A stretch of DNA of 63,829 bases, the filler included, from Licmophora abbreviata (lineage: Eukaryota): the NCBI GenBank assembly GCA_900291995.1. It is 12 parts of 12 records of this genome, joined end to end, with 100 filler letters (N's around TTAATTAATTAA, not from the genome) between each part and the next. Parts side by side here need not be neighbours in the genome. Positions count along the whole stretch, not along the records: positions 7,070 to 36,375 come from OLMU01000798.1; 11 more parts are not named here. One strand, 5' to 3'. The notes below the pieces were generated by a model. That model was not told where the DNA came from, ran no database searches, and was given only the letters and a program-made list of their open reading frames with translations. Shown piece by piece: positions 1 to 63,829 of the stretch; position 1 is the stretch's first letter; every line of letters begins with the position of its first letter. The position numbers and the translations under genes were made by a program.

Positions 1-161
1 TCCATTTTCAAAATTGAATTCGTGGTTCTCGTGCGTCGCGCCAACACGTCACAAAGGCGCAAAACCCCAGGAAAAAATCACCACGGCGTTCATCATCGTC
101 CCATCCCGTCACCCCTCGAAAGATCCAAGAACGACAGACGACGACGAGGCAAACCAGCACC

Positions 162-2541
162 ATGGCAATGGCTTCCCTATTGCGACTCGCGTCGAGACCT
201 GCCTCGAGTCTCACAACTACTAGACTCCATGCGTCACCGCTAGCTTCCATTCTGAGTGCTCCGTCCTCTTCATCTCCTTATCGATGGTTCTCCACGGAAA
301 ATCAAACCAAACATCGCAACATTGGCATTAGCGCCCACATTGACAGCGGCAAGACGACACTCACAGAACGTATTCTTTTCTATACCGGTCGCATTGGAAG
401 CATCCACGACGTCCGAGGCAAGGATGGCGTCGGGGCCAAGATGGACAGCATGGATTTGGAACGTGAAAAGGGAATTACCATTCAGTCGGCGGCCACGTTC
501 TGTCAATGGAAGGAGGCGCATGTGAACATTATTGATACTCCAGGTCACGTCGATTTCACGATTGAGTAAGTAGAGAAAGAGGCGTCATGGCGGTGGAGTG
601 CTTAACTACTGTATAGTAAGTAGTAGGTGGCGTGAGGGAGATTCATTTTGGACTGACGAATGCTTTCCTTGCACTCTCTCTCATATGATTCCAAGAGTCG
701 AACGTGCCTTGCGTGTTTTGGATGGCGGCATTTTGGTTTTGTGTGGTGTTTCCGGTGTCCAGTCGCAGTCGCTCACTGTCGATCGACAGATGAAGCGGTA
801 TAACGTTCCTCGACTAGCCTTTGTCAACAAACTGGATCGGCAGGGCAGCAATCCCTGGAAAGTCATTGAAGATTTACGGACGCAGTTGAAATTGAATGCT
901 GCTGCGGTCCAATTTCCCGTTGGGCTGGAGGATAAGCACGAGGGTGTGGTAGACTTGCTGGAAAATAAGGCTATTTATTTTCAAGGTGAAAAGGGAGAAA
1001 AGGTCGTAGAAGGTGAGATCCCGGACGATCTCAGTGAGTTGGTGGAAGAAAAGAGGAGTGAACTGTTTGAAGTCCTGGCCGATGTCGATGATGAGATTGC
1101 CGAATTCTTCTTGATGGAAGAAATGCCTCCTATGGATGTTTTGAAGGCAGCGATTCGCAGACAGACGGTGGCATGCAAGTTTGTACCTGTCTTTATGGGA
1201 AGTGCCTTCAAGAACAAAGGTGTGCAGCCCTTGCTCGATGGTGTCCTTGATTATCTTCCCGAGCCAATGGAAAAAGAGAACTTTGCTCTGGATCGTTCCA
1301 AGAACGAAGAGCCAGTCAAGGTGACAGGCAAGGACTCAGATCCGCTATTGGCACTTGCGTTCAAGTTGGAAGAGACGCAGTTTGGACAGCTCACGTACAT
1401 GCGCATCTATCAGGGACTGTTGAAGAAAGGAAATAATATTACCAACACGAACGATGGCAAGAAGATCAAGCTGGCGAGGATAGTTCGCATGCACTCGGAC
1501 GATATGGAAGAGATCGACGAGGCGGGTGCTGGTGAAGTCGTGGCCATGTTTGGCATTGACTGCAGATCAATGGATACTTTCTCTGATGGCAACACGAATC
1601 TCGTCATGAGCAGCATGTTCGTTCCAGAGCCCGTCATGAGTCTAGCGGTCAAGCCCAAAAAGACGAAGATGCAAAACAATTTTGGTAAAGCCATTGCCAA
1701 ATTCTCCAAGGAAGATCCGACGTTGCGTGTACGCGTCGATCCGGACACAAAGGAAACCATCTTGAGTGGTATGGGTGAGCTGCATTTGGAAGTGTACATT
1801 GAACGCATGGCACGTGAGTACGACGTCGAGTGTATTACTGGACAGCCGAATGTAAGCTACAAGGAAACGATCAACAAGAAACAGACATTTGACTGGGTTC
1901 ATAAGAAGCAGACTGGTGGAGCTGGTCAGTACGCACGCGTCATGGGATTTATTGAACCGTTGACGGAAGAAGAAATGAAGGAGTCCGGGGAGGTCAATGA
2001 GTTTGAGAACGCTTGTGTTGGGACGAACATTCCACCCGAATACTATCCGAGTTGCGAGAAGGGCATGAACGATGCCGTAGTGGAGGGTGCGCTAGTAGGA
2101 TGCGAGGTCGAGGGCGTACGCGTTGTTTTGAAGGATGGAGCAAGTCACGCGGTCGATTCTTCTGATATGGCCTTCCGAATCTGCATGGCAAATGCCATTC
2201 GTGACACTATGAAGCAAGCGAATCCCAGCATCCTGGAGCCTGTCATGACCGTCGAGGTCGAAGTCCCGTCTGAATTTCAGGGTCCTGTTGTGGCGGCGTT
2301 GAATCGACGTATGGGAATGATTCAAAGCAGCGACATGAACGATGATGGAAGCGGCATTCGGATCGTATCCGAAGTTCCTTTGGCTAATATGTTTGGCTAC
2401 TCCACTGAGTTGCGTAGTCAGACTCAAGGAAAAGGCGAGTTCACGATGGAATACTTCAAGCACGTTCCTGTCCCTCGCAACGTCCAACAAGACTTGATGG
2501 ACAAGTACCGAGAAGAAAGAGAGGCCAAGCAGGCTGCTTAG
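162..2541 (+). CDS. GFM1: Mitochondrial translation elongation factor G (EF-G1); exons 162-565, 696-2541
   Basis: Arg/Ser-rich N-terminal presequence, then [28 protein letters not shown] and [22 protein letters not shown] intron (566-695) restores [29 protein letters not shown] and [12 protein letters not shown] follow. Confidence 0.96.
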
Positions 2542-2713
2542 ACTACAAGTTCGTTTTCCATTAGGGAAGAAAGACTTGCTATAGAACCCGTTCCTCGCAC
2601 TTAGTTCTCTATGTGCTATCTCTTTGCGGATGAACATTACGAAGGCGTCGCCAACTATACGCTGCTTGCTACCAGGAGCGACCACTGGGTCAAAAAGAAT
2701 CAATGAAAATGCT

Positions 2714-5700
2714 CTAGCTGTCAGGAGTTGGGTTAATGAGCCTGTTGTGGAAGCTTCCTTGCAGCAGAAACGAAATTGGAAGCCGATACCGACGAAAAGT
2801 CACAATCATATTCCACCAGAGCGTGGCGTTGATGTCGGTTCCGGCGCGCCATTCAGGTTTCAGCATCCCCTCAATGCCATCCGGGCCATGGATAACGTGC
2901 TCGAGTTCTTGTCGAACTACCCACGGGGACAAAAATTCACAGTACAGTGTCGTCAGCCGACCTTGAGATCCCTCGAACACAGGGGACGAAGTAAATACAG
3001 AGAATCGTGGTACAAAGCGGTGACTGCATTGCGGACATTGCGTTGTATAGTCCTGAAATTCACATGGATGCCATCCTCCAACCAACTCGTCCTCGGTAAG
3101 ACTTCTTGAGCACTGTGGACAGCAGTCGCTACTGGTGTCAATCATTAGATTAGGGTACAAAAAGTCCAGAAGGCTTGAGCCGAGTTCAATCTGCTTCCGG
3201 ACTGCATCGGTAACGATAGTGTTAAGCACTGGATTTCCGCCCAACGAGCCCAGCGAAGAGTTTCGACGTTGGCGCCTCTTTTTCTTTTCTTTGGCTTGTG
3301 GGGTGTAGAGAAACCTTCAATAGACCGTGCGACGGCATTGTAGAAGTCGGCTACGATCGACGATGTAGGAGCTGGTATGGTACCGTTGATGTCAGATGAA
3401 AAGGCTGAGCCTTCGTCGCTGCTCCAGGTTGTCTCCGTTGGTTCGGTTCTACCGTCTTCAGCAGTTTTGGATAGTTCAAAATTGTTTCTCAGCATGGTTG
3501 TATACGCATCGGAACCACGGCGATAATGGCGCCGTTTCGGATTGGAAGTGCCACTTTCCGGAGGTGGGGGCACTGCTCCTGCATCATCTCCGTTTGCAAA
3601 TGCCCGCATCAACGAGGCGTAGACCTCGCTATCCGTCACGAGACCCTCCCGTTTCATAAGCTCCATTAGCTTGAAGGCACGATCGGTGTCTCCGCACCGG
3701 CCACATGCCTCCATGAGGCTCTGGAAGGCGTCTGGGTCCGGAGAAAGACCTCGAAGCGCCATTGTTGTCAGCGCTGAGAAAGCTAAGTCCAACTGGGCAG
3801 TAGCGACATCTTTCGCTTCTTCGTACTCCGCAAGCGCAGCATTGTCCGGATCGGGCAAGCTTGTTTGACGCATGTCTTCACTATCAGACTGAGGATTCTG
3901 CTCCCAGGACTGCAAGTGTTCGGATATCTCATCTTGCAAGCGACTAGCAGCAGCGGGGGCCTCCGGACAGAGAACACACGCTTCTCTGGCGCAATCTGAT
4001 GATTGAAATGAGGCTGTCGTGCGCTCCCAGGGTAAGGTCATCTAGGATGCTATTGCACGCATCGGCATTCATTCTTTTGGGGAGCTTCCTATCGCGGTCG
4101 GTCATCAGAGCATCTTCATTGTCCAACCCGACGTCCAATGGCTCGAACGGCCCATCCCGCGTGAAAGCGGCCTCCTTCGCTAGTTGCTTCAGTCGATAAT
4201 CCTGCCACTCGCGCCCAATCACTGCGGAGTACGTGAAGCAGAAAACTGTAAAAGTCGCAACCTCAGGCGAGGGATCATAGTCCCCACCATAGAACTCCAC
4301 TGGAACTCCCGATTCGATATCATTCGCCGTTGTGGCCCGCAAGCGAGACACAAGCGCAGACTGACGGTCAAACTCGGCTGTGATGATAGCTGGAATTGGT
4401 CGAGGAGCGCAGAACAAACCCGACTCAAACTCCATAGGCCACGTCCGGTAGATAAATGACCCCTTGGCGTTATCTGGGACGGGCAGATCATCTTCGTTGG
4501 GCGCTACCGCTTGGACAGTACTTAGTTGTTTGTGCGTTCTTGCACTCTGGAGGAATGGCGTTTCAACTTTCCTGACTTTCAGTCGACTGCGATTGAGCTT
4601 TGCGTCGATACTCTGATCGAAGAAAATAACATCGGGCTCGCCAGGACTGTACATCCGCTTTGTAATGAAATCATCAAATATCTGCGTCATACAAAATTCT
4701 CGAATGAACGTCTGGTTTTCGGTCCTTTGCCATGCAATGAAGCCATCTCTATCAAACGTCCGTTGTTTGCTCCATTTCACAGCAGGATTTTCCTCTGGTG
4801 TTTCAGGAGCAGTCACACTCGGAGTATGCAGAAATTTGCGGTAATCCTTTAATAACGAAACGAAGAACCGCAAGAAGGTCTCTTGCACTTTGTCCCACTG
4901 ACTCTGTTCGCCTACTCCATCCTGATCATTCAAAAGGTTTGGTGAGTCGGGAGCGTATGCCAGATTGAAGGCTTCGTCAAACATCGCCAGGTTCTCCTTC
5001 CACCGAGGTTCTCCAGCTTTTTTCTTCAACTCTTCAAACGATCGGCTGTTCAGCTTGCCGCCCTCGTACTGCCGGTATTCCTGTTCGAGTCCTCGTGTCT
5101 TCCAGAAGAGGTCACCTGCGTCATCTTCCAAGGCGGAAGACAGTTTCCCCCACTTCTTTGGAGGAGCAGGAGAGAGCTGCGGGAAGTGATCGCCAAACAT
5201 GATGGCGTTATTGTCCAAATCGACCACCATCGTTTCGTAATTAATGTATTGCTGCGTATGGAACCAGTTCTCTCGAACAACTCCGCACAAGTATGGGAAC
5301 GGCGCATCCAACATAGGACTCAGGAAATTTGGTACTAGCGGAATGTAAAGGTGACTCCACTGCATAGGAAACAGTAGTGATGCGAGAATTTCTGCGCAGA
5401 CCGTCAAGATCGAGTGCTGACTCGACAGTAGGAGGACTTTGCGCTCCAAAATCAGCGCGTACCAGACGGTTAGCACGTTGCTGACGTCTAAGCATTCGAA
5501 GAGCGTTTGATACGGCAACGCCACATACGCGAGGGGAAGTTTCGCCGGAGGAGCCCAGAATCGAATGGTTGAAGAGAGGATGGGCACTTGGATCTCAAAC
5601 GCTCCTGGAGGCGGCGCAGGAATCTCCAGACACAAATTTTGAATGTATCGCTCGATCGGGGCCTTCATCAGATCAGTCGTTGTCGCCAGACGATACAGCT

Positions 5701-6433
5701 GCGTCAGGTACTCTCGAAATGCTGTCAAGTAAGGCCAAGTCGACAGAATGCATAAAACTCGGGGGATGTACAGCGAATGTTCTTTTTCAAAGTCTGCCGT
5801 CGTCACTTCTATATCCAGCTCTCCCGAATTGCTGTGGACTGTTTCACGCGGTCGAAATGGGTCGTCGGGCACCGAATGATATTCTTCGAAAATAGTAAGA
5901 CATGTCCCATACACCTTGCGACCCTTATCATTTGTTAAAACAAAATGATGAATGCGTGGCATGACATATGCTTTCGAAGGGACGATAATGTCCGAATGAG
6001 GGTAGCAAAACTGGGTCACCATGGGATTCAACGCATGATCAGGATAGTCAAGGAGAGGGTATCTTGCTGTAATTCCGGGCTGGAAGGTAAAATCGTTTCC
6101 TCCTGCCTGGGGCATTCGGATATTTCCATCTCCATGGGAAACGTGGGTATTGAAATTCGAAGCAGCCTCGCCTCGCTCCGGACTTCTGGGGCGAACGTGT
6201 TTTCGTCGTGGCTTGGGAGTCTGGGGAGAGGCTGGGTTCTGAGCGTCATCCCATCGCGGTAGGCTGCTGACAACTACGAAATACTCTACGAGCCGCCGCG
6301 ATGAAGTTCCGGCCTCAAAAGTGTTCTCGACAGTCTTTTTCCGTCGAAGTTTGGGCGTTCCGTTGAGACCTGGGCTTTTCGGCGACGATTTCCGACATTG
6401 AGTGGAAGTAGACGAGCCACGGTCCATCTTCAT
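2714..6433 (-). CDS. DENN-domain Rab GEF with PPR-like repeats and Cys-rich C-terminus (DENND4/Crag-like); split over three frames by two apparent frameshifts (~3975-4040 and ~3280)
   Basis: uDENN/DENN/dDENN motifs (LVEYFVVV, HHFVLTNDKGRKVYGTCL, LILERKVLLLS, LLFPMQWSHLYIP, LDAPFPYLCG, FLRFFVSLLKDYRKF). PPR-like FQSLMEACGRCGDTDRAFKLMELMKREG. C-terminal CPQC..CPQC..FLSPWVVRQELE. Start set at the first in-frame ATG; the ORF is open to 6508. Confidence 0.85.
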
Positions 6434-6969
6434 GATCCTGGAGCAATGGTAACCAATTTTCCGATGGTATGAACCCTTCCCGGGAACTTTTCCAATGAAA
6501 GGACTCAATCAAGAGATGTGCTGGCGTCCCACGCTGTAAGCATATGTCACGCCCGCCATGGTCGCCCTATAGTCTATCTACTGAGTTTGTTCGGAAACGT
6601 TTCATTTTTTGCGCGCGCCGCGAAAGCTTCGGAGTATTTTTCCACAGTGGATGCTATAAAGTTATATACTTATTAGTCACTATAGAATAGTTGTATTCGC
6701 CATCATTTGCTTGCGCGCAATGATATTGTACAATTCGTAATTAGACATGCGTAACTTGGGGTTCCAGTTTCGCCTCTCGTCAACGAGAATGAATCGAATC
6801 AATCGAATCATCCAAAGCGAAGCGGTTATTGTTGTCAAGTAGGTCTGCGGAGAATGATTGCCTTGTACGTAGCTTCCATTCGCTGTGGTGTATACGAATG
6901 CAGCATAGGTTCTACTTATTGATACGGACGAGAGACTGTGGTCTCTCTCTCAGTTCAGTCGTGAGATCA

Positions 6970-7069
6970 NNNNNNNNNNNNNNNNNNNNNNNNNNNNNNN
7001 NNNNNNNNNNNNNTTAATTAATTAANNNNNNNNNNNNNNNNNNNNNNNNNNNNNNNNNNNNNNNNNNNN
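6970..7069. other. Artificial scaffold spacer N44-TTAATTAATTAA-N44; same spacer at 36376-36475, 39723-39822, 41226-41325, 42655-42754, 45580-45679, 46899-46998, 48696-48795, 51580-51679, 58540-58639, 60025-60124
   Basis: Eleven identical 100-nt blocks; the palindromic 12-mer places a stop codon in all six frames. Confidence 0.98.
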
Positions 7070-7177
7070 ATCCTTTTTTCACCTCTCTTACCCTGCCTGA
7101 TCCCCTTCCCATTTTCCAGGAAACTTCTTTTTTGCATACTGCTATTTCCAACAACACTGTAACGCGACACCACCAGT

Positions 7178-10100
7178 ATGTCGGCACGATCTCGTCGTGC
7201 CACCTCCAAGGTGATCAACTATGCCCAGGAACAAGAGTTTAGTGACGCCGAAGACATCTTTGAAGAGGAAGAAGAAGAAAAGCCCGAGCCGGCCCCGAAG
7301 CGTCGTGGTCGTCCACGAAAGAGCAATGTGTCCGAGTACGAAGCGCCGGTAGCCGACGTAGCAGAGGACGACTTCCGAACGACGAAACCTGTCTACACGG
7401 AAAAGGGCTACGATCAGACGCTACCCCCACTCAGGGAGCTTTTCGAGTTCATGCCAGAGTATGAGCTGGATGGGTCCCCCAAAATTGAGCTCATTGTCGG
7501 CCGGCGCCCTGTCGACGACAAAAATGCTGACGCTACAGACGAGGAATCGGGAGGGGAAGACGAGTCTGGTGAATCCGAAGAAGAAACCGGCGGACGTGGG
7601 AAGCGCGGTGCGAAATCGAAAAACAAGAAGCCGGCGAAGAAGAGGAAGTCTCGCAATAAGCAGCAGAACGATGACAACCGTCATCGGAACGAACACGTTG
7701 AATTCGAGTACTTAATCAAGTACAAAGGGCGCTCGTATCTTCACTTGGATTGGAAGACTGGCGCCGACCTTGAGAGTATGGGGAAAGGCCCGAAGGTCAT
7801 GTACCGGCGGTTCTTGAAGAAACTGGCAGCCGGAACTGACGAAGAGCTGGAGGATCCCAACTTCGACCCATCCTTCGCAGAGCCACAGAAGATTGTGGAC
7901 GAGTCCGAGCAGGAAGTCACCCTCGAGCTTACCGACCAAGAGCTCATTGAATGGGAGAAGGAGCGAAAAAAGGCCCTTGCAGAAGAAGAGGCTGAAGAGG
8001 CAGCCAACGAAATCGCCATCGAAGGAGTCGAAAGCGCCGACGCGGGACTTTCGCCTCGCCCGCACAAGGAAACAGGCGAGGAGAAGAAGGAGGAGGAGGA
8101 ACAAGGTATGAAAAAATCTTAGGGGCAAGTACATTGGCTCCGTTTCTTTGCATGGCAGCTCACATCCAGGCTGTTCCTGCTTGCACAGAGGATGAGTTTG
8201 AAAAACTGTTTGAATCGGACGTCGACTTCAAAACTATTCCCCTCGACACTCTGCGAAACATTGCCAACAAAGACGGGTCTTACTACCCCAAGTTCAAGGG
8301 ATGCGACAATGCGTACCGAGATGGCTACACCACGGAACCCCCGAAGAAACCTCGAGCATCCTATATTTTCTTTCAGTCATCGATCCGGGGTTTCTTTGTA
8401 AAACGTTATCCCGATGCTACACAAGCCGAACTGATGAAGATTCTGGGAGAGACCTGGAACAATCTGACAGAGGAAGAGCAAGCCCCATTTGTTGAGCTCG
8501 CCCAAGAAGAGGCCGCGCAATATGATCGTGAACGTGCCATGTTGGAAAAGGCCCAAAGACCAAGCGCCATGTGGCAGCCACTCCGCCGTTGTCGGATGGT
8601 TCTTGACCGACTTTCCAAGGATGGCTTCGCCAACATATTCCTTGAGCCAGTCGACGAGGACGAGTTTACGGACTACCACGAAATAATCGATCACCCCATG
8701 GATCTAGGAACTGTCCGTACGAAACTCGACGAACGAAAATATCAAGCCCCGGAGAATTTTGCTCGCGACATGCGTAAGGTAGGATCCTAGAAAATCGTGT
8801 TCGCGAGGATCATATACGAGATGCTCACGTTTCTCTTCCCTCTTTGATTATCTTAATCCTCAGGTATGGAACAACTGCAAGATCTACAATCAGCACGGTT
8901 CAGCGATCTGGTTTGTTGCTGACTACATGTCGAAGCAATTCGAGCGGCTGTATCACGCTTGGGTTCTTGAGTTTCGTGAGCGCTATCTTCGGTGGGCCAA
9001 TCCAAGGGCAAGACCCTGGGAGCACACCTGCCGTCAGTGCGATGGAGAGTGCGGCACCCCCGACGATAAAATGGTCTTATGTGACCATTGTGACGCAATG
9101 TATGGAATGGCATGCATTACGCCTCCGCTCGACAAGCTCCCTACTGGTATTTGGCACTGCCCGGACTGTGAGCCGAAGCTTCACACTGTTAAAGGTGTTC
9201 GCATGCATTCGGCAGTTTCTGAACAGGCCGCAAGGAAGAGAGCAGAATTGGGAGACATCCCCAAGAAGAAGATCAAAGAGACTATGTATCTAGTGAAGTG
9301 GGCTGGGCTGGGATACGAATTTTGTTCATGGGAAACCAAAGAAGATATCAACGACGACAATCTCATCGCCGAGTACCATCGGTTGAACAACATGGTCGTC
9401 GACGAGCCGCCACTCTCCGAGGAAGAAGTCTCGGTCTATCTTGAGAAAATTGAGCACATTACCGCAACGAGTGCTGGCGGCTCGACCTGCATCCCGGACC
9501 TTCGAGCGAAGCTCTATGCACAGACGCGGGCATTTCAGTTCGCGAAGTTTGGCAGCCGCCTTCCTGACCTGCTTTGTGCGGAGTGCGGACCGAAGACAAC
9601 AGCTTCCGCCGTAGACGCTCATGAGGCGTCCGACGAGGCTCAATACTCTCCCGCACATGAAAAGCAGGTCGTCGAGTGCATGACAGAAATGGTTTATCGC
9701 GTTTCCAGCTTGTCATCGCTGCCGCTGATGCCGGCCCATCCGGCACTGCCACCACCGTTGACCGGTGAATACGATGCTGTAATTCCAATCACAGCAAAGG
9801 GTCTAATGATGAACGTCGGCGAAATAAACGGGTCTGTGGCCTTCCTTGGCTATCGACAGTTCCCAGATGGTAGCAAAGGGCCCTCGGAGAAGAGGCGTCT
9901 GATCCGTAACGCTGGAGACAAAATCATTGCTGTCGATGGGGTCAGCACAATCAAATTGTCGTTCAAGGACGTCATTTTGCTTTTGCGGGAAAGCGGTAAG
10001 CACAAGTTCGCCTACATGCGTTTCCTGGAGAACCGTTACTCGGTATGTGAGAGCGATCTTACGAGTGTGGGGATCACTGGCAGATACGCTGTTGATGAGC

Positions 10101-13100
10101 TCCGGAAAAAGTTTTCGGGAGACAGAAAGCGGCTTATCGTTCGACGTCGACAGGATCTCTTGGAGGAAGGAGATGCTGAGGCGTCGGCTGAGGAGAGTGA
10201 TGGGAGTGTCGGGCCCGAAAGTAGCTCCGACGAGGAATCGGACGACGGAAGCGAAGGCGAATTCGAGCCCGATAGCGAAGACGAGGAGCTCGTACGAAAA
10301 CTGCCTTTTCCGCAGGAAGCTGATGCGAATTCTGGAACACCTGACCAGGCAGCGATCACCTCAACGGCGAGTGCTCCGGGCACCGATGTCGCCCCTCCGA
10401 TTGGCAATGTTACAAGCACCCGGACTGACGCAGGATCAGGAGAAGTGACGCCGGTCAAGTCGTCCCCGAACAAATCTCCCAACAAACCTCGCCCTCCAGA
10501 ACTTTGGCGATCGGAAACGACTCGGTCGTTGGCATTTCGTCTCCTTGACATGGATATTGGATACAGCAGCGACGAAGGGGGCGACGAAGACTGCACTTAC
10601 TTTCTTGACGGCGTTGACGACACGTTCACTTCGTCCGCCGAGCTCCGAAGCTGTATTCCTACCATCGATTCGGATAAACCCACCTCCGCAGCTAAAAAAG
10701 ATAAAACGAAGTCGCCTAGCAAGTCGCGGAAGAAGAACAAGAAAGTCGAGGAAGATCTCACCAACGACCCAGCCATGTTCCCCGCGAAGCGTAACGAATT
10801 CTCTGGTTTAGGCGGCCGAGCCAAGCTGACGGCTGCCGTGTCACTTACGTCTAAAGAGCCCGAATTGGAGGAATTCGAGAGGTTTCCTCTTCCGTCTCGA
10901 AAATCTATGCTGGCCAAGGAGAAGGCTGATGCAGATGCACGTGCCGCTGAATTACAGTCTGTCCAACCGGATGGCCTAGAGGATAGTTTGGAGGATTCGC
11001 CGACTAAATCTCTGAAAAAATCAACAGTCAAAGTCGAACAAGTATCGGCTTCGACAGAAGAGGTTGTGAGGATCTGGCCGAACGTCGAGACTGCTGCTGC
11101 CACCCTCCAGCTTCCTTTGAACGAAATGCAGCAAATGTTGAAAGGTGACTACAACGAAGAACTTGGTGACGAAATCGGTGGGTTCCGGTGGCGATATGCG
11201 GCCGCGGGAGCAGAAGTGACGGCGCCTGGCGGGAGCACTCGGGGAAGCAAGAAGGGCAAGGATGCATTTTTGGAGTTTCGCGACAAGCTGTATGATCCGA
11301 CGGAGCCTCATGTGTACAAGAATGGCAATCGATTGCGTGATTACCAAGTTGATGGACTCAATTGGCTGGCTTCAACTTGGTACAAGCGGCATGGATGCAT
11401 CCTGGCAGACGAGATGGGTACGTAGACTGTCGCTTCCGCGAAGATAACAAGCTTCTCTTGTACGAAACCCTGCTCACTTGTTAATACTATGTTTTCTTCG
11501 AAACGGTTTAGGGCTGGGCAAGACCGTTCAGATCGTATCGTACATTGAACATCTTTCCCGCGTCGAGAAAATCAGGCGACCCTATCTGGTAGTTGTTCCG
11601 CTCTCGACGGTCGAACACTGGCGCCGGGAATTTCAAGGTTGGACCGATTTGGTGTGCTGTGTATATCACGATCGTCAGCGTATTTGGAGGGACGTCCTCC
11701 GAGAATACGAGTGGTACTTCGACGACCGGCCACACACGGCTGACTATCTCAAGTTCGATGTGTTGGTCACCACATACGATACGCTGATTTCTGACTTTGA
11801 CATCGTCGGCCAGATCCCGTGGAGAGTAGCCGTCGTTGACGAAGCGCATCGACTGCGGAACGTCAAGGGGAAACTTCTCGAGTGCATGAAAGAAATCAGC
11901 GCCAGAGGCACGCTGCATTATGGCTTCCAGAGCAGAGTCCTCATGACGGGCACGCCCCTTCAAAACAACACGCAAGAGCTTTGGACCCTCTTGAACTTTA
12001 TCGAGCCTTTTCAGTTTCCTAGTGTCGAGCAGTTCGAGGCAAGCTTCGGCAACATCGCCAATCGAGAGCAAGTTGAGGCGTTGCAGCGGGCAATCGGGCC
12101 GGTGAGTTCCTGCAGCGCTGTCGTCGCTTACCAAATAGCTTGGAACCATTTTCTTATTTTTTCTGTATTTTCTCGACAGTACATGCTTCGTAGGGTCAAG
12201 GACGACGTTGCGAAGGACCTGCCGGAGAAGTCCGAGACTGTGATTGATGTCGAATTGACGAGCATTCAGAAGCAGTACTATAGGGCGATCTTCGAGCACA
12301 ATCTTGCGTTCCTTAGCATGGGTGCTACACGACAGAGTGCTCCGAAATTGATGAACATTCAAATGGAGCTCCGAAAGTGCTGTAACCACCCCTATCTTCT
12401 GGAAGGCATTGAGCAGCGGGAAACGGAGAAGCAGTTCAACGATCTCGTCTCGAGTGGATCTTTTGAAGGAAAGTCACCCGACGAAAGACAGCTGCTTCTA
12501 AACGAACATGGCTACGTCCATACAAGTGGCAAAATGGTGCTTCTCGACAAGCTCCTTCCAAAGCTACGTCAAGAGGGACATAAGGTGTTGATTTTCAGCC
12601 AGATGGTCCGGATGCTAGACCTGATCTCGGAATACTGCGATTTTAGGGGCTTCCGTCACGAGCGCCTGGACGGAAGAGTAAGAGGTAACGAACGCCAGAA
12701 AGCCATTGATCGATTTGAAACAGAAGAGGACAGCTTCATGTTTCGTAAGTCTCTCGAGAACGTTGCATTCTCGTTGCTAACCCGCGTTCTGCCTGTCAGT
12801 CTGCTAACTCTTCTCTTGCCGTTCCTCTGCTGCAGTCCTTTCGACTCGGGCCGGAGGCGTTGGCATTAACTTGACCGCTGCCGATATCTGCATTATTTTC
12901 GATAGGTAAGTGGTAATGAGGTCTAGTGCCCTTCGTATAAGTCTTCCCTCAGTGTACGCTGATGCTGGTATTTTTCTGGATCACAGTGACTGGAACCCTC
13001 AGAATGATGTTCAGGCGCAGGCGCGATGCCATCGCATTGGGCAAACTAAAGACGTCAAGATCTATCGATTGGTCACCAGTCGTTCTTTTGAGCAAGAGAT

Positions 13101-15906
13101 GTTCGACCGCGCTAGCAAGAAACTTGGTCTCGAGCAGGCTGTCCTCGGGACATTCGGTCACGATAACGACGACGACAAGCCCACGACTCAAGAAATGGAA
13201 CAGCTGCTCAAGAAAGGCGCCTATGCTTTGCTCGAAGACGAGAATGATGACATTGGTCAAGAATTCATCGCCGATGATATCGAGAGTATTCTAGCGAAGA
13301 GGACTCGCACTCGAGTTGTCGAGGGCGCGCAGACGGCTTCGTGGTTGAACAAGCAAGGGATGATTGTGAGCAAGAGCAAGTTCACAGGGGATAGTGCTGC
13401 AGCAACTGCCGGCGTCGATGTTAACGACCCTCTCTTTTGGCAGAAAGTGATGCCAGACTTCGTCACTCCGGAAATTATGATGACGAAACTGGACGAGCTC
13501 ACGGAACTTATCGAAGGCGGGGGTACTAAGCGCAGCAAAGGGAGAGGTCGAGGGAGAAAGAAGAAAGATAAGGGGGAGACCCGCCCTATGGAAAAGTCAG
13601 AAATCAACGAAGAAAGCGAGGAGAAGGAAGAAGCGGACGACAAGGTGCCAGGAGACGAGGCCCGCGAAGATGCTGCTGAGGGAGCAAACGACAAGTTGAC
13701 TGAGAAGCCACGCAACGATGATGCAGAGGAAGCGAAGGGCGAGACCGCCGAGAAGTCAGATGATGACGCTGGGGAAGATGACAGCAAGCCGTCGGCAGCC
13801 AACCTTCAGCTTTCTCGCGGTGCCCATAGAAAGGTTGCAAAGTTCATGTCAGACTTGAAGAGCATGATGGAAGGCATCTTCGAGGAAGCGGACGATGACT
13901 CGCTCCCTCAGTCCGAGAAGTCAACATGCCAGCAACTCCTGCTTACTATATCCATCAAAGAGCGCCTGTTCAACGAAGAACAACGCAAACTGGCCAGGAA
14001 TATGTTGAAGCGTCTAGAGGGCGATCGTCGTCGTCGGTGTCGAACATCCCTTGACCGGGCATCCGCCTATGGACAACATGGCACACCTGACCGAAATGGT
14101 GGCGTCCGAGAGGAGCTCCTAATCCTGAGCAAACATCAGAAAAGGAAGCGCCGCAAACGAAAGGAAGCCGAAAAGCGAAAGCAATCGTCTGATGATGAGG
14201 ACGGGGGAGCCGTCGTCGGGGAAGATGGCTATCTGCATCATTCCGACTCCGAAGCAGATTGGTCCGACGTCGAGGACGATCTTTATCAAAGTAAGAAGCG
14301 AAGCGGGATTAGCGAGAAAGAGGCCCGCCGTCGGCGCGCTTGGGCCTCTGGGGACGACGCAGCCACGGCTGCTGGTAGAGCTTGGCCTGCTTTCCCTCGC
14401 AATGTCGTCAGAAATGTTCTTTCCACTGTCCTGGATGAAGCGATCAAGTATGATCAATCGAAAGGCGGGCTTTTTTCTGTCCCCGTCCCGCGCGACGAGA
14501 TCCCCGAGTACTACGATATGATCACGAACCCCATGGACTATGGCACGATGAAGGAGAAGCTTGAAAATGGGGAGTATCGCTCTGCTCAGGCTATGCAGAA
14601 AGATTTCACTCTTATCATGCGGAATTGCCTCAAGTTCAATGAGAAGGACTCAGAGATCGTCTCGGAAGCAAGACAGCAAGCGCTTTTGCGACCTGCAATG
14701 TTGCGAGACGCCGCGATGAAGCACAGCTTGTTCATCGCTGAAGACGGTTCTGTTCTTGAAGTGTACTCGGAGGCCGACGCTGAGGCCGACGGGAATAAGA
14801 AAAAAGGACGACGCAAGAGGAAAAAAGGGGACGAGGAGCCAGAAGAGGGCGAGAAGGATGAAATTGAGGCCAAGAAACCACGCAAGGTACGATGGATATA
14901 CATGTTTTCTTAGGAATGCTTGCTTCGCTTTCTCTCAATTATCTTTGTTTATGTATAGCGACGCAAGCAAGCCGCCAAGAAGGCTCAGTCCGGGGCAGAG
15001 GAAATGACTGCAGAGACAGACCCATCTGCCGGCAACGACGACCCTGCCCTGTCCACGCTGAACAAACCAAGGATTCGAATCAGTCTATCGAAGAAGGCCG
15101 AAGGAGGGGGGAAAAACTCCAAAAAACGGAAAAAGAAAGGCAAGAGTGCAGAACAAGAAGAGGCATCAGATGATGGTAACAAGGGCGACGATGAAAAGAC
15201 ACCAGCTCCGAAGCGGAAGAAACGAAAGACCGGCACGACTCCTGCACCACGTGGTAAGGAGGGAGCTCCTGCCTCAGCGAAAAACAAGAGTGGCACGAAG
15301 AAGCGCAAGAAGAAAGTCCCCGACGAACACGCATCGGCTGCACTGGACGACCCCGGTCCGCCTTTCGGGGATGTAAATTTCTGGAAGGTGCGACGAGAGG
15401 CGCTAGACGGAAGCTTCGATGCTGCGAGAAACAATTTCTCTGACACTGGGCCTTGGCGACTTCCTTTGCCTGTGCAAGGTAGCTTCGCGCGAATCGCGCT
15501 GGATACACTTGACAAAATGGATAGGTAAGTCCGACCGAATCCGCTGTGGCCTGTACGAGAAGCTATTCAATTTTCTTACCGTGTTTACCGTTTTGCGATT
15601 TCCAGCCACGACAACTACTCTATCTTCGAGAAGTCGGTGACGGAGAGCGAAGCTCCTGGATACTACGATGTTGTCAAGGATCCAATGGACTTCGGAACGA
15701 TGCGGAAGAAAGTCGAAAATGGGGATTATGGGGATGGGCAAGATGCGATTGTTGCACTGTTCAACGATCTTTTGCTTGTGTTCGACAACTGTCGTTTGTA
15801 CAACGAAGACGGCGGGGATGTCATGGAAGAGGCTACCCGTGTGTTTGGTTTGCTACCCGAGACGCTCGCCGAAGCGTGTGCTAACGCCGCAAAACGAAAG
15901 AAATAG
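7178..15906 (+). CDS. CHD-type SNF2 chromatin remodeler, ~2687 aa; exons 7178-8105, 8189-8778, 8864-11417, 11512-12101, 12180-12744, 12836-12905, 12987-14886, 14959-15524, 15606-15906
   Basis: All eight introns are GT-AG and keep frame, restoring [30 protein letters not shown] and [22 protein letters not shown]. Contains DEAH box, CHD6-9-like [12 protein letters not shown], chromodomains ([31 protein letters not shown]), HMG box, PHD (CRQC..CDHC..CPDC), PDZ-like segment and three bromodomains (PMDLGT, PMDYGT, PMDFGT). Confidence 0.93.
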
Positions 15907-15951
15907 ACAGTACTATGTGGCGAGGGTAAACGAAACTACATAATAGCCAAG

Positions 15952-18549
15952 TTATTTTTTCTGTGTCGGCGCCCGCACCAGACTTGCGAGCTCGTCAAGT
16001 GGTGCATCATCCATCGTCACCGAAATTTGAGCCCGATTGAATGTGAGGCAAGCTACTGGAGTTGAAACGCCATGGTCGGCAGCAATTTCGTCTTCCGGCA
16101 CATCATAGTTTCCATGAAGCACGTCCATCGAAGCGCGGTCATTTCGAAAACTCGAGAGAACTTCCTTTACCCGGCCTAGGACCATATCAGCGACGCCGTC
16201 TTCCTTGTCCAGCACAGCCGTTCTATCTGAGGCATCGTCGTGGGTTATCTTCTGATCATTCGCTTCGAAGTGGGGAGCTTCTGTGCCAGGCGGCACCGAG
16301 ACTCCAAGATCACTGACATTTTGCGGGTGAAAGACCGACTCGTCCTCCCCACTAGCGTCGTCTGCTGGATTGTCGTCGAGATCGTCGAGTGGCTCATCTG
16401 TCGACATTTGGTCAGGGCCTTCATCTTCGAAAGACGCCTCAATCGCCACGTCAATAGCAGAGAAACCTTGTTCGCCTTTGCCCTCAGTCTGCTGCTTCAC
16501 ATCGGGCTGAGGTTCAACTAACAAAGTGATGTCGTCTGCCTTTTTGACGAAACGGTCCATCGCCTTTTCTCCAACCTCCTCATTATTGCCCGTATCAAGC
16601 ATTTCAGTCATTCCCACTACTTCGTCGACGCTTGATGACTGACTGTGGTTCGTGACGCATGCCCCCTTAACGTGCGCGTGGCCGTCCGCGATCCTGAGGA
16701 ATTCCACAGTCGACATTTTCGAGATGTCATGTTTCACAGGTGAATTTGAACAATCGGTATTCCGGTCTTCGACCGCACTGGGTTTAGCGCGAACATCTCT
16801 TAGGCACCTGTCAGCGTTCCCCATAACGACTCGTTCCGAAAGAGTTCGCCACAGTGTTGGCTCAACATTCTGTGTCACCATGGTATCAGAAGATGGCAGT
16901 TGGAGAACCGCGATCTCAGAAAGCGACGAGGTTGTGCTCACGTCGTCCAAGTTGTAGTCAGAGGTCGGCGACGGATGCAGAACAATGCCAAGGAGCTCGG
17001 CGTCCATTATCTCCTGAAGTGTCAATGACTCAGAGAAATCCCGAGAGACCTGGCGCCTTCTACGCGGAACTTGGTAGTCGTTGTCAGCGCCCATGTCGAC
17101 GAGGCTAGAAACCGATGGTTCATCCGCGTACGTACGACGCTTTGGCGTCAATAAATTTGGGTCGACGAGCTCAAGCGACTTCTTTATCCCGTAGTCATTT
17201 CTCTCTGCAGTGTAGTCCCAAGTGGGATGCGTCACAGCCACCGATGCATTCTCAGGAGTCCGGGGCCTACTGGAATCTACCCCGAGAGATTGATCCTCTT
17301 GGCCGTACTCGCTCTTTCGACGTCTAACGGAAACCACGGTCCCAGGAATCGTAATCTCTTCGCGCAATGATTGACGGTCAGGTGAAGCTTCTGCATCTTG
17401 ATGTTTCTCGGGTGAGCCCAAGTTGGTCAAGAGTGTCGTCAAGCAAGGCTCCGAGTTGGACCGCCTGTGTCTACTCTTCTCTTCGAAAATGCGTCTCTGC
17501 GCCTCCCGATCCTTGTCACTCAGCAAAGAAAGACGGCTACTCTGACTCTTTGCATCATCATCGTCGCCCTCAAACGCAATCGCCTGGAAGTCAAAGAACC
17601 ACGTCGTCGTGTTCTTCAAGTCAAAGCTGCGTTGCCGTTTGAGCTTTCCACCACGAACGGGGGTTGTGGGTGCCGACGACGATGCCGTGTGCTTCATGTC
17701 TTCGAAATTCCTCCAAAGTTTCCGATACTCCTGTACGTCCGCCTGTCGATCACCTAGCTTGCTTGTTCGACGTTTCTTTCGTTGCTGCTGCGCCGCCATT
17801 TGGGCTTGTACGCGAACCTTGTTAAAGTGAGCAATGGTGTGTCGTTCCACCGATCCGGGCGACGGAGGCCCGTCCGATAGTGGAAGCTCTTGTCCAGGAG
17901 GAGGCGCAACGAGAGGAGGTTCGTCGTGATACACAATACTGTTTGGACCTTTCGACTGTCTACGATAGCGCGATCGCATCCTCAGCCCTTTCCGTTTCGG
18001 ACGCGGTGGGGAGCCAGTGGTACGACGCGAGTCCGTCTTGACGCCAAGCGGGTTCAGCGGACCCGGTTCACTTTCCCATGCCTTCTTGGATCGCCGGAGG
18101 GCCTCTGCATGGCTCTGATGCTGCTCTTCTTCGTCACTGGGAGCATCCGGGTCAACTTCTTCCGGAATCACTGCCGAAAGCTCTTCTGTATGGCGCAACG
18201 AAGGAACGAAACTCAGCAAAGATACGCCCTGCGACTCGGGATCGTCGCCGTCTTCTTCCTCCTCTTCTTCGTCGTCGTCCAAACGTGGATCGGGTGTGAG
18301 ATTCCCCAAAGATGACATGGGAGTCGGCAACGAGTCGGGAGAAACTGGTTGCGTTGCTGCCGTATGCTCCGAAGGCGACATGGGCGCGTTGCGTCCAGCG
18401 GCAACCACGGATAACTTGGGTTTTCGAGCGAACTTGACTCGACCCACAAACGCTCTCTTTGCTTGTTTGACGTTTGGAGTGTGGTGACTCTTGACACGGA
18501 CTCCACTACCAGTAGTTGCAGGCCCATCCACACTCTGACATTGCCCCAT
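15952..18549 (-). CDS. Hypothetical low-complexity protein (~865 aa) with N-terminal MGQCQS acylation-type motif
   Basis: Uninterrupted 2.6-kb ORF; first ATG gives MGQCQS; no recognisable domain. Confidence 0.75.
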   Translation of the reverse strand: MGQCQSVDGPATTGSGVRVKSHHTPNVKQAKRAFVGRVKFARKPKLSVVAAGRNAPMSPSEHTAATQPVSPDSLPTPMSSLGNLTPDPRLDDDEEEEEEDGDDPESQGVSLLSFVPSLRHTEELSAVIPEEVDPDAPSDEEEQHQSHAEALRRSKKAWESEPGPLNPLGVKTDSRRTTGSPPRPKRKGLRMRSRYRRQSKGPNSIVYHDEPPLVAPPPGQELPLSDGPPSPGSVERHTIAHFNKVRVQAQMAAQQQRKKRRTSKLGDRQADVQEYRKLWRNFEDMKHTASSSAPTTPVRGGKLKRQRSFDLKNTTTWFFDFQAIAFEGDDDDAKSQSSRLSLLSDKDREAQRRIFEEKSRHRRSNSEPCLTTLLTNLGSPEKHQDAEASPDRQSLREEITIPGTVVSVRRRKSEYGQEDQSLGVDSSRPRTPENASVAVTHPTWDYTAERNDYGIKKSLELVDPNLLTPKRRTYADEPSVSSLVDMGADNDYQVPRRRRQVSRDFSESLTLQEIMDAELLGIVLHPSPTSDYNLDDVSTTSSLSEIAVLQLPSSDTMVTQNVEPTLWRTLSERVVMGNADRCLRDVRAKPSAVEDRNTDCSNSPVKHDISKMSTVEFLRIADGHAHVKGACVTNHSQSSSVDEVVGMTEMLDTGNNEEVGEKAMDRFVKKADDITLLVEPQPDVKQQTEGKGEQGFSAIDVAIEASFEDEGPDQMSTDEPLDDLDDNPADDASGEDESVFHPQNVSDLGVSVPPGTEAPHFEANDQKITHDDASDRTAVLDKEDGVADMVLGRVKEVLSSFRNDRASMDVLHGNYDVPEDEIAADHGVSTPVACLTFNRAQISVTMDDAPLDELASLVRAPTQKK

Positions 18550-19149
18550 GACGCTCAAGTGAACTCAGTTGTCACAGGTAAGCGCTGTAACAGTAAGACT
18601 TTAAGTGGTCGGCTCACGAAAGACGTGACTGATTTTGAAACCTTGCAAATTAGATTTTGCCACAATCGAGTTGGCAGCTGCTATCCGAATGAGGTGCGGG
18701 ATAAGCTGGCGTACGCAATGAGCTGTCCGCACTCTAAACTTTGCTGCGACGCCACTTTGGTTGCTGCAAACGGAGCTGACGCCCTGATGAAATCGCTTTT
18801 CATAAAGACGCGGGTTCGAGCAAGTCGTGCCGATACCATGCTTTGATTTTCGGCGGGAAAGTCGTACCAAATATATCAAAATTATCAAAAGCTATTTAGG
18901 GCTGAAGATATGAGATATATTCAAACAGTGCGGCGCGCGGCGGCAATGCCGAAATTACAAATGAGCATTTGAAACTTCAGGAAGGACGAACCATGTGATG
19001 GCATGATGGCCACAATACCGGTATGATAGCGGCAGACCGGTATGGCAGGCAATAGTCTAAATTCGATTCAACGATTATATTCACTCTAAGTTAGAGCAGC
19101 AGTCTAACCAGCCACCTAATCAACTACATCTTGGGGAATCCAACGTCGA

Positions 19150-21819
19150 CTAATCTTTCGCATCTTCATTGGATTTCTCGCTGGAGGTTCCGGTCGACAA
19201 AAAGGTGAACTTTGCCGTAGGTGACGAGGGCGGTGTCGCGAGCTTGAAAGTGCCACCACCAAAGGTGGGATTGGAGGGTGTCACTTGGAACATGGCAAAT
19301 GGATTTGGAACAGATGCTTTCGTCGATACGCCCGTCGATATGCCGAGCTCGTCCACCTCCGAAGCTGCGGCAGCCGAACTATTTGCGAATGAGAATGTTG
19401 CGTGCAAGGAACTTGCCTGATGGTCGCGTTCCAGCGCTTGCGCAAAATTTACGCCCGCGAATGGATTGCTACGAGGTTCATCAGCTTCTGTGGTCTCCGC
19501 CCTCTTGGTGACGGAAAATGTCCGTCGCCCAGCTAAAGCTGGGTCTTCCGAGACTTCAGACACCACCGCTTCCTCTTCATCTTCGTCCAACTCACTGAGT
19601 TGTTCATACGTCGAGTCCTCATCTCTAGACTCCGCCGTTTCGTCGTCATCTTGATCCGTTGATGCCTCGCGTGCCATTAAAGAAGAGTCTGGCTCTGCAG
19701 AGCAAATCGCCGAAGACAGGGCATCCAGACCGAGCGTGTCAACTGACGGTTTGCCAATAGTGTGATTCTCGCTGCCCGTCGCCATGAACGAAAATGCAGC
19801 CGGTGCGATTGAGGTTGCTCCCTGGTCCCATCTCAGAAGCTGCGCCAAGTCCTCCTCATTATCCTCACCGCTTCCGTCGGACGACGTCGAGTTGCTCTCG
19901 TCGGAATCGGAGCTGTAGTCATACTCCGTATCTCGCACTTCAGCCGCCAACGAAGCTGCTGGCTCGGAGGATAAGACTGCCGATGACAGCGCACCAAAAC
20001 CAAAGCTCCTATGATCGTTAGATGCCGACGGGGATAACCCCGAAGAGACAGCAGTAGCTGGCGTTGGAAAGTCGGCGTTTATTTCGTTTGAAGATGAAAC
20101 TTTGGCCAACTCGAACGATCCAAACATGGATGCCCGAGAGGACTTCGAGGTGGACGGCGACCTGGTCTCCAGAGACGCCGGCTGAGTGCCACCAACGAGG
20201 GATCCCTGCGCAGACGCACTCGATTCAAAAACGGACGGCCTGGAAGCCATAGAGCTTACAGCGAAGAGTGCACCTTGTGAGGATACGGAACGCCCGAACA
20301 AAGGCACTTGAGACTCTGTCGACGTAAAATGTGGGGCGTCGCTGGAGGTAGAAGAAGCACAACCGAACCCGCCAAATGCGGGGGCCGTGGTGGTCGACGA
20401 CACGCCAAAAGGTGTGGCACTCGTCCCAACGACTGGTTGTTTGCTCGCCGTCGCACTCAGACTAAAGGACGACGTCGTTCCAAATGTTGTTGACTGTTCG
20501 CTTGACAGCGCTGCAAAACTTGGGGCCGCAACAGATCCACCCGATGCTAAAGTGCCAAACGTGCCACCAAACGGCTTCGTTTCTTTCGTGTCGTTGCTTG
20601 CACGCATTTCCACTCCGTCTCGAACTTCGCCACAGTCGGCAATCACAACAGACGACCGCGGTCGCTGCTTGCTGTCGGTCGGTATCTGCGCAATGTCCTC
20701 GACAACTTGCATCCCGTTGGTGACTTCTCCGAAGACCACATGTTTGCCATCCAAGTATGTAACAGGTTTTAGGGTGATGAAAAACTGAGAGCCATTCCGG
20801 TTGGGGCCGTTGTTTGCCATACTGAGAAGACCCTTTCGATTGTGTGACATGAAGTACTCGTCCTTGAACTTGCCCCATGTGTCCCCATGTTCGCTATTCG
20901 GAGGATAGATCGATTTTCCTCCTGTTCCATCACCTTTTGTAGTATCTCCACCTTGAATACAGAAACCAGGAACAATGCGATGAATCCGGCTGCTGCGATA
21001 GACTAGTGACTTCCCCTTTTCGCCCGTACATAGAGCACGAAAGTTCTCACATGCCAGTGGCGCTCGATTCTCAAACAGCACAACTTCCACCCGCCCAGTA
21101 TTCACTCTGCCATTGTAGTCAAACTCGAGAAAGCATGTCGTACCTTCTCCCGCAGCTGGTGGGAAGCCTTTGACATACTTCTCCTCCAACTTGCGAAACA
21201 GTACTTCCTCTCTCCCATTGTAAGTTTCCAGTGTCGAATCAACGGACCCCACCTTAGACGGATTGTGTTCCAAGTAAAAAGCAATCAGCCGTTCGCGATG
21301 CGAGGGCGACTCCAGAATGTCGACGCGACGCTTAGCATCATCAGGCGAGACCGGTGATGTCGATGCAGACATTTCAGCTACGTCTTTAGACTCATTCTCT
21401 GCCGTCTGCATCTTGGTTTGAGGAAGAACACTCCCTTGGGCGGAAACTGGGGAAGACTGTGACACGATACGACGTGGAGTTCTGGCATGATCCGACGACT
21501 GGATCGAACTGCCAGTTCCTTTCACAGATGCTCGAGTCTGGTTTTGTTTCGGAGTCAAGACAAACGGGGACCTTGGTTTGTGCGTCGGTGTCGTCGTCAT
21601 GCCGCCTACATCCGCCCGCACCGCCTCCAGTTTGGATGATGCCCTCTTATTGCCATCACCATCATCGGGCGCTTGTTCCTTGCATTCAAAAGATGCTAGC
21701 GGAGTCAACTTCTTTCGGGGCGACTCCTTCCATCGTTGTCGTGCTGCGCGAAAGGATTTCAAGTCTCTTTTACACTCGGGAGGCACCGGCGGCGACGAGG
21801 ATACGGAGGTCGACGCCAT
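19150..21819 (-). CDS. Cyclophilin-domain protein with FG/NPF-rich Ser/Thr low-complexity C-terminal half
   Basis: Cyclophilin motifs ACENFRALCTGEKG, HRIVPGFCIQGGD, LSMANNGPNRNGSQFFIT, LDGKHVVFG; about ten FG dipeptides and two NPF motifs downstream. Confidence 0.9.
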   Translation of the reverse strand: MASTSVSSSPPVPPECKRDLKSFRAARQRWKESPRKKLTPLASFECKEQAPDDGDGNKRASSKLEAVRADVGGMTTTPTHKPRSPFVLTPKQNQTRASVKGTGSSIQSSDHARTPRRIVSQSSPVSAQGSVLPQTKMQTAENESKDVAEMSASTSPVSPDDAKRRVDILESPSHRERLIAFYLEHNPSKVGSVDSTLETYNGREEVLFRKLEEKYVKGFPPAAGEGTTCFLEFDYNGRVNTGRVEVVLFENRAPLACENFRALCTGEKGKSLVYRSSRIHRIVPGFCIQGGDTTKGDGTGGKSIYPPNSEHGDTWGKFKDEYFMSHNRKGLLSMANNGPNRNGSQFFITLKPVTYLDGKHVVFGEVTNGMQVVEDIAQIPTDSKQRPRSSVVIADCGEVRDGVEMRASNDTKETKPFGGTFGTLASGGSVAAPSFAALSSEQSTTFGTTSSFSLSATASKQPVVGTSATPFGVSSTTTAPAFGGFGCASSTSSDAPHFTSTESQVPLFGRSVSSQGALFAVSSMASRPSVFESSASAQGSLVGGTQPASLETRSPSTSKSSRASMFGSFELAKVSSSNEINADFPTPATAVSSGLSPSASNDHRSFGFGALSSAVLSSEPAASLAAEVRDTEYDYSSDSDESNSTSSDGSGEDNEEDLAQLLRWDQGATSIAPAAFSFMATGSENHTIGKPSVDTLGLDALSSAICSAEPDSSLMAREASTDQDDDETAESRDEDSTYEQLSELDEDEEEAVVSEVSEDPALAGRRTFSVTKRAETTEADEPRSNPFAGVNFAQALERDHQASSLHATFSFANSSAAAASEVDELGISTGVSTKASVPNPFAMFQVTPSNPTFGGGTFKLATPPSSPTAKFTFLSTGTSSEKSNEDAKD

Positions 21820-22046
21820 GGTTCCGGTAATGAAACTCGATTTTGTTTGATGTCGCCCGCGAGCTTTGAAACCTCATCGCGGGCGATTCTCGACATCAAG
21901 GGAGCTCGAGGGATGCCGAAGCGGGCAGTCACGAGATCGTTTACAATGAGCTTGCAAAACAGAGGTTGCACATCTACATATCGTCTTTAGAAGTAGCTAA
22001 TACTTCCATAGTCCCCTGTCTGGTCTGAATCGACCGTCGCAGATTC

Positions 22047-23136
22047 TTACAGCCAGTAGACAATCACTGTAATGTTGTCCGTACTCCCTCGCTTCATTGC
22101 TTCCCGAACTAGCCCCCGTGCAGTATCCGAGCGATTCCCTCTCCAGCCTAGTACAAAAGAGATCGCCTCGTCATCCGCCAGTACATCCCACAGTCCATCA
22201 CAGGCCAGTATCAGAATATCCCCTTTGTTTGCTTTTACATGCGTTTGCGTGTAGGGTCGCGCAATGACAAAGTCCTTCATTCCGTGATCTCCCAGACTCC
22301 GAGCCACCGCGAGAATGCCCACGACGCGACTCTTCAGGACAAAGCCACCCGCTGTGGTGATGCGATGGAGCTCCTCCCGATCGTCGGCGCGATGATCGTG
22401 CGTGAGGCGTTGTACATCTGTAGAGGGGCATGTCGAGGAGGATGAGGAGGAGGATGTGAGACCTGATCGCGTGGTGATGGCTTGCGAAGCCTTTCCCAGT
22501 ACGATCCGCGCATCTCCAGCGTTGGCGGTGTGAATGATAACGTCTGATGAGTCGGGCTGTGACTGTGGTTGAGAAAAGGAGAGTGATGTGTCATCAGTCA
22601 AAATAGTTCTGGTGTACCAATGACGCTCTGTTTGGCCGATGACACTCTACAACTGAGCACTTACTTGCACCAAAGCAATCGCTACTGTCGCTCCCGACGT
22701 GGTGATTCCCATTTGACGACTGCAAACGTCAGTCCACAAGAACGCTCGCTCCAAGCGTGTGTGAATCGATGCGTCGTCATCGTGATGCTGCAGTTCTTGT
22801 GCCACGTTCTGGGCAAGCGACTCTTCCAAAAAGTCCACCAGCTCACGGCCTATGACGTATATAGATGTGGTTTCCAGAAGTCAAGTGTGAGAAGCCACCA
22901 TGGAAGCATCTGATGAGAGATACATAGTCGTAGCTACATATCATACCTCCGTGTCCATCGTACACCCCGAGATATGCCATGTTGGGATCGGGACAGTTCC
23001 ACGTATCGGGAGCATAAATGACGTGACAGTCCTCCATGGTACTTCGTCGAGAGGGGTTCATCTCCTCCGCAGTACTACTGTAACAAGGCGCCATGGTACT
23101 ACTCGTTTCTTGCGGGGTCATGGTCGTTGTCATCAT
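22047..23136 (-). CDS. PP2C/PPM family protein phosphatase; exons 23136-22947, 22849-22665, 22562-22047
   Basis: RRSTMEDCH, GVYDGHGG, SGATVA, TANAGDAR, LAVARSLGD, LILACDGLWDV, GSTDNITV; two GT-AG introns restore the frame. Confidence 0.93.
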
Positions 23137-23363
23137 GGTCGCGTTTTTCTTGTGTCGCGCCGCATTTGGGTGTGAATGTTTGTACTAATTTCCACGTAGA
23201 CCTGTACTCGTATAAAAGTAACGTAGGAATCAATTCGACTGATTGAATACTTGGACTTCAAAATTGCAATCAGACAACGAGTGAGATACCGGCACAGGCA
23301 GACCACGCGTACGAGTATGCCATTACGACCGACAGCAGACAAGTGTGATTCTATTCCTTCGTT

Positions 23364-23807
23364 ATGGAGGACCATGCAATTGACTCTCCTACTTCCACAA
23401 GCAGTAGCACTTCTAAAGAAGGAGCCGGAATTTTGATTCGAACACTCAAGAAAGTAGACGCTAGCAACACCCTGCAGGATCATGACCGCCCCATCCCAGG
23501 GGACGTCTGCTTGGTGCGCTACCAAGGATTTCTAGACAACGAAGATCGCTCTCCCCTGGAACGTGTCGCATGCGATGGCTCTCGACCTCCGCCGTTGGAA
23601 TTTCAGGTAGGAACGGGACAAGTCATCGAGGGACTCGATGTGGCCGTACAGCATCTAACTCCTGGACAAGGGGAGGTGGAGGTGATTATTCCCTATCTCT
23701 ATGCCTATGGTGAACTAGGTTACCCTCCGAGAATACCGCCTCGATCAACCCTACTTTACAGGCTCGAACTGCTGCGTGTTACGAAAGCAAGTGAAACTGG
23801 AAAATAG
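23364..23807 (+). CDS. FKBP-type peptidyl-prolyl isomerase
   Basis: GDVCLVRYQGFL, PLEFQVGTGQVIEGLD, IPYLYAYGELGYPPRIPPRSTLLYRLELL. Confidence 0.92.
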   Translation: MEDHAIDSPTSTSSSTSKEGAGILIRTLKKVDASNTLQDHDRPIPGDVCLVRYQGFLDNEDRSPLERVACDGSRPPPLEFQVGTGQVIEGLDVAVQHLTPGQGEVEVIIPYLYAYGELGYPPRIPPRSTLLYRLELLRVTKASETGK

Positions 23808-23842
23808 TTACAATTGATTTTCGCCGGCGTTGCTTGAGGTAG

Positions 23843-25973
23843 CTATAGCACCGCAGATACTAGGGCCGATACCACTAGCGTCGTCGAAAGAACAAAACGT
23901 CGATTCGCATTGGTACTAGAGCTCGGTGCAAGAGTATCGTCTGGCACAGTAGTTGGCGACGGAGTTGGATCGTCCCCGGAACACGCGGCAGATGTATCAC
24001 TGGCATCAAAGCAATTGCATTTCGGGCGGGGACTTGCATCCCAGTCGCAGACTCCCCGACCTGAACAGGAGCTTGGACAGAATAAATGCGGGCAGACAGT
24101 GCGCAGCCGGGGACAGACCATGGTTGCGGACCCTCCGTTAGCAGTGCGGATGGAGAGCTCCTGAAAGTCAAACTCACAAGTTTGGCCGCCCACGATTAGT
24201 TTCTGTTCAGCAGCATTGCATGTAATCGGAAGACAGGCAGGGTTGAACGACACCGCTCCCAAAGTATGCAATGACACAGCGACTGTTGGCTCCGACGGCT
24301 TCGCCTTCGTAGGTCTCGCTGTATTCTGTGTTGGAATTGGTGCAGTCGATCCTAGTTGGAATGATGGGGAGAGGACAGAAGTCTGGAGTCGCTTCGATAC
24401 TCCCAAGAGCAGAATTCGAAAAGTAGCTGACACGGTCGTCTGGAAAGTATCGTTGAAACTCTTCTGCTACAGTGCTTGTATCGAACAAGTCACAGGCGGC
24501 AAACTCCGTGTGTGTCGGGTCACAGACAAGCTCGTTTGGCCCCACCGAGCCGTCGTCGTTGATGGCATTGATGGTCGAACAAAACACGTCTCGGCCATAG
24601 TCTGGCACTGCGTCGTCGATAATGCAGTCGCCATTAACAAAGTCACATCCTAGACCATGACCGAAAGGAGACGTTCCTACATTGCCATATAGCACCTTGT
24701 ACCACCCCGAGTCGTCCAATAGCGCCAGCGTTAAAGCCGAAAGGACAATGGCCGTTGCTGATTGCCGCTTGTAGACAGTTCCCATTAGTTCGGAGAGAGC
24801 AATCCGTTCATCCCAGTGAGAGCCGACACAGCTGTCAGAGGTAAGAGGCTGGTTCTCTAGACGCGCACCTGCGAGACTTTGGCAATTGTAATGATTCCGT
24901 GCAACGGTCCTGACGGTGGGCGTCACGACGTCATAGTATAAGAGCCCCTTATCGGTTTGACCCATTCGTACCGTTGCGTTGGACGGGAAAGTCATTCCTC
25001 GAACACTTCCGTCAACGCACGTGACCATCTGAGGCTCAAACGGTCGAGGTGTGAGTGGTGCTCCAGAAGTCTTGTCGCGAAAATACTTGAATAAGTGAAA
25101 CGCAAAGCCGAGAACGTGCCCTGCCTCATGAAGCCCCAAAGGTGTAATCACGTCAACCTCCTCGGCCCTCAGCGGCTCATCTCTTGCAGGTAGGTTGGGT
25201 ACGCAAAAGTTTATCAAGCCAATAACCGGTCGATCAAACTGGTCTTGGGCACACACAGTCGACACGGCCCGCCTCGTCTCAGTGCACTGAAAGACAGATA
25301 CCTCATTGTTAGCTTCGGTCGTCAACGTATCCTTGGCACTGACATACACAACTAGATCGGCACTATCTGAGGGGATTCGATCAAATTGGTCGTTTCGATA
25401 TATGCTGTAGCAGTCGTCGTTCTCTAGTGATATGGAGCCTTGTACAGGATGGACCGAGAGATGACTGGACAATATTTGCGCCATCTCGGGGATAACCTAC
25501 AAAAGAGGGAGAAGAGTAGCGTTGTTACATTTACGAGAGTGCAGAGTCCTTTCAAACATTGCGAAACACCATTTACATACATCACTGAGTACGGCATCGA
25601 TGAAACTGTTCAAGGCCAAACTTTCGCCCCGCCGAGCTTCGAGAGGCTGCGTGATGAATTGGATTCGCAGTGGCTCAAACGTTTCTCGCTCGTTATAGTC
25701 CAAGCCAACTTGCTCAGGATCTGATAACTGCAAGTTGCGCATATGTTCGAAGGGATGACTGGGGCCATAGTCGACGTTGACCTTCTGGATGCTGTTTTGG
25801 TTCGACATTAGGTCCTCCCATCCAGGCGGGGGCGGTGCGCGCCGATGATTGCTCGCAAGCTTCAATCCTGAAGAAATGAAATCATCAGCCCTGATTTGCT
25901 TGGTCATAGACAAAGCAAAGAAGGAGACACACGCACCAGCAAGACACGCGCTTGTTCTTTTGCTTCTCCTCAT
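23843..25973 (-). CDS. Leishmanolysin/GP63 (M8) metalloprotease with EGF-like domain and hydrophobic, possibly GPI-signal, tail; intron 25580-25497; apparent +1 frameshift at ~24241
   Basis: N-terminal signal-like segment, DQFDRPVIGLINFC, LHEAGHVLGF zinc motif, GARLENQP, SHWDER, Met-turn ELM, LTLALLDDSGWY. The second frame continues CPSSCSGRGVCDW and ends VLSTTLVVSALVSAVL. Confidence 0.9.
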
Positions 25974-26358
25974 CACTGGGAATTTTCGTACGATCGGCTG
26001 AACGAGTCGGTATATATCTAGATTCGAGCTCAGAGCGGCAATAATGCTCCAGTGACTAGTGACTGGTTTCGACGTCAGAAAGATAAGTGACAATCCTCAC
26101 TGGGATCTCTTCAGAACAACCAAATGGACTATGTGCCTTGGATTGGTGAAGGAGACACTCCGTTGGTTGCGGATGAGTGAAGAGATTCGAGAGAATGCTC
26201 GTGCAAAAAGGTGCAATCGGACGGTGCGTGATCGGTGTTCGGGAAAATCTGGCGCGCCGCGATATGATTGGCTTACATTTCACCAGCCTTCTCAATCCAC
26301 GTCATTGTCAGAAACAACAGCGACCGCAAAACACAATCCGCTCCGCGGTGCTTCGACC

Positions 26359-27504
26359 ATGGCGCTCCCGCCGGCTTGTCCAGCTCGTCGCTCTACAGGG
26401 CGCAAAGCGTCGACACCACCAAATAGTCGTCGCAGCAGCGGTCGTTTTTCACGCTCTGGATCCTCCGTCAGCAGTGCTCGTCCTCCGATCGTTTTGGAAT
26501 GGTCGTCATGGACCCTGCGCGTCGGCCAGGCCCTACAGAGTCGACCACAACATGTACTAGTCTTGGGTGATGATGAGGAGGACATCCAAAAGATTCGATC
26601 AAGAGAAGAATGGTATTATATCGTCTCTCCTTTAATTTCAGAACTGTATGACCGTCTCATGGTGGAACCATCGTCGCGGCGGGTGGTGTTGGTGCGCCCT
26701 CCGTTGCTGCCGGACTCGCTCGAGCTGGCACTACAACAGGTTCTCTGGGATATCGGAGTTCCCGCCGTGACTCTACAGAGTACTTTAGAAACCGTCCCTT
26801 ACGCCATGGGGTGGAAGCGTGGAATGGTTCTGTACGTTGGTAAACTAGAAGCTTTTTGTCAGGTCCATGTCGATGGACATGCACTGCGTCATACACTGCA
26901 AGGTACGAAAGCGACGTGTTTGGCTATTGGTAATTTCCCTGTGCAGCTAGTTCTTACAACTTGTACCTTTATTGATTCCATTAACTAAGTTGTCCCTTGT
27001 GGATACAAGCGAGTTGTCCCTACAATGAAGGGTGCCAAACCCACGATTGAAGCGGAATGGACAGAGGCAATGGATCACCACTGGCTCGACGAGCGACAAC
27101 CGAATAGCCTAACGATGGCTCTTTTGAAGTGTCTCGAGGGCTGCCCGAGGGAGTCACGACGAGACGTGATTGCAAATTTGGTCTTTTTGGGAGAAACTCC
27201 GTTACTGGTTCCCGACCTGGCTCGTCGCGTCGGGCGTAGACTGATTGCCTTGCTGGAGCGGAATGCCAAGCCAGTTGAAGATGAGGCGGGCGTGATGCAG
27301 TCCGCTCTTACTGTCGTTCCAGTTCCATGGAGCACCCTTACACCACTTTCGAACCATGTGGCGGTCACATCGACGGCCCCGTATCGTCCCGATATTGTTT
27401 CGTGGATCGGGGCCAGTTTGTGGGCAGCCGCGTGGCATCGACACGACGATAACGATGAACATGTACATTGGACGCATCCAACACAGAGTGGCGCCGATGC
27501 CTAG
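26359..27504 (+). CDS. Divergent actin-related protein (Arp10/Arp11-like); exons 26359-26902, 26990-27504
   Basis: Actin-like PIVLEWSSWTLRVG, LYDRLMVEPSSRRVVL, LKCLEGCPRESRRDVIANLVFLG, VSWIGASLW; GTACGA..TAAG intron keeps frame. Confidence 0.7.
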
Positions 27505-27515
27505 AGTAGAACATA

Positions 27516-28373
27516 CTAGCGTCTGGCTCCCGTTAATACTCTTGTGCTGCTCATTTTGGTGTCCGAGAGTAGAACTGCTGGAGAAGGGAATGATTCAGTC
27601 GACTCCCAATTCTCGTCGTCGACAAAGTCATGTCCTTCCTGCGATAGACTGGATATACTGGATCCATCTCCGTCTCTTCGTATATTCACTGGCATGAGGA
27701 CAGTCTCAAAAGGTAATGGTCTCCTTTCGGTATCTGCACTTTCGTTGTCGTTCCATTCGTCGTCGACACAGAAATGCTCGATGGGATTAACGACACCGGC
27801 AATCAGATCCCATTGAATTGGTAACCCACAAGCTTCAGCGGTGTTGATATGACATAGTACGTCTGCCAGCTCCTCAAGTGTTAATGACGACCTTTTCTGA
27901 TGTACCCTCTCTTCGCGGATAAACCCAGGTTTCTCCTCGTCTGACTCGTCTACTGCTTGCATACGTTTGATCAATTCGCTCGGCGTCATGCCGTCTATGT
28001 AGTGTGTCGCCATACTTCCCAGACTGAGAAGATCCGTGTCTGGTGTGCAGCTCAGTAGCTCAAGTGACTTTCGTGTATGCTTTGAACCTCCTAGCTCTAG
28101 GCTCAGGCTGTGGCTTCCTTTGCACACCGGACGTGGTTGTATTTGATCCAATGTCCGCTCGATTTTGACGATGCTATCCACGCTGCGTTGGATAGACGAC
28201 TTTTCACTGTGGTTGCTGAGATCCAACTGTCGTCTATGGACGTTGCCAGGAGAGATGTGCCCGTGACACGCGTACTTCTGGGAATTCGTTGGTTCCACAT
28301 TGGCTTCATTTGTTTTCCCGACAGTGACCCGCGAGATTGGAGGCACCGACGGCCGTCTCCAGTCAATGTTCAT
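27516..28373 (-). CDS. Hypothetical protein
   Basis: Open frame of ~285 aa from the first ATG (MNIDWRR); no recognised motif. Confidence 0.55.
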   Translation of the reverse strand: MNIDWRRPSVPPISRVTVGKTNEANVEPTNSQKYACHGHISPGNVHRRQLDLSNHSEKSSIQRSVDSIVKIERTLDQIQPRPVCKGSHSLSLELGGSKHTRKSLELLSCTPDTDLLSLGSMATHYIDGMTPSELIKRMQAVDESDEEKPGFIREERVHQKRSSLTLEELADVLCHINTAEACGLPIQWDLIAGVVNPIEHFCVDDEWNDNESADTERRPLPFETVLMPVNIRRDGDGSSISSLSQEGHDFVDDENWESTESFPSPAVLLSDTKMSSTRVLTGARR

Positions 28374-28794
28374 GACTGATCCAATACAATGCAAGACCAA
28401 GCGATGAGAGCGATCGAGTGAATATCATGGAGCGCTTTGAATTTCTGATTGCTGGTGTCCGTTGACTGCGATACGAGTGTCAGCAAGAAAGGATTGGGTC
28501 GGAGTGCACTCGACTTAGCTGTTCAGGCATATCAAAAATGTGAGGGCGGGACGGGCTGTAGTCTCTGATGCCAGTTCATTTAGAGTAATGGTCATTGACC
28601 ACTAAGTCCTTGTTAGGGAGGTCATGTGTCATGATGCAAAGACCCGAATTGCGAGCAGGGCGGTCTGAAGCATCGTGTTTATCTATACACCGCTCGCGGT
28701 TCTTTGATCATGCGTCTTGTGACTGACTTTTGATGACCGATGGGCATGCTGCGGCTTCTTTCCTTTCTACTCGTGACAATGAAGAGAACAAACG

Positions 28795-30441
28795 ATGAGC
28801 AGTGCTAGCGTAGAGCAAGAAATTCTGTCACTTCGTGCCAAGACGGAGGAAGAGCTGATAGCTAGCCGTGAGGAGAGGCAAAGACTCGAAGAGGAGAATT
28901 ATATGAAGGAGCTACATATTCTCGAGTTGGAACGCGAGATTGCGGGCTTTGAGCAAGAGAAGTCATTTGGGAGTATTGCATCCCTGAGTGCTACCGAACT
29001 AAGCATTTTTCGACAAGCAAAATATCCGTCGGCGTCTCTGTCGTCTCCCCGCCGGGTGCAGCGGCGTTGGTCTCTAAGCAAATCGCCGAGTTCCCCAGAA
29101 TCCGAAAAAGTCGATTCCAAGAAAGGGCGTCGCCATTCGTCGTCATGGAGAGGACCAACAAAGTTGGACGACGAAAATGAGGTTTTGGAGTACCTTTCCT
29201 GGATTGAACACGGGACGAAGATAATTCTAGAACACTCGAAGAAAGAGCTCACATGTCGAGAGGAGCAAGTCACAGCGCTTGAGATTACTTCCCTCGCCCA
29301 GGAGGACGCCATCTATAAATGCCGCGACAAACTCTTGGTGGTCAGAGACAACAAGGCGTCTCATAGTGGGAGTCGAGGTGACCAAACAGTCTTCAAAAAG
29401 GACGAGACTGATGACCAAACACTGGCGCTTACCACTCAAATGGAGGAAGCAAGTGAACTGTCTACACAAATAGAAGCCGACCTGAGGTGTTTGAGGAAAC
29501 TTCGTGAGCTCCCGGAAGCTGATACTCTTTGTGAAATGGAAGTTATACGAGACGAGATGATTGAGACTAGACGAAAGATGGAGTCTACCGAGAAAGAACA
29601 CGAGACCAACTTGGCCCTTGTCCGACAGCATCTCGAAACGGAAAAGTCAAAGCTTTCCCTGATTGAGATCCATCTTGGAATAATGAAGAGAGTGGGTATG
29701 CGCAGCTTACAAAGAATGGAAAAGAAAGCACTGTCGGGAGATGACCCGCAGCAATTGTCGACGATCCTACTACGGGCTGTTCATGCTTTAGACGAGGAGC
29801 TTGAGATACGGCGACCTCATTCAGACACGGAGGTTTCCCGCCTCGTACATGCAGCTACGGCAGTAACCAGGCAATCAGAAGCAAGATTATGCTGCATCCA
29901 GGCTTTGATGAGTTTGATTGAGTCTCTCCCGGATGATAGCTGCTGGCGAAGCGACATGCTGGATCGACTGCAGGTCGCTTCCGGGCGAGACGACGCTTCG
30001 TTTGTAACTGTACTGGATCACTTGGAAGGCGTGATGTGCATTGCAGTTTCAGAGTATGCAAAGGACAAAACACTGCTCTCTACGCATCTAGAAGTGCCTG
30101 TGGAGGATCAAGTCGCGGAGGCGTCTCGCGAAGATGCCTATGATCAGCTGATCGATCTGAAGACGCAGTTGGCAAAAACTGAAGACGAGTATGAATCTCA
30201 AGAGGCGAGCGTTCAAGCACTAACGCGCTTACTGGAAGGCGAACAGAAAAAGTACAAAGACGAGAATGGAACCTTAGGAGCGAGGATAGAACACCTTAAA
30301 AAGACGACTGAACAGCAGACAAAGCTGTGGGATTCCAAGGACCAAGAGCTCAAGCTGAAACTGGAAGAGGTCAAAAGCGTCAAGCACAGGACTGAGCAGT
30401 TGCGAGAAGTGCTGAAACACTTGCCTGGCCATCAATTATAA
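28795..30441 (+). CDS. Hypothetical coiled-coil protein (548 aa)
   Basis: Long ATG-initiated ORF rich in E/K/L/Q heptad-like segments. Confidence 0.75.
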   Translation: MSSASVEQEILSLRAKTEEELIASREERQRLEEENYMKELHILELEREIAGFEQEKSFGSIASLSATELSIFRQAKYPSASLSSPRRVQRRWSLSKSPSSPESEKVDSKKGRRHSSSWRGPTKLDDENEVLEYLSWIEHGTKIILEHSKKELTCREEQVTALEITSLAQEDAIYKCRDKLLVVRDNKASHSGSRGDQTVFKKDETDDQTLALTTQMEEASELSTQIEADLRCLRKLRELPEADTLCEMEVIRDEMIETRRKMESTEKEHETNLALVRQHLETEKSKLSLIEIHLGIMKRVGMRSLQRMEKKALSGDDPQQLSTILLRAVHALDEELEIRRPHSDTEVSRLVHAATAVTRQSEARLCCIQALMSLIESLPDDSCWRSDMLDRLQVASGRDDASFVTVLDHLEGVMCIAVSEYAKDKTLLSTHLEVPVEDQVAEASREDAYDQLIDLKTQLAKTEDEYESQEASVQALTRLLEGEQKKYKDENGTLGARIEHLKKTTEQQTKLWDSKDQELKLKLEEVKSVKHRTEQLREVLKHLPGHQL

Positions 30442-30837
30442 TCGAGGAGAACGCAGCGCGATGTGTGATAGCTAGCTAGGTGTCTTCCAGCTCATGTGAC
30501 GTATTAGAGAAGTAGGCGATGTAGAGTAGCTAACTTTACTTTCTTCTCTTCTACACATTGACATAGTCTACCAGGTTAACGTAGCTCCGTGTGTCCCGTC
30601 GATGAGCCCTTTTCCACGTGGAGCATGTCCGTACAATCCTACGGAGCTTCTACTAGGGGTTCTACCACAGTCCTCAAAGTACAGGTACGTATCGCTCTCG
30701 CTCGCCTTCGAGTTTGATGTTCATATCACAAACGCTCTTTGGGCTGTCAGAACTGCACAACTGACAACACTTTCCTTGCAGACTCCAGCCGCTCTGTTTA
30801 TCTAGGAAGGATTTCTCAGAAACCCAATCGCAGAACC

Positions 30838-31635
30838 ATGAAAGGATCGATTCTGTGCCTAGTCGCCATGCTGGGCGCAGCGCATTCTGTGCGCGGCCCC
30901 TTTGTAGCCACCAAGGCAGCGACGTATCGTCCAACATTACCGAGTGTTTTGGGCATTCCTCGTGGGGGAATGCAGCTCTTCGTCAAGACGCTAACAGGAA
31001 AGACAGTGTCTATTGAAGTCGAGGAGGGGGAATCGATCGAAGACGTCAAGGCAAAGATTGCTGAAAAGGAAGGGATCCCTCCGGAACAACAACGCTTGAT
31101 TTTTGGTGGACAGCAGCTGCAGGACTCCAAGACGCTAGACGACTACAACGTCGGCGACGATGCGACGCTGCATCTTGTGTTGAGACTCCGCGGTGGAGAC
31201 CGTTTCCGTGCTTCGGTGGATAAGGTATTGGGCCGTGGGTCGTTTGAAGTGGACGAGACGTTTGTCAAGGATCACCTGGTGGGACTCACTGATGAGGATC
31301 GCGACCTCATGAACTCCTTTGTCGCTCAGAGCCGCCAAGAAACATCTCTTCCGGAGGGAGACGAGAAGGAGGAAGAAGAACGCGAAATGCACGCTCGTCG
31401 TGCCCTGTTTCGTATCGGCGACGTGTTCTCCAAGCCGAACGACGACAGTCCGCTCAAGGATGTGCACAACCCGACCATGGTACGTGCCGGCGAGTTTGAC
31501 TACAAAGGACAGCTAGTCCCTACAGATGGACGCAGGGACACAAAGCTGAGCAAACTGTTCAGGAGACGGGACAACAAGGGAAAGCTGCTTGACGCTGTTC
31601 ACCGAATGAAGCTCGACCAACAGAAACTGCCTTGA
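30838..31635 (+). CDS. Signal-peptide-bearing divergent ubiquitin (ubiquitin moiety 30970-31197) with 145-aa C-terminal extension; probable periplastid symbiont-type ubiquitin
   Basis: 44-aa presequence [17 protein letters not shown]...IPRGG, then a 76-aa [12 protein letters not shown]...[10 protein letters not shown] with Q at position 48 and D at position 63. Confidence 0.9.
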
Positions 31636-31698
31636 ACGAGCAACTTGAGTTATTGTAATTGCGATATCGCGGTGGATAGGTTTAACTACTTTTAGCTC

Positions 31699-33192
31699 TT
31701 ACGTTGTATGACGTGCAAACGCCACTGCAAGAACGATACCTGCGAGCGCCCCGCTCACCCATAGTTCGTCGGCGTACTTGTTGTCGGCTCTCCATTTTTT
31801 CTGCTGCGGTGTTTCTTTGGACTCGTTGGACTCTTCCTTCGAGTCTTCGGGATACGTATCGCCACCCATCCGCCATCGATATAGGGTAGTCTGTGCGGAT
31901 GGAGGACCTTTCGCTCTGAGCGATTCTTCTCGTAGTCGCTTCTCTTTCGACACTATCAGCACTTCCTGCAAGTCACGGGTGTGAACCGACAAGCTCTGCA
32001 TGAGTTCCAACGCATCGTTAAAGCGCGAGGGCTTCGATTGTGACTCCTCCGATGGAATTCGATGAAACTGGTTCCGAGCATTTTCGTGTTGATTCCACGT
32101 GCGCCAATCTTCCGCGATGGCGCCGCTGGATGATGGCATTGACGGCCTTCGAAAGTAGGCTTCGTAGATGCGGTGAAAGAACTGGACGAGTTTGGGATAG
32201 TCGGCCAGCACAATCACGAGATGAACATCACAGAGGGCATCAGCTAGATGGGCCCAGACGAGTGCATCGGCTGTCGTTGGACTTGTCGTCCCACTGATAA
32301 GGTAGTTACGTCCGTCTGACAATATGGCCTCGAGGCATTCGAATCCTTTTCGAGCGATCACGATCGCTTCTTCGGCACTCCAGAGAACTTTGAGCTGTTT
32401 CAAGGCAACCTTACGGATACTCCATGCTTGAAACAATGAAAAGAGTCGTGGTCGGTAGGAATTGGAGATGTCGTCGCACTGGCTTGCCGCTTGTTCGTAT
32501 TGCCTGCGATAAACCTGGTCCCAAGCATCATCGTCCCCATATCGCAACGAAATAAGAAGTGGATTCAACTGCGTGTACACAAGCGTCTCCAACATGTGCG
32601 CTTGTGCTTTTTGTTGAGGAGTTCTCAACTGCTCCACATCGAGATCCACCCCTCGTTCAGTTTGCAAGTAGTTGAGAATCGACGATCCCCATGGATGGTG
32701 GCGGCCTACCACGACGGGAGGTTTCGAGGGTCGAAAGTCCTTGAGGAGGGGCAGTGGACCTGTCGCTTCCATCGACGCGTAGGGAGAGTTTACCACCACA
32801 TGAGGGATGCCAGTGATGCGCAGTACCAATTGCTCCAACCACGCGATTCGATGTTGCACCAGCGTGAGGTGCTGCTGTGGATGCGTCGTCGAAAGTTGTC
32901 TACAGAAAAAGAGAAAGTCAGGACACGCAAGCAACGCCATGTGTAGTTCCACAAAAAGATGAGAACTGAGCGATTTTCCTCCGTACCTCGATATCGCAGC
33001 TTCTTCGTCCCTCCAGGCAGTGCTCGCGTTCACCTCATCATTGAGACAGTTCTGAGTTGCGCGCCGATTGCCCCAGACTTCGGTCCATCCTTCTTTTCGT
33101 TTCTCGAGCGATGGATTCCGACACCGCGACGAATCGAGATTGTGGACACTCTGAGCAATAGCCGAGCTGACTAACAGGGATAGCTCTCCCAT
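31699..33192 (-). CDS. Metaxin-like GST-fold protein with C-terminal transmembrane anchor; likely in-frame intron 32986-32900
   Basis: LRITGIPHVVVN..GPLPLL, ILNYLQ, GFECLEAILSDGRNYL, PTTADALVWAHL, YPKLVQFFHRI; hydrophobic tail LWVSGALAGIVLAVAF. Confidence 0.75.
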   Translation of the reverse strand: MGELSLLVSSAIAQSVHNLDSSRCRNPSLEKRKEGWTEVWGNRRATQNCLNDEVNASTAWRDEEAAISRYGGKSLSSHLFVELHMALLACPDFLFFCRQLSTTHPQQHLTLVQHRIAWLEQLVLRITGIPHVVVNSPYASMEATGPLPLLKDFRPSKPPVVVGRHHPWGSSILNYLQTERGVDLDVEQLRTPQQKAQAHMLETLVYTQLNPLLISLRYGDDDAWDQVYRRQYEQAASQCDDISNSYRPRLFSLFQAWSIRKVALKQLKVLWSAEEAIVIARKGFECLEAILSDGRNYLISGTTSPTTADALVWAHLADALCDVHLVIVLADYPKLVQFFHRIYEAYFRRPSMPSSSGAIAEDWRTWNQHENARNQFHRIPSEESQSKPSRFNDALELMQSLSVHTRDLQEVLIVSKEKRLREESLRAKGPPSAQTTLYRWRMGGDTYPEDSKEESNESKETPQQKKWRADNKYADELWVSGALAGIVLAVAFARHTT

Positions 33193-33714
33193 GGTAGTTG
33201 TTGATGAAGGGTACAACTTTGATGTGTGTCATGTGTGCTCGCACTTTGAACTTGGTCGCTCGGGCTCCCGTTTTGTTTGGTGTCGTCGCTCCGACGAGAT
33301 CGCACAGGCGCGCTTACTTCCTCCATTCTAAAGATTGCATGGTATCCAAAGGTCGTGATCAACAGAGACAATGACTAACAGACATCAGGTTCCTGTATGT
33401 GTCAATTTTTGATCATTGGCTATGCCAGCGCTTATGCGTAATTATCACTCTGTAAAAATGATACATGTTGTCTTTCCAAAAAAATGTAGATCAGTAAACA
33501 AAAGCAAGCCTGGTTTTCACAAGACTGTTGAAAATCATAGATAGACGCAGGAATAAAAAAGATATATTTTGATCCCGGCCGACAATCTACACAATCCTAC
33601 GACCGCGAAGCAAGCACGGAACAGGACCGTACGTTGAGTACGAACTGACTTGCGGGACCTGCGCGCGTCAGACAAACCTATACTTTATCATTCGTGAAGA
33701 GCGACTAGTCTACC

Positions 33715-36338
33715 ATGGCTTCAGAATCCACCGACGCAACAGAGCACAACCCACAGCAGATCGAGGCCTCGAATGGTGTGGCCTCCCACCTGCAAACACC
33801 ACCTCCCCCTCCGCCACCGAATTGGAACGACCGTCCGAAGCCGTCGTCGTCAGAAGCGAACAAAGGAAGCGTAACTCCGGCCATGAACAATACGCGGGGG
33901 ACAGTGCAGACAGAGCCTGCCGCTCGTTCCTCGTCGCCCGGACCTGCTGCTGGTTATGCAGGTCGATCGGGGGCGCCAACTCGCTACTATGGTGCTTACA
34001 ATTCTTCGCCTCAACGTGAGGCGCCAAGTGGAGGGGATCACCAACCTCCGGCCTCCACGGGGCTGATTCGCTTGACACTGAGGAAGCCCATGGGCATTGT
34101 CTTTGAGCCCATGTACGACCCACATAATGCTTCTATTCAGCGAGGAGTGCGGATCTGTGATTTGCCGCGTACAGGGGCGGCAGCTCTTTCGAGAAAGCTT
34201 GAGATTGGTAAGATTTCTGTTTTGTGACCAGAACTGGATGTGCGGCGGGTCCGCTTCATGCCGGACGGAATTTCTATGTTTGCTATTTGACTGCGGACGA
34301 CATGTTAATTCTGTTGCCTACTCTTAGCAGAGGAGCGTCTTGCTGAGAGCGGATCATGAACTGTGAGACGTCGACTGCCCTTCTTCTAGACAGTACTTCT
34401 AACGCATCCCCTGATCCCTCTCTTGCGCTCTCTCTTTCTCCAGGCGACGAGTTGCTATCCATTAATGATAAAACCATGTCGAGACTGACATTCGACGAGA
34501 TTATGGATTTCATCATTGAAGCGGATCCGGATAAGGTGAATCTACTGTTTCGACGTCCGCGTGGAGAGACCCTTGCAGCGCGTGCTGCATCAGCCGCTAC
34601 GCCAGCGTCCAACGCCGCCAGTGTTAAATGGGTGGATGATGATACGCGGGGAGCAAAGGAGAAAAAGAAGGGCAAGTCAGAAAAGAAGTCTTCACGTTCT
34701 TCCAAGCGAGAAAAGGCATCCGAGGACTATACCGAGGAAGAGGAAACGATGCAGTCTGTCAACGAAGACTCTACACTTGATGATTCAATTCCTAGAAGGA
34801 AGAGTCGTAGTCGACGCGGTGATCCCTATCAGTCAGAGTCCTTCCTTGATATGCTGATCGACACCATTTGTTCGAATCCCGCTGACGTCTGCAGGGACCA
34901 TGATCGGAGACGAGGTGACGACGATTATTACAGTGACGACGAGACGTTCAACTCCATCGACGACTCTACCTACGTCACCTATGAATCTGAAGCCGCACCG
35001 CCAAAGAAAGACCGTCGTCGATCGAAAGGAAAGCAACGACGCGACGAGGAGTCCTCTACCTCGGAAACTGCAGAAGACACTTTGGAGCAAAACATCCGGA
35101 ATCGCAGTCCTCGTGACAAGAAGAAAAATGGGAAGTCGAGTTCCCCCAGGGAGGCCAGGCGCGATGAGAAGCCCGCTGCACGTAAGCCTTATGAAGACGA
35201 CGGGACCCTTGAGACGGCGGAACAGTCGGCGCGCCTCAAGGAAACGGCCAACCGTCATTCTGCGTCGCCGATTCCTCTGGGCCTTGAACCGAACGCCTTG
35301 GTGATGCAGCCGGCAGTCCCTGCTAGTAAGGCGCTTGCGCTGGAACAGGAAGCGAACGCGGCACCCATCGCTGAGGTCGAATACGACGAACAATATAATG
35401 CTGATGTCTCGGTCATGGAGAGTCTAGGAGGGCCGTCGCTACTCATCGAGAAACAGCGCCAGTCTGCGGCTGTAGTAAGAGAAGAGCCGATTCCAGTGGA
35501 TGTTATCGAAAACTTTGGAAAGGACTTTCCCGCTGATTACGGCTTGACACGAGAGCAAACGGCGCAGCGACACCCGATGAAGTTTTACACGCACGTCGTA
35601 AAGGCCCTTTTACAGCAAAATGAGCCCGAAAAGGTCCGCCTTCTTGACAAGCTGCTCGCCAAGTATAAGGGCAGAGAGGATCATTTAGTACAGAAACTGA
35701 ATGTTCGGTATAACAAAGAAGAGGAAGTCAAGACACTGACGATTCCAGAGGAAGAGGACAAAGCACAGTTCGCATCCACTGTCATGAAAACGAAGGAGAG
35801 CGCCGCTGCAGCTGCCGTCGTTGAGACCGCGAAAGATGCATTCACGACCGATTGGCCTGAAAAACACGTCCACGAGGAGAAGCACGAGGGCTCCGAGATT
35901 AGCGAGAGTGGGTCAGAGTATTCAGGAGATTCGATCGACGGCACTTCGCCGGCAGTAATTGCGCAAGTTTCCGAGCTGCTGAACTATGTGTACGGGAAGA
36001 CATCTGTTCCAGGGCAGATCGATCGTGTATCAACTATTATGCGGGCGTATGAAGGTCGGGAAGCTGTCCTCCTCGAACTCTTGGAGACCAAGGCGCTCAT
36101 CAAGGCGAACGGCGAAAAGGAAAACGCTGCAAACCTTCCGTCGTTCTTACGGAACTCACCGGCGCTTCAGACCAACGTCGACGGCGACGACCATGTTGGC
36201 AAGGACGGCAACGATGTATCACCGCTCTCGACGCCCAATGTACCGAGCCAAGGTGTTGGCGGAACGATGATCAATGATGATGTGTCGTCTATGAGTGGAG
36301 TATCATCTCCAACGGATGAGGCCGCCGGAAAAGAGGTG
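33715..36338 (+). CDS. PDZ-domain protein, 3' end lost in gap; exons 33715-34207, 34444-36338
   Basis: Spliced PDZ: LTLRKPMGIVFE..GVRICDLPRTGAAA..LEIG|DELLSIND..LTFDEIMDFI..VNLLFRR. A GTAAGT donor at 36339 runs into the N spacer. Confidence 0.82.
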
Positions 36339-36475
36339 GTAAGTGTTTGAACGTGAAACTGCACTGTCCGCTTCTNNNNNNNNNNNNNNNNNNNNNNNNN
36401 NNNNNNNNNNNNNNNNNNNTTAATTAATTAANNNNNNNNNNNNNNNNNNNNNNNNNNNNNNNNNNNNNNNNNNNN

Positions 36476-38562
36476 ATCAGGCCTGCAGGAACGCAGTCAG
36501 CAAGCATGGGCGTCCAGGTCGAAAGCTCAGAAATCGCAGGCGAATCCTTCAGGAACCCCGGCGGACCCGTCCGTTTCATTCGGCGAGCATCACACAGTAC
36601 ACGAGTTCGAGACCGTGCCCGCGTACGATGAAGAGACTCTCGATACGCTGGGAACGAATCAAAGCAACGTCTCCACGTACAGCAAGAGCATGGAAAGCGA
36701 GGTTGAAGACATCGTCAAAGATCTCTTCTTCATCGGTAGTGGCAAGAAGACCAAACCGGGTCGCCGCAAGGTGCGAGACCAGCCGGGTAGGAAGCGTCTG
36801 GCACGTTCCTTGGGAGACGACACCACCCAGAATACGCAGGACGACTCTTTGACCCTTAATACTCTTGACGATATAGTCGAAGGGGTTACTGCTTTCACAG
36901 GAGCAGCTACCGCCCAATCGGGACATACGAAAGATACATACTCCACGTTGGCCGGCGAAGAAGTTGCTCTCGAGTCTACTCCAGACACGGATCACGACCT
37001 CCTCGTCATCGGAAGCGGCAAGAAGACGAAAACGGATCGCCGCAAGGTGCAGGAGCAGCCCAGTAAGAAGCTTGAGGCGCGTTCCTTAGGAGACGATACC
37101 ACGCAGAATACTCAGGACGACTCTTTAGCCCTGAATACTCTTGACGACATACTCGAAGGGGTTACTGCGCTCACCGGAGCATCTCTCGCCCAATCGGGTC
37201 AGAAGAAGGATTCGTACTCCGCGTTGACCAGGGAAGAAGTTGTGCTCGAGTCTACTCCGGAGGTGGATCAAGCAAAGAACGTGACTGGAAAGACGTCTGA
37301 ACCAAAGCGGAAAGAGAAGAAGGAAGAAGAAAATGTGCCGAGTGCTGCTGACACGAATGAAGACCCGCTTGGCGCAGTTTGGAACTACGTGGAGGGTGGA
37401 ATCAGTGCAATGGGTCTTGCTTTTGGCATTTCGGATGATGCGGACGTTGACCGCATGGCAGTGGGAGAAAACGAATCAAAAGCGAAGACACTCGAGCAGA
37501 CCAACGTCGCGGCAACTTCTTTACAAAAACCTGACGAAAGTATCAGTGATCCTCCTACATCAGTCAAACCTGTCCACGCGCCTACCAATGAGAACTCAAC
37601 GAAGGGACCAGACGTCGAAGTAAAATATGAGCCGAAGATAACCACTATCAGCTCACCGAGAAAAGGTGTTTCAAAGAAACGGGAACCCAATGCCGACGAA
37701 GAACTGGGCCCTTTCGACGAAGTGATGAATATGTTCTTCGGAGGGGAGGGAGGCTCAATGCTTGAGGCCTCATCTTCTGGTGTTTCGACGAGTCAGATCG
37801 ATGACGATTTCGTCGCCAGACCGCGAAGTGACGCTCAGACCAACGAGTCGACGGATGGTATCACTCCCCTTGAAGAGGACTCTCGGTTGGAAGGATTGGC
37901 CGTTCATGCTGCTCGCTCGAAACATCGCTTAGTCGGGAAAGTCTTCAACGAAAAGGAGGGGCTAAACGTCGTCAAGGATATCAAGATCTTTGTTGTGAAA
38001 CTGGCGCTCCCGCTTGGACGTAAGTGTAGCTCGTCTTGTCGGTTTCCTGTTTGTTGAAAAGTAGCATCTCTAACAGATTTGCTTTTTCTTCTTCTTAGTC
38101 CTCTTTCAAGAGAACGGTGGTGGGTGCTGGGTCACGAAAGTGTTTGATGACGGGAATGCCGCCAAAAATGGAAGTGTCGACGTCGGCGATCAGCTCGCAG
38201 CGATCAACGGTGAAAGCGCCATTGATCTCAAAGTAGACGAGATATGCGTCATGATCACAGAATCGCCAGACCCTGATGATGTCGCGCTGACTTTCCTTCG
38301 CTACACTGGACCCATTCGTTCTACGCTCCCCAAGAAGAAGAAAAAGACTCATCGTGGGACAGCCGTCGATAGGAAGGAGAAGAAAGCAAAGAACCCACAG
38401 AGAGCTACGAGCAGTGGAGTGTCGTCTGAGAGTCGTCAGATCCACTTGTCAACGAAGACCAAGGAGCAGAAGAGTCAAGACAAGATGACCGCGAAAACAA
38501 CTCAAGATGAGAAGAAAACGAAACGATTCGGGAAATTGTTTGGTCGAAGAAAGAAGTCTTAG
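36476..38562 (+). CDS. Protein fragment with internal duplication and C-terminal PDZ domain; 5' end in gap; intron 38020-38098
   Basis: Spliced PDZ: VKLALPLG|LLFQENGGGCWVTKVFDDGNAAKNGSVDVGDQLAAING..VALTFLR. It may be a separate gene or the continuation of 33715-36338. Confidence 0.75.
36720..37271 (+). repeat. Diverged tandem duplication of a 276-nt (92-codon) coding unit
   Basis: Units start at 36720 and 36996 and share IGSGKKTK, ARSLGDDTTQNTQDDSL, LNTLDDI, EGVTA and LESTP. Confidence 0.93.
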
Positions 38563-38669
38563 TGGAGGTTCTTGCTGCTCAGCTATTCTTGTCGCAACTC
38601 TGTGTCGTGTTTGGTCTATCGCCGTGCTCTAATCTGTAGTAGCATTTATCTACGTGGCATTCATGGCCT

Positions 38670-39636
38670 TTAGAACAAATTGTACATGCGCTGCGTAGCT
38701 TCAATTTGAGCCACGACTGTCTCGAGATGTGGAACAGGCACATCAAGACGTTGCGCCTTCTCTATTGGCTTTCGAAACAAGTACTTTACTTCCATCGGCT
38801 TGCGTTGCGTTAGATCCAGCATTGTGCTCGTTTTGTACTGGCCCATGTTGTCGGAGAGGTTTCTCATCATGTGTTTCTTGGCGATGGCAATTCAATCGAT
38901 GGATGGACGGGCGATTTTTTTTAGTTCTCGCTACATGAGGCACACATGATGTGGGGACGGCGAGCGCACTCACCTCAGCATCGCCGAGAAACATGGAAGA
39001 GTCTTCGCCATGAGCAGCCAGGTCCGCGTTGGCCGCCGCAACAGTTTCATCCATGATTATGTCCGCCAACTGCCGCAAACTAGGATCGTTCACAATCACA
39101 TCTACAGTGACACCTCCCATTGCGACGGACAAACCATTATATGGAAGGTTCCAAACACACTTCTTCCATCTACCGCGTCGCAAGGAGTCTTCAAAAGAGA
39201 TTTCGACCTTTGTTGGCTCCCAGAGACTTTCGAACGCAGCTCTGTGCTCTGCAGCAGCACCATTCGACGATGAAGCCGCGAGCCCCCCACTTAGGATGCC
39301 TGCGTAGGAGTGATCTACTCTACCAGGTTCCAGTCGATTCGAGCAAATGAGCGCCATTCCGCCGTAGAGAGCCGCGCAACACGTGACTACATCCTCGTCG
39401 GCCACCGTGGCGCCAGCGTACTCGTTGATTGCTGCCACCAAGTCTTGTTCTATTAGTCCATTCATGATAACAACAACCCTTGTTCCTTCATGTAGCAACG
39501 GAAAGATCAACTCCGGTATGATGTCTAACGACGAGCTTTTCAGCGCCACGACTACCCAGTCGACTGGTCCTATCTCGTCGGTGGTCTCATAGGCTTTAAT
39601 CGAATCTGATGGAATGAAAATGTCGCCATGGACCGA
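38670..39636 (-). CDS. Ketopantoate (2-dehydropantoate 2-) reductase family protein, 5' part in gap; exons 39636-38974, 38876-38670
   Basis: VDWVVVALKS, IMNGL, RWKKCVWNLPYNGLS, IMDETVAAANA, YKTSTMLDL..PMEVKYL, VPVPHLE. Confidence 0.88.
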
Positions 39637-39822
39637 CTATGAATAGAAGCCTGTGGTGTCAGTTAGTCTGCTATGACTCCCCTCAGTCCAAGACGATAGA
39701 TCGACACGGCTGGCAAAACTCTNNNNNNNNNNNNNNNNNNNNNNNNNNNNNNNNNNNNNNNNNNNNTTAATTAATTAANNNNNNNNNNNNNNNNNNNNNN
39801 NNNNNNNNNNNNNNNNNNNNNN

Positions 39823-41225
39823 TCGTCTGTGAAACGTGCGATGGCAAATTGCCAAGTGGGTCGCCCTGACTTCTTTCTGGCTGGGCTTCCATCGCCCATT
39901 CGACGTGTCTCAGCTGAAGGCGGGCCGTTTCTCTCGACTTTTCGAATCGCATCCGTGAAGTCGTCGCAGATCTGAACATTGTCCCATTCCAAACCTTTGG
40001 CACCGTGGCAAGTGCTCAGAATGAAGTCCGCTTGGTCGGCCGCGTAGGATTTGTTGATGACCTCCTCCTCAAAGAGACGAATAGCCTCAATTGTGTTGTT
40101 TCGAAATTTCTCGACGACGCTTATAGACGGCACATATTTGCTCATCTCTCGATCATCAACTTCTCGTCGAAACGAATGCCAACTTACTTGCCGGTTTCGA
40201 AACTCTTTGAACAAGGTAGAGGGGAGAATCTCTTTTTCTTCTGGGGCTTTGAAAAGCCCATATAGATGCTCAATCTTTTTGATTTCTGTCTTCCATTTCG
40301 CTCTTCCGGCATTCGCACTAGATCCGTGTATGTGTATCTTTGGAATGACCGGTACGGTAGCACTCGCCTCGGGCTTCCCAAAACTGGATAAAGGATGATC
40401 AGGAACCACGACGCCTGGTGATAACATAGGAGCTCCGACGCATTCTCGGGAGTCCACGGTGTCGTCCATAGCAGAGCTGATATCCAGCCCCAAAAGATTG
40501 ACAGCCTGTTCAAACAGCGTGGCGTTGGCACGAGCGATGATTGTGACACGATCCCCTTTCAAGTTGCAACTCTGGAGAATAGAGTCACTCGTCGCACGGC
40601 ATGGGCGAATTACTTCCACCGGTTACTGTGTAGGGAATCCACAAGGGCGTTTTACTTTTCGCAGTTGTTTGAGGAGACTTCGTCTTAGTGAATAGCACCA
40701 CGTTCGCAATTTCTGCAATGTGTGGTCCGAAGCGCCAACTCGTCGTGAGAGTACGATCAGTGATTCGCCCGCCTAGGCTGACCATGTAGGTGGATTTCGC
40801 CCCACGAAATCCGTAGATTGTCTGTGCCGCGTCACCCACAATATACACGTGTGTTCCCTTCTTTGCCTGCTTTGCCACCCAATCGATCTGGCATCCGTCC
40901 ATGTCTTGACATTCGTCGACAAGAAGCATCGTTCCGGGGATACGCAGCTGAAGAAGTTGAGCCCGTTTCATCTCACAGTCAAAGGTTTTATGCTGCGTAT
41001 CTTCCAGGTACTTCCAAAACTCATGAGTCATCTTTGCGTACCAATCGACCCTATCTTTGTATTGCGATAGCAAGAATCCAGCTTTTTCTCCTTTTGTCCG
41101 GTCAGTGTGATATAGCTTTGCTGGGTAGTAGTGCGCATGCCAAGATCGCGTTTTGAGCAATTCATCGACGCCGAAAGACTTTCGACAGAACTGCTGCAGC
41201 GTCTTTCGCAAAAAGAAGACAACCT
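39823..41225 (-). CDS. UvrD/REP superfamily-1 DNA helicase fragment (FBH1-like); both ends in gaps; apparent frameshift at ~40604
   Basis: LLVDECQD, IVGDAAQTIYGFRGA, LTTSWRFGPHIAEIAN, IIARANATL, LSTCHGAKGLEWDNV. Confidence 0.85.
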
Positions 41226-41381
41226 NNNNNNNNNNNNNNNNNNNNNNNNNNNNNNNNNNNNNNNNNNNNTTAATTAATTAANNNNNNNNNNNNNNNNNNN
41301 NNNNNNNNNNNNNNNNNNNNNNNNNCACGTCTCCACCCACCAAGTAGATTTTGCGACGCCTTTCGTCGACGCTTCCCAAAC

Positions 41382-42512
41382 ATGCCACCTCATGCTTTCT
41401 TTAGATCCAACAAAGGCGACGTTAGGAGACGATACTCCTCGACATTGCTTCCGACTTGGACCTGGTCGTCGACCGCCGTACTAGAGGCTGAAAAGACGTC
41501 ACAGCTCGTCTATCGCTGCGCGTATCTACCCACAATAGACGAGCATGCAAATGGGAGTAACACACGACTCAAACCCACACATTTTAGAAGAGTTCAAGGT
41601 CGACAGAGAGGGTCCGTTGTCAATGTCGCCTGTTGTCTTTTTGTAGGTTGCCTGGTCACTGTGGGCCTTGTTGTTGCTACTTGCTGGATATCTCGCGCGG
41701 CTCTGTTCCTTGCTTCCGAACGGTCGTCGGCAGCGCAGCCAGTCATCACACCGGATGCGATTGTCACCTTGGCAACGAACGGCTTTCGTTCGACTCTCCT
41801 GTCCAGCAGTCTCCGCAATGTCGGCGGGTGGAAGGGACCAATCTACGTCTTTTCCGACGATGCAGAAGTCGAAAACTCGAACGTTGTCACTCCAATTGAC
41901 ATTCGACAACACCATCCTGAGTTTTTACCTCCAAGAGAATTTCACGAGTACAAGGAGCATCATAACGAAAACCAGACATATCCGTGGATCAAGTGGCACA
42001 AGACACAGCTGTTTGATTTGTTGCCCGATGATGCCTCTCTTGTATTGTTCCTTGATGCCGATATTGTTGTGCAAACGTCGTTAGATGACTTTTGGCGCGA
42101 CCAGCAAGTGAACTTGCAACACTCGAACCATTGTGATCTTTCAGTGTATCCTGAGCGATGGTATACAAACACAGTGTTGAGCAAACACACAAATAGTGGC
42201 TTGTGGAATAGTGGCGTCATGCTGGCCAAACGATCAGCGCAACCCCTCCTCCATGAATGGGGCAGACACATTGTGACTCCTCCCTTTTCAAAACGCGATC
42301 AACTCAAGCTCACGCAGAGTATTATCGATATTTCTGATAGCAGTTACGACTTATCTGTCTGTGCTTTGAGGCACCGCGGACGACACGTCATGAATCAACC
42401 AGACTTGGTAGATCGGATACGCCAACTTCTTGGGACAACCACGACATTCCGACATTTCGCGTCTCGCAAGAAAGTACGCAAACTATGGAAAGAGACGTAC
42501 CAAGACGATTAG
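41382..42512 (+). CDS. Putative type II membrane glycosyltransferase (GT-A fold)
   Basis: Single N-terminal transmembrane segment, SLRNVGGWKGPIYVF, KWHKTQLF, DxD motif LFLDADIVV, WNSGVM, RDQLKL. Confidence 0.7.
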   Translation: MPPHAFFRSNKGDVRRRYSSTLLPTWTWSSTAVLEAEKTSQLVYRCAYLPTIDEHANGSNTRLKPTHFRRVQGRQRGSVVNVACCLFVGCLVTVGLVVATCWISRAALFLASERSSAAQPVITPDAIVTLATNGFRSTLLSSSLRNVGGWKGPIYVFSDDAEVENSNVVTPIDIRQHHPEFLPPREFHEYKEHHNENQTYPWIKWHKTQLFDLLPDDASLVLFLDADIVVQTSLDDFWRDQQVNLQHSNHCDLSVYPERWYTNTVLSKHTNSGLWNSGVMLAKRSAQPLLHEWGRHIVTPPFSKRDQLKLTQSIIDISDSSYDLSVCALRHRGRHVMNQPDLVDRIRQLLGTTTTFRHFASRKKVRKLWKETYQDD

Positions 42513-43082
42513 AAGGACGAAAAGGGTTCGTGTTCGTTGCTGATGCCGGGCTTGTTCGCAGTTGCCGTTGTTCGCTAGGTTTTGGAGGAGCAAATACAAT
42601 TTAGCTATACAAGCTAGCTACTAGGCACAAAGCTACTTTGAAGCAACCGAGTGANNNNNNNNNNNNNNNNNNNNNNNNNNNNNNNNNNNNNNNNNNNNTT
42701 AATTAATTAANNNNNNNNNNNNNNNNNNNNNNNNNNNNNNNNNNNNNNNNNNNNACTAGGCACAAAGCTACTTTGAAGCAACCGAGTGATGACCGCTGTT
42801 GTGCCTCTTTGTAGTGTACGAGCTTCTCAAGGTGTATCCTTGCGCAATACTACGACGTTTATCGTGTACCGAGGCATAGGCGGGTCATCATCGAGTTAAA
42901 ATGTCGTCAAACCACGCTATGTCTACCAGTAATAGAGACCGCGTGATCTGTGACGCGCGTCACATTTTTTGTCCCACACGCCATCACACTGTGATGAACA
43001 CGTGTGCGCACCAAAATATGCGACGAACACAGCAACACATTCCTACTCATTCACTGATGAGCAGCATGGTTTGGATAGCACG

Positions 43083-44022
43083 ATGACGAATCCGTGGTAT
43101 AACCGCTTCCCACTGCTATTCGGTTTGTTAATGACTTCGATGTTCATTGGAGCGCGAGGCTCGTTTGCGAGAAGGACTACTCAAGATGCGTTCGTCGGCT
43201 GTCGTCGATCGTCTCGCAGTCTTCAAGCTCAGCGACAGCGGCGCGTTCGCCATCCTCAAACTTCAACGTCATTTTCCTCAACTTCACGCCTTTATTCGTC
43301 ATCACGACCTTGGTCGAATTCTCTTCCTGTCGGTATTATATTCGACATGGACGGTACACTGGTCAAGCCATGTATTGATTTTGCCGACATGAGACAACGC
43401 ATCTATACTGTTGCATCGCATGATCTGCAGCAGAATGTTTCCGAGGGGTGTGTCCTGGAGCTGGCAGGAAACCTCTCCCAAGAAGGCAAACGACGCGCCA
43501 AGGAGGTCTTTGATGATATCGAAAGTCGAGCGATACAGGACATGGCGTTTATGGACGGAATGGAGGAACTCTGTCGCTTCCTGGACTCGCAAGGGATTCG
43601 ACGAGCCCTGCTCACGCGAAATGTTGAACGGTCCGTGGCAGCCTTTCACAACAAAATGGGTCGGCAGGCTCCGCCATTTGATCCGGCAGTGGCACGGGAC
43701 TCGCTCGATATCGCGGGAAACGAGATTCCTCCCAAGCCACAGCCGCATGCGAAAGTACATTTGTCAAGAATGGAGCTGCGACGTATCGGAAGTCGTCATG
43801 GTGGGAGATTCAGCCAAGGATGATGTTGTGTCCGCCAATCGGGCAGGATGTTCATCAGTACTGCTACAAGCCTATGGGGAGGACAATTGCTCCGGGAACG
43901 ACGGCGGGAGTCACCCAGAAGAACGAACGCCGACCGTGGTGGTCTCCTCGTTGCGTGAACTACACGAGATGCTGCTAGCGTCGGTTGCGAGCGATGCCTT
44001 GACGGCCAATGCAACCAAATAA
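43083..44022 (+). CDS. HAD-superfamily hydrolase with N-terminal targeting-like extension; apparent frameshift at ~43752
   Basis: IIFDMDGTLV, LLTRN, PPKPQP, then in the next frame VVMVGDSAKDDVVSANRAG. Confidence 0.85.
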
Positions 44023-44335
44023 TAGGCTTGTGGCACGTTTAACGAGCACCGCTGAAATGCGTAAGGGAGCAGTATCGATCGTAATGATGTTGTTTAGCCG
44101 TTTGCGTCGTAATTGTAATACTGCTTCCACGGACCTGTCCGTCGACAGCCAATGACGAAATCACATTTCACGCGTACCACGCGACAATGAGACATGAGAC
44201 GTTGCACATACATCACACTCTGTGGGGTAACTTGCAGCTGTCTGCCATTACCATCATAGTAGGTTCATTCTGGCCGTACTGGTAGCTAGCAAAAATCGGT
44301 CTCACCGCACAGGCTCTCAATCCACCGTTCCGAAA

Positions 44336-45579
44336 ATGGGAAAAGGCGGTCACGAAGAAAGTCGGCTTGTTGCCAATGATGACGACGACCAGCTCCTCAC
44401 GCTGCTGCAAAGAGTGTTACCTGGAACGACCTCGTACGAGACATTGCAGACCATTGTCCAGTCCAATGCAGAGGGACGACTAGTGTCTGTACTTCCGCAC
44501 GGACAAGAGCTCTTCGTCAAACGTATCGTCGCGTCGACCTACGCCACGAACAAATCCTGGAACGACCTGAGGCGCACGCTGCTCTATGCTCGCACTGAAG
44601 TTCGCTTTTACAATCAGACAATCCCTCTCTTGGAATCCAAGGGACGACTTCTGCACATGGTCCCCAAGTGCCATTATGCAACCTACAATCTCGAGGGTCT
44701 CATCGCCGACGACGAGCGTGCTTCCGATGCTGCACCCGAAACGCTCGAGGAAATGAGATCCGTGGACGGGCGCGGGGGCTGGCTCGTTTTGGAAGCCATG
44801 GGCGAGGGATACGAGCAGGACTCACCGCTAGGTCCGAAACAAGTAGCCAAATGTCTGTCTGCAGTAGCCAAGTTGCATGCCGCGGCGTGGGAGGATCCCG
44901 AAATATTGCAATCCTCGCACAAGCACCTTTCGTTGGGGAGCTATCACTTAAAAATGCGCAACCCGAACGAGCTACAGGCCATGGAGCAGTCCTGGGAGCG
45001 CTTTATGACCAATTTTGTTGATCAAGCACCAGACTTGTTTGCCAAGGACAGCGTGAAGAGCTTGGGTCGTCGGATTGCACATATGGCCGAGTATGTGTCG
45101 GAGCAGCTAACGCCAGGTCCGGAGGGTCCGTACGCCACGTTGGTACATGGCGACTTCAAGGCCATGAATGTGTTTCTTCCAAAGGATTCAAACGCAGAAG
45201 CCGTCATGATCGACTTTGCCTCGATTGGAGTAGGACTGGGAATGAGCGACGTTGCGATGCACATCACACACGCCCTTAGCCCTTCCGACTGCAGTGCCGA
45301 GGACGAACTACTCGACGGCTACCTAGACGCGTTGATCAAAGCTAGAGCGCGATATGACCGAAACACGTACCACTACCCGAAAGCGGCTGCTCTTCGGCAC
45401 TATCGACTTGGATGCGTAGACTACTTTCGATTTATTCTGGGACGATTTTGGAAGTCAGCGTCAATGGAGACGTTCGAAAAGAAGAAGCACAGCAAGAATA
45501 CGACTCTCATCAATCGCAACGTTGATGCTGCAATCGCCATCATAGCGAAAGTTGACGGCTACTTGAAAGAGTTTGAAGC
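44336..45579 (+). CDS. Ecdysteroid-kinase-like / APH-family small-molecule kinase; 3' end in gap
   Basis: LFVKR, TEVRFY, VAKLHA, TLVHGDFKAMNV, MIDFA..G.GMSDVA. Confidence 0.82.
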
Positions 45580-45679
45580 NNNNNNNNNNNNNNNNNNNNN
45601 NNNNNNNNNNNNNNNNNNNNNNNTTAATTAATTAANNNNNNNNNNNNNNNNNNNNNNNNNNNNNNNNNNNNNNNNNNNN

Positions 45680-46685
45680 CAGCCCCTAATGGCCCGCCTA
45701 CTAACGGCCCGACAATGTACACCCAAAATCCATTTCGCGGCCCCGGAATTGCTATTGACTTCCATCCTGCCAAGTACGCAACGATTCGGGGACCAAAGTC
45801 CCTGGCCGGATTCCACCCTGCCTGAGTAATGGGCGCATACAGCGCCAAAAGCACCGAAACGGTCATCCCAATGACAAACGGAACTAACGTGCGTGTGCTC
45901 GAGTTCTCCAGCACTTGGTTCCGTTCATGCGTCACAGCAAAGATGACAGCGCACAAGACAAAGGTACCCCACGCTTCGACAAGGAATGCGTGTGCAGGAG
46001 TCACATCGCTCGTACGGTAGGGCTCGCCACCGTACTCGATCGTAAGAAAGGGATTTGGAAAGTACTCTCCAAAGGCAGATGCGGATAGAATACTTAGGTC
46101 GTCGCCTCGCGTAATTCCATTTTCTCTCTCAAACGCAGCAATCGTTCCGCTATAAAATAACAAGTTCAGAGCTCCTCCCAAGATTCCACCGAGCATTTGG
46201 GCCACGATATACCAGCAAACTCTTGTAAGTGTCATGTCGTGTGCATCCTTGCGTACCAGCCAAAAGGCGACCGAGACAGCGGGATTGAGATGCGCACCGC
46301 TGATTTCTGCCGTGGCCAGGATGGCCAGGGTCACCCCGAGTCCCCAGACGGCCGCCACTTGCCAAATTCCAGAGTATGCCCCGGAAAGTCCGGAGCATAC
46401 GGATCCACAGCCAAAGAGTACAATCATGCATGTTCCGACCATCTCGGCGAAAAGGACCCGCAGTAGCGGTACAGAATATTGTTTTCGTGGTTCACAGCAC
46501 CCATAGTAGTGAGAAACCACGCAGATCCTGTGATGAGGAGGAGAAGAGTCATCGGGGCTGACAACCTCTGTTTGGCTGGTCAAGCATGCCTGCCCTGGAG
46601 CAGTGCATGCCTCGAGCGCCGACTGCATGATTTCATTGTACCTTTCCGTCGATTCCACTATCGCATCACCGCCTTCAGCGACCAT
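45680..46685 (-). CDS. Aquaglyceroporin (MIP family, GlpF-like); 3' end in gap
   Basis: AEMVGT, ISGAHLNPAVS, YIVAQMLG, GWNPARDFGPR, WVYIVGPLVG. Confidence 0.93.
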
Positions 46686-47089
46686 GCTTTTTTATACTAA
46701 TTGTATGCGACCAAGAGTAAGAGAAGTGCTAGGAGTTAAACGTTTCTCTGATCATTGATATACAAGAGGGACGGCAGCGTGGAGCGGATGGTGTGTGTGC
46801 GGTGATGTGATTGATATGATTGTTTAACAGCGCACGCGCTTTCGTGAGATTCTCGGTTAACAAAAGAACAGAAGACGCGTCACGCAGCGCGCGCAAAANN
46901 NNNNNNNNNNNNNNNNNNNNNNNNNNNNNNNNNNNNNNNNNNTTAATTAATTAANNNNNNNNNNNNNNNNNNNNNNNNNNNNNNNNNNNNNNNNNNNNGT
47001 TATCCCAAAGCCACATTTTATGCTCCACATGCTATAATCTCACTCCCACCTTATTGAACCCAAAAGTGACAGTCTAAATGTTACAACGA

Positions 47090-48055
47090 TTACTTTGCTC
47101 GCAATCTCTGTATGTATCCTGTGGACCCCATGACTTCTCGATTGGCTACATCGAGACGATCGAGCAGCTCCCATCCATCGTTGGGGTCCAGCGTCCTGTC
47201 AGTAGTGACAATGACACACCCATCCCTACACGAGTTGGCCAACAACGAGCTCCATTCGCTCCCCATGATCATGGTACTCCATTCCTCTGAAAATCCTCTC
47301 GCTGGAAATACTGTACTGTAGGCGAAAATGAGATCGACGTCTGCCAGCACCTCGGTCCAGTCGGCCGCAGCTCCCGCGTGTAGCTGCAGTGACGACGAGC
47401 TCAATGATGACGATGATGATGATGATGCGTCTACAAAGAAGCCTTCCTGAATACCAGTTTCCAAACACTCCACGGCAACGTCATGCAGTACACGCGATAT
47501 CTCGATTCCATGAACCTGCCACGTCACCTTGTTCAAATCGGATGATGATGTTGTCTCTCGCGTGAGCGCCATGTACATGGCCAAGCGTCCACAGCCAGAG
47601 CCAAGATCCAGCATTTTCAATTCAGAATCTGCACTGGAAGCCAGTGATACATGCGGCAGTGCCAGATCGATGAGATCGTCCTGACTCTCGAGCGGAAACT
47701 CCCCGTAGGTGAGCGTCAGCCGGGGATCAGTCGCCGCTACAACCGTAGACCGTTCCAGACCCTGAGCATCTCTCCCAATTTCTATTCTTTCTCCATACTT
47801 CGATTCAGGCAGCAAAACTGTGTTGAGAACGCGTCGTCCTTCCTCCCTTGACAACTTTGCTGGAATTCCGACAGACGCTGTCAGTTTGGTGGACGGTGTT
47901 GGCATCATCGATAAATCTAAATCCGCGGCATCTGCAAAACTGAGGGAGAGCGATGAAAAGGAAGTGCCATACTGCCGTTTCACCGTAAGAGGTCGGACTG
48001 AAACAGTACGGCACAACGCCAACGCAACGACCGTCACTCTATAACCGACCATCAT
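47090..48055 (-). CDS. Class I SAM-dependent methyltransferase with signal-like N-terminus
   Basis: LTYGEF, MLDLGSGCGRL, VHGIEI, DLIFAYST. Confidence 0.78.
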   Translation of the reverse strand: MMVGYRVTVVALALCRTVSVRPLTVKRQYGTSFSSLSLSFADAADLDLSMMPTPSTKLTASVGIPAKLSREEGRRVLNTVLLPESKYGERIEIGRDAQGLERSTVVAATDPRLTLTYGEFPLESQDDLIDLALPHVSLASSADSELKMLDLGSGCGRLAMYMALTRETTSSSDLNKVTWQVHGIEISRVLHDVAVECLETGIQEGFFVDASSSSSSSLSSSSLQLHAGAAADWTEVLADVDLIFAYSTVFPARGFSEEWSTMIMGSEWSSLLANSCRDGCVIVTTDRTLDPNDGWELLDRLDVANREVMGSTGYIQRLRAK

Positions 48056-48309
48056 GGTGGACTGTGATGTGTCTGTCGCGGATAGCGGATTTTTTGTTCA
48101 TGCAGGGTGAATGACATTTTCGTTTCAGTACAAAACTTTCGTTGAAGTCACGTAAGTACGTCATCTGTCTTGCCCGACAACACAAAAATCAAAAAACGGC
48201 TTCGCCGCGCCACACCGCGTTCACACACATCACACATCGCCGCACCGACGAGGTGAATGACGCGACGACGACGACGACTTGTCGTGTTCCGCCGCCATAA
48301 AAAGCCACG

Positions 48310-49011
48310 ATGAGATGCACTAGAGAGATATTTCCTTATTTTTGTATTTGTACGCGTTTCATTGCGATCGCTTCGGCCTTCTCCCCGAACGGACGAAGAC
48401 TGATGCCTTCGGCATCACCGTCGTCTGACACAGCATTGAGAGCATCCAGCACTATCTGGACCGAGGAGGAACTAGTGGAGTATGCCTCGCAGCAAGGGAT
48501 CGCCTTATCACTTTCCACGCTGGGGCCTGGATATCGAGCAGTGGCCCGCGCCATCAGCAAGTCGAACGACGACGACGACGACGACGAGTCGCAGGTTTTG
48601 GGCTACTGCGAAGGTTTTCGGAGACCAGGAGGAACCGTCTTGCACATTGACAAGATGGAAGTATTTCAAAAGATGGTGCAGCAGGCAAAGAGTCGNNNNN
48701 NNNNNNNNNNNNNNNNNNNNNNNNNNNNNNNNNNNNNNNTTAATTAATTAANNNNNNNNNNNNNNNNNNNNNNNNNNNNNNNNNNNNNNNNNNNNGCCAT
48801 CGACGATGAGGAATCGCAGCATCGAAAGCTAGTCCGCTTCTACAAAAGATCGGGCTTCAAAATCATAAGGTATGTAGGAGATGACTTACAAGATATACCG
48901 GATCGACTGGTCTGGGGCGGCTGTGGAACTCTCATGAGAGAAGACATTGATACGCTACTGGTAAACTGGACAAGACTCTTAGACAAAGCCAAAGCAGCAA
49001 AACAGAACTAA
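48310..49011 (+). CDS. Putative plastid-targeted GNAT-like uncharacterised protein spanning the 48696-48795 gap
   Basis: Presequence FIAIASA|FSP (ASAF motif) and VLGYCEGF..LHIDKMEV. After the gap: AIDDEESQHRKLVRFYKRSGF..DIPDRLVWGGCGTLM, ending at TAA 49009-49011. Confidence 0.72.
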
Positions 49012-49068
49012 TAGCACCGGTACAACCATCATCACCACTCGTATTCTTCTATCCTTATAACAAAAATA

Positions 49069-51183
49069 TCAAAATACACCTTGAAGCTCACGAATGAACT
49101 TGGCTGCCTGCGATGGGCCCACCTTTTTGTGCAGATACTCAGGGACGACGCTCGTGTGAACATGCGTAATGGTCGTCAATTCGCAGTGTTCCTCTCCTTT
49201 TGGACCCCTCACCGGGCGGAGCAAATTAACGGAAAGCATAATCTCGCTTCGCACCTTGTCTTTCGACGTTTCAGTCTCACCACTCTCATCTTCCCATACC
49301 GATCGACTGACAGACAAGATTCCATCCATGTCCTTCAACGGACGAGCGTAAAGGAGCGACAACATCTCGATGCTGCGACGAAGCATGGGTGGCTTGTTAA
49401 TGCTCTGGATAATTTTCGCCTCACCTGCGATAGAGTAGGGACTTTCTGCCTCCGTCGTGTCCAGTCCTTTCTGCAAGTAAACGACATCCGTCCGACCCTG
49501 ACTCATCTTGTTATATTCGTGAGTCCGAGAGCTGTCCAATACAAGATCAATGACATTGCGCGGCGCTGTAGGGAGAATTCCTCGCGCCTTGACAAGCGGC
49601 GAGTGGCAGCCATGCCCATCGTGATCGACCATACCCGACCAGACCAGGACTTCTTTACCGAACGCTGGAGACCACGGTCTTATGGGCCAAGACTCACTCG
49701 TCTGTTCTATCGGAGGGCATTTGGACAAGAGCTTTTCGGTGTTCAGCACAGGAGTAAAGCGCTTGTTCTCGTCTGTCGCAAGCTCATAACCAAACTTCAT
49801 TAACGCCTCCAGAACGGTCTTAACCTCGTCGTCAAGAAAAGCAAAGCCGCGAGGGCAACATGCGCTTGCATGGGACGAGAGATCTGACACAGACGAGGCG
49901 GTCTCAAGCTGCGAACTGTCCATGTCGAGATCATGCACACGAATAAACGCAGCGGATGTGGATCGACGGAGTGAAGGGGCCGAGGCTGTTGGTGGCTCGA
50001 GACCACCAAAGTCGTCCATCATGACATTGCTCGCCCGAGGAGTCGCCAGCATTGGATTCAATACGGGGTCATCGTCAAGGCTCGTGTGCGTTGTCGTTGA
50101 CGTTGCACGCTGGATGACCGCTGTCGTCTCTTGTACAGCGAGGGAGGCTGCTGCGCGCTTGCCGTCCAATCGGGCCAAATCCTCCTTGGCCTTGTTCAAC
50201 ATGACTGTGTCTTGCTGCAAGTTAGTCATAGATTCCGAAAGCGACGCTTCCAGTCCTGCAACTTCTTCTTGAACATGAGCAGCATGCGCTGATATAGCCT
50301 TGATACGTAGTTGCATGGTCTCAATTTCTGTCTGCGTAGCCTCCAAATACATCTTCTGTCTTTCGAGGTGGACCTGCTGTGACTTCACCCACGCCTCGTC
50401 AAGGTCAACGGGTACGGTCGCTGCTCTTTGCCGATGAGGAACATCTTCGCTTTCCGTCACAGGTGGCATCGGAGGCGTACCATGACTTGTTAAACTGTCT
50501 CGACTTTCCACTCGATCGCGCCTGCGTTGCTTTCGACGCTCGCCTGCCTTGCGTACTTTCGAACTTATTTTTCCAATTGAAGACGAAAGTGAGCGTCGAC
50601 GGGATTTTTTGTCTTTCTTGGCGAAGTCACTCGATTCCTGGTCTTCTGCATGTATGCAGGGACGGGCGTCGAGACTCAAGTGTGACTCGGTCCTATCTAC
50701 ACCGGCGGGATCGTCTTCTTGCACATCGTCTTCCTCCTCGTTCCCGACCAAACTCTCCAAGGAAGTACTCTCGTTGTCCTGGTTCGTCCCCCCAGGCTGC
50801 GGAAGGTACTCGACTCCTAGCAGCTCCTTCAAGAGGGGCGGTAAGGAGACACCTTCACTCCTTTCAGATGCAGACGCCTCTTGATCTTTGGGCAACGGAG
50901 ACACCCAAAGATCGTTCAGCGCGGTAATCATGTCCAATACCGGTTCACGCGGGTCGCTCCATTCGTCCGAAGAGAAGCGCTCTCTGGAAGACGCATCGTT
51001 CTGCCGTGCAAAAGACAATGCCGCCAACAGGTCAGATCCCGCCTTAGAAGGAGAGACTCCGCTGGTACCCTCGTCCTCGTGGTCATTCTTTTCGTTCGTA
51101 CGAGACAAAGCGCTCTGTTGTGCCGTGCTTTCTTCCGCGCTCATTCCGGCAGGTGATGGGTAAACAGTGCCCCGCGGACTCAT
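49069..51183 (-). CDS. Coiled-coil protein with C-terminal START-like lipid-binding domain
   Basis: Central coiled coil; C-terminal PLVKARGIL..PRNVIDLVLDSSRTHEYNKM, SVSRSV, VRSEIMLSVNLLRP, ELTTITHV. Start set at the first ATG; the ORF is open to 51261. Confidence 0.72.
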   Translation of the reverse strand: MSPRGTVYPSPAGMSAEESTAQQSALSRTNEKNDHEDEGTSGVSPSKAGSDLLAALSFARQNDASSRERFSSDEWSDPREPVLDMITALNDLWVSPLPKDQEASASERSEGVSLPPLLKELLGVEYLPQPGGTNQDNESTSLESLVGNEEEDDVQEDDPAGVDRTESHLSLDARPCIHAEDQESSDFAKKDKKSRRRSLSSSIGKISSKVRKAGERRKQRRRDRVESRDSLTSHGTPPMPPVTESEDVPHRQRAATVPVDLDEAWVKSQQVHLERQKMYLEATQTEIETMQLRIKAISAHAAHVQEEVAGLEASLSESMTNLQQDTVMLNKAKEDLARLDGKRAAASLAVQETTAVIQRATSTTTHTSLDDDPVLNPMLATPRASNVMMDDFGGLEPPTASAPSLRRSTSAAFIRVHDLDMDSSQLETASSVSDLSSHASACCPRGFAFLDDEVKTVLEALMKFGYELATDENKRFTPVLNTEKLLSKCPPIEQTSESWPIRPWSPAFGKEVLVWSGMVDHDGHGCHSPLVKARGILPTAPRNVIDLVLDSSRTHEYNKMSQGRTDVVYLQKGLDTTEAESPYSIAGEAKIIQSINKPPMLRRSIEMLSLLYARPLKDMDGILSVSRSVWEDESGETETSKDKVRSEIMLSVNLLRPVRGPKGEEHCELTTITHVHTSVVPEYLHKKVGPSQAAKFIRELQGVF

Positions 51184-51493
51184 GAAAGGCACCCTTCGAG
51201 CGACAGGATCACTGACACGATACACCAGCTTTGGTTTTATACCACGACTTATTGTAGACACGCCAGAAAAAGTGACTAGTCGGTGGGCTCAGCAAAGCAC
51301 AGTTCCAAGTTCGCGTTGTGCGAAGTGATGAACCAGCGAAAAAAATGAAAAAGTATGCCAAACATGCCAAATGAAAAATGGTGTTTGTGCCCCATCAACA
51401 GGAATGAGACGCTTGCCAACCTTCATGCATGTAGGTAGCATTTCATATCCAAGACCCGTCAATAAGTAAAAGCGAGAGAAATAATCAAACCAA

Positions 51494-51541
51494 AATGCTT
51501 GAACTTGCATGAGCCGGAATGCTTGAACTTGCATGAGCCGG
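51494..51541. repeat. Perfect 24-nt tandem duplication (AATGCTTGAACTTGCATGAGCCGG x2)
   Basis: Read directly from the sequence; intergenic and close to a contig end. Confidence 0.92.
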
Positions 51542-51785
51542 CGTGCCAGGTGGACACATAATCGTAGATATTACTAGTTNNNNNNNNNNNNNNNNNNNNN
51601 NNNNNNNNNNNNNNNNNNNNNNNTTAATTAATTAANNNNNNNNNNNNNNNNNNNNNNNNNNNNNNNNNNNNNNNNNNNNGGATTAGCGCTCAGGTGAATG
51701 GGCTCCACTCACATTCGAAAGCATTTCATTGATGCCGTCCTCACTGCCGGCACATAACAACGACGTGATACAGGTGCACATCGCT

Positions 51786-53312
51786 CTAACTACCTAGTAC
51801 CTTAGCATAGTTTCTAGTTCGTCCCTTGCGGACAGCTACCGTCCTGGCTTCAGATGTTTTCCCTGGACACCAATGAACCAACCCCAGTTGTCTGGCAATG
51901 GCATGCACGAGCTTCCGCCTCCGGGGTCTCATGCCGGTTGGGAAAACGTATTCTTGCTGTCCATTATTATCGACAAACGCTTCCAATATGGATCGTACCT
52001 CTCGCTCTTCCGCGCGTGTCCAGTCTACAGGGTCCTCATCGTCGTTAGAGTCATAAGGCGACAGCAAGTGACGACGAGCGCGCGTAACATCTTCATTGCA
52101 GTCTGGATCATCTTCCATAGCAGCAAAATGAAACGGCGAGGTCGTTATGTCGTTGTCAGCAAGCCATCCCAAGAGAATATCGTTCTTGGGCGAGCACTCC
52201 CATGGTTCCATTCGAGTCAGTGCAGTGTCATATCCATACGTTTGCTCCATGTAGAGGAGTCGGTCCGTCTCCAACAAAGCCTTGGCAGTTCTCCGAGTAG
52301 CATTGCGGGGTTTTCTGAGTTCTTGCATGTCACCATAGTCCGCAGCTTTACATACTTCGTCCCACTGGGACGCGCCGACAATTCCACACACGTCAGTCGA
52401 TTGAGGATAATCAATGGTTCCAATGTTGGCAGATGTGGCATGATAGATGTAGGGATTTCGACGATTGCGATGTAATTTTCCAACACAGCAAGGCGAAACA
52501 CAAAAAGACGCCCTGGATCTAGCGCAGGTTCGTAACACCACGTCGGATGCCTCGCCGCAGGCATGTAGGGCTACACCGACATCAAAGTCGTCTTGGAACG
52601 TCTCTATTGATCCGTGGAACGAAAACAGATTTGGAATTCCAGCGCACTGCCTCTTGACCTTCTCGTGATGTGTCGGGTCAGCACCTCTCTCGTAAAACTG
52701 CCTGTCCAACATTGAAACGCCATGCTTTGCCTCTATGACAGAGCTACAGAGCCTGGCCTTTTCATGCAATAGCTTCAGAGATGCTGCTTTGAGATCCACA
52801 ACGACGACTTGACATTCAGGGAACAACAGCGCCAGTGGTATCGCCAGATGACCTGTTCCTCCGCAAAAGTCGACAATCGTAGTGGGCTTGTAAGGGGTCG
52901 AATTGCGAACATTTCCCTGAAGCATGGCCGAAACGCAACGCAGCATGGATCGAAGCTGGGCTTCTTTTCGATTGGCTCGATTTCCTTGGAGTTGTCCCAG
53001 TGTATCTCCCTTGACTCTTGCATTAGGGTGAATTTGATCAAAAGGCCAAGAATCTGATTCCTGTTGCTTCGACATGCATTGCGACAGCTCACCCGATGTC
53101 CGGCGCGGGAGCTTGACGAAGTTGGGCTGAATACCGTGTTCCAAAAGATCAGCGACCGCTTCTTCAAACTTTTTCAGTCGAAATCCTTGCACTCCCACTC
53201 GGGGTTCACGTTTGACTTTTGCATCCTCAGTGTTGGAAGGTGCCGTCGTTGGAGGACCATCAGTCGGTGTCATGGCGACTCTGGCAGGGACGAGACGCAT
53301 CATCACAGACAT
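51786..53312 (-). CDS. SAM-dependent methyltransferase (GSTCD/Methyltransf_32-like) fused to a C-terminal R3H domain
   Basis: RANRKEAQL, IVDFCGGTGHL, GVALHACGEASD, SPCCVGK, LLETDRL, CSPKNDIL; R3H-like FPTGMRPRRRKLVHAIARQLGLVH. Confidence 0.85.
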   Translation of the reverse strand: MSVMMRLVPARVAMTPTDGPPTTAPSNTEDAKVKREPRVGVQGFRLKKFEEAVADLLEHGIQPNFVKLPRRTSGELSQCMSKQQESDSWPFDQIHPNARVKGDTLGQLQGNRANRKEAQLRSMLRCVSAMLQGNVRNSTPYKPTTIVDFCGGTGHLAIPLALLFPECQVVVVDLKAASLKLLHEKARLCSSVIEAKHGVSMLDRQFYERGADPTHHEKVKRQCAGIPNLFSFHGSIETFQDDFDVGVALHACGEASDVVLRTCARSRASFCVSPCCVGKLHRNRRNPYIYHATSANIGTIDYPQSTDVCGIVGASQWDEVCKAADYGDMQELRKPRNATRRTAKALLETDRLLYMEQTYGYDTALTRMEPWECSPKNDILLGWLADNDITTSPFHFAAMEDDPDCNEDVTRARRHLLSPYDSNDDEDPVDWTRAEEREVRSILEAFVDNNGQQEYVFPTGMRPRRRKLVHAIARQLGLVHWCPGKTSEARTVAVRKGRTRNYAKVLGS

Positions 53313-53527
53313 GAGACGCCGCCGGCGCCGTGAGCCGAGTCAGTCGTGTCTACGAAAAGTGATACTCTCAGTCACGAGCCAAGTCACTTCTACTTATGGA
53401 AACAATAAGATTGAGATGGGACGAGCGAGGGAGAACGCGACGCGGTAAAAATTGAACTTTACCCCACGGCCCGCCACATCGAACATTCAGAGGACCATGC
53501 AGCAGCACAGCAACTTCAAACCTGGCC

Positions 53528-54937
53528 ATGAACTCCTGGGATAAACTTTGTCAGAGAACGTTAGGTCGGAGGTGGCTCTGGGCAGTTCTATTGCTGACAG
53601 CATACTCATGGGACTTTGTGATCAGGCTGGGGGCGAACCCACGATCTCTCCTTTTCGAAAACGCTTCTTCTCATGCTCGTTCAGGTGTCCAGCAGCAGCA
53701 AGCAATATATCGTCTCGTTCCAGACACCCCCGACACACTTCCCCGTTTTATGGTCAACAAGGCATTCGAGTCAGAAGACATGTCTCTCCCCTTTGTCGAT
53801 GACGAAGTGTCGTTGCGCGTAAAGGCGTGCCCCGTAACAGCGCAGTTGAGGTTCTACGAGGAGGAGTGGAAGTTGGAAACATTGAACGAGTCTGGCGAGA
53901 GCAAATTCATTGGAGGAGACGAGTATTACATCGTTTATCAGGACAGAGCTATGTACACCGCAGAGGCGCCTCCCGGCAACACCATCACGGCTGTAGCTTG
54001 GTGGCATGACTACCAGAACGGCACGTATTCTGTGCGAGAGTTTGTCGCCTCGCCTCATCTACCTTCGAATATAACATTGGAAGGTACAGGACGTCTGGTA
54101 ATATACCTCACTCATACATGTGGTGTAGGACGGATTGGGAGACCGCACAAGGACGGCTGGGCGACTGGTGGAGGGGTGAACGCGAAATGGATCGTCGAGA
54201 ACGTTTCTGCACCGACTTTTGATTCGTTTGAGCCCGCCGACCAGTCTGTGGATCTCGGACAATATCAGAGAATATTAGGAGTGGGGGATTCCATCATGCA
54301 GCAGTTCGTTTCGTCGACGTATCTCAAGTGGTTTTATCCAAACCTCAGATTTGGACGAAACATGCAGAATCCACTTCAAATGAGAACGGTCGACGAGTTC
54401 CTGAAAAAAATCAGCGGTCGACTGAAACCTTGGGTCGAGGAACAAGCTTCTATTGCATTGATTGTAGGGAGTGCATCGTGGGACCTGCTGAAGCCTTTCG
54501 GGAACGAAGATGTTCCTATCGCAGGTTTGCCGGAGGAGGAAACGGCGCTGTTCACGGATCACCTACTGGCTGCTCGGAAGCTGACTACGACGGTGCAGCG
54601 GCAATTCCCATCTGTGGATATTTATTGGCGTTCCGGGAGCGCCCTACATCTCCATGCTCTAAGGGAGGGATATGGAGAGAACTGGACCTGGACGACTCTT
54701 GACCGGATAAAGTATCTTAGCCAGTACCGGGCTGAACGACTTTTTCACTTGCAACGGGATCTGATGAGTGAGCTTGGCGTCACATTCTTGGACCTCTATC
54801 ATGCATCGTACTTGATGGCAGACCGACATCGTTCACCTGGTGACTCCATGCACTATGATATACCGACAAATCAGATGATGATTTCATGGTTCTACCCCCG
54901 CGGGTTCGATGAAGGTGTGACAGAGGCTCTGACATGA
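53528..54937 (+). CDS. Membrane-anchored SGNH/GDSL-like (PC-esterase/NXPE-like) protein
   Basis: N-terminal transmembrane segment, Ig/filamin-like KFIGGDEYY..DYQNGTYS, GVGDSIMQQ, SASWDL, terminal DxxH (GDSMHY). Confidence 0.68.
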   Translation: MNSWDKLCQRTLGRRWLWAVLLLTAYSWDFVIRLGANPRSLLFENASSHARSGVQQQQAIYRLVPDTPDTLPRFMVNKAFESEDMSLPFVDDEVSLRVKACPVTAQLRFYEEEWKLETLNESGESKFIGGDEYYIVYQDRAMYTAEAPPGNTITAVAWWHDYQNGTYSVREFVASPHLPSNITLEGTGRLVIYLTHTCGVGRIGRPHKDGWATGGGVNAKWIVENVSAPTFDSFEPADQSVDLGQYQRILGVGDSIMQQFVSSTYLKWFYPNLRFGRNMQNPLQMRTVDEFLKKISGRLKPWVEEQASIALIVGSASWDLLKPFGNEDVPIAGLPEEETALFTDHLLAARKLTTTVQRQFPSVDIYWRSGSALHLHALREGYGENWTWTTLDRIKYLSQYRAERLFHLQRDLMSELGVTFLDLYHASYLMADRHRSPGDSMHYDIPTNQMMISWFYPRGFDEGVTEALT

Positions 54938-55079
54938 AAGAAAGATCGCTTGTTGAGATGTTTCTGGTTCTAGCGATTGTCCGCTCTCTTCAACTCTTGC
55001 GTACTACGCGGTCAGCTCCTAACCACATTGTAAGATTACTGACACTGCCGATGAGAGAGCCTCAACAATTTGTCATTCG

Positions 55080-56075
55080 TCAATCGGCCTTCAGATCCTT
55101 CGGTTTCTCTGTCTCGAGATACAATTGGGGACGTGCCTGCGCCCAATCGTCGCCCATCTTGTGCTTATAGCGATCGTATAAATCCTTCAGGGCGTTGACG
55201 AACGTTCTATGTAAGGCATCAATCTGTTCTTGAGTAGGACTCTCAGTCTTGGTCACGGCTATGGGTCGACCAATCGCGACAACGAGCTTGGTCGGCACGG
55301 GCACACAGCCGAACGGAATGCCAAAACGATCGGTCCAGAAAATGAACGAGACCCGTAGCTTCTTGGAAAGTCGGGCAGCCAGAGAGTCAGACCCAAATTT
55401 TCTACGGAAACATTCATTGGCGCCGAATGTATAGGCTGGAACAATCTCCGCTCCGGTCTGAAGGGCGATCCGACAAAAACCCTGTCGTCGATTCAAAAGA
55501 ACCTGTTCCTGGTCAATACCAAAGAACATTCCACTTATTCCATCCGGCTGCAGTTGTAGTACATTGTAAGGATAGGGGAGCTGGAGATGTGTCTTCAAGG
55601 ATCGGGACGATACACCTGTGCAGCCCCACCATGTCATGACCCGTCTCAGAATGGGAACCCAAAAGATGACGTCTGCACCGGTAAACAAGAATCTCACCCC
55701 GTACTTTTCGTACACATGATCTGCGATGAGAACACCTCCCACTCCAAAGATTGCGTGGGGAAAGTAGCACACAAGGTAGTTTTTGTCTTTTTCAAAGTCG
55801 GCCTCGACATGTATCTCGGCCTTGTGGTAGGACTGTATTCCTTTGAGCGTATTGCACCAATTGGAAAAGGACGGAGAGTAGCCTCGAGGACCTGGTCGTA
55901 ATGGAATAAGAAAATCTATGGCAGCAACAACAATGGCAATCCGACACCACCAATGCTTGAAGTAAAGCTCGCTGAGGACAAAGATTGGCACGAGGAGTGG
56001 AACAAAATTGCAGCCGAGGTAGAAGCCTGACATGACGATGAGCTTCACCTCGTGCCAGTTCTTGGCGACAGGCAT
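55080..56075 (-). CDS. DGAT2/MGAT-family acyltransferase
   Basis: Two N-terminal hydrophobic segments, YLVCYFPHAIFG, FWVPILR, RRQGFCRIALQTGAEIVPAYTFG, VAIGRPI, PTQEQIDALH. Start uncertain; the ORF is open to GTG 56117. Confidence 0.9.
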   Translation of the reverse strand: MPVAKNWHEVKLIVMSGFYLGCNFVPLLVPIFVLSELYFKHWWCRIAIVVAAIDFLIPLRPGPRGYSPSFSNWCNTLKGIQSYHKAEIHVEADFEKDKNYLVCYFPHAIFGVGGVLIADHVYEKYGVRFLFTGADVIFWVPILRRVMTWWGCTGVSSRSLKTHLQLPYPYNVLQLQPDGISGMFFGIDQEQVLLNRRQGFCRIALQTGAEIVPAYTFGANECFRRKFGSDSLAARLSKKLRVSFIFWTDRFGIPFGCVPVPTKLVVAIGRPIAVTKTESPTQEQIDALHRTFVNALKDLYDRYKHKMGDDWAQARPQLYLETEKPKDLKAD

Positions 56076-56402
56076 CGTTGAAGTAGGGCCACGGCTTTCA
56101 ACGAAGAATACACCCACGATTGTTAGAATACAGGTGTGTCAACACGGCCATGTCCCCCATGCCAGTTGCGAACAGACTCGAATTTTTGGAATGGAGAGCT
56201 CCGAACAAAACTGAGCCATCATGCGACAAAAATTGCTGTAGATTCTACGTGCATTTAGTACTGCCAACAAGCGCGAAACTTGCGCCCAACACGTGCTCTG
56301 GCGCGCGCAAAAAGTCTTCTCACTTTTCAGAATCAATCCACTTGGAGCGGAGACACAACACGACGACGAGAGAGAAAGTGCGGCGACGAAAGTCTCGTCG
56401 TC

Positions 56403-57238
56403 ATGAGGCTCAGCTACGAAACATGTCTGATCGGTGACAAATGCGTTCTAGTTCCTTATCGTAAGTTCCTTTTGGATGGCGATAAACTAGAGATTATGCT
56501 GTGATAATTTTTATTTCTCACCTTTACCGTCCGTAATCAGGCCCAGAACATGTCGAGACGTATCATGACTGGATGAAAGATCCCACGCTGCTCGAAGCGA
56601 CCGGATCCGAGCCGCTCAGTTTGGAAGAGGAGATTCAGATGCAGCATTCTTGGAGAGATGATCCTGAGAAGTGCACGTTTATCGTGTTGGCCAAATGCGA
56701 GTGCAGTGATGGCGATACACAACACGACGAATCATCATCACCATCATCTATCGCGACAACGGTCGATGCGGACTTTATCCAGCGAAATTTAAAAGCAATG
56801 GTGGGCGACGTGAATCTTTTTCTCTCGGAAGAGGAGGAGGAAGCTGTTAGCGATGACGAGCAGGAGGCAGAGGTGGGGGGTGGTGAGCGGGGGCCGAAAT
56901 TCATGCAAGCCGAGCTGGACATTATGATTGCAGAGCATGCGCACCGCGGACATGGTCTTGGTCGAGAAGCAAGCTGTTTGATGATGATGTATGCTGCCAT
57001 GAATCTTGGAATTCGACGGTTCTTCTGTAAAATCAACGAAGACAATCATGCCTCTCGAGGTCTGTTCGAGAAAATGGGCTTTCGTCAATGCAACTACGCC
57101 GAGTGCTTCAGGCAAGTGGAGCTGGAACTGAAACGAAACGGTTCGGAACAAATGACCGAGGACGTTGGCATGCTACTTGGTAGAAGTGATTTACAGGTTG
57201 TTGAATGCCCGCTACGTAATAAGGAAACAGATTGCTGA
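56403..57238 (+). CDS. NAT9: N-acetyltransferase 9-like GNAT; exons 56403-56460, 56541-57238
   Basis: VLVPY|RPEHVETYHDWM, ATGSEPLSLEEEIQMQHSWRDD..KCTFIV, MVGDVNLF, AELDIMIAE..RGHGLGRE. Confidence 0.9.
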
Positions 57239-57366
57239 CGACAAGAGACACGAGTTTCATCCAGTATCATTGCAATTTGCTATCGATGATGTACATATAG
57301 TCCGTCATGCAGCAGATGCACGCTCACCGAGGAATGAATAATGAGTCCTGCAGAAACGCACGAAAG

Positions 57367-58112
57367 CTACGAGATCACGCAGGGAGTCTTGCTCGTGCAG
57401 CTCTTCGGTGTGTCCCCGTCCTCCTCGGCGACCTCCATGAGTTGCGGATACCATTCGTTGAAGGCTGCCGCCATGTCGGCAAAAGTGGCCTTGAGATCGG
57501 CATTGATAAAGACGCGATCAAAGTTTCCAGCTTGTTGTCCGTACTCTAGCTCCTGTGCCGCGTTGGCAAGTCGCTTCTTGATCTGCTCTTCCGTCTCCGT
57601 GCCGCGGCCTCTCAAACGAGCCTCGAGAGCTTCCATGGAAGGAGGTGCGATAAAGAGATAGATTGGATTCAAGTCACTCTTCTTTACATTCTTGACGCCC
57701 TGTACGTCAATATCCAAGATGCAGACCTTGCCAGCCTTTTGAACAGACTCGACCGCGGCGACACTAAAGATGGGAGAGCGTTGAGGGTAAGGCCATCGAA
57801 AAGACGACTCGGAAAGTAGCACATCGCCACTCCGCACACACACACACACACACACCTTGTTCCGTAGTAGTTTCCGTGTACATTGGCATGCTCAATGAAC
57901 TTTCCAGCGTCAATCTCCTTCTTCATGGCTTCGGTCGTCGCAAAGTGATAGTGCACTCCGTTCTCCTCTCCCTCTCGTGGCTTGCGGGTTGTGTGAGACA
58001 CACTGAATCCAAACTGCTCGTTCGGGAATCGTTCCATTAGCAAATTGATCAAGGTGCCCTTCCCAACCCCCGAGGGACCACAAAAGACTACAGGACGAGG
58101 TGATTCCGACAT
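57367..58112 (-). CDS. GUK1: Guanylate kinase; exons 58112-57856, 57763-57367
   Basis: [70 protein letters not shown]. Confidence 0.95.
57835..57855. repeat. (CA)10 microsatellite at the 5' end of the guanylate kinase intron
   Basis: Read directly from the sequence. Confidence 0.95.
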
Positions 58113-58639
58113 GAATGAAAATCTGTAAACAATGAGCGACAAGGACAAGATTAGCATCCGCAATGGTGCAGCAATGATCATTGTGTGTTGGCTGATGCGT
58201 TTCGCCGCCGCCGACGACGACGACCCGGATGACCGCGACAGAGCGGGTGAATGACCCGACGTTTGTAGAGCTCGTAGCTCGCATTTCAACACTGATCTCT
58301 GTGACGTCGAAATAGGTAAGCCGATAAGTGATTCGACAGGAAGCTTTCGCGAATGACATGCCACGTCAGTGCAACAGAAGACAGGGCCACGCAGCAACAA
58401 TACTACCCGACCTCTACATTGCCTTGAAGTGTTCATCTTGATTAATGACAATGATACAAGAGCGCTCCAGAACGAATTCTGATTGGCTCCGGAAGTTTTG
58501 ATTCGATGCGAACCTCCACGCGCCAGTCGATCGCACGTTNNNNNNNNNNNNNNNNNNNNNNNNNNNNNNNNNNNNNNNNNNNNTTAATTAATTAANNNNN
58601 NNNNNNNNNNNNNNNNNNNNNNNNNNNNNNNNNNNNNNN

Positions 58640-59990
58640 ATTCAAACGCATTGTCTCCAAGAATCCAGTGAAGAAATCGTCGCTTAGCAGCATTCATCAC
58701 TTGCCATGGAGGACTCGAGGTGTTCATACTAAGGAGCGTAAAACCACCCTTTGCATTGACGGCCTTGTTGTTGGCAGCCCCACTTTGAAAGTACTCCGTA
58801 TTTCGTTCCATTACGTTGACTTCATCGAAGACACCTCCACCGCTGACATTCTCAATCTTGGCGGCATCCAGCGCAAACGGCGATGCGTCAGTAAACTCGG
58901 CATAGTCCGAGGCAAACGTGACGACGCGATGTTTTCGTCGCAAGAGTTCTGCCAACGACGTAGTGTACAGGTCGCTCTCTCTTGTATCCAATAGCAACCC
59001 AGCAAAGATACTTTTGTATTCGCTCCATAGTTGCTGTTTCTGTTCTGGCGTGACATCAGGGTACTGATCTTGCCCTGTCGCACCCGTCGATCCGTGTCTT
59101 GACAACCACAAGACGACGATTTCTTGAGGGTGAGCGTCGAGCCATGTTCGAATCTCATGCCAGTATTGGATGATAGGCTGTCGTGATTGCATAAAGTGAA
59201 TCGAGTACCACTCCCGATTGTCGTGTTCCATCATGATACGCACATCCACGAATCGAATGCCATTGTCGAGCTGTTGTGTGAGTGTGAGCTGTTGTGTCTT
59301 GGCCTGCAGTCGAAAAAACTCTTCCAATTCGCCTGGTAGTAATTCATTCCCGCTCAGTGCGTGTAGAATGTCCGCGAGGTGCTGGAAGTCGTCGAGTCCA
59401 TCGTCCGAAACAGTCTCCGAGAGATCGTAGGTCAGAGAATCATGCGTTCCTGGAAGTGACCAGTCAAGGAGGGTGAGTTCCTCCAAGGCATCCGGTGCGG
59501 TGGCGAGCATGGTTCCCATCCAGTCGGGAAGCAGTTCCGGAGGGTCGTCTGGATAGGGCGTGGGACCCAAGGGACAGTCGTACTCGGTGGGAATCGTCAA
59601 AGTTCTGTTGACTTGTGTAGAAAAGCAGATAGATTCGTCCTTGAGTTCTGATTCCGAGTAGCAGGTCTGGTCCATGGGGCACCATTCGCAGGACGGTCTA
59701 TGGTAAGGCCAGGCGACACCGGCGACACGAGAGTATTCCGTTGTTCTCGTCGTCAGTGTCTGATCAAAAACATGATCCAAGAGCATGGAAGGATATCGAG
59801 AGTTCGTACATGCGGCACAGCTGGAAAAGGCACGACAGGGATCAGCTGAAGCATCATTGTCAATCTCGAGGCGGACATTCTTGGTGTTTTCGAAGGAGAC
59901 GTGAGCATTGTGATGTTGGAGGTAGATTGACGTCAATTTCAGCACCAAGGAGACTTTCCACAAGCCCAGAAGTATCCAAGAGCACCACAT
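58640..59990 (-). CDS. Secreted/membrane PI-PLC X-domain (PLCXD-like) phosphodiesterase with Cys-rich PSI-like N-terminal module; 3' end in gap
   Basis: Hydrophobic N-terminus, CRAFSSCAAC..CEWC..C, SLPGTHDSLTY, TQQLTLTQQLDNGIRFVDVR, WLDAHPQEIVVL. Confidence 0.85.
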
Positions 59991-60124
59991 GGTCAAAAAA
60001 TTAACGAGATTGAGTTAAATGGAANNNNNNNNNNNNNNNNNNNNNNNNNNNNNNNNNNNNNNNNNNNNTTAATTAATTAANNNNNNNNNNNNNNNNNNNN
60101 NNNNNNNNNNNNNNNNNNNNNNNN

Positions 60125-60252
60125 GTCTTTTTGGTGCCAGCGGACGCAGTCGCTTTCGCTGCTGCTGCGGCTGCTGCTTGAGCAGCGGGTGCTCCCGGCA
60201 CTGACGCATGAGCCACTGGTGCATTTGACTGTGGTGTAGGTGCATTCGACAT
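60125..60252 (-). CDS. Possible 5' fragment of a gene (Ala-rich N-terminus) truncated by a gap
   Basis: AAAG-ATG start, then MSNAPTPQ...AAAAAAAKATASAGTKK runs into the N spacer. Confidence 0.4.
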
Positions 60253-60568
60253 CTTTACAAAGGGCGGGTGTGGAGCCAAGACAGAAATGCGACGACAACA
60301 GCAGAGTGCATGGACGTTGGCGCATGAACAATCATCGGAGGCGTCATGGTCGCGTCGCGGCAGAGCGCGAGGAGCTACAAAGATTACCTCCGGGTTTGTT
60401 ACTGACTCGAGCTCTCGCTCTCACGAAAGCTCATCAACTTGAACGCATTTTGGCGGGAAAATTACGAGTGAAGACGATCGACACATTGAACATCCGGACT
60501 TCTTCATTGATCCTGGACGACTCTTTTGCTGCACAGAGACTTCTTCCCAGTCGTCTGCAGTGCCTTGG

Positions 60569-61270
60569 ATGGTCAGACATATCTGTACATCGGCACTTCT
60601 TTTTGCATGGATTCCTGTGGCGACTCCTTTTCTGCCACAACCACTTCCGTGGCGCGACATCACCAAACAAGACTCGCCATCAGTACTGACCCGACCTAAG
60701 GACTCTTACCTCTCGCTCGACATGCCAGAAACGACCAATTGGATCGTCAGGCCTGCTACGATAGATGACACGGACAATGTCAACTCTCTTCTGCAGACTT
60801 GTTACGAGACACTGCTGCCCAACAACTACGATGAGGATCTTCTCGACGTCGCACTGCCAAAGATGTGTCGAGCAAATCCAGAGTTGCTCACAAGCGGCAC
60901 ATGGTATGTCGTACAACATCCGAGTACAAAATCGATCGTAGGGTGCGGTGGTTGGTCGCGACAATCGCCGACTGATGGCAAGAACGAGAGCGACTCGATT
61001 ACTACTAGCCGACCGCCTCATGTCCGTCATGTTGCTACCGACCCCACGGTCCTCCGACAGGGCGTCGCTAGTGCTCTCTGGAAGCGAATATGGAACGACA
61101 TGACGTCGGAGCTTGGTGATTCTATACAAGTCGAAGTGTACTCGACATTGACAGCGGAATCTTTCTATGCCTCCCTTGGCTTTGTCGCTGTCGAACATGT
61201 CGAGCTGCCACTGGCACCCGATTGCTTGTTTCCAGCCGTCTTGATGCGTCGACCAACGCCCAACTGCTAA
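60569..61270 (+). CDS. GNAT-family acetyltransferase with signal-peptide-like N-terminus
   Basis: IVRPATIDD, IVGCGGWS, HVRHVATDPTVLRQGVAS, STLTAESFYASLGF. Confidence 0.85.
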   Translation: MVRHICTSALLFAWIPVATPFLPQPLPWRDITKQDSPSVLTRPKDSYLSLDMPETTNWIVRPATIDDTDNVNSLLQTCYETLLPNNYDEDLLDVALPKMCRANPELLTSGTWYVVQHPSTKSIVGCGGWSRQSPTDGKNESDSITTSRPPHVRHVATDPTVLRQGVASALWKRIWNDMTSELGDSIQVEVYSTLTAESFYASLGFVAVEHVELPLAPDCLFPAVLMRRPTPNC

Positions 61271-61445
61271 CCAGTAAAAGTTGGCGTCCTCTCTGTGAAC
61301 AAACTACCCGACCACTGATGCGAAAAATGGTATTTGGAACTTTTTTATAGTAATCTTACAGGCTCAATTACTCTAGAGAGCGCCATTCGAATTGGATAAA
61401 GTGGTCGTGTCCATGCCGTGCTGACACATCGTACACGATCCTTAA

Positions 61446-62778
61446 TTAGTTCCCAATCTCCGTCTGCAGTTGTTTGGATTCTTGTTCCAGCATGCAGTGA
61501 CTGCATACACCTTCTCGCATGGCCATGGTGAGTGCTTCTTTGGCACCCAAAGATTCAATGCGCATCTTGGTGGCATCGGAGGTCTTGACCAGTGTCTTGA
61601 GACACTTGGCAGCCAGACACGCGTCGTGCGGTCTCTGCTCCGCACTGGCCAACTCTTGAATTAGAACGGTAAGAAGGGAGTCCGTCAGAATACGTTCCGA
61701 CTGTGTCACGACGGCACTCATTTCGTCCGAAGCCTCGAGTGCAGAAAGGCAATTGGACAGTACCGTGAGAGCATGACGGTGCATCATGGCCAAGTAGTCT
61801 TGGTCCAAGTCGCGCACGTCCATGCCCTTGTCGTCTTGGTACATGCGCCACGACTCAATGAGTGATAGAATAGTGTCGAGCACTTGGGAGTGCATCAAGA
61901 TGGCACGGGCCGCCGAGACGCTGCAGTTGGAGGAGGTCATGTTGGTGAGCTGGACCAGGCTTTCCATGCCCAGGAGGTGAGCGTCGTAACGGTCTTTTCG
62001 AAGGAGATCCGAAGCAATCTCCAGGTCTTCCTTCATGATGGAATCCATCTTAGAATTGTGTTGTTGTTCGAGGTGCTTGACGCAGTCCGGGATCTCAAAC
62101 TTGATCATGGGCTGAGGAGGCATGCCCTGCGCTGCTCTCAGAACAGCCTTACTTGACTGATGAAAGAGAAAACAGCATCCCGTGCGGCGCTGCGTCTCGA
62201 CAACGACAGTATCGTTGGAGCGAGAAAGAGACGGATGCAGAATCGAACATGTTCGCGTGTTTCGGCAAGAACCAGGGCCTGAGGTGAAGGGTATAGAGAA
62301 AGTGTATCCAAGTCGTGTAAGAAATTCTGTCTGCACTACACTGTTTCCATCGTCCCGTCAAGGTCGGTCTCTTTCCCGCTGTTCTCACCTTGTCTTCGTC
62401 AAACGCAGCCGCGATCGATTGGGTTCGGAGACACTCTGAAATACGATCGGCGACATTTTGAACCTCGCCGATCTGGTCAATGTGTGCATGTGTCCGTTCG
62501 AGCGGATAGAGTTCTGGCAGCAATCGCAGGTCGTCCTTCGTGACTGTCCAAGAAGAATGTTTGGGAGTGACCTCTGAAGAAGACAGTGCGAGAGACGACG
62601 ACGTCTTCGATTCCATGCGGAATGGCGACTGCTTCAACGAGTACGCTCCTTCCGCGTGACTCAATCCAGCTCGTTCGGCTCCTCCAAAAGACGACGGCGC
62701 TCGTATCAGGACACTTCTCATCTGCGGGACGTCTGGGGGCAAGGACGACTGCCTCTTATTATTGTTATTGTCTGTCAT
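61446..62778 (-). CDS. Uncharacterised protein, KA1-like segment followed by a helical (ARM-like) region; intron 62388-62279; apparent frameshift at ~62226
   Basis: Exon 1 ends at FDEDK|GTGAG. Exon 2 reads ALVLAETREHVRFCIRLF, then after a one-base shift SRSNDTVVVETQRRTGCCFLFH, followed by helical repeats. Confidence 0.65.
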
Positions 62779-63293
62779 GGTGGATGGTGTTCTCGTTCGT
62801 GTCGTTGTAGACTGTATCAATGAGCTTCTTGCTCCTTCGCTGATGCTTTGTAACGACAGAGTGAACGTATGAGCGAAGTGTGTGCGTTCCAGCAGGTTGG
62901 TTCGTGGAGACTGTTCCTGCGTGTTCTTGATCGTAGGAATTTGCACCTGCCGTAGAATCATACGTCAGTTTAGTACTGCTTTGGCATCAGAAAGTGTACG
63001 AAAACATTCGAGCAAATAACCCGGAAGTTCTGACATCTGCAGTCCGATCACGACTCGACTCATTCGATTCGCTATTGTCGGGTCCAAAATTCTCCGATAC
63101 GATTTATGCGGCTCTCAGCTCTTGTGTCTGCCATGCCTCCGTCGTTGTTACTCGCCATACCATAATTCTAACAAAACACGCATCTCCTCTCATATTCAAT
63201 ATCTGTGTCGACGACGCCGCCGTTGCTCCAGTGATATACACCATCCGCAAAGCCACACGCTCTTTGTAACTCCCCCTCATCGTACGCATCATT

Positions 63294-63662
63294 ATGGTGT
63301 TTGGATTGTTTGGAACGAAAAAGAAAGAAGAAACTGCTACTGAACAAGCGAAACAACAAAACGTTGAGCCTCCTCTGTACGACGCCACCGCGACTTCAGA
63401 AGCAGCAGCAGAAGTTGACCAGCACAACCGTGGACAGCCCGTGAAAGCCAATTTGGACAGTGCTGGAAAGCAGCGAAGTAAATTTCTCACCGACTGTAGT
63501 GAGCAACACGCCGCATCGCTCAAGTGCATCGAAGAAAACTATACCAACAGGGCTGCCTGTCAATCCTTCTTTGAGGCTTACAAGACCTGTAGACGAGAAG
63601 AGAAACATCGTCGACAGGTGGAAGAAAAGGAAAAGAAGTGGCAACGAACGCATCACTATTAG
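63294..63662 (+). CDS. Twin CX9C mitochondrial intermembrane-space protein (COX23/CHCHD7-like)
   Basis: SKFLTD-C-SEQHAASLK-C-IEENYTNRAA-C-QSFFEAYKT-C, with exact CX9C spacing twice. Confidence 0.85.
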   Translation: MVFGLFGTKKKEETATEQAKQQNVEPPLYDATATSEAAAEVDQHNRGQPVKANLDSAGKQRSKFLTDCSEQHAASLKCIEENYTNRAACQSFFEAYKTCRREEKHRRQVEEKEKKWQRTHHY

Positions 63663-63829
63663 ACTATCATGGGGTCCACACGATCGTTTGTTGGATGGAA
63701 TGCAGTAATGCTGGCAGTGGTAGTATCTTTGCTCAAGTGCACCTCGACGATCACCGCGCTTGGTCCAACGTTGCGGTCGCTCGGGCGCCATGATCGCGCT
63801 GGTGCCGTGCAACAGTCCTCCTTGTCATC

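Follow-up and report, generated by a model that had tools for sequence, protein, structure and literature searches.

A diatom CHD remodeler of subfamily III in which an HMG box, a bromodomain and a PHD finger appear to be nested within the second chromodomain

A chromatin remodeler gene of Licmophora abbreviata, located in the 63,829-nucleotide stretch of assembly GCA_900291995.1 analysed here (the window), is probably best explained overall as a diatom representative of an old lineage, shared by stramenopiles and alveolates, within CHD subfamily III. From its sequence, chromodomain 2 of the protein appears to be interrupted after the first strand, with an HMG box, a bromodomain and a PHD finger inserted in its first hairpin. 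The orthogroup and its oomycete domain order are known already from the available text of PMC4030286. Going by the literature found, which holds no description of reader domains nested in chromodomain 2, the nesting appears to be new. The features of the gene are listed in Table 1.

Table 1. Coordinates of the Licmophora remodeler gene and its features (positions along the window; residues in brackets).
Feature	Position	Strand	Remark
Whole gene	7178..15906	+	9 exons, 2,687 aa; homologue alignment
Exons 1-5	7178-8105, 8189-8778, 8864-11417, 11512-12101, 12180-12744	+	
Exons 6-9	12836-12905, 12987-14886, 14959-15524, 15606-15906	+	
Introns 1-4	8106-8188, 8779-8863, 11418-11511, 12102-12179	+	GT-AG
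Introns 5-8	12745-12835, 12906-12986, 14887-14958, 15525-15605	+	GT-AG
Chromodomain 1, first strand (aa 100-112)	7475..7515	+	then acidic/basic loop, cf. canonical CHD8-like P0184
Chromodomain 1, core and linker helix (aa 174-228)	7697..7861	+	Tyr182/Arg185 at CHD1 W322/W325 positions
Chromodomain 2, first strand and acidic outgoing arm of inserted hairpin (aa 229-252)	7862..7933	+	
HMG box (aa 360-430), within insertion	8338..8550	+	only diatom and Parmales-group rows
Bromodomain 1 (aa 438-540), within insertion, across intron 2	8572..8965	+	Tyr472, Asn515 invariant
PHD finger (aa 558-610), within insertion	9017..9175	+	Gly587 in place of His ligand
Basic returning arm and remainder of chromodomain 2 (aa 638-690)	9257..9415	+	
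PDZ-like domain (aa 806-898)	9761..10039	+	below Pfam cut-off; stronger in P0135
NUMOD1/I-HmuI-like domain (aa 1225-1287)	11018..11206	+	ochrophyte rows, absent from oomycete rows
SNF2 ATPase, two lobes (aa 1322-1825), across introns 3-6	11309..13164	+	Walker A, DEAH, motif VI intact
Conserved post-ATPase segment (aa 1826-1935)	13165..13494	+	common to other subfamily III CHDs
Unnamed conserved domain (aa 2036-2125)	13795..14064	+	also in non-diatom members
Bromodomain 2 (aa 2238-2340)	14401..14709	+	Tyr2274, Asn2317 kept
Bromodomain 3 (aa 2576-2682), across intron 8	15487..15888	+	Tyr2607, Asn2654 kept

The N-terminal part of the protein matches, in Pfam order, a weak chromodomain (E 0.019), an HMG box (3.7e-16), a bromodomain (1.6e-16), a PHD finger (2.9e-6) and a chromodomain (1.4e-10), and the C-terminal part matches PDZ, SNF2, Helicase_C and two bromodomains (5.4e-21 and 6.2e-19). 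The PDZ match is under the cut-off both in the full-length protein (E 0.015) and as an excised segment (0.001). The NUMOD1-like domain gave no match in the Pfam search of the Licmophora protein; it is indicated by the ESM Atlas (0.92 to a cluster with NUMOD1 in 37% of its members) and by the orthologue P0135, which matches PF22083 at 4.7e-6, slightly below the cut-off. With PDZ and NUMOD1 standing below the Pfam cut-off, the domain order called in an earlier note on this DNA is borne out. The note's distance of about 650 aa between the second chromodomain and the ATPase is also close to the 671 aa measured from the chromodomain 2 Lys-Trp. No usable match to the domain at residues 2036-2125 was obtained from Pfam or the ESM Atlas. 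Home-made domain profiles had P0001-P0043 and the Licmophora protein as their source, so that scoring these rows with them is circular and just the domain order carries information.

The HMG box, bromodomain and PHD finger are placed in the first hairpin of chromodomain 2 because its first strand lies at normal spacing behind chromodomain 1 and its remainder follows 415 residues further on. When the protein is compared with a profile built from five canonical CHD double chromodomains, two collinear pieces match. Residues 177-261 align well as far as about residue 245, a stretch that takes in chromodomain 1, the linker and the chromodomain 2 first strand; residues 644-682 are the remainder of chromodomain 2. 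The same collinear split match is present in diatom, Triparma, Chromulina, Ascophyllum and oomycete rows. Between the chromodomain 1 Lys and the first-strand motif, the median distance is 55 aa in insert-bearing rows (118/123) versus 57 aa in other rows (81/87), whereas the motif and the chromodomain 2 Lys-Trp are 144-666 aa apart in the former and a median of 24 aa apart in the latter, near-duplicates being included in all these counts. A matrix of the motif, trained on 64 canonical rows, puts the site behind chromodomain 1 at rank one within the entire protein for 72 of the 90 non-identical insert rows and among the top three for 85; in 89, no site within the 60 aa preceding the Lys-Trp scores as high. 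The profile match, the spacing and the motif matrix thus replace the earlier picture of two whole chromodomains separated by HMG-bromo-PHD with a single chromodomain 2 split by an insertion.

The N-terminal half scores 51.5 bits against a chromodomain-1 profile and 6.4 against a chromodomain-2 profile, and the C-terminal half 62.1 bits against chromodomain 2 and 24.3 against chromodomain 1. The best PDB match of the C-terminal half is chromodomain 1 of CHD5/CHD4 at 22.7 bits (CHD5 second chromodomain, 15.1), and its scores against subfamily III chromodomain 2 rows (median 26.7, top 45.8 bits) are above those PDB matches. An origin of the PHD-chromodomain piece from Mi-2 was considered and rejected on the profile scores and on the existence of bromodomain-only inserts without a PHD finger. 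Of 55 ochrophyte-type rows, 53 have an outgoing arm of the insertion that is net acidic, and 54 a returning arm that is net basic. The double chromodomain would very probably form one normal folded unit, with the inserted domains hung from an extended two-stranded stalk. The tandem chromodomain N-terminal to the ATPase, which is the CHD hallmark, seems by sequence to be complete and in order despite the interruption of chromodomain 2; given the nesting, this hallmark is probably intact.

The best PDB matches of the ATPase are Chd1 and CHD4, with CHD chains at 120 bits versus at most ~103 for Snf2/BRG1. It groups with CHD8-like rows in a 30-row mixture-model tree (100/98), apart from CHD1/2, ISWI and BRM, and the subfamily III grouping has a support of 99 in a 190-row FastTree. 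By this phylogeny, ATPase grouping being also the criterion applied in PMC9113485, and with all trees lacking subfamily II (Mi-2) sequences, the ATPase is one of CHD subfamily III, which sustains the note's naming of a CHD-type remodeler. As far as the accessible text of Trujillo et al. 2022 (PMC9113485) describes subfamily III (CHD6-9/Kismet), the likeness lies in ATPase placement, the motif VI Cys and the post-ATPase segment, and the difference in the C-terminal SLIDE and BRK domains, which that text gives to 'most' members as typical rather than defining features. The Licmophora protein has no Pfam match to SLIDE or BRK and no match to the SANT-SLIDE region in a profile of 32 canonical C-termini, which matches 4/155 family rows, at its first 90 positions only, and 41/81 other rows. 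The same text reports an expansion of subfamily III into three clades in stramenopiles; its main text is without the word 'Bromo', and its domain list, drawn from model organisms, is without a bromodomain. The Licmophora genome holds two more CHD-type paralogues. SWI/SNF ATPases (BRM/BRG1/Snf2) similarly carry a bromodomain on the C-terminal side of an SNF2 motor, but the Licmophora ATPase groups with CHDs, apart from the BRM-like paralogue L005 of the same genome, and Pfam finds neither of the SWI/SNF marks HSA and QLQ in the protein.

In CHDs, the double chromodomain is a binder of nucleosomal DNA and a regulator of the ATPase, according to the available part of PMC7338049. In the Licmophora protein, the intact SNF2 motor would translocate on nucleosomal DNA as in other CHDs, and the chromodomains would bind DNA and gate the motor instead of reading methyl-lysine. 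The three bromodomains would recruit the enzyme to acetylated, active chromatin, while the HMG and NUMOD1-like domains would make DNA contacts in place of those of the SANT-SLIDE region in other CHDs. Judged from the domains, this combined mechanism is somewhat favoured. However, chromodomain and motor are 671 aa apart, and the former may no longer dock on the latter. The double chromodomain could be folded but detached by a linker expansion of ~600 aa, so that the N-terminal half serves as a tethered reader or scaffold and the motor is gated otherwise. This is a possible, less probable reading, and it draws on the median linker of 623 aa in insert rows versus 58 in others, and on the conserved diatom-specific segments and PDZ that the linker carries. 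Against it, both canonical linker ends persist (a Tyr-Lys-Asn segment ahead of the ATPase and a Pro-rich stretch after chromodomain 2), conservation of the chromodomain residues is strong, and a short linker occurs together with the insert in P0255 and P0268 (the latter a compact, whole protein of 1,149 aa); rows that keep the normal short linker to the ATPase include the Mucochytrium protein.

The earlier note took the architecture to be lineage-specific, but its core also occurs in Parmales, a chrysophyte, brown algae and oomycetes. As the orthogroup was tabulated in 2014 (PMC4030286, available text), the architecture proves widespread and largely described, an outcome that the note itself had named as counting against its claim. 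In that text, Matari & Blair list the PITG_03401 orthogroup as 'Chromodomain-containing protein (D)', with the order chromo-bromo-PHD-chromo-PDZ-SNF2-Helicase C in oomycetes and with orthologues including SPRG_14442 (= P0174), Ectocarpus, four diatoms and Tetrahymena 00193800; the gene served there as a dating marker, and the text available is silent on the nesting and the diatom architecture. The Licmophora protein has this order, and P0174 falls in an oomycete clade inside its 69-row group (support 90 in the 190-row FastTree and 94 in another tree). In contrast to the oomycete form, which ends in an NSD-type PHD cluster, the Licmophora protein is marked by its HMG box, its NUMOD1-like domain and the two bromodomains at its C terminus. 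The C-terminal PHD/zf-HC5HC2H cluster is absent from it and present in oomycetes, Ascophyllum, P0042 and P0137; two bromodomains stand in its place in diatoms. The partly available PMC8638923 and PMC6562869 hold nothing further on the architecture.

The insertion site presents a series, with a bromodomain across the lineage, an additional PHD finger in oomycetes and ochrophytes, and an additional HMG box in diatoms and Parmales. The HMG box appears, in the rows compared, to be the sole part limited to these two groups; HMG matches in P0042 and P0043 were spurious (18-19 bits, motif absent), which takes the number of proteins with the full architecture down from 24 to 23. In Mucochytrium, Hondaea and Cryptosporidium ryanae, the insert at this one site consists of a bromodomain only. 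The chromodomain-ATPase linker holds a PDZ, plus the NUMOD1-like domain in ochrophytes. Tetrahymena CHD1 (TTHERM_00193800) likewise belongs to subfamily III and has a bromodomain 'between' its chromodomain matches, but the accessible text of PMC12361904 gives it one bromodomain, three PHDs and no HMG or PDZ. We infer its insertion site from the alveolate-grouping rows P0343, P0302 and P0306. The presence of a bromodomain at one site in oomycetes, thraustochytrids and Cryptosporidium contradicts the statement in this 2025 review, in the part available, that the arrangement is unique to Tetrahymena.

Several independent bromodomain insertions at an insertion-tolerant loop, with the lineage-wide pattern arising by convergence, are rather unlikely. 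The same loop does hold low-complexity inserts, ~180 aa at the longest, in CHDs that have no bromodomain, and an exclusive clade of insert-bearing ATPases is rejected by the AU test (p = 0.00076, at least 3 changes, 17 N-truncated rows dropped); a single origin therefore requires losses, of which Hondaea P0222 is likely one. On the other side, the genes are treated as orthologues in the available text of PMC4030286, and the ATPase subtree tracks organismal relationships, with a 12-row group of alveolate, oomycete, thraustochytrid and ochrophyte ATPases at 91/93. Moreover, all 27 inserted bromodomains unite, together with one other row, at 98/92 in a tree of 105 columns whose outgroup is solely the family's own other bromodomains.

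The positions of the bromodomain ZA-loop Tyr and BC-loop Asn are assigned from general bromodomain motifs. In bromodomains 1, 2 and 3, the Tyr is kept in 38/38, 36/37 and 32/33 rows and the Asn in 39/39, 34/36 and 32/33 rows, respectively. All three are thus plausible acetyl readers, as the earlier note had proposed, and its DNA readers find plausible candidates in the HMG and NUMOD1-like domains. Its methyl reader fares worse. The CHD1 aromatic cage consists of W322 and W325 (PMC13224165, available text) and is incomplete here, with Tyr182 at the first position and Arg185 at the second (R21 K4 V3 Q2 in 32 rows); the PHD finger is degenerate, having lost a zinc-ligand His. Two independent, separated chromodomains, each able to read a histone mark, are accordingly very improbable: Pfam does report two distant matches, and the available texts of PMC12361904 and PMC4030286 put the bromodomain between chromodomains, but the cage is incomplete and the C-terminal piece does not include a first strand, which lies instead at the canonical distance behind chromodomain 1.

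The gene, as read from homologue alignment, is real and one nine-exon frame. Its eight predicted introns are 72-94 nt long, all GT-AG, and their splicing gives a single open frame of 2,687 aa, in line with the one chain and eight junctions first called. Six of the eight junctions are in conserved sequence, indel-free in alignment with the 9 homologues shown; around junctions 1 and 7 the sequence is of low complexity, which puts these two beyond the reach of this check. The genome itself gives one 99% match to the gene. A further coding exon upstream, on the far side of the scaffold gap, was dismissed, owing to an in-frame stop at 7160-7162 and to homologue N-termini that start there too. A fusion of two or more adjacent genes by the model is scarcely credible: some public models are fragmented (Phaeodactylum P0066 and P0074, Thalassiosira oceanica THAOC_02504/02505), but 23 of 46 homologue matches have the full order in one protein, 4 of them MMETSP entries named 'type:complete', complete diatom transcripts carry the same order, and P0001 (2,760 aa) is on an 8,511-nt contig too short to contain these introns.

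The nesting of readers in chromodomain 2 redraws a remodeler lineage that was listed but unstudied. The bromodomain-bearing CHD is spread over stramenopiles and alveolates, though the 2025 text available from PMC12361904 confines it to Tetrahymena. Because a single site shows a natural series from bromo through bromo-PHD up to HMG-bromo-PHD, it can be tested whether an acetyl reader can be wired into the CHD gating module, and both Phaeodactylum and Tetrahymena are editable. More speculatively, and doubtful at present, the family could be a stramenopile/alveolate class of acetylation-gated remodelers, in which a bromodomain sits on the gating chromodomain module and acetyl-lysine binding directly activates the ATPase, beyond tethering, with a single-chain three-bromodomain enzyme in diatoms. 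If so, one diatom chain would do the work of multi-subunit complexes in animals and fungi.

The gene is real and conserved and belongs to an already tabulated orthogroup. It forms a single 2,687-aa frame after the removal of eight GT-AG introns, each 72–94 nt. Six of the eight junctions are free of indels in an alignment with nine homologues, while the other two, junctions 1 and 7, fall within low-complexity stretches. A query with exon 3 against longer proteins gave 46 matches, 43 of which are family members, with named entries from Seminavis, Nitzschia, Mayamaea, Entomoneis, and Thalassiosira; Phaeodactylum entries belong to the cluster of homologue P0004. The complete domain order is found within a single chain in 23 of the 46, including four MMETSP entries named complete. 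The genome itself holds one 99% copy of the gene and 12 further SNF2-family matches, including two more CHD-type, three ISWI-like, and one BRM-like. The gene start is 108 nt from the beginning of its contig (C798) behind a scaffold gap of N's with a short TTAATTAA-type linker inside, and the promoter side of the gene is therefore broken. The surrounding genes are unrelated to the remodeler, and 6 of the 18 scanned ORFs are without a Pfam match.

Features of the window around and within the remodeler gene
Positions	Feature
574–2538	EF-G-like
3947–6508	DENN
6970–7069	scaffold gap (N)
7178–15906 (+)	CHD remodeler
9017–9175	PHD of the remodeler
13795–14064	conserved ~90-aa domain without a name
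15955–18564	ORF without Pfam match
19153–21873	cyclophilin
24210–25496	leishmanolysin-family peptidase
45627–46691	aquaporin
55083–56138	DGAT

A linker joins chromodomain 1 to the first strand of chromodomain 2 in canonical subfamily III CHDs, and a short hairpin loop then leads to the Lys-Trp strand. In the Licmophora protein, the first strand of chromodomain 2 lies directly behind chromodomain 1 and the Lys-Trp strand follows 415 aa further on, which corrects the earlier view of two separated chromodomains. The HMG-bromo-PHD segment most probably protrudes as a loop from chromodomain 2, because the sequence evidence from a collinear profile match, spacing, a motif matrix, half scores, and arm charges agrees. 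A profile from five canonical CHDs matched both pieces collinearly. With near-duplicates included, the first strand lies a median of 55 aa behind chromodomain 1 in homologues bearing the insert (118 of 123 rows) and 57 aa in the others (81 of 87), whereas the hairpin spans 144–666 aa in the former against a median of 24 in the latter. In 72 of 90 non-identical insert rows, an independent motif matrix gave the first-strand site the top rank of the entire protein, and in 89 of the 90 it placed this site above all those before Lys-Trp. The N- and C-halves each score on the expected chromodomain profile. Beside the insert, one arm is acidic in 53/55 rows and the other basic in 54/55. Hydrophobic positions are conserved there too, a pattern expected of an antiparallel stalk.

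The domain order claimed in the earlier note was borne out by Pfam. The PDZ score is under the Pfam cut-off, and its PDB matches are nearly all PDZ domains; the NUMOD1-like assignment is based on ESM Atlas (0.92) and orthologue P0135. The ATPase motifs are intact, and a search for the canonical C-terminal DNA-binding region found none in the protein. The unnamed domain downstream of the ATPase is weakly common to a wider clade without SANT-SLIDE and is a candidate replacement module for it. Tyr and Asn, at the positions given by known bromodomain motifs, are present in all three bromodomains. The acetyl and DNA readers proposed before are plausible. The proposed methyl reader is unsupported: the W322/W325 cage of human CHD1, described in PMC13224165, corresponds to Tyr/Arg in chromodomain 1, and the His ligand position of the PHD is occupied by Gly in 28 of 39 aligned rows, with two retaining His. 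The diatom PHD has thus lost this zinc ligand, and an extra Cys569, invariant in 36/36 rows, could substitute for it. Four diatom rows (P0034, P0035, P0038, P0039) are missing the PHD.

Among the best 120 of 7,945 ATPase matches, Triparma, Ascophyllum, many oomycetes, and one Chromulina row have bromo-PHD-chromo content, and the best 150 matches to 50% representatives include bromodomain-only inserts at the same site in Mucochytrium, Hondaea, Cryptosporidium ryanae, and further rows. Among these matches, the provisional ranges are stramenopiles and alveolates for the bromodomain insert, oomycetes and ochrophytes for PHD and PDZ, ochrophytes for the NUMOD1-like domain, and diatom and Parmales-group rows for the HMG box. 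Several ochrophyte groups have C-terminal bromodomains; these accompany NSD-type PHDs in P0042, P0137, and Ascophyllum, and diatoms lack such PHDs. A CXXC zinc finger is present in the C-terminal part of several diatom and Parmales rows (P0021, P0023, P0025, P0027, P0031, P0041, P0116–P0118, P0120, P0301); in rows examined for its position, it lies between bromodomains 2 and 3. The finger is shortened in P0028–P0030 and P0032 and absent from the Licmophora protein. Thraustochytrid-group CHDs with the bromodomain insert (P0255, P0288, P0279) have an ARID domain downstream of the ATPase, and two of them also a weak GATA finger.

In an ATPase tree containing no Mi-2 reference, the Licmophora protein groups with subfamily III (100/98) and not with CHD1/2, ISWI, or BRM, and its position marks the organism as a diatom. 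A 12-row group (91/93) unites alveolate, oomycete, thraustochytrid, and ochrophyte rows, including one Hondaea paralogue without the insert. In wider trees, insert-bearing rows are in a 54-row group (97), intermixed with insert-less rows, many of them N-truncated. A single gain of the insert followed by losses is the preferred reading. Repeated gains are less preferred: an exclusive clade of insert-bearing ATPases was rejected (p = 0.00076, three changes, 17 truncated rows dropped), as repeated gains would have it, but 27 inserted bromodomains and that of P0232 form one group (98/92) against the family's C-terminal bromodomains. The P0232 bromodomain (aa 684–772) is located between the two ATPase lobes, through either a gene-model error or a real rearrangement. 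P0164 is labelled Batrachochytrium salamandrivorans, yet groups with Hondaea P0222 at 100, and is probably mislabelled or a contaminant.

Contrary to the earlier claim, the gene is not lineage-specific: PMC4030286 lists its orthogroup in oomycetes (one being P0174), Ectocarpus, Tetrahymena (00193800), and, by that paper's own identifiers, four diatoms. Three subfamily III clades are described in stramenopiles in PMC9113485, which did not screen for bromodomains. A literature search covering few subscription journals turned up no description of either the nested insertion or the architecture seen in diatoms, and both appear so far undescribed. Older surveys of protist chromatin proteins may mention them.

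The double chromodomains of CHDs touch nucleosomal DNA and control the motor, according to PMC7338049 and PMC9113485. By analogy, those of the Licmophora protein probably do the same, and they may still dock on the motor, which lies 671 aa away. The three bromodomains would bring the remodeler to acetylated chromatin, and the HMG and NUMOD1-like domains would add extra DNA contacts. Acetyl binding may gate the motor or may only tether it.

Follow-up and report, generated by a model that had tools for sequence, protein, structure and literature searches.

The locus and the precursor

The window, i.e., the whole stretch of DNA that was analysed, comprises 63,829 nucleotides of the diatom Licmophora abbreviata (GCA_900291995.1), in which 12 parts of 12 records of the genome are joined end to end with filler. 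It holds a single copy of a putative periplastid ubiquitin gene (tblastn, whole window). The start coordinate given in a preliminary description of this DNA, 30838, and the layout proposed there (a leader, IPRGG before ubiquitin Met1, a 76-residue ubiquitin, and a 145-residue tail) were both confirmed by translation of the ORF: the ATG at 30838 opens a frame of 265 codons that ends with the TGA at 31633-31635, and an ORF check found no in-frame ATG between the preceding stop and 30838. The product (P0001) consists of a presequence (residues 1-44), a ubiquitin unit (45-120), and a tail (121-265), with the following features:

30838..31635, + strand: whole gene for the precursor; an uninterrupted, intron-free ORF of 265 codons plus TGA
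30838..30888, + strand: signal-peptide-like leader, residues 1-17, with a basic K2, a hydrophobic core, and a small-x-small site (A-H-S); from hydropathy
30889..30969, + strand: transit-peptide-like region, residues 18-44, ending in IPRGG; from composition
30961..30969, + strand: upstream RGG (CGT GGG GGA), adjoining ubiquitin Met1; conserved in relatives and loci
30970..31197, + strand: single 76-residue ubiquitin unit, residues 45-120; from Pfam (PF00240, E 2e-28, match over residues 47-118), the residue table, and the model
31189..31197, + strand: C-terminal RGG of the unit (CGC GGT GGA), where a deubiquitinase would be expected to cut and which would form the end used in conjugation; RGG ends 91/91 units
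31198..31347, + strand: tail, acidic helical N-terminal part, residues 121-170, pI 4.65; from alignment and model
31348..31395, + strand: tail, acidic low-complexity linker, residues 171-186, with 8 D+E in 16; of variable length in relatives and predicted to be disordered
31396..31632, + strand: tail, basic C-terminal part, residues 187-265, pI 10.33; conserved motifs, some near the end, and a low-confidence fold

Judged by its comparison with other sequences, the ORF is not a chance one, because 363 database proteins match a profile of the tail and the tail dN/dS is about 0.13 (both described below). The one expression run compared gave a single 261-base contig at the locus, covering 31578-31837; the coding part is otherwise without coverage.

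Upstream of the gene lies a 548-residue ORF (28795-30441, + strand) that is rich in E, K, and L and has no Pfam family at E <= 0.01. The convergent neighbour on the other side (31699-33216, - strand) encodes 505 residues with Tom37/metaxin-type and GST-fold matches (PF10568, E 1.2e-07; PF17171, E 8.7e-07). It is of the mitochondrial outer-membrane import/assembly type, and some 65 bases separate its 3' end from the ubiquitin stop codon.

The presequence and targeting

Signal and periplastid targeting of the precursor were judged by eye from sequence features. The core of the leader, ILCLVAMLG (residues 5-13), gives the highest 9-residue Kyte-Doolittle mean, 2.88. The region that follows (residues 18-44) has four K+R and no D/E, is rich in S/T/A/P, and contains one lysine (K26). 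It starts with a non-aromatic residue, V, and F/Y/W/L are absent directly after every plausible signal-peptide cut. The layout of this presequence is shared by 56 orthologous presequences. In the relevant part of the description of ASAFind 2.0 (PMC12136025), the periplastid class is set apart by the lack of F/Y/W/L at the first transit-peptide position; the leader fits this class as far as its sequence goes, and we infer that the protein is localised to the periplastid compartment.

The ubiquitin unit and the identity of the protein

Compared with the first unit of a fungal polyubiquitin, the Licmophora unit shows 68.4% identity (24 differences), and the beta-grasp of ubiquitin is modelled with confidence by AlphaFold2 over residues 45-118 (pLDDT 77-91 per block). 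As the preliminary description had listed, the unit keeps K6, K11, K27, K29, K33, L8, I44, V70, R72, and LRLRGG, and it has Q48, D63, and A65; the residue table adds K54 in place of R, which had gone unmentioned. Because K48 and K63 are absent, the two commonest types of chain cannot be built.

Among the 99 family sequences examined, 68 have at least one intact 76-residue unit (91 units), and the remainder are fragments. (These counts are of sequences, some of them near-identical, rather than of independent lineages, and the set of loci used below overlaps the set of proteins.) D63 is found in 91/91 intact units, and so are K6, K11, K27, K29, K33, I44, V70, R72, and the terminal RGG; Q48, K54, and L8 are each found in 90/91. 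Position 65 is A in 75 units and S in 15. The sole unit that retains K48 (1/91) belongs to P0202, whose tail is among the most divergent (39% identity over the match).

A diatom periplastid ubiquitin that lacks K48 and K63 is already in print, attributed to Stork 2012 by papers that cite it; in the relevant passage of Fellows et al. 2017 (PMC5487736), the loss of K48 in diatoms is cited to Stork 2012 and Maier 2015. A 2025 phylogeny of SELMA (PMC12412216) states, in the section concerned, that plastid localisation of PUBL has been demonstrated in Phaeodactylum, Plasmodium, and Toxoplasma. Like the Licmophora protein, sUbi of Phaeodactylum tricornutum (JGI 54323) and PUBL of Toxoplasma gondii have a ubiquitin-derived domain behind a presequence and a C-terminal RGG (Sommer 2007, Stork 2012, Fellows 2017, as cited or in passages of PMC12412216 and PMC5487736). 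None of the database matches bore the name of the Phaeodactylum protein. Since the derived residues and the architecture are common to named diatom proteins, comparison with them supports the assignment of this protein as the diatom orthologue of the periplastid ubiquitin (sUbi/PUBL) of the SELMA import machinery. The preliminary description had arrived at the same identity, and the near-universal D63 and Q48 in the family, the periplastid-fitting leader, and the literature on the loss of K48 and K63 uphold it. SELMA, for which the periplastid ubiquitin is the central modifier, is the route by which almost all nucleus-encoded plastid proteins cross the second outermost membrane in diatoms, haptophytes, cryptophytes, and apicomplexans.

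Relatives and the conserved tail

The preliminary description had suggested that the tail be searched and modelled by itself. A search with the tail only found 55 proteins at E <= 0.001, and a scan of 1.84 billion representatives gave 36 matches. With a profile built from 25 tails, 363 proteins match at E <= 0.01, and the listing covers the best 120 of them. Every match inspected is either fused behind a periplastid-type ubiquitin or is a shortened gene call whose first residue is at the RGG or slightly behind it; among these inspected matches, no free-standing tail behind a presequence of its own was seen. The best 120 of the 363 include 96 new proteins, 81 with ubiquitin sequence and 15 that begin in the first residues of the tail.

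The named sources among the matches are diatoms and one bolidophyte. They include Nitzschia inconspicua, Thalassionema nitzschioides, and Discostella pseudostelligera, to which the best 120 of the 363 add Pseudo-nitzschia multistriata, Fragilaria crotonensis, Attheya septentrionalis, Cylindrotheca closterium, Amphora coffeaeformis, and a Bacillariaceae genome; the bolidophyte, Triparma laevis, is a member of the P0204 cluster. Among the matches listed, the closest relative of the Licmophora protein (P0210) also has 265 residues and is 78% identical over the whole length. The 68 relatives have one ubiquitin unit (45 proteins) or two exact head-to-tail units (23 proteins).

The near-invariant positions of the tail cluster in residues 138-165 and 220-259; in the acidic part they are V138, D139, F142, V143, L147, R155, M158, F161, and S165. 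There are no cysteines. The C-terminus is positionally conserved across diatoms and Triparma: most relatives end one residue past a conserved KLD, and the Licmophora protein runs four residues longer.

Selection was estimated from codon alignments of 22 uninterrupted loci (231 pairs, of which 61 were usable and the others saturated at synonymous sites). Over the 61 usable pairs, all between relatives, the tail has a median dN/dS of 0.130, against 0.012 for ubiquitin, and in the 15 least diverged pairs its dN/dS ranges over 0.118-0.280. Pairs that involve the window are all saturated at synonymous sites (21/21), with dN of 0.35-0.55 for the tail vs 0.02-0.06 for ubiquitin; the selection measured is therefore that among relatives and not that on the Licmophora lineage. 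By these measures the tail is functional and under purifying selection among the relatives. The preliminary description had made its reading depend on conservation of both the tail and the upstream RGG in orthologues; for the tail, the 363 profile matches and the median dN/dS of 0.130 leave that reading standing, and the RGG is considered below.

In the AlphaFold2 model of the whole protein (mean pLDDT 66.3, pTM 0.35), three helices of the tail are predicted at pLDDT 77-85 (residues 122-130, 140-146, and 152-168), residues 172-185 are disordered, and the rest is low; the tail modelled alone has a mean pLDDT of 62.0 and a pTM of 0.25. Searches for a fold found a single row with Foldseek against the PDB (E 3.8), a best Z of 2.5 with VIA-align wide (23 rows at Z >= 2, none >= 5), and no usable match in the ESM Atlas. 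Because the pLDDT of the tail model is only 62, these blank fold searches say little. At the sequence level, the profile of the tail matches 0 solved chains at E <= 10, and Pfam has no family for the Licmophora tail; run on the 25 tail sequences, Pfam reports ubiquitin in three members that still contain part of a ubiquitin, and otherwise isolated weak matches. No UBA or other recognisable domain was found in the tail, although weak or missing matches do not exclude one.

Within the accessible literature, an analysis of the tail was not found beyond one sentence in PMC12412216 (subscription papers out of reach may say more). That sentence, in section 7, notes that PUBL proteins carry N- and C-terminal extensions, and the C-terminal extension is read there as blocking the terminal glycine, so that it is treated as uncut; the supplement has no text on it. 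The preliminary description had suggested that the tail could be an undescribed protein; in the literature found this holds for its analysis, but not for its existence, since a C-terminal extension is mentioned in that paper.

Because of its length, its motifs, and its dN/dS, the tail says, as a sequence, that it is more than a cap. A weak fold, a split of charge between its two parts, and short invariant motifs make it look like a partner-binding protein more than an enzyme.

The RGG sites on either side of ubiquitin

The ubiquitin unit ends in LRLRGG (residues 115-120), and its junction with the tail is modelled as flexible (pLDDT <50 for residues 119-121 in the AlphaFold2 model of the whole protein). 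In the 68 proteins, the residue after the last GG is of 13 kinds (G 16, T 9, D 8, K 7, I 6, E 6, R 5, L 4, V 2, N 2, and P, A, and S one each). The sole Pro is that of P0111/L001; Pro after GG is a poor site for most deubiquitinases. Given the invariant LRLRGG, the exact junctions of the two-unit genes, and the freely varying residue after GG, we infer that ubiquitin is released by a cut after LRLRGG, as in other ubiquitin precursors. Such a cut would necessarily free the tail. For Toxoplasma PUBL, the C-terminal GG is reported as essential in the passage that deals with it (PMC5487736).

A second RGG directly precedes Met1 in 59 of the 61 relatives that have at least eight residues before the first unit, the exceptions being P0188 (RGG one residue upstream) and P0197 (ten residues upstream). 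Among the best 120 of the 363 tail-profile matches it is found in a further 62/62, which gives 121/123 relatives among the matches listed; its conservation in orthologues, on which the preliminary description had also relied, is thus borne out. The three positions before Met1 (-1 to -3) have a column entropy of 0; it rises to 1.2 bits at -4 (Pro in 44/56) and to 2-3.5 bits further upstream.

The DNA encoding this RGG was compared in 24 metagenome loci and the window (25 loci, a set that overlaps the set of proteins). RGG is encoded in 25/25 loci by 16 distinct 9-mers that include all four third-base variants. Its Arg codon is CGN in 25/25 loci; at the unit-unit junction, the Arg codon is AGR in 17/20. 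The upstream 9-mer is the same as the junction 9-mer in 0/20 two-unit genes, and the two RGG sites of the window likewise differ in their codons (CGT GGG GGA vs CGC GGT GGA). Since the codons vary freely, selection acts on the residues, and on this comparison of loci the residues of the upstream RGG are under selection across diatoms.

The junction at the upstream site, RGG-Met-Gln-Leu-Phe, also joins the two units of the two-unit genes, which favours the idea, put forward in the preliminary description, of one protease for both ends of ubiquitin. On balance, the upstream RGG is probably a shared recognition element of all the RGG-Met junctions in these precursors. We place the chance that it is cut in diatoms somewhat below even.

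Comparison with known systems

The precursor resembles several known arrangements of ubiquitin. As in the Ub-eL40 and Ub-eS31 fusions, there is one ubiquitin with a passenger directly after GG. In those fusions, a conserved passenger is made in equal amounts and is released by deubiquitinases. Unlike eL40 and eS31, the tail is no zinc-ribbon ribosomal protein (it has 0 Cys, no Pfam family, and 0 solved chains at E <= 10), and unlike the fusions the product would take the secretory route to an organelle compartment. The idea of a degenerate ribosomal eS31/eL40 tail was dropped, as the tail profile matched none of the solved chains at that threshold. Capped polyubiquitin genes are like the 23/68 two-unit relatives in having exact head-to-tail units, RGG-Met junctions, and a C-terminal block to remove. 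The Licmophora gene has one unit and is thus not of the polyubiquitin type; it also differs in its long conserved cap and its N-terminal targeting presequence.

Sde2-type proteins have a ubiquitin-fold domain whose cleavage at GG sets free a functional C-terminal protein; Sde2 is a nuclear protein, and its ubiquitin-like portion is no conjugatable ubiquitin. What Sde2 and the Licmophora precursor share is the idea that GG cleavage activates a non-ribosomal C-terminal protein; no sequence relation of the tail to Sde2 was found among solved chains or in Pfam. Uncleaved adaptors of the Rad23/Dsk2 type combine a ubiquitin-like domain with a recognisable C-terminal domain, e.g., a UBA; the Pfam and fold searches recognised no such family in the tail, although weak or missing matches do not exclude one.

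An RGG directly before the ubiquitin domain is common to Toxoplasma PUBL (PMC5487736, in the part describing the protein) and the diatom relatives described here. By the published positions (PMC5487736), Toxoplasma PUBL differs from the Licmophora protein in that K48 is kept and only about three residues should lie behind GG; the diatom and Triparma proteins have a conserved tail of about 130-170 residues behind one or two units. The gene is otherwise an ordinary orthologue of a described protein, and what is modestly new, on the sequences compared, is an upstream RGG and a tail that are under selection across diatoms.

A proposed route and its alternatives

The explanation that we regard as the probable one overall, given the sequence features, is that of a nuclear gene for a periplastid ubiquitin precursor from which a deubiquitinase would free both ubiquitin and the tail. 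In this route, the leader would bring the precursor into the ER, and the basic transit-like stretch would then direct it to the periplastid compartment by way of the ERAD-derived SELMA translocon. There, a ubiquitin-specific protease would cut after LRLRGG, producing a conjugatable ubiquitin without K48 and K63 together with an equimolar 17-kDa tail protein. The tail would be a periplastid factor that is linked to the ubiquitin/SELMA cycle and reaches the compartment solely in fusion with ubiquitin. A fuller proposal, in which one deubiquitinase both releases the tail, as a one-to-one cofactor of the SELMA ubiquitin cycle, and cuts at the upstream RGG, we consider unlikely as a whole from the features at hand; if true, this would be the first case of an imported organelle protein that loses its transit peptide to a deubiquitinase rather than to a transit peptidase. 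The gene family makes testable both the maturation of ubiquitin inside a compartment with very few known proteases and the candidacy of the diatom/bolidophyte tail as a missing SELMA component, and the conservation data pinpoint residues for mutation, namely both GG pairs and the motifs of the tail.

The fate of the tail might be different. If the chain stays uncut, it could be a ubiquitin-like-domain adaptor whose fold docks on the periplastid Cdc48/Ufd1-Npl4 while the tail holds a partner. A tail that is always fused and conserved would suit such an adaptor, as would the Pro after GG in P0111/L001, but LRLRGG ends 91/91 units, including the unit before the tail, and uncut ubiquitin-like domains need no such end. 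Furthermore, 23/68 genes have two exact head-to-tail units, as in polyubiquitin. Published work points in both directions: PMC12412216 takes the extension to remove the free terminal glycine, and Toxoplasma PUBL is unprocessed on its N-terminal side (PMC5487736), yet its C-terminal GG is essential, and the periplastid E1, E2, and E3 in the literature (PMC12412216 among the sources) need a conjugatable ubiquitin. We consider the uncut adaptor quite unlikely. A tail that is cut could instead be a pro-region that acts only in the precursor, by blocking the end in ER transit or by helping passage through SELMA, and is then degraded. All ubiquitin genes have some C-terminal block, the tail model has little stable fold, and D, E, N, K, R, I, or L, which are destabilising under the classical N-end rule, would be exposed after GG in 38/68. 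However, one residue suffices as a block and 145 have been kept, with near-invariant motifs, a dN/dS of 0.12-0.28, and a C-terminus whose position is conserved in diatoms and Triparma. A role as a mere pro-region is thus rather unlikely, and the release of a working tail protein remains our preferred reading.

At the upstream RGG, we give an even chance to the view that it is a polyubiquitin relic that persists as a flexible, positive linker and is uncut, so that the mature protein would retain part of the presequence. Deubiquitinases normally require a folded ubiquitin before the cut, and the presequence supplies none. A linker role leaves unexplained the strict invariance of three residues in 121/123 listed relatives while synonymous change is free; it also has to accommodate the variation of the positions beside RGG and the identity of this junction with the unit-unit junction. 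The Toxoplasma results favour the linker. In the passages concerned (PMC5487736), PUBL has RGG immediately before its ubiquitin-like domain, and a deubiquitinase cut was expected by the authors, but tagged and native forms were all full-length with no processing seen, and a protein with the upstream GG changed to AA still complemented. A deubiquitinase cut at the upstream RGG is thus not a new idea, having been proposed, with a negative outcome, for Toxoplasma PUBL in that paper. As for an RGG maintained by homogenisation of the DNA (gene conversion or unequal crossing-over) instead of by selection, the two-unit genes do exist, with units that are 79-96.5% identical in DNA in 19/20 loci. This origin is nevertheless highly improbable: in single-unit genes, among them that of the window, RGG is retained although its codons differ between the two sites, and gene conversion as the cause is ruled out by the 0/20 identical 9-mers and by the different families of Arg codons (CGN vs mostly AGR). 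Selection on the residues of the upstream RGG is the reading that we retain, whether or not they are cut.

Gene structures among the relatives

In a subset of the relatives, a phase-0 intron (GTGAGT/GTAAGT donor) separates the L73 codon from the R74 codon in the last ubiquitin unit. The set linked to this intron comprises the loci L021 and L022, the proteins P0152, P0123-P0126, P0150, P0174, P0177, and P0191, and the 15 short tail proteins. Exon 2 of these genes opens with RGG and the tail, so that in gene predictions the tail is frequently given as a 'hypothetical protein' of its own. The gene in the window is without this intron, unlike its closest tail relatives. An origin of the upstream RGG from an exon consisting of RGG and ubiquitin residues 1-73 was considered but is not supported, as the upstream RGG is contiguous with the presequence in L021 and L022.

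The two units of the two-unit loci (L001-L020, L023) differ by 0-2 residues in 19/20 and have a median DNA identity within the gene of 84% over 20. Units at the same position in different genes are more alike than units at different positions in 122/190 pairs. Judging from these sequences, the two-unit state is probably old; units that are alike in protein but diverged in DNA, together with the likeness between units at the same position, indicate that concerted evolution is weak.

Two members of the family depart from these arrangements. A fragment, P0172, has a unit end (LRLRGG), then eight residues that resemble the end of a presequence, and then RGG and a full unit; its N-terminus stems either from an unusual duplication that took in the presequence end or from a chimeric contig. 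In L004, the second unit is broken in frame and is 59% identical in DNA to the first, and the break is either a sequencing error or the mark of a decaying copy.
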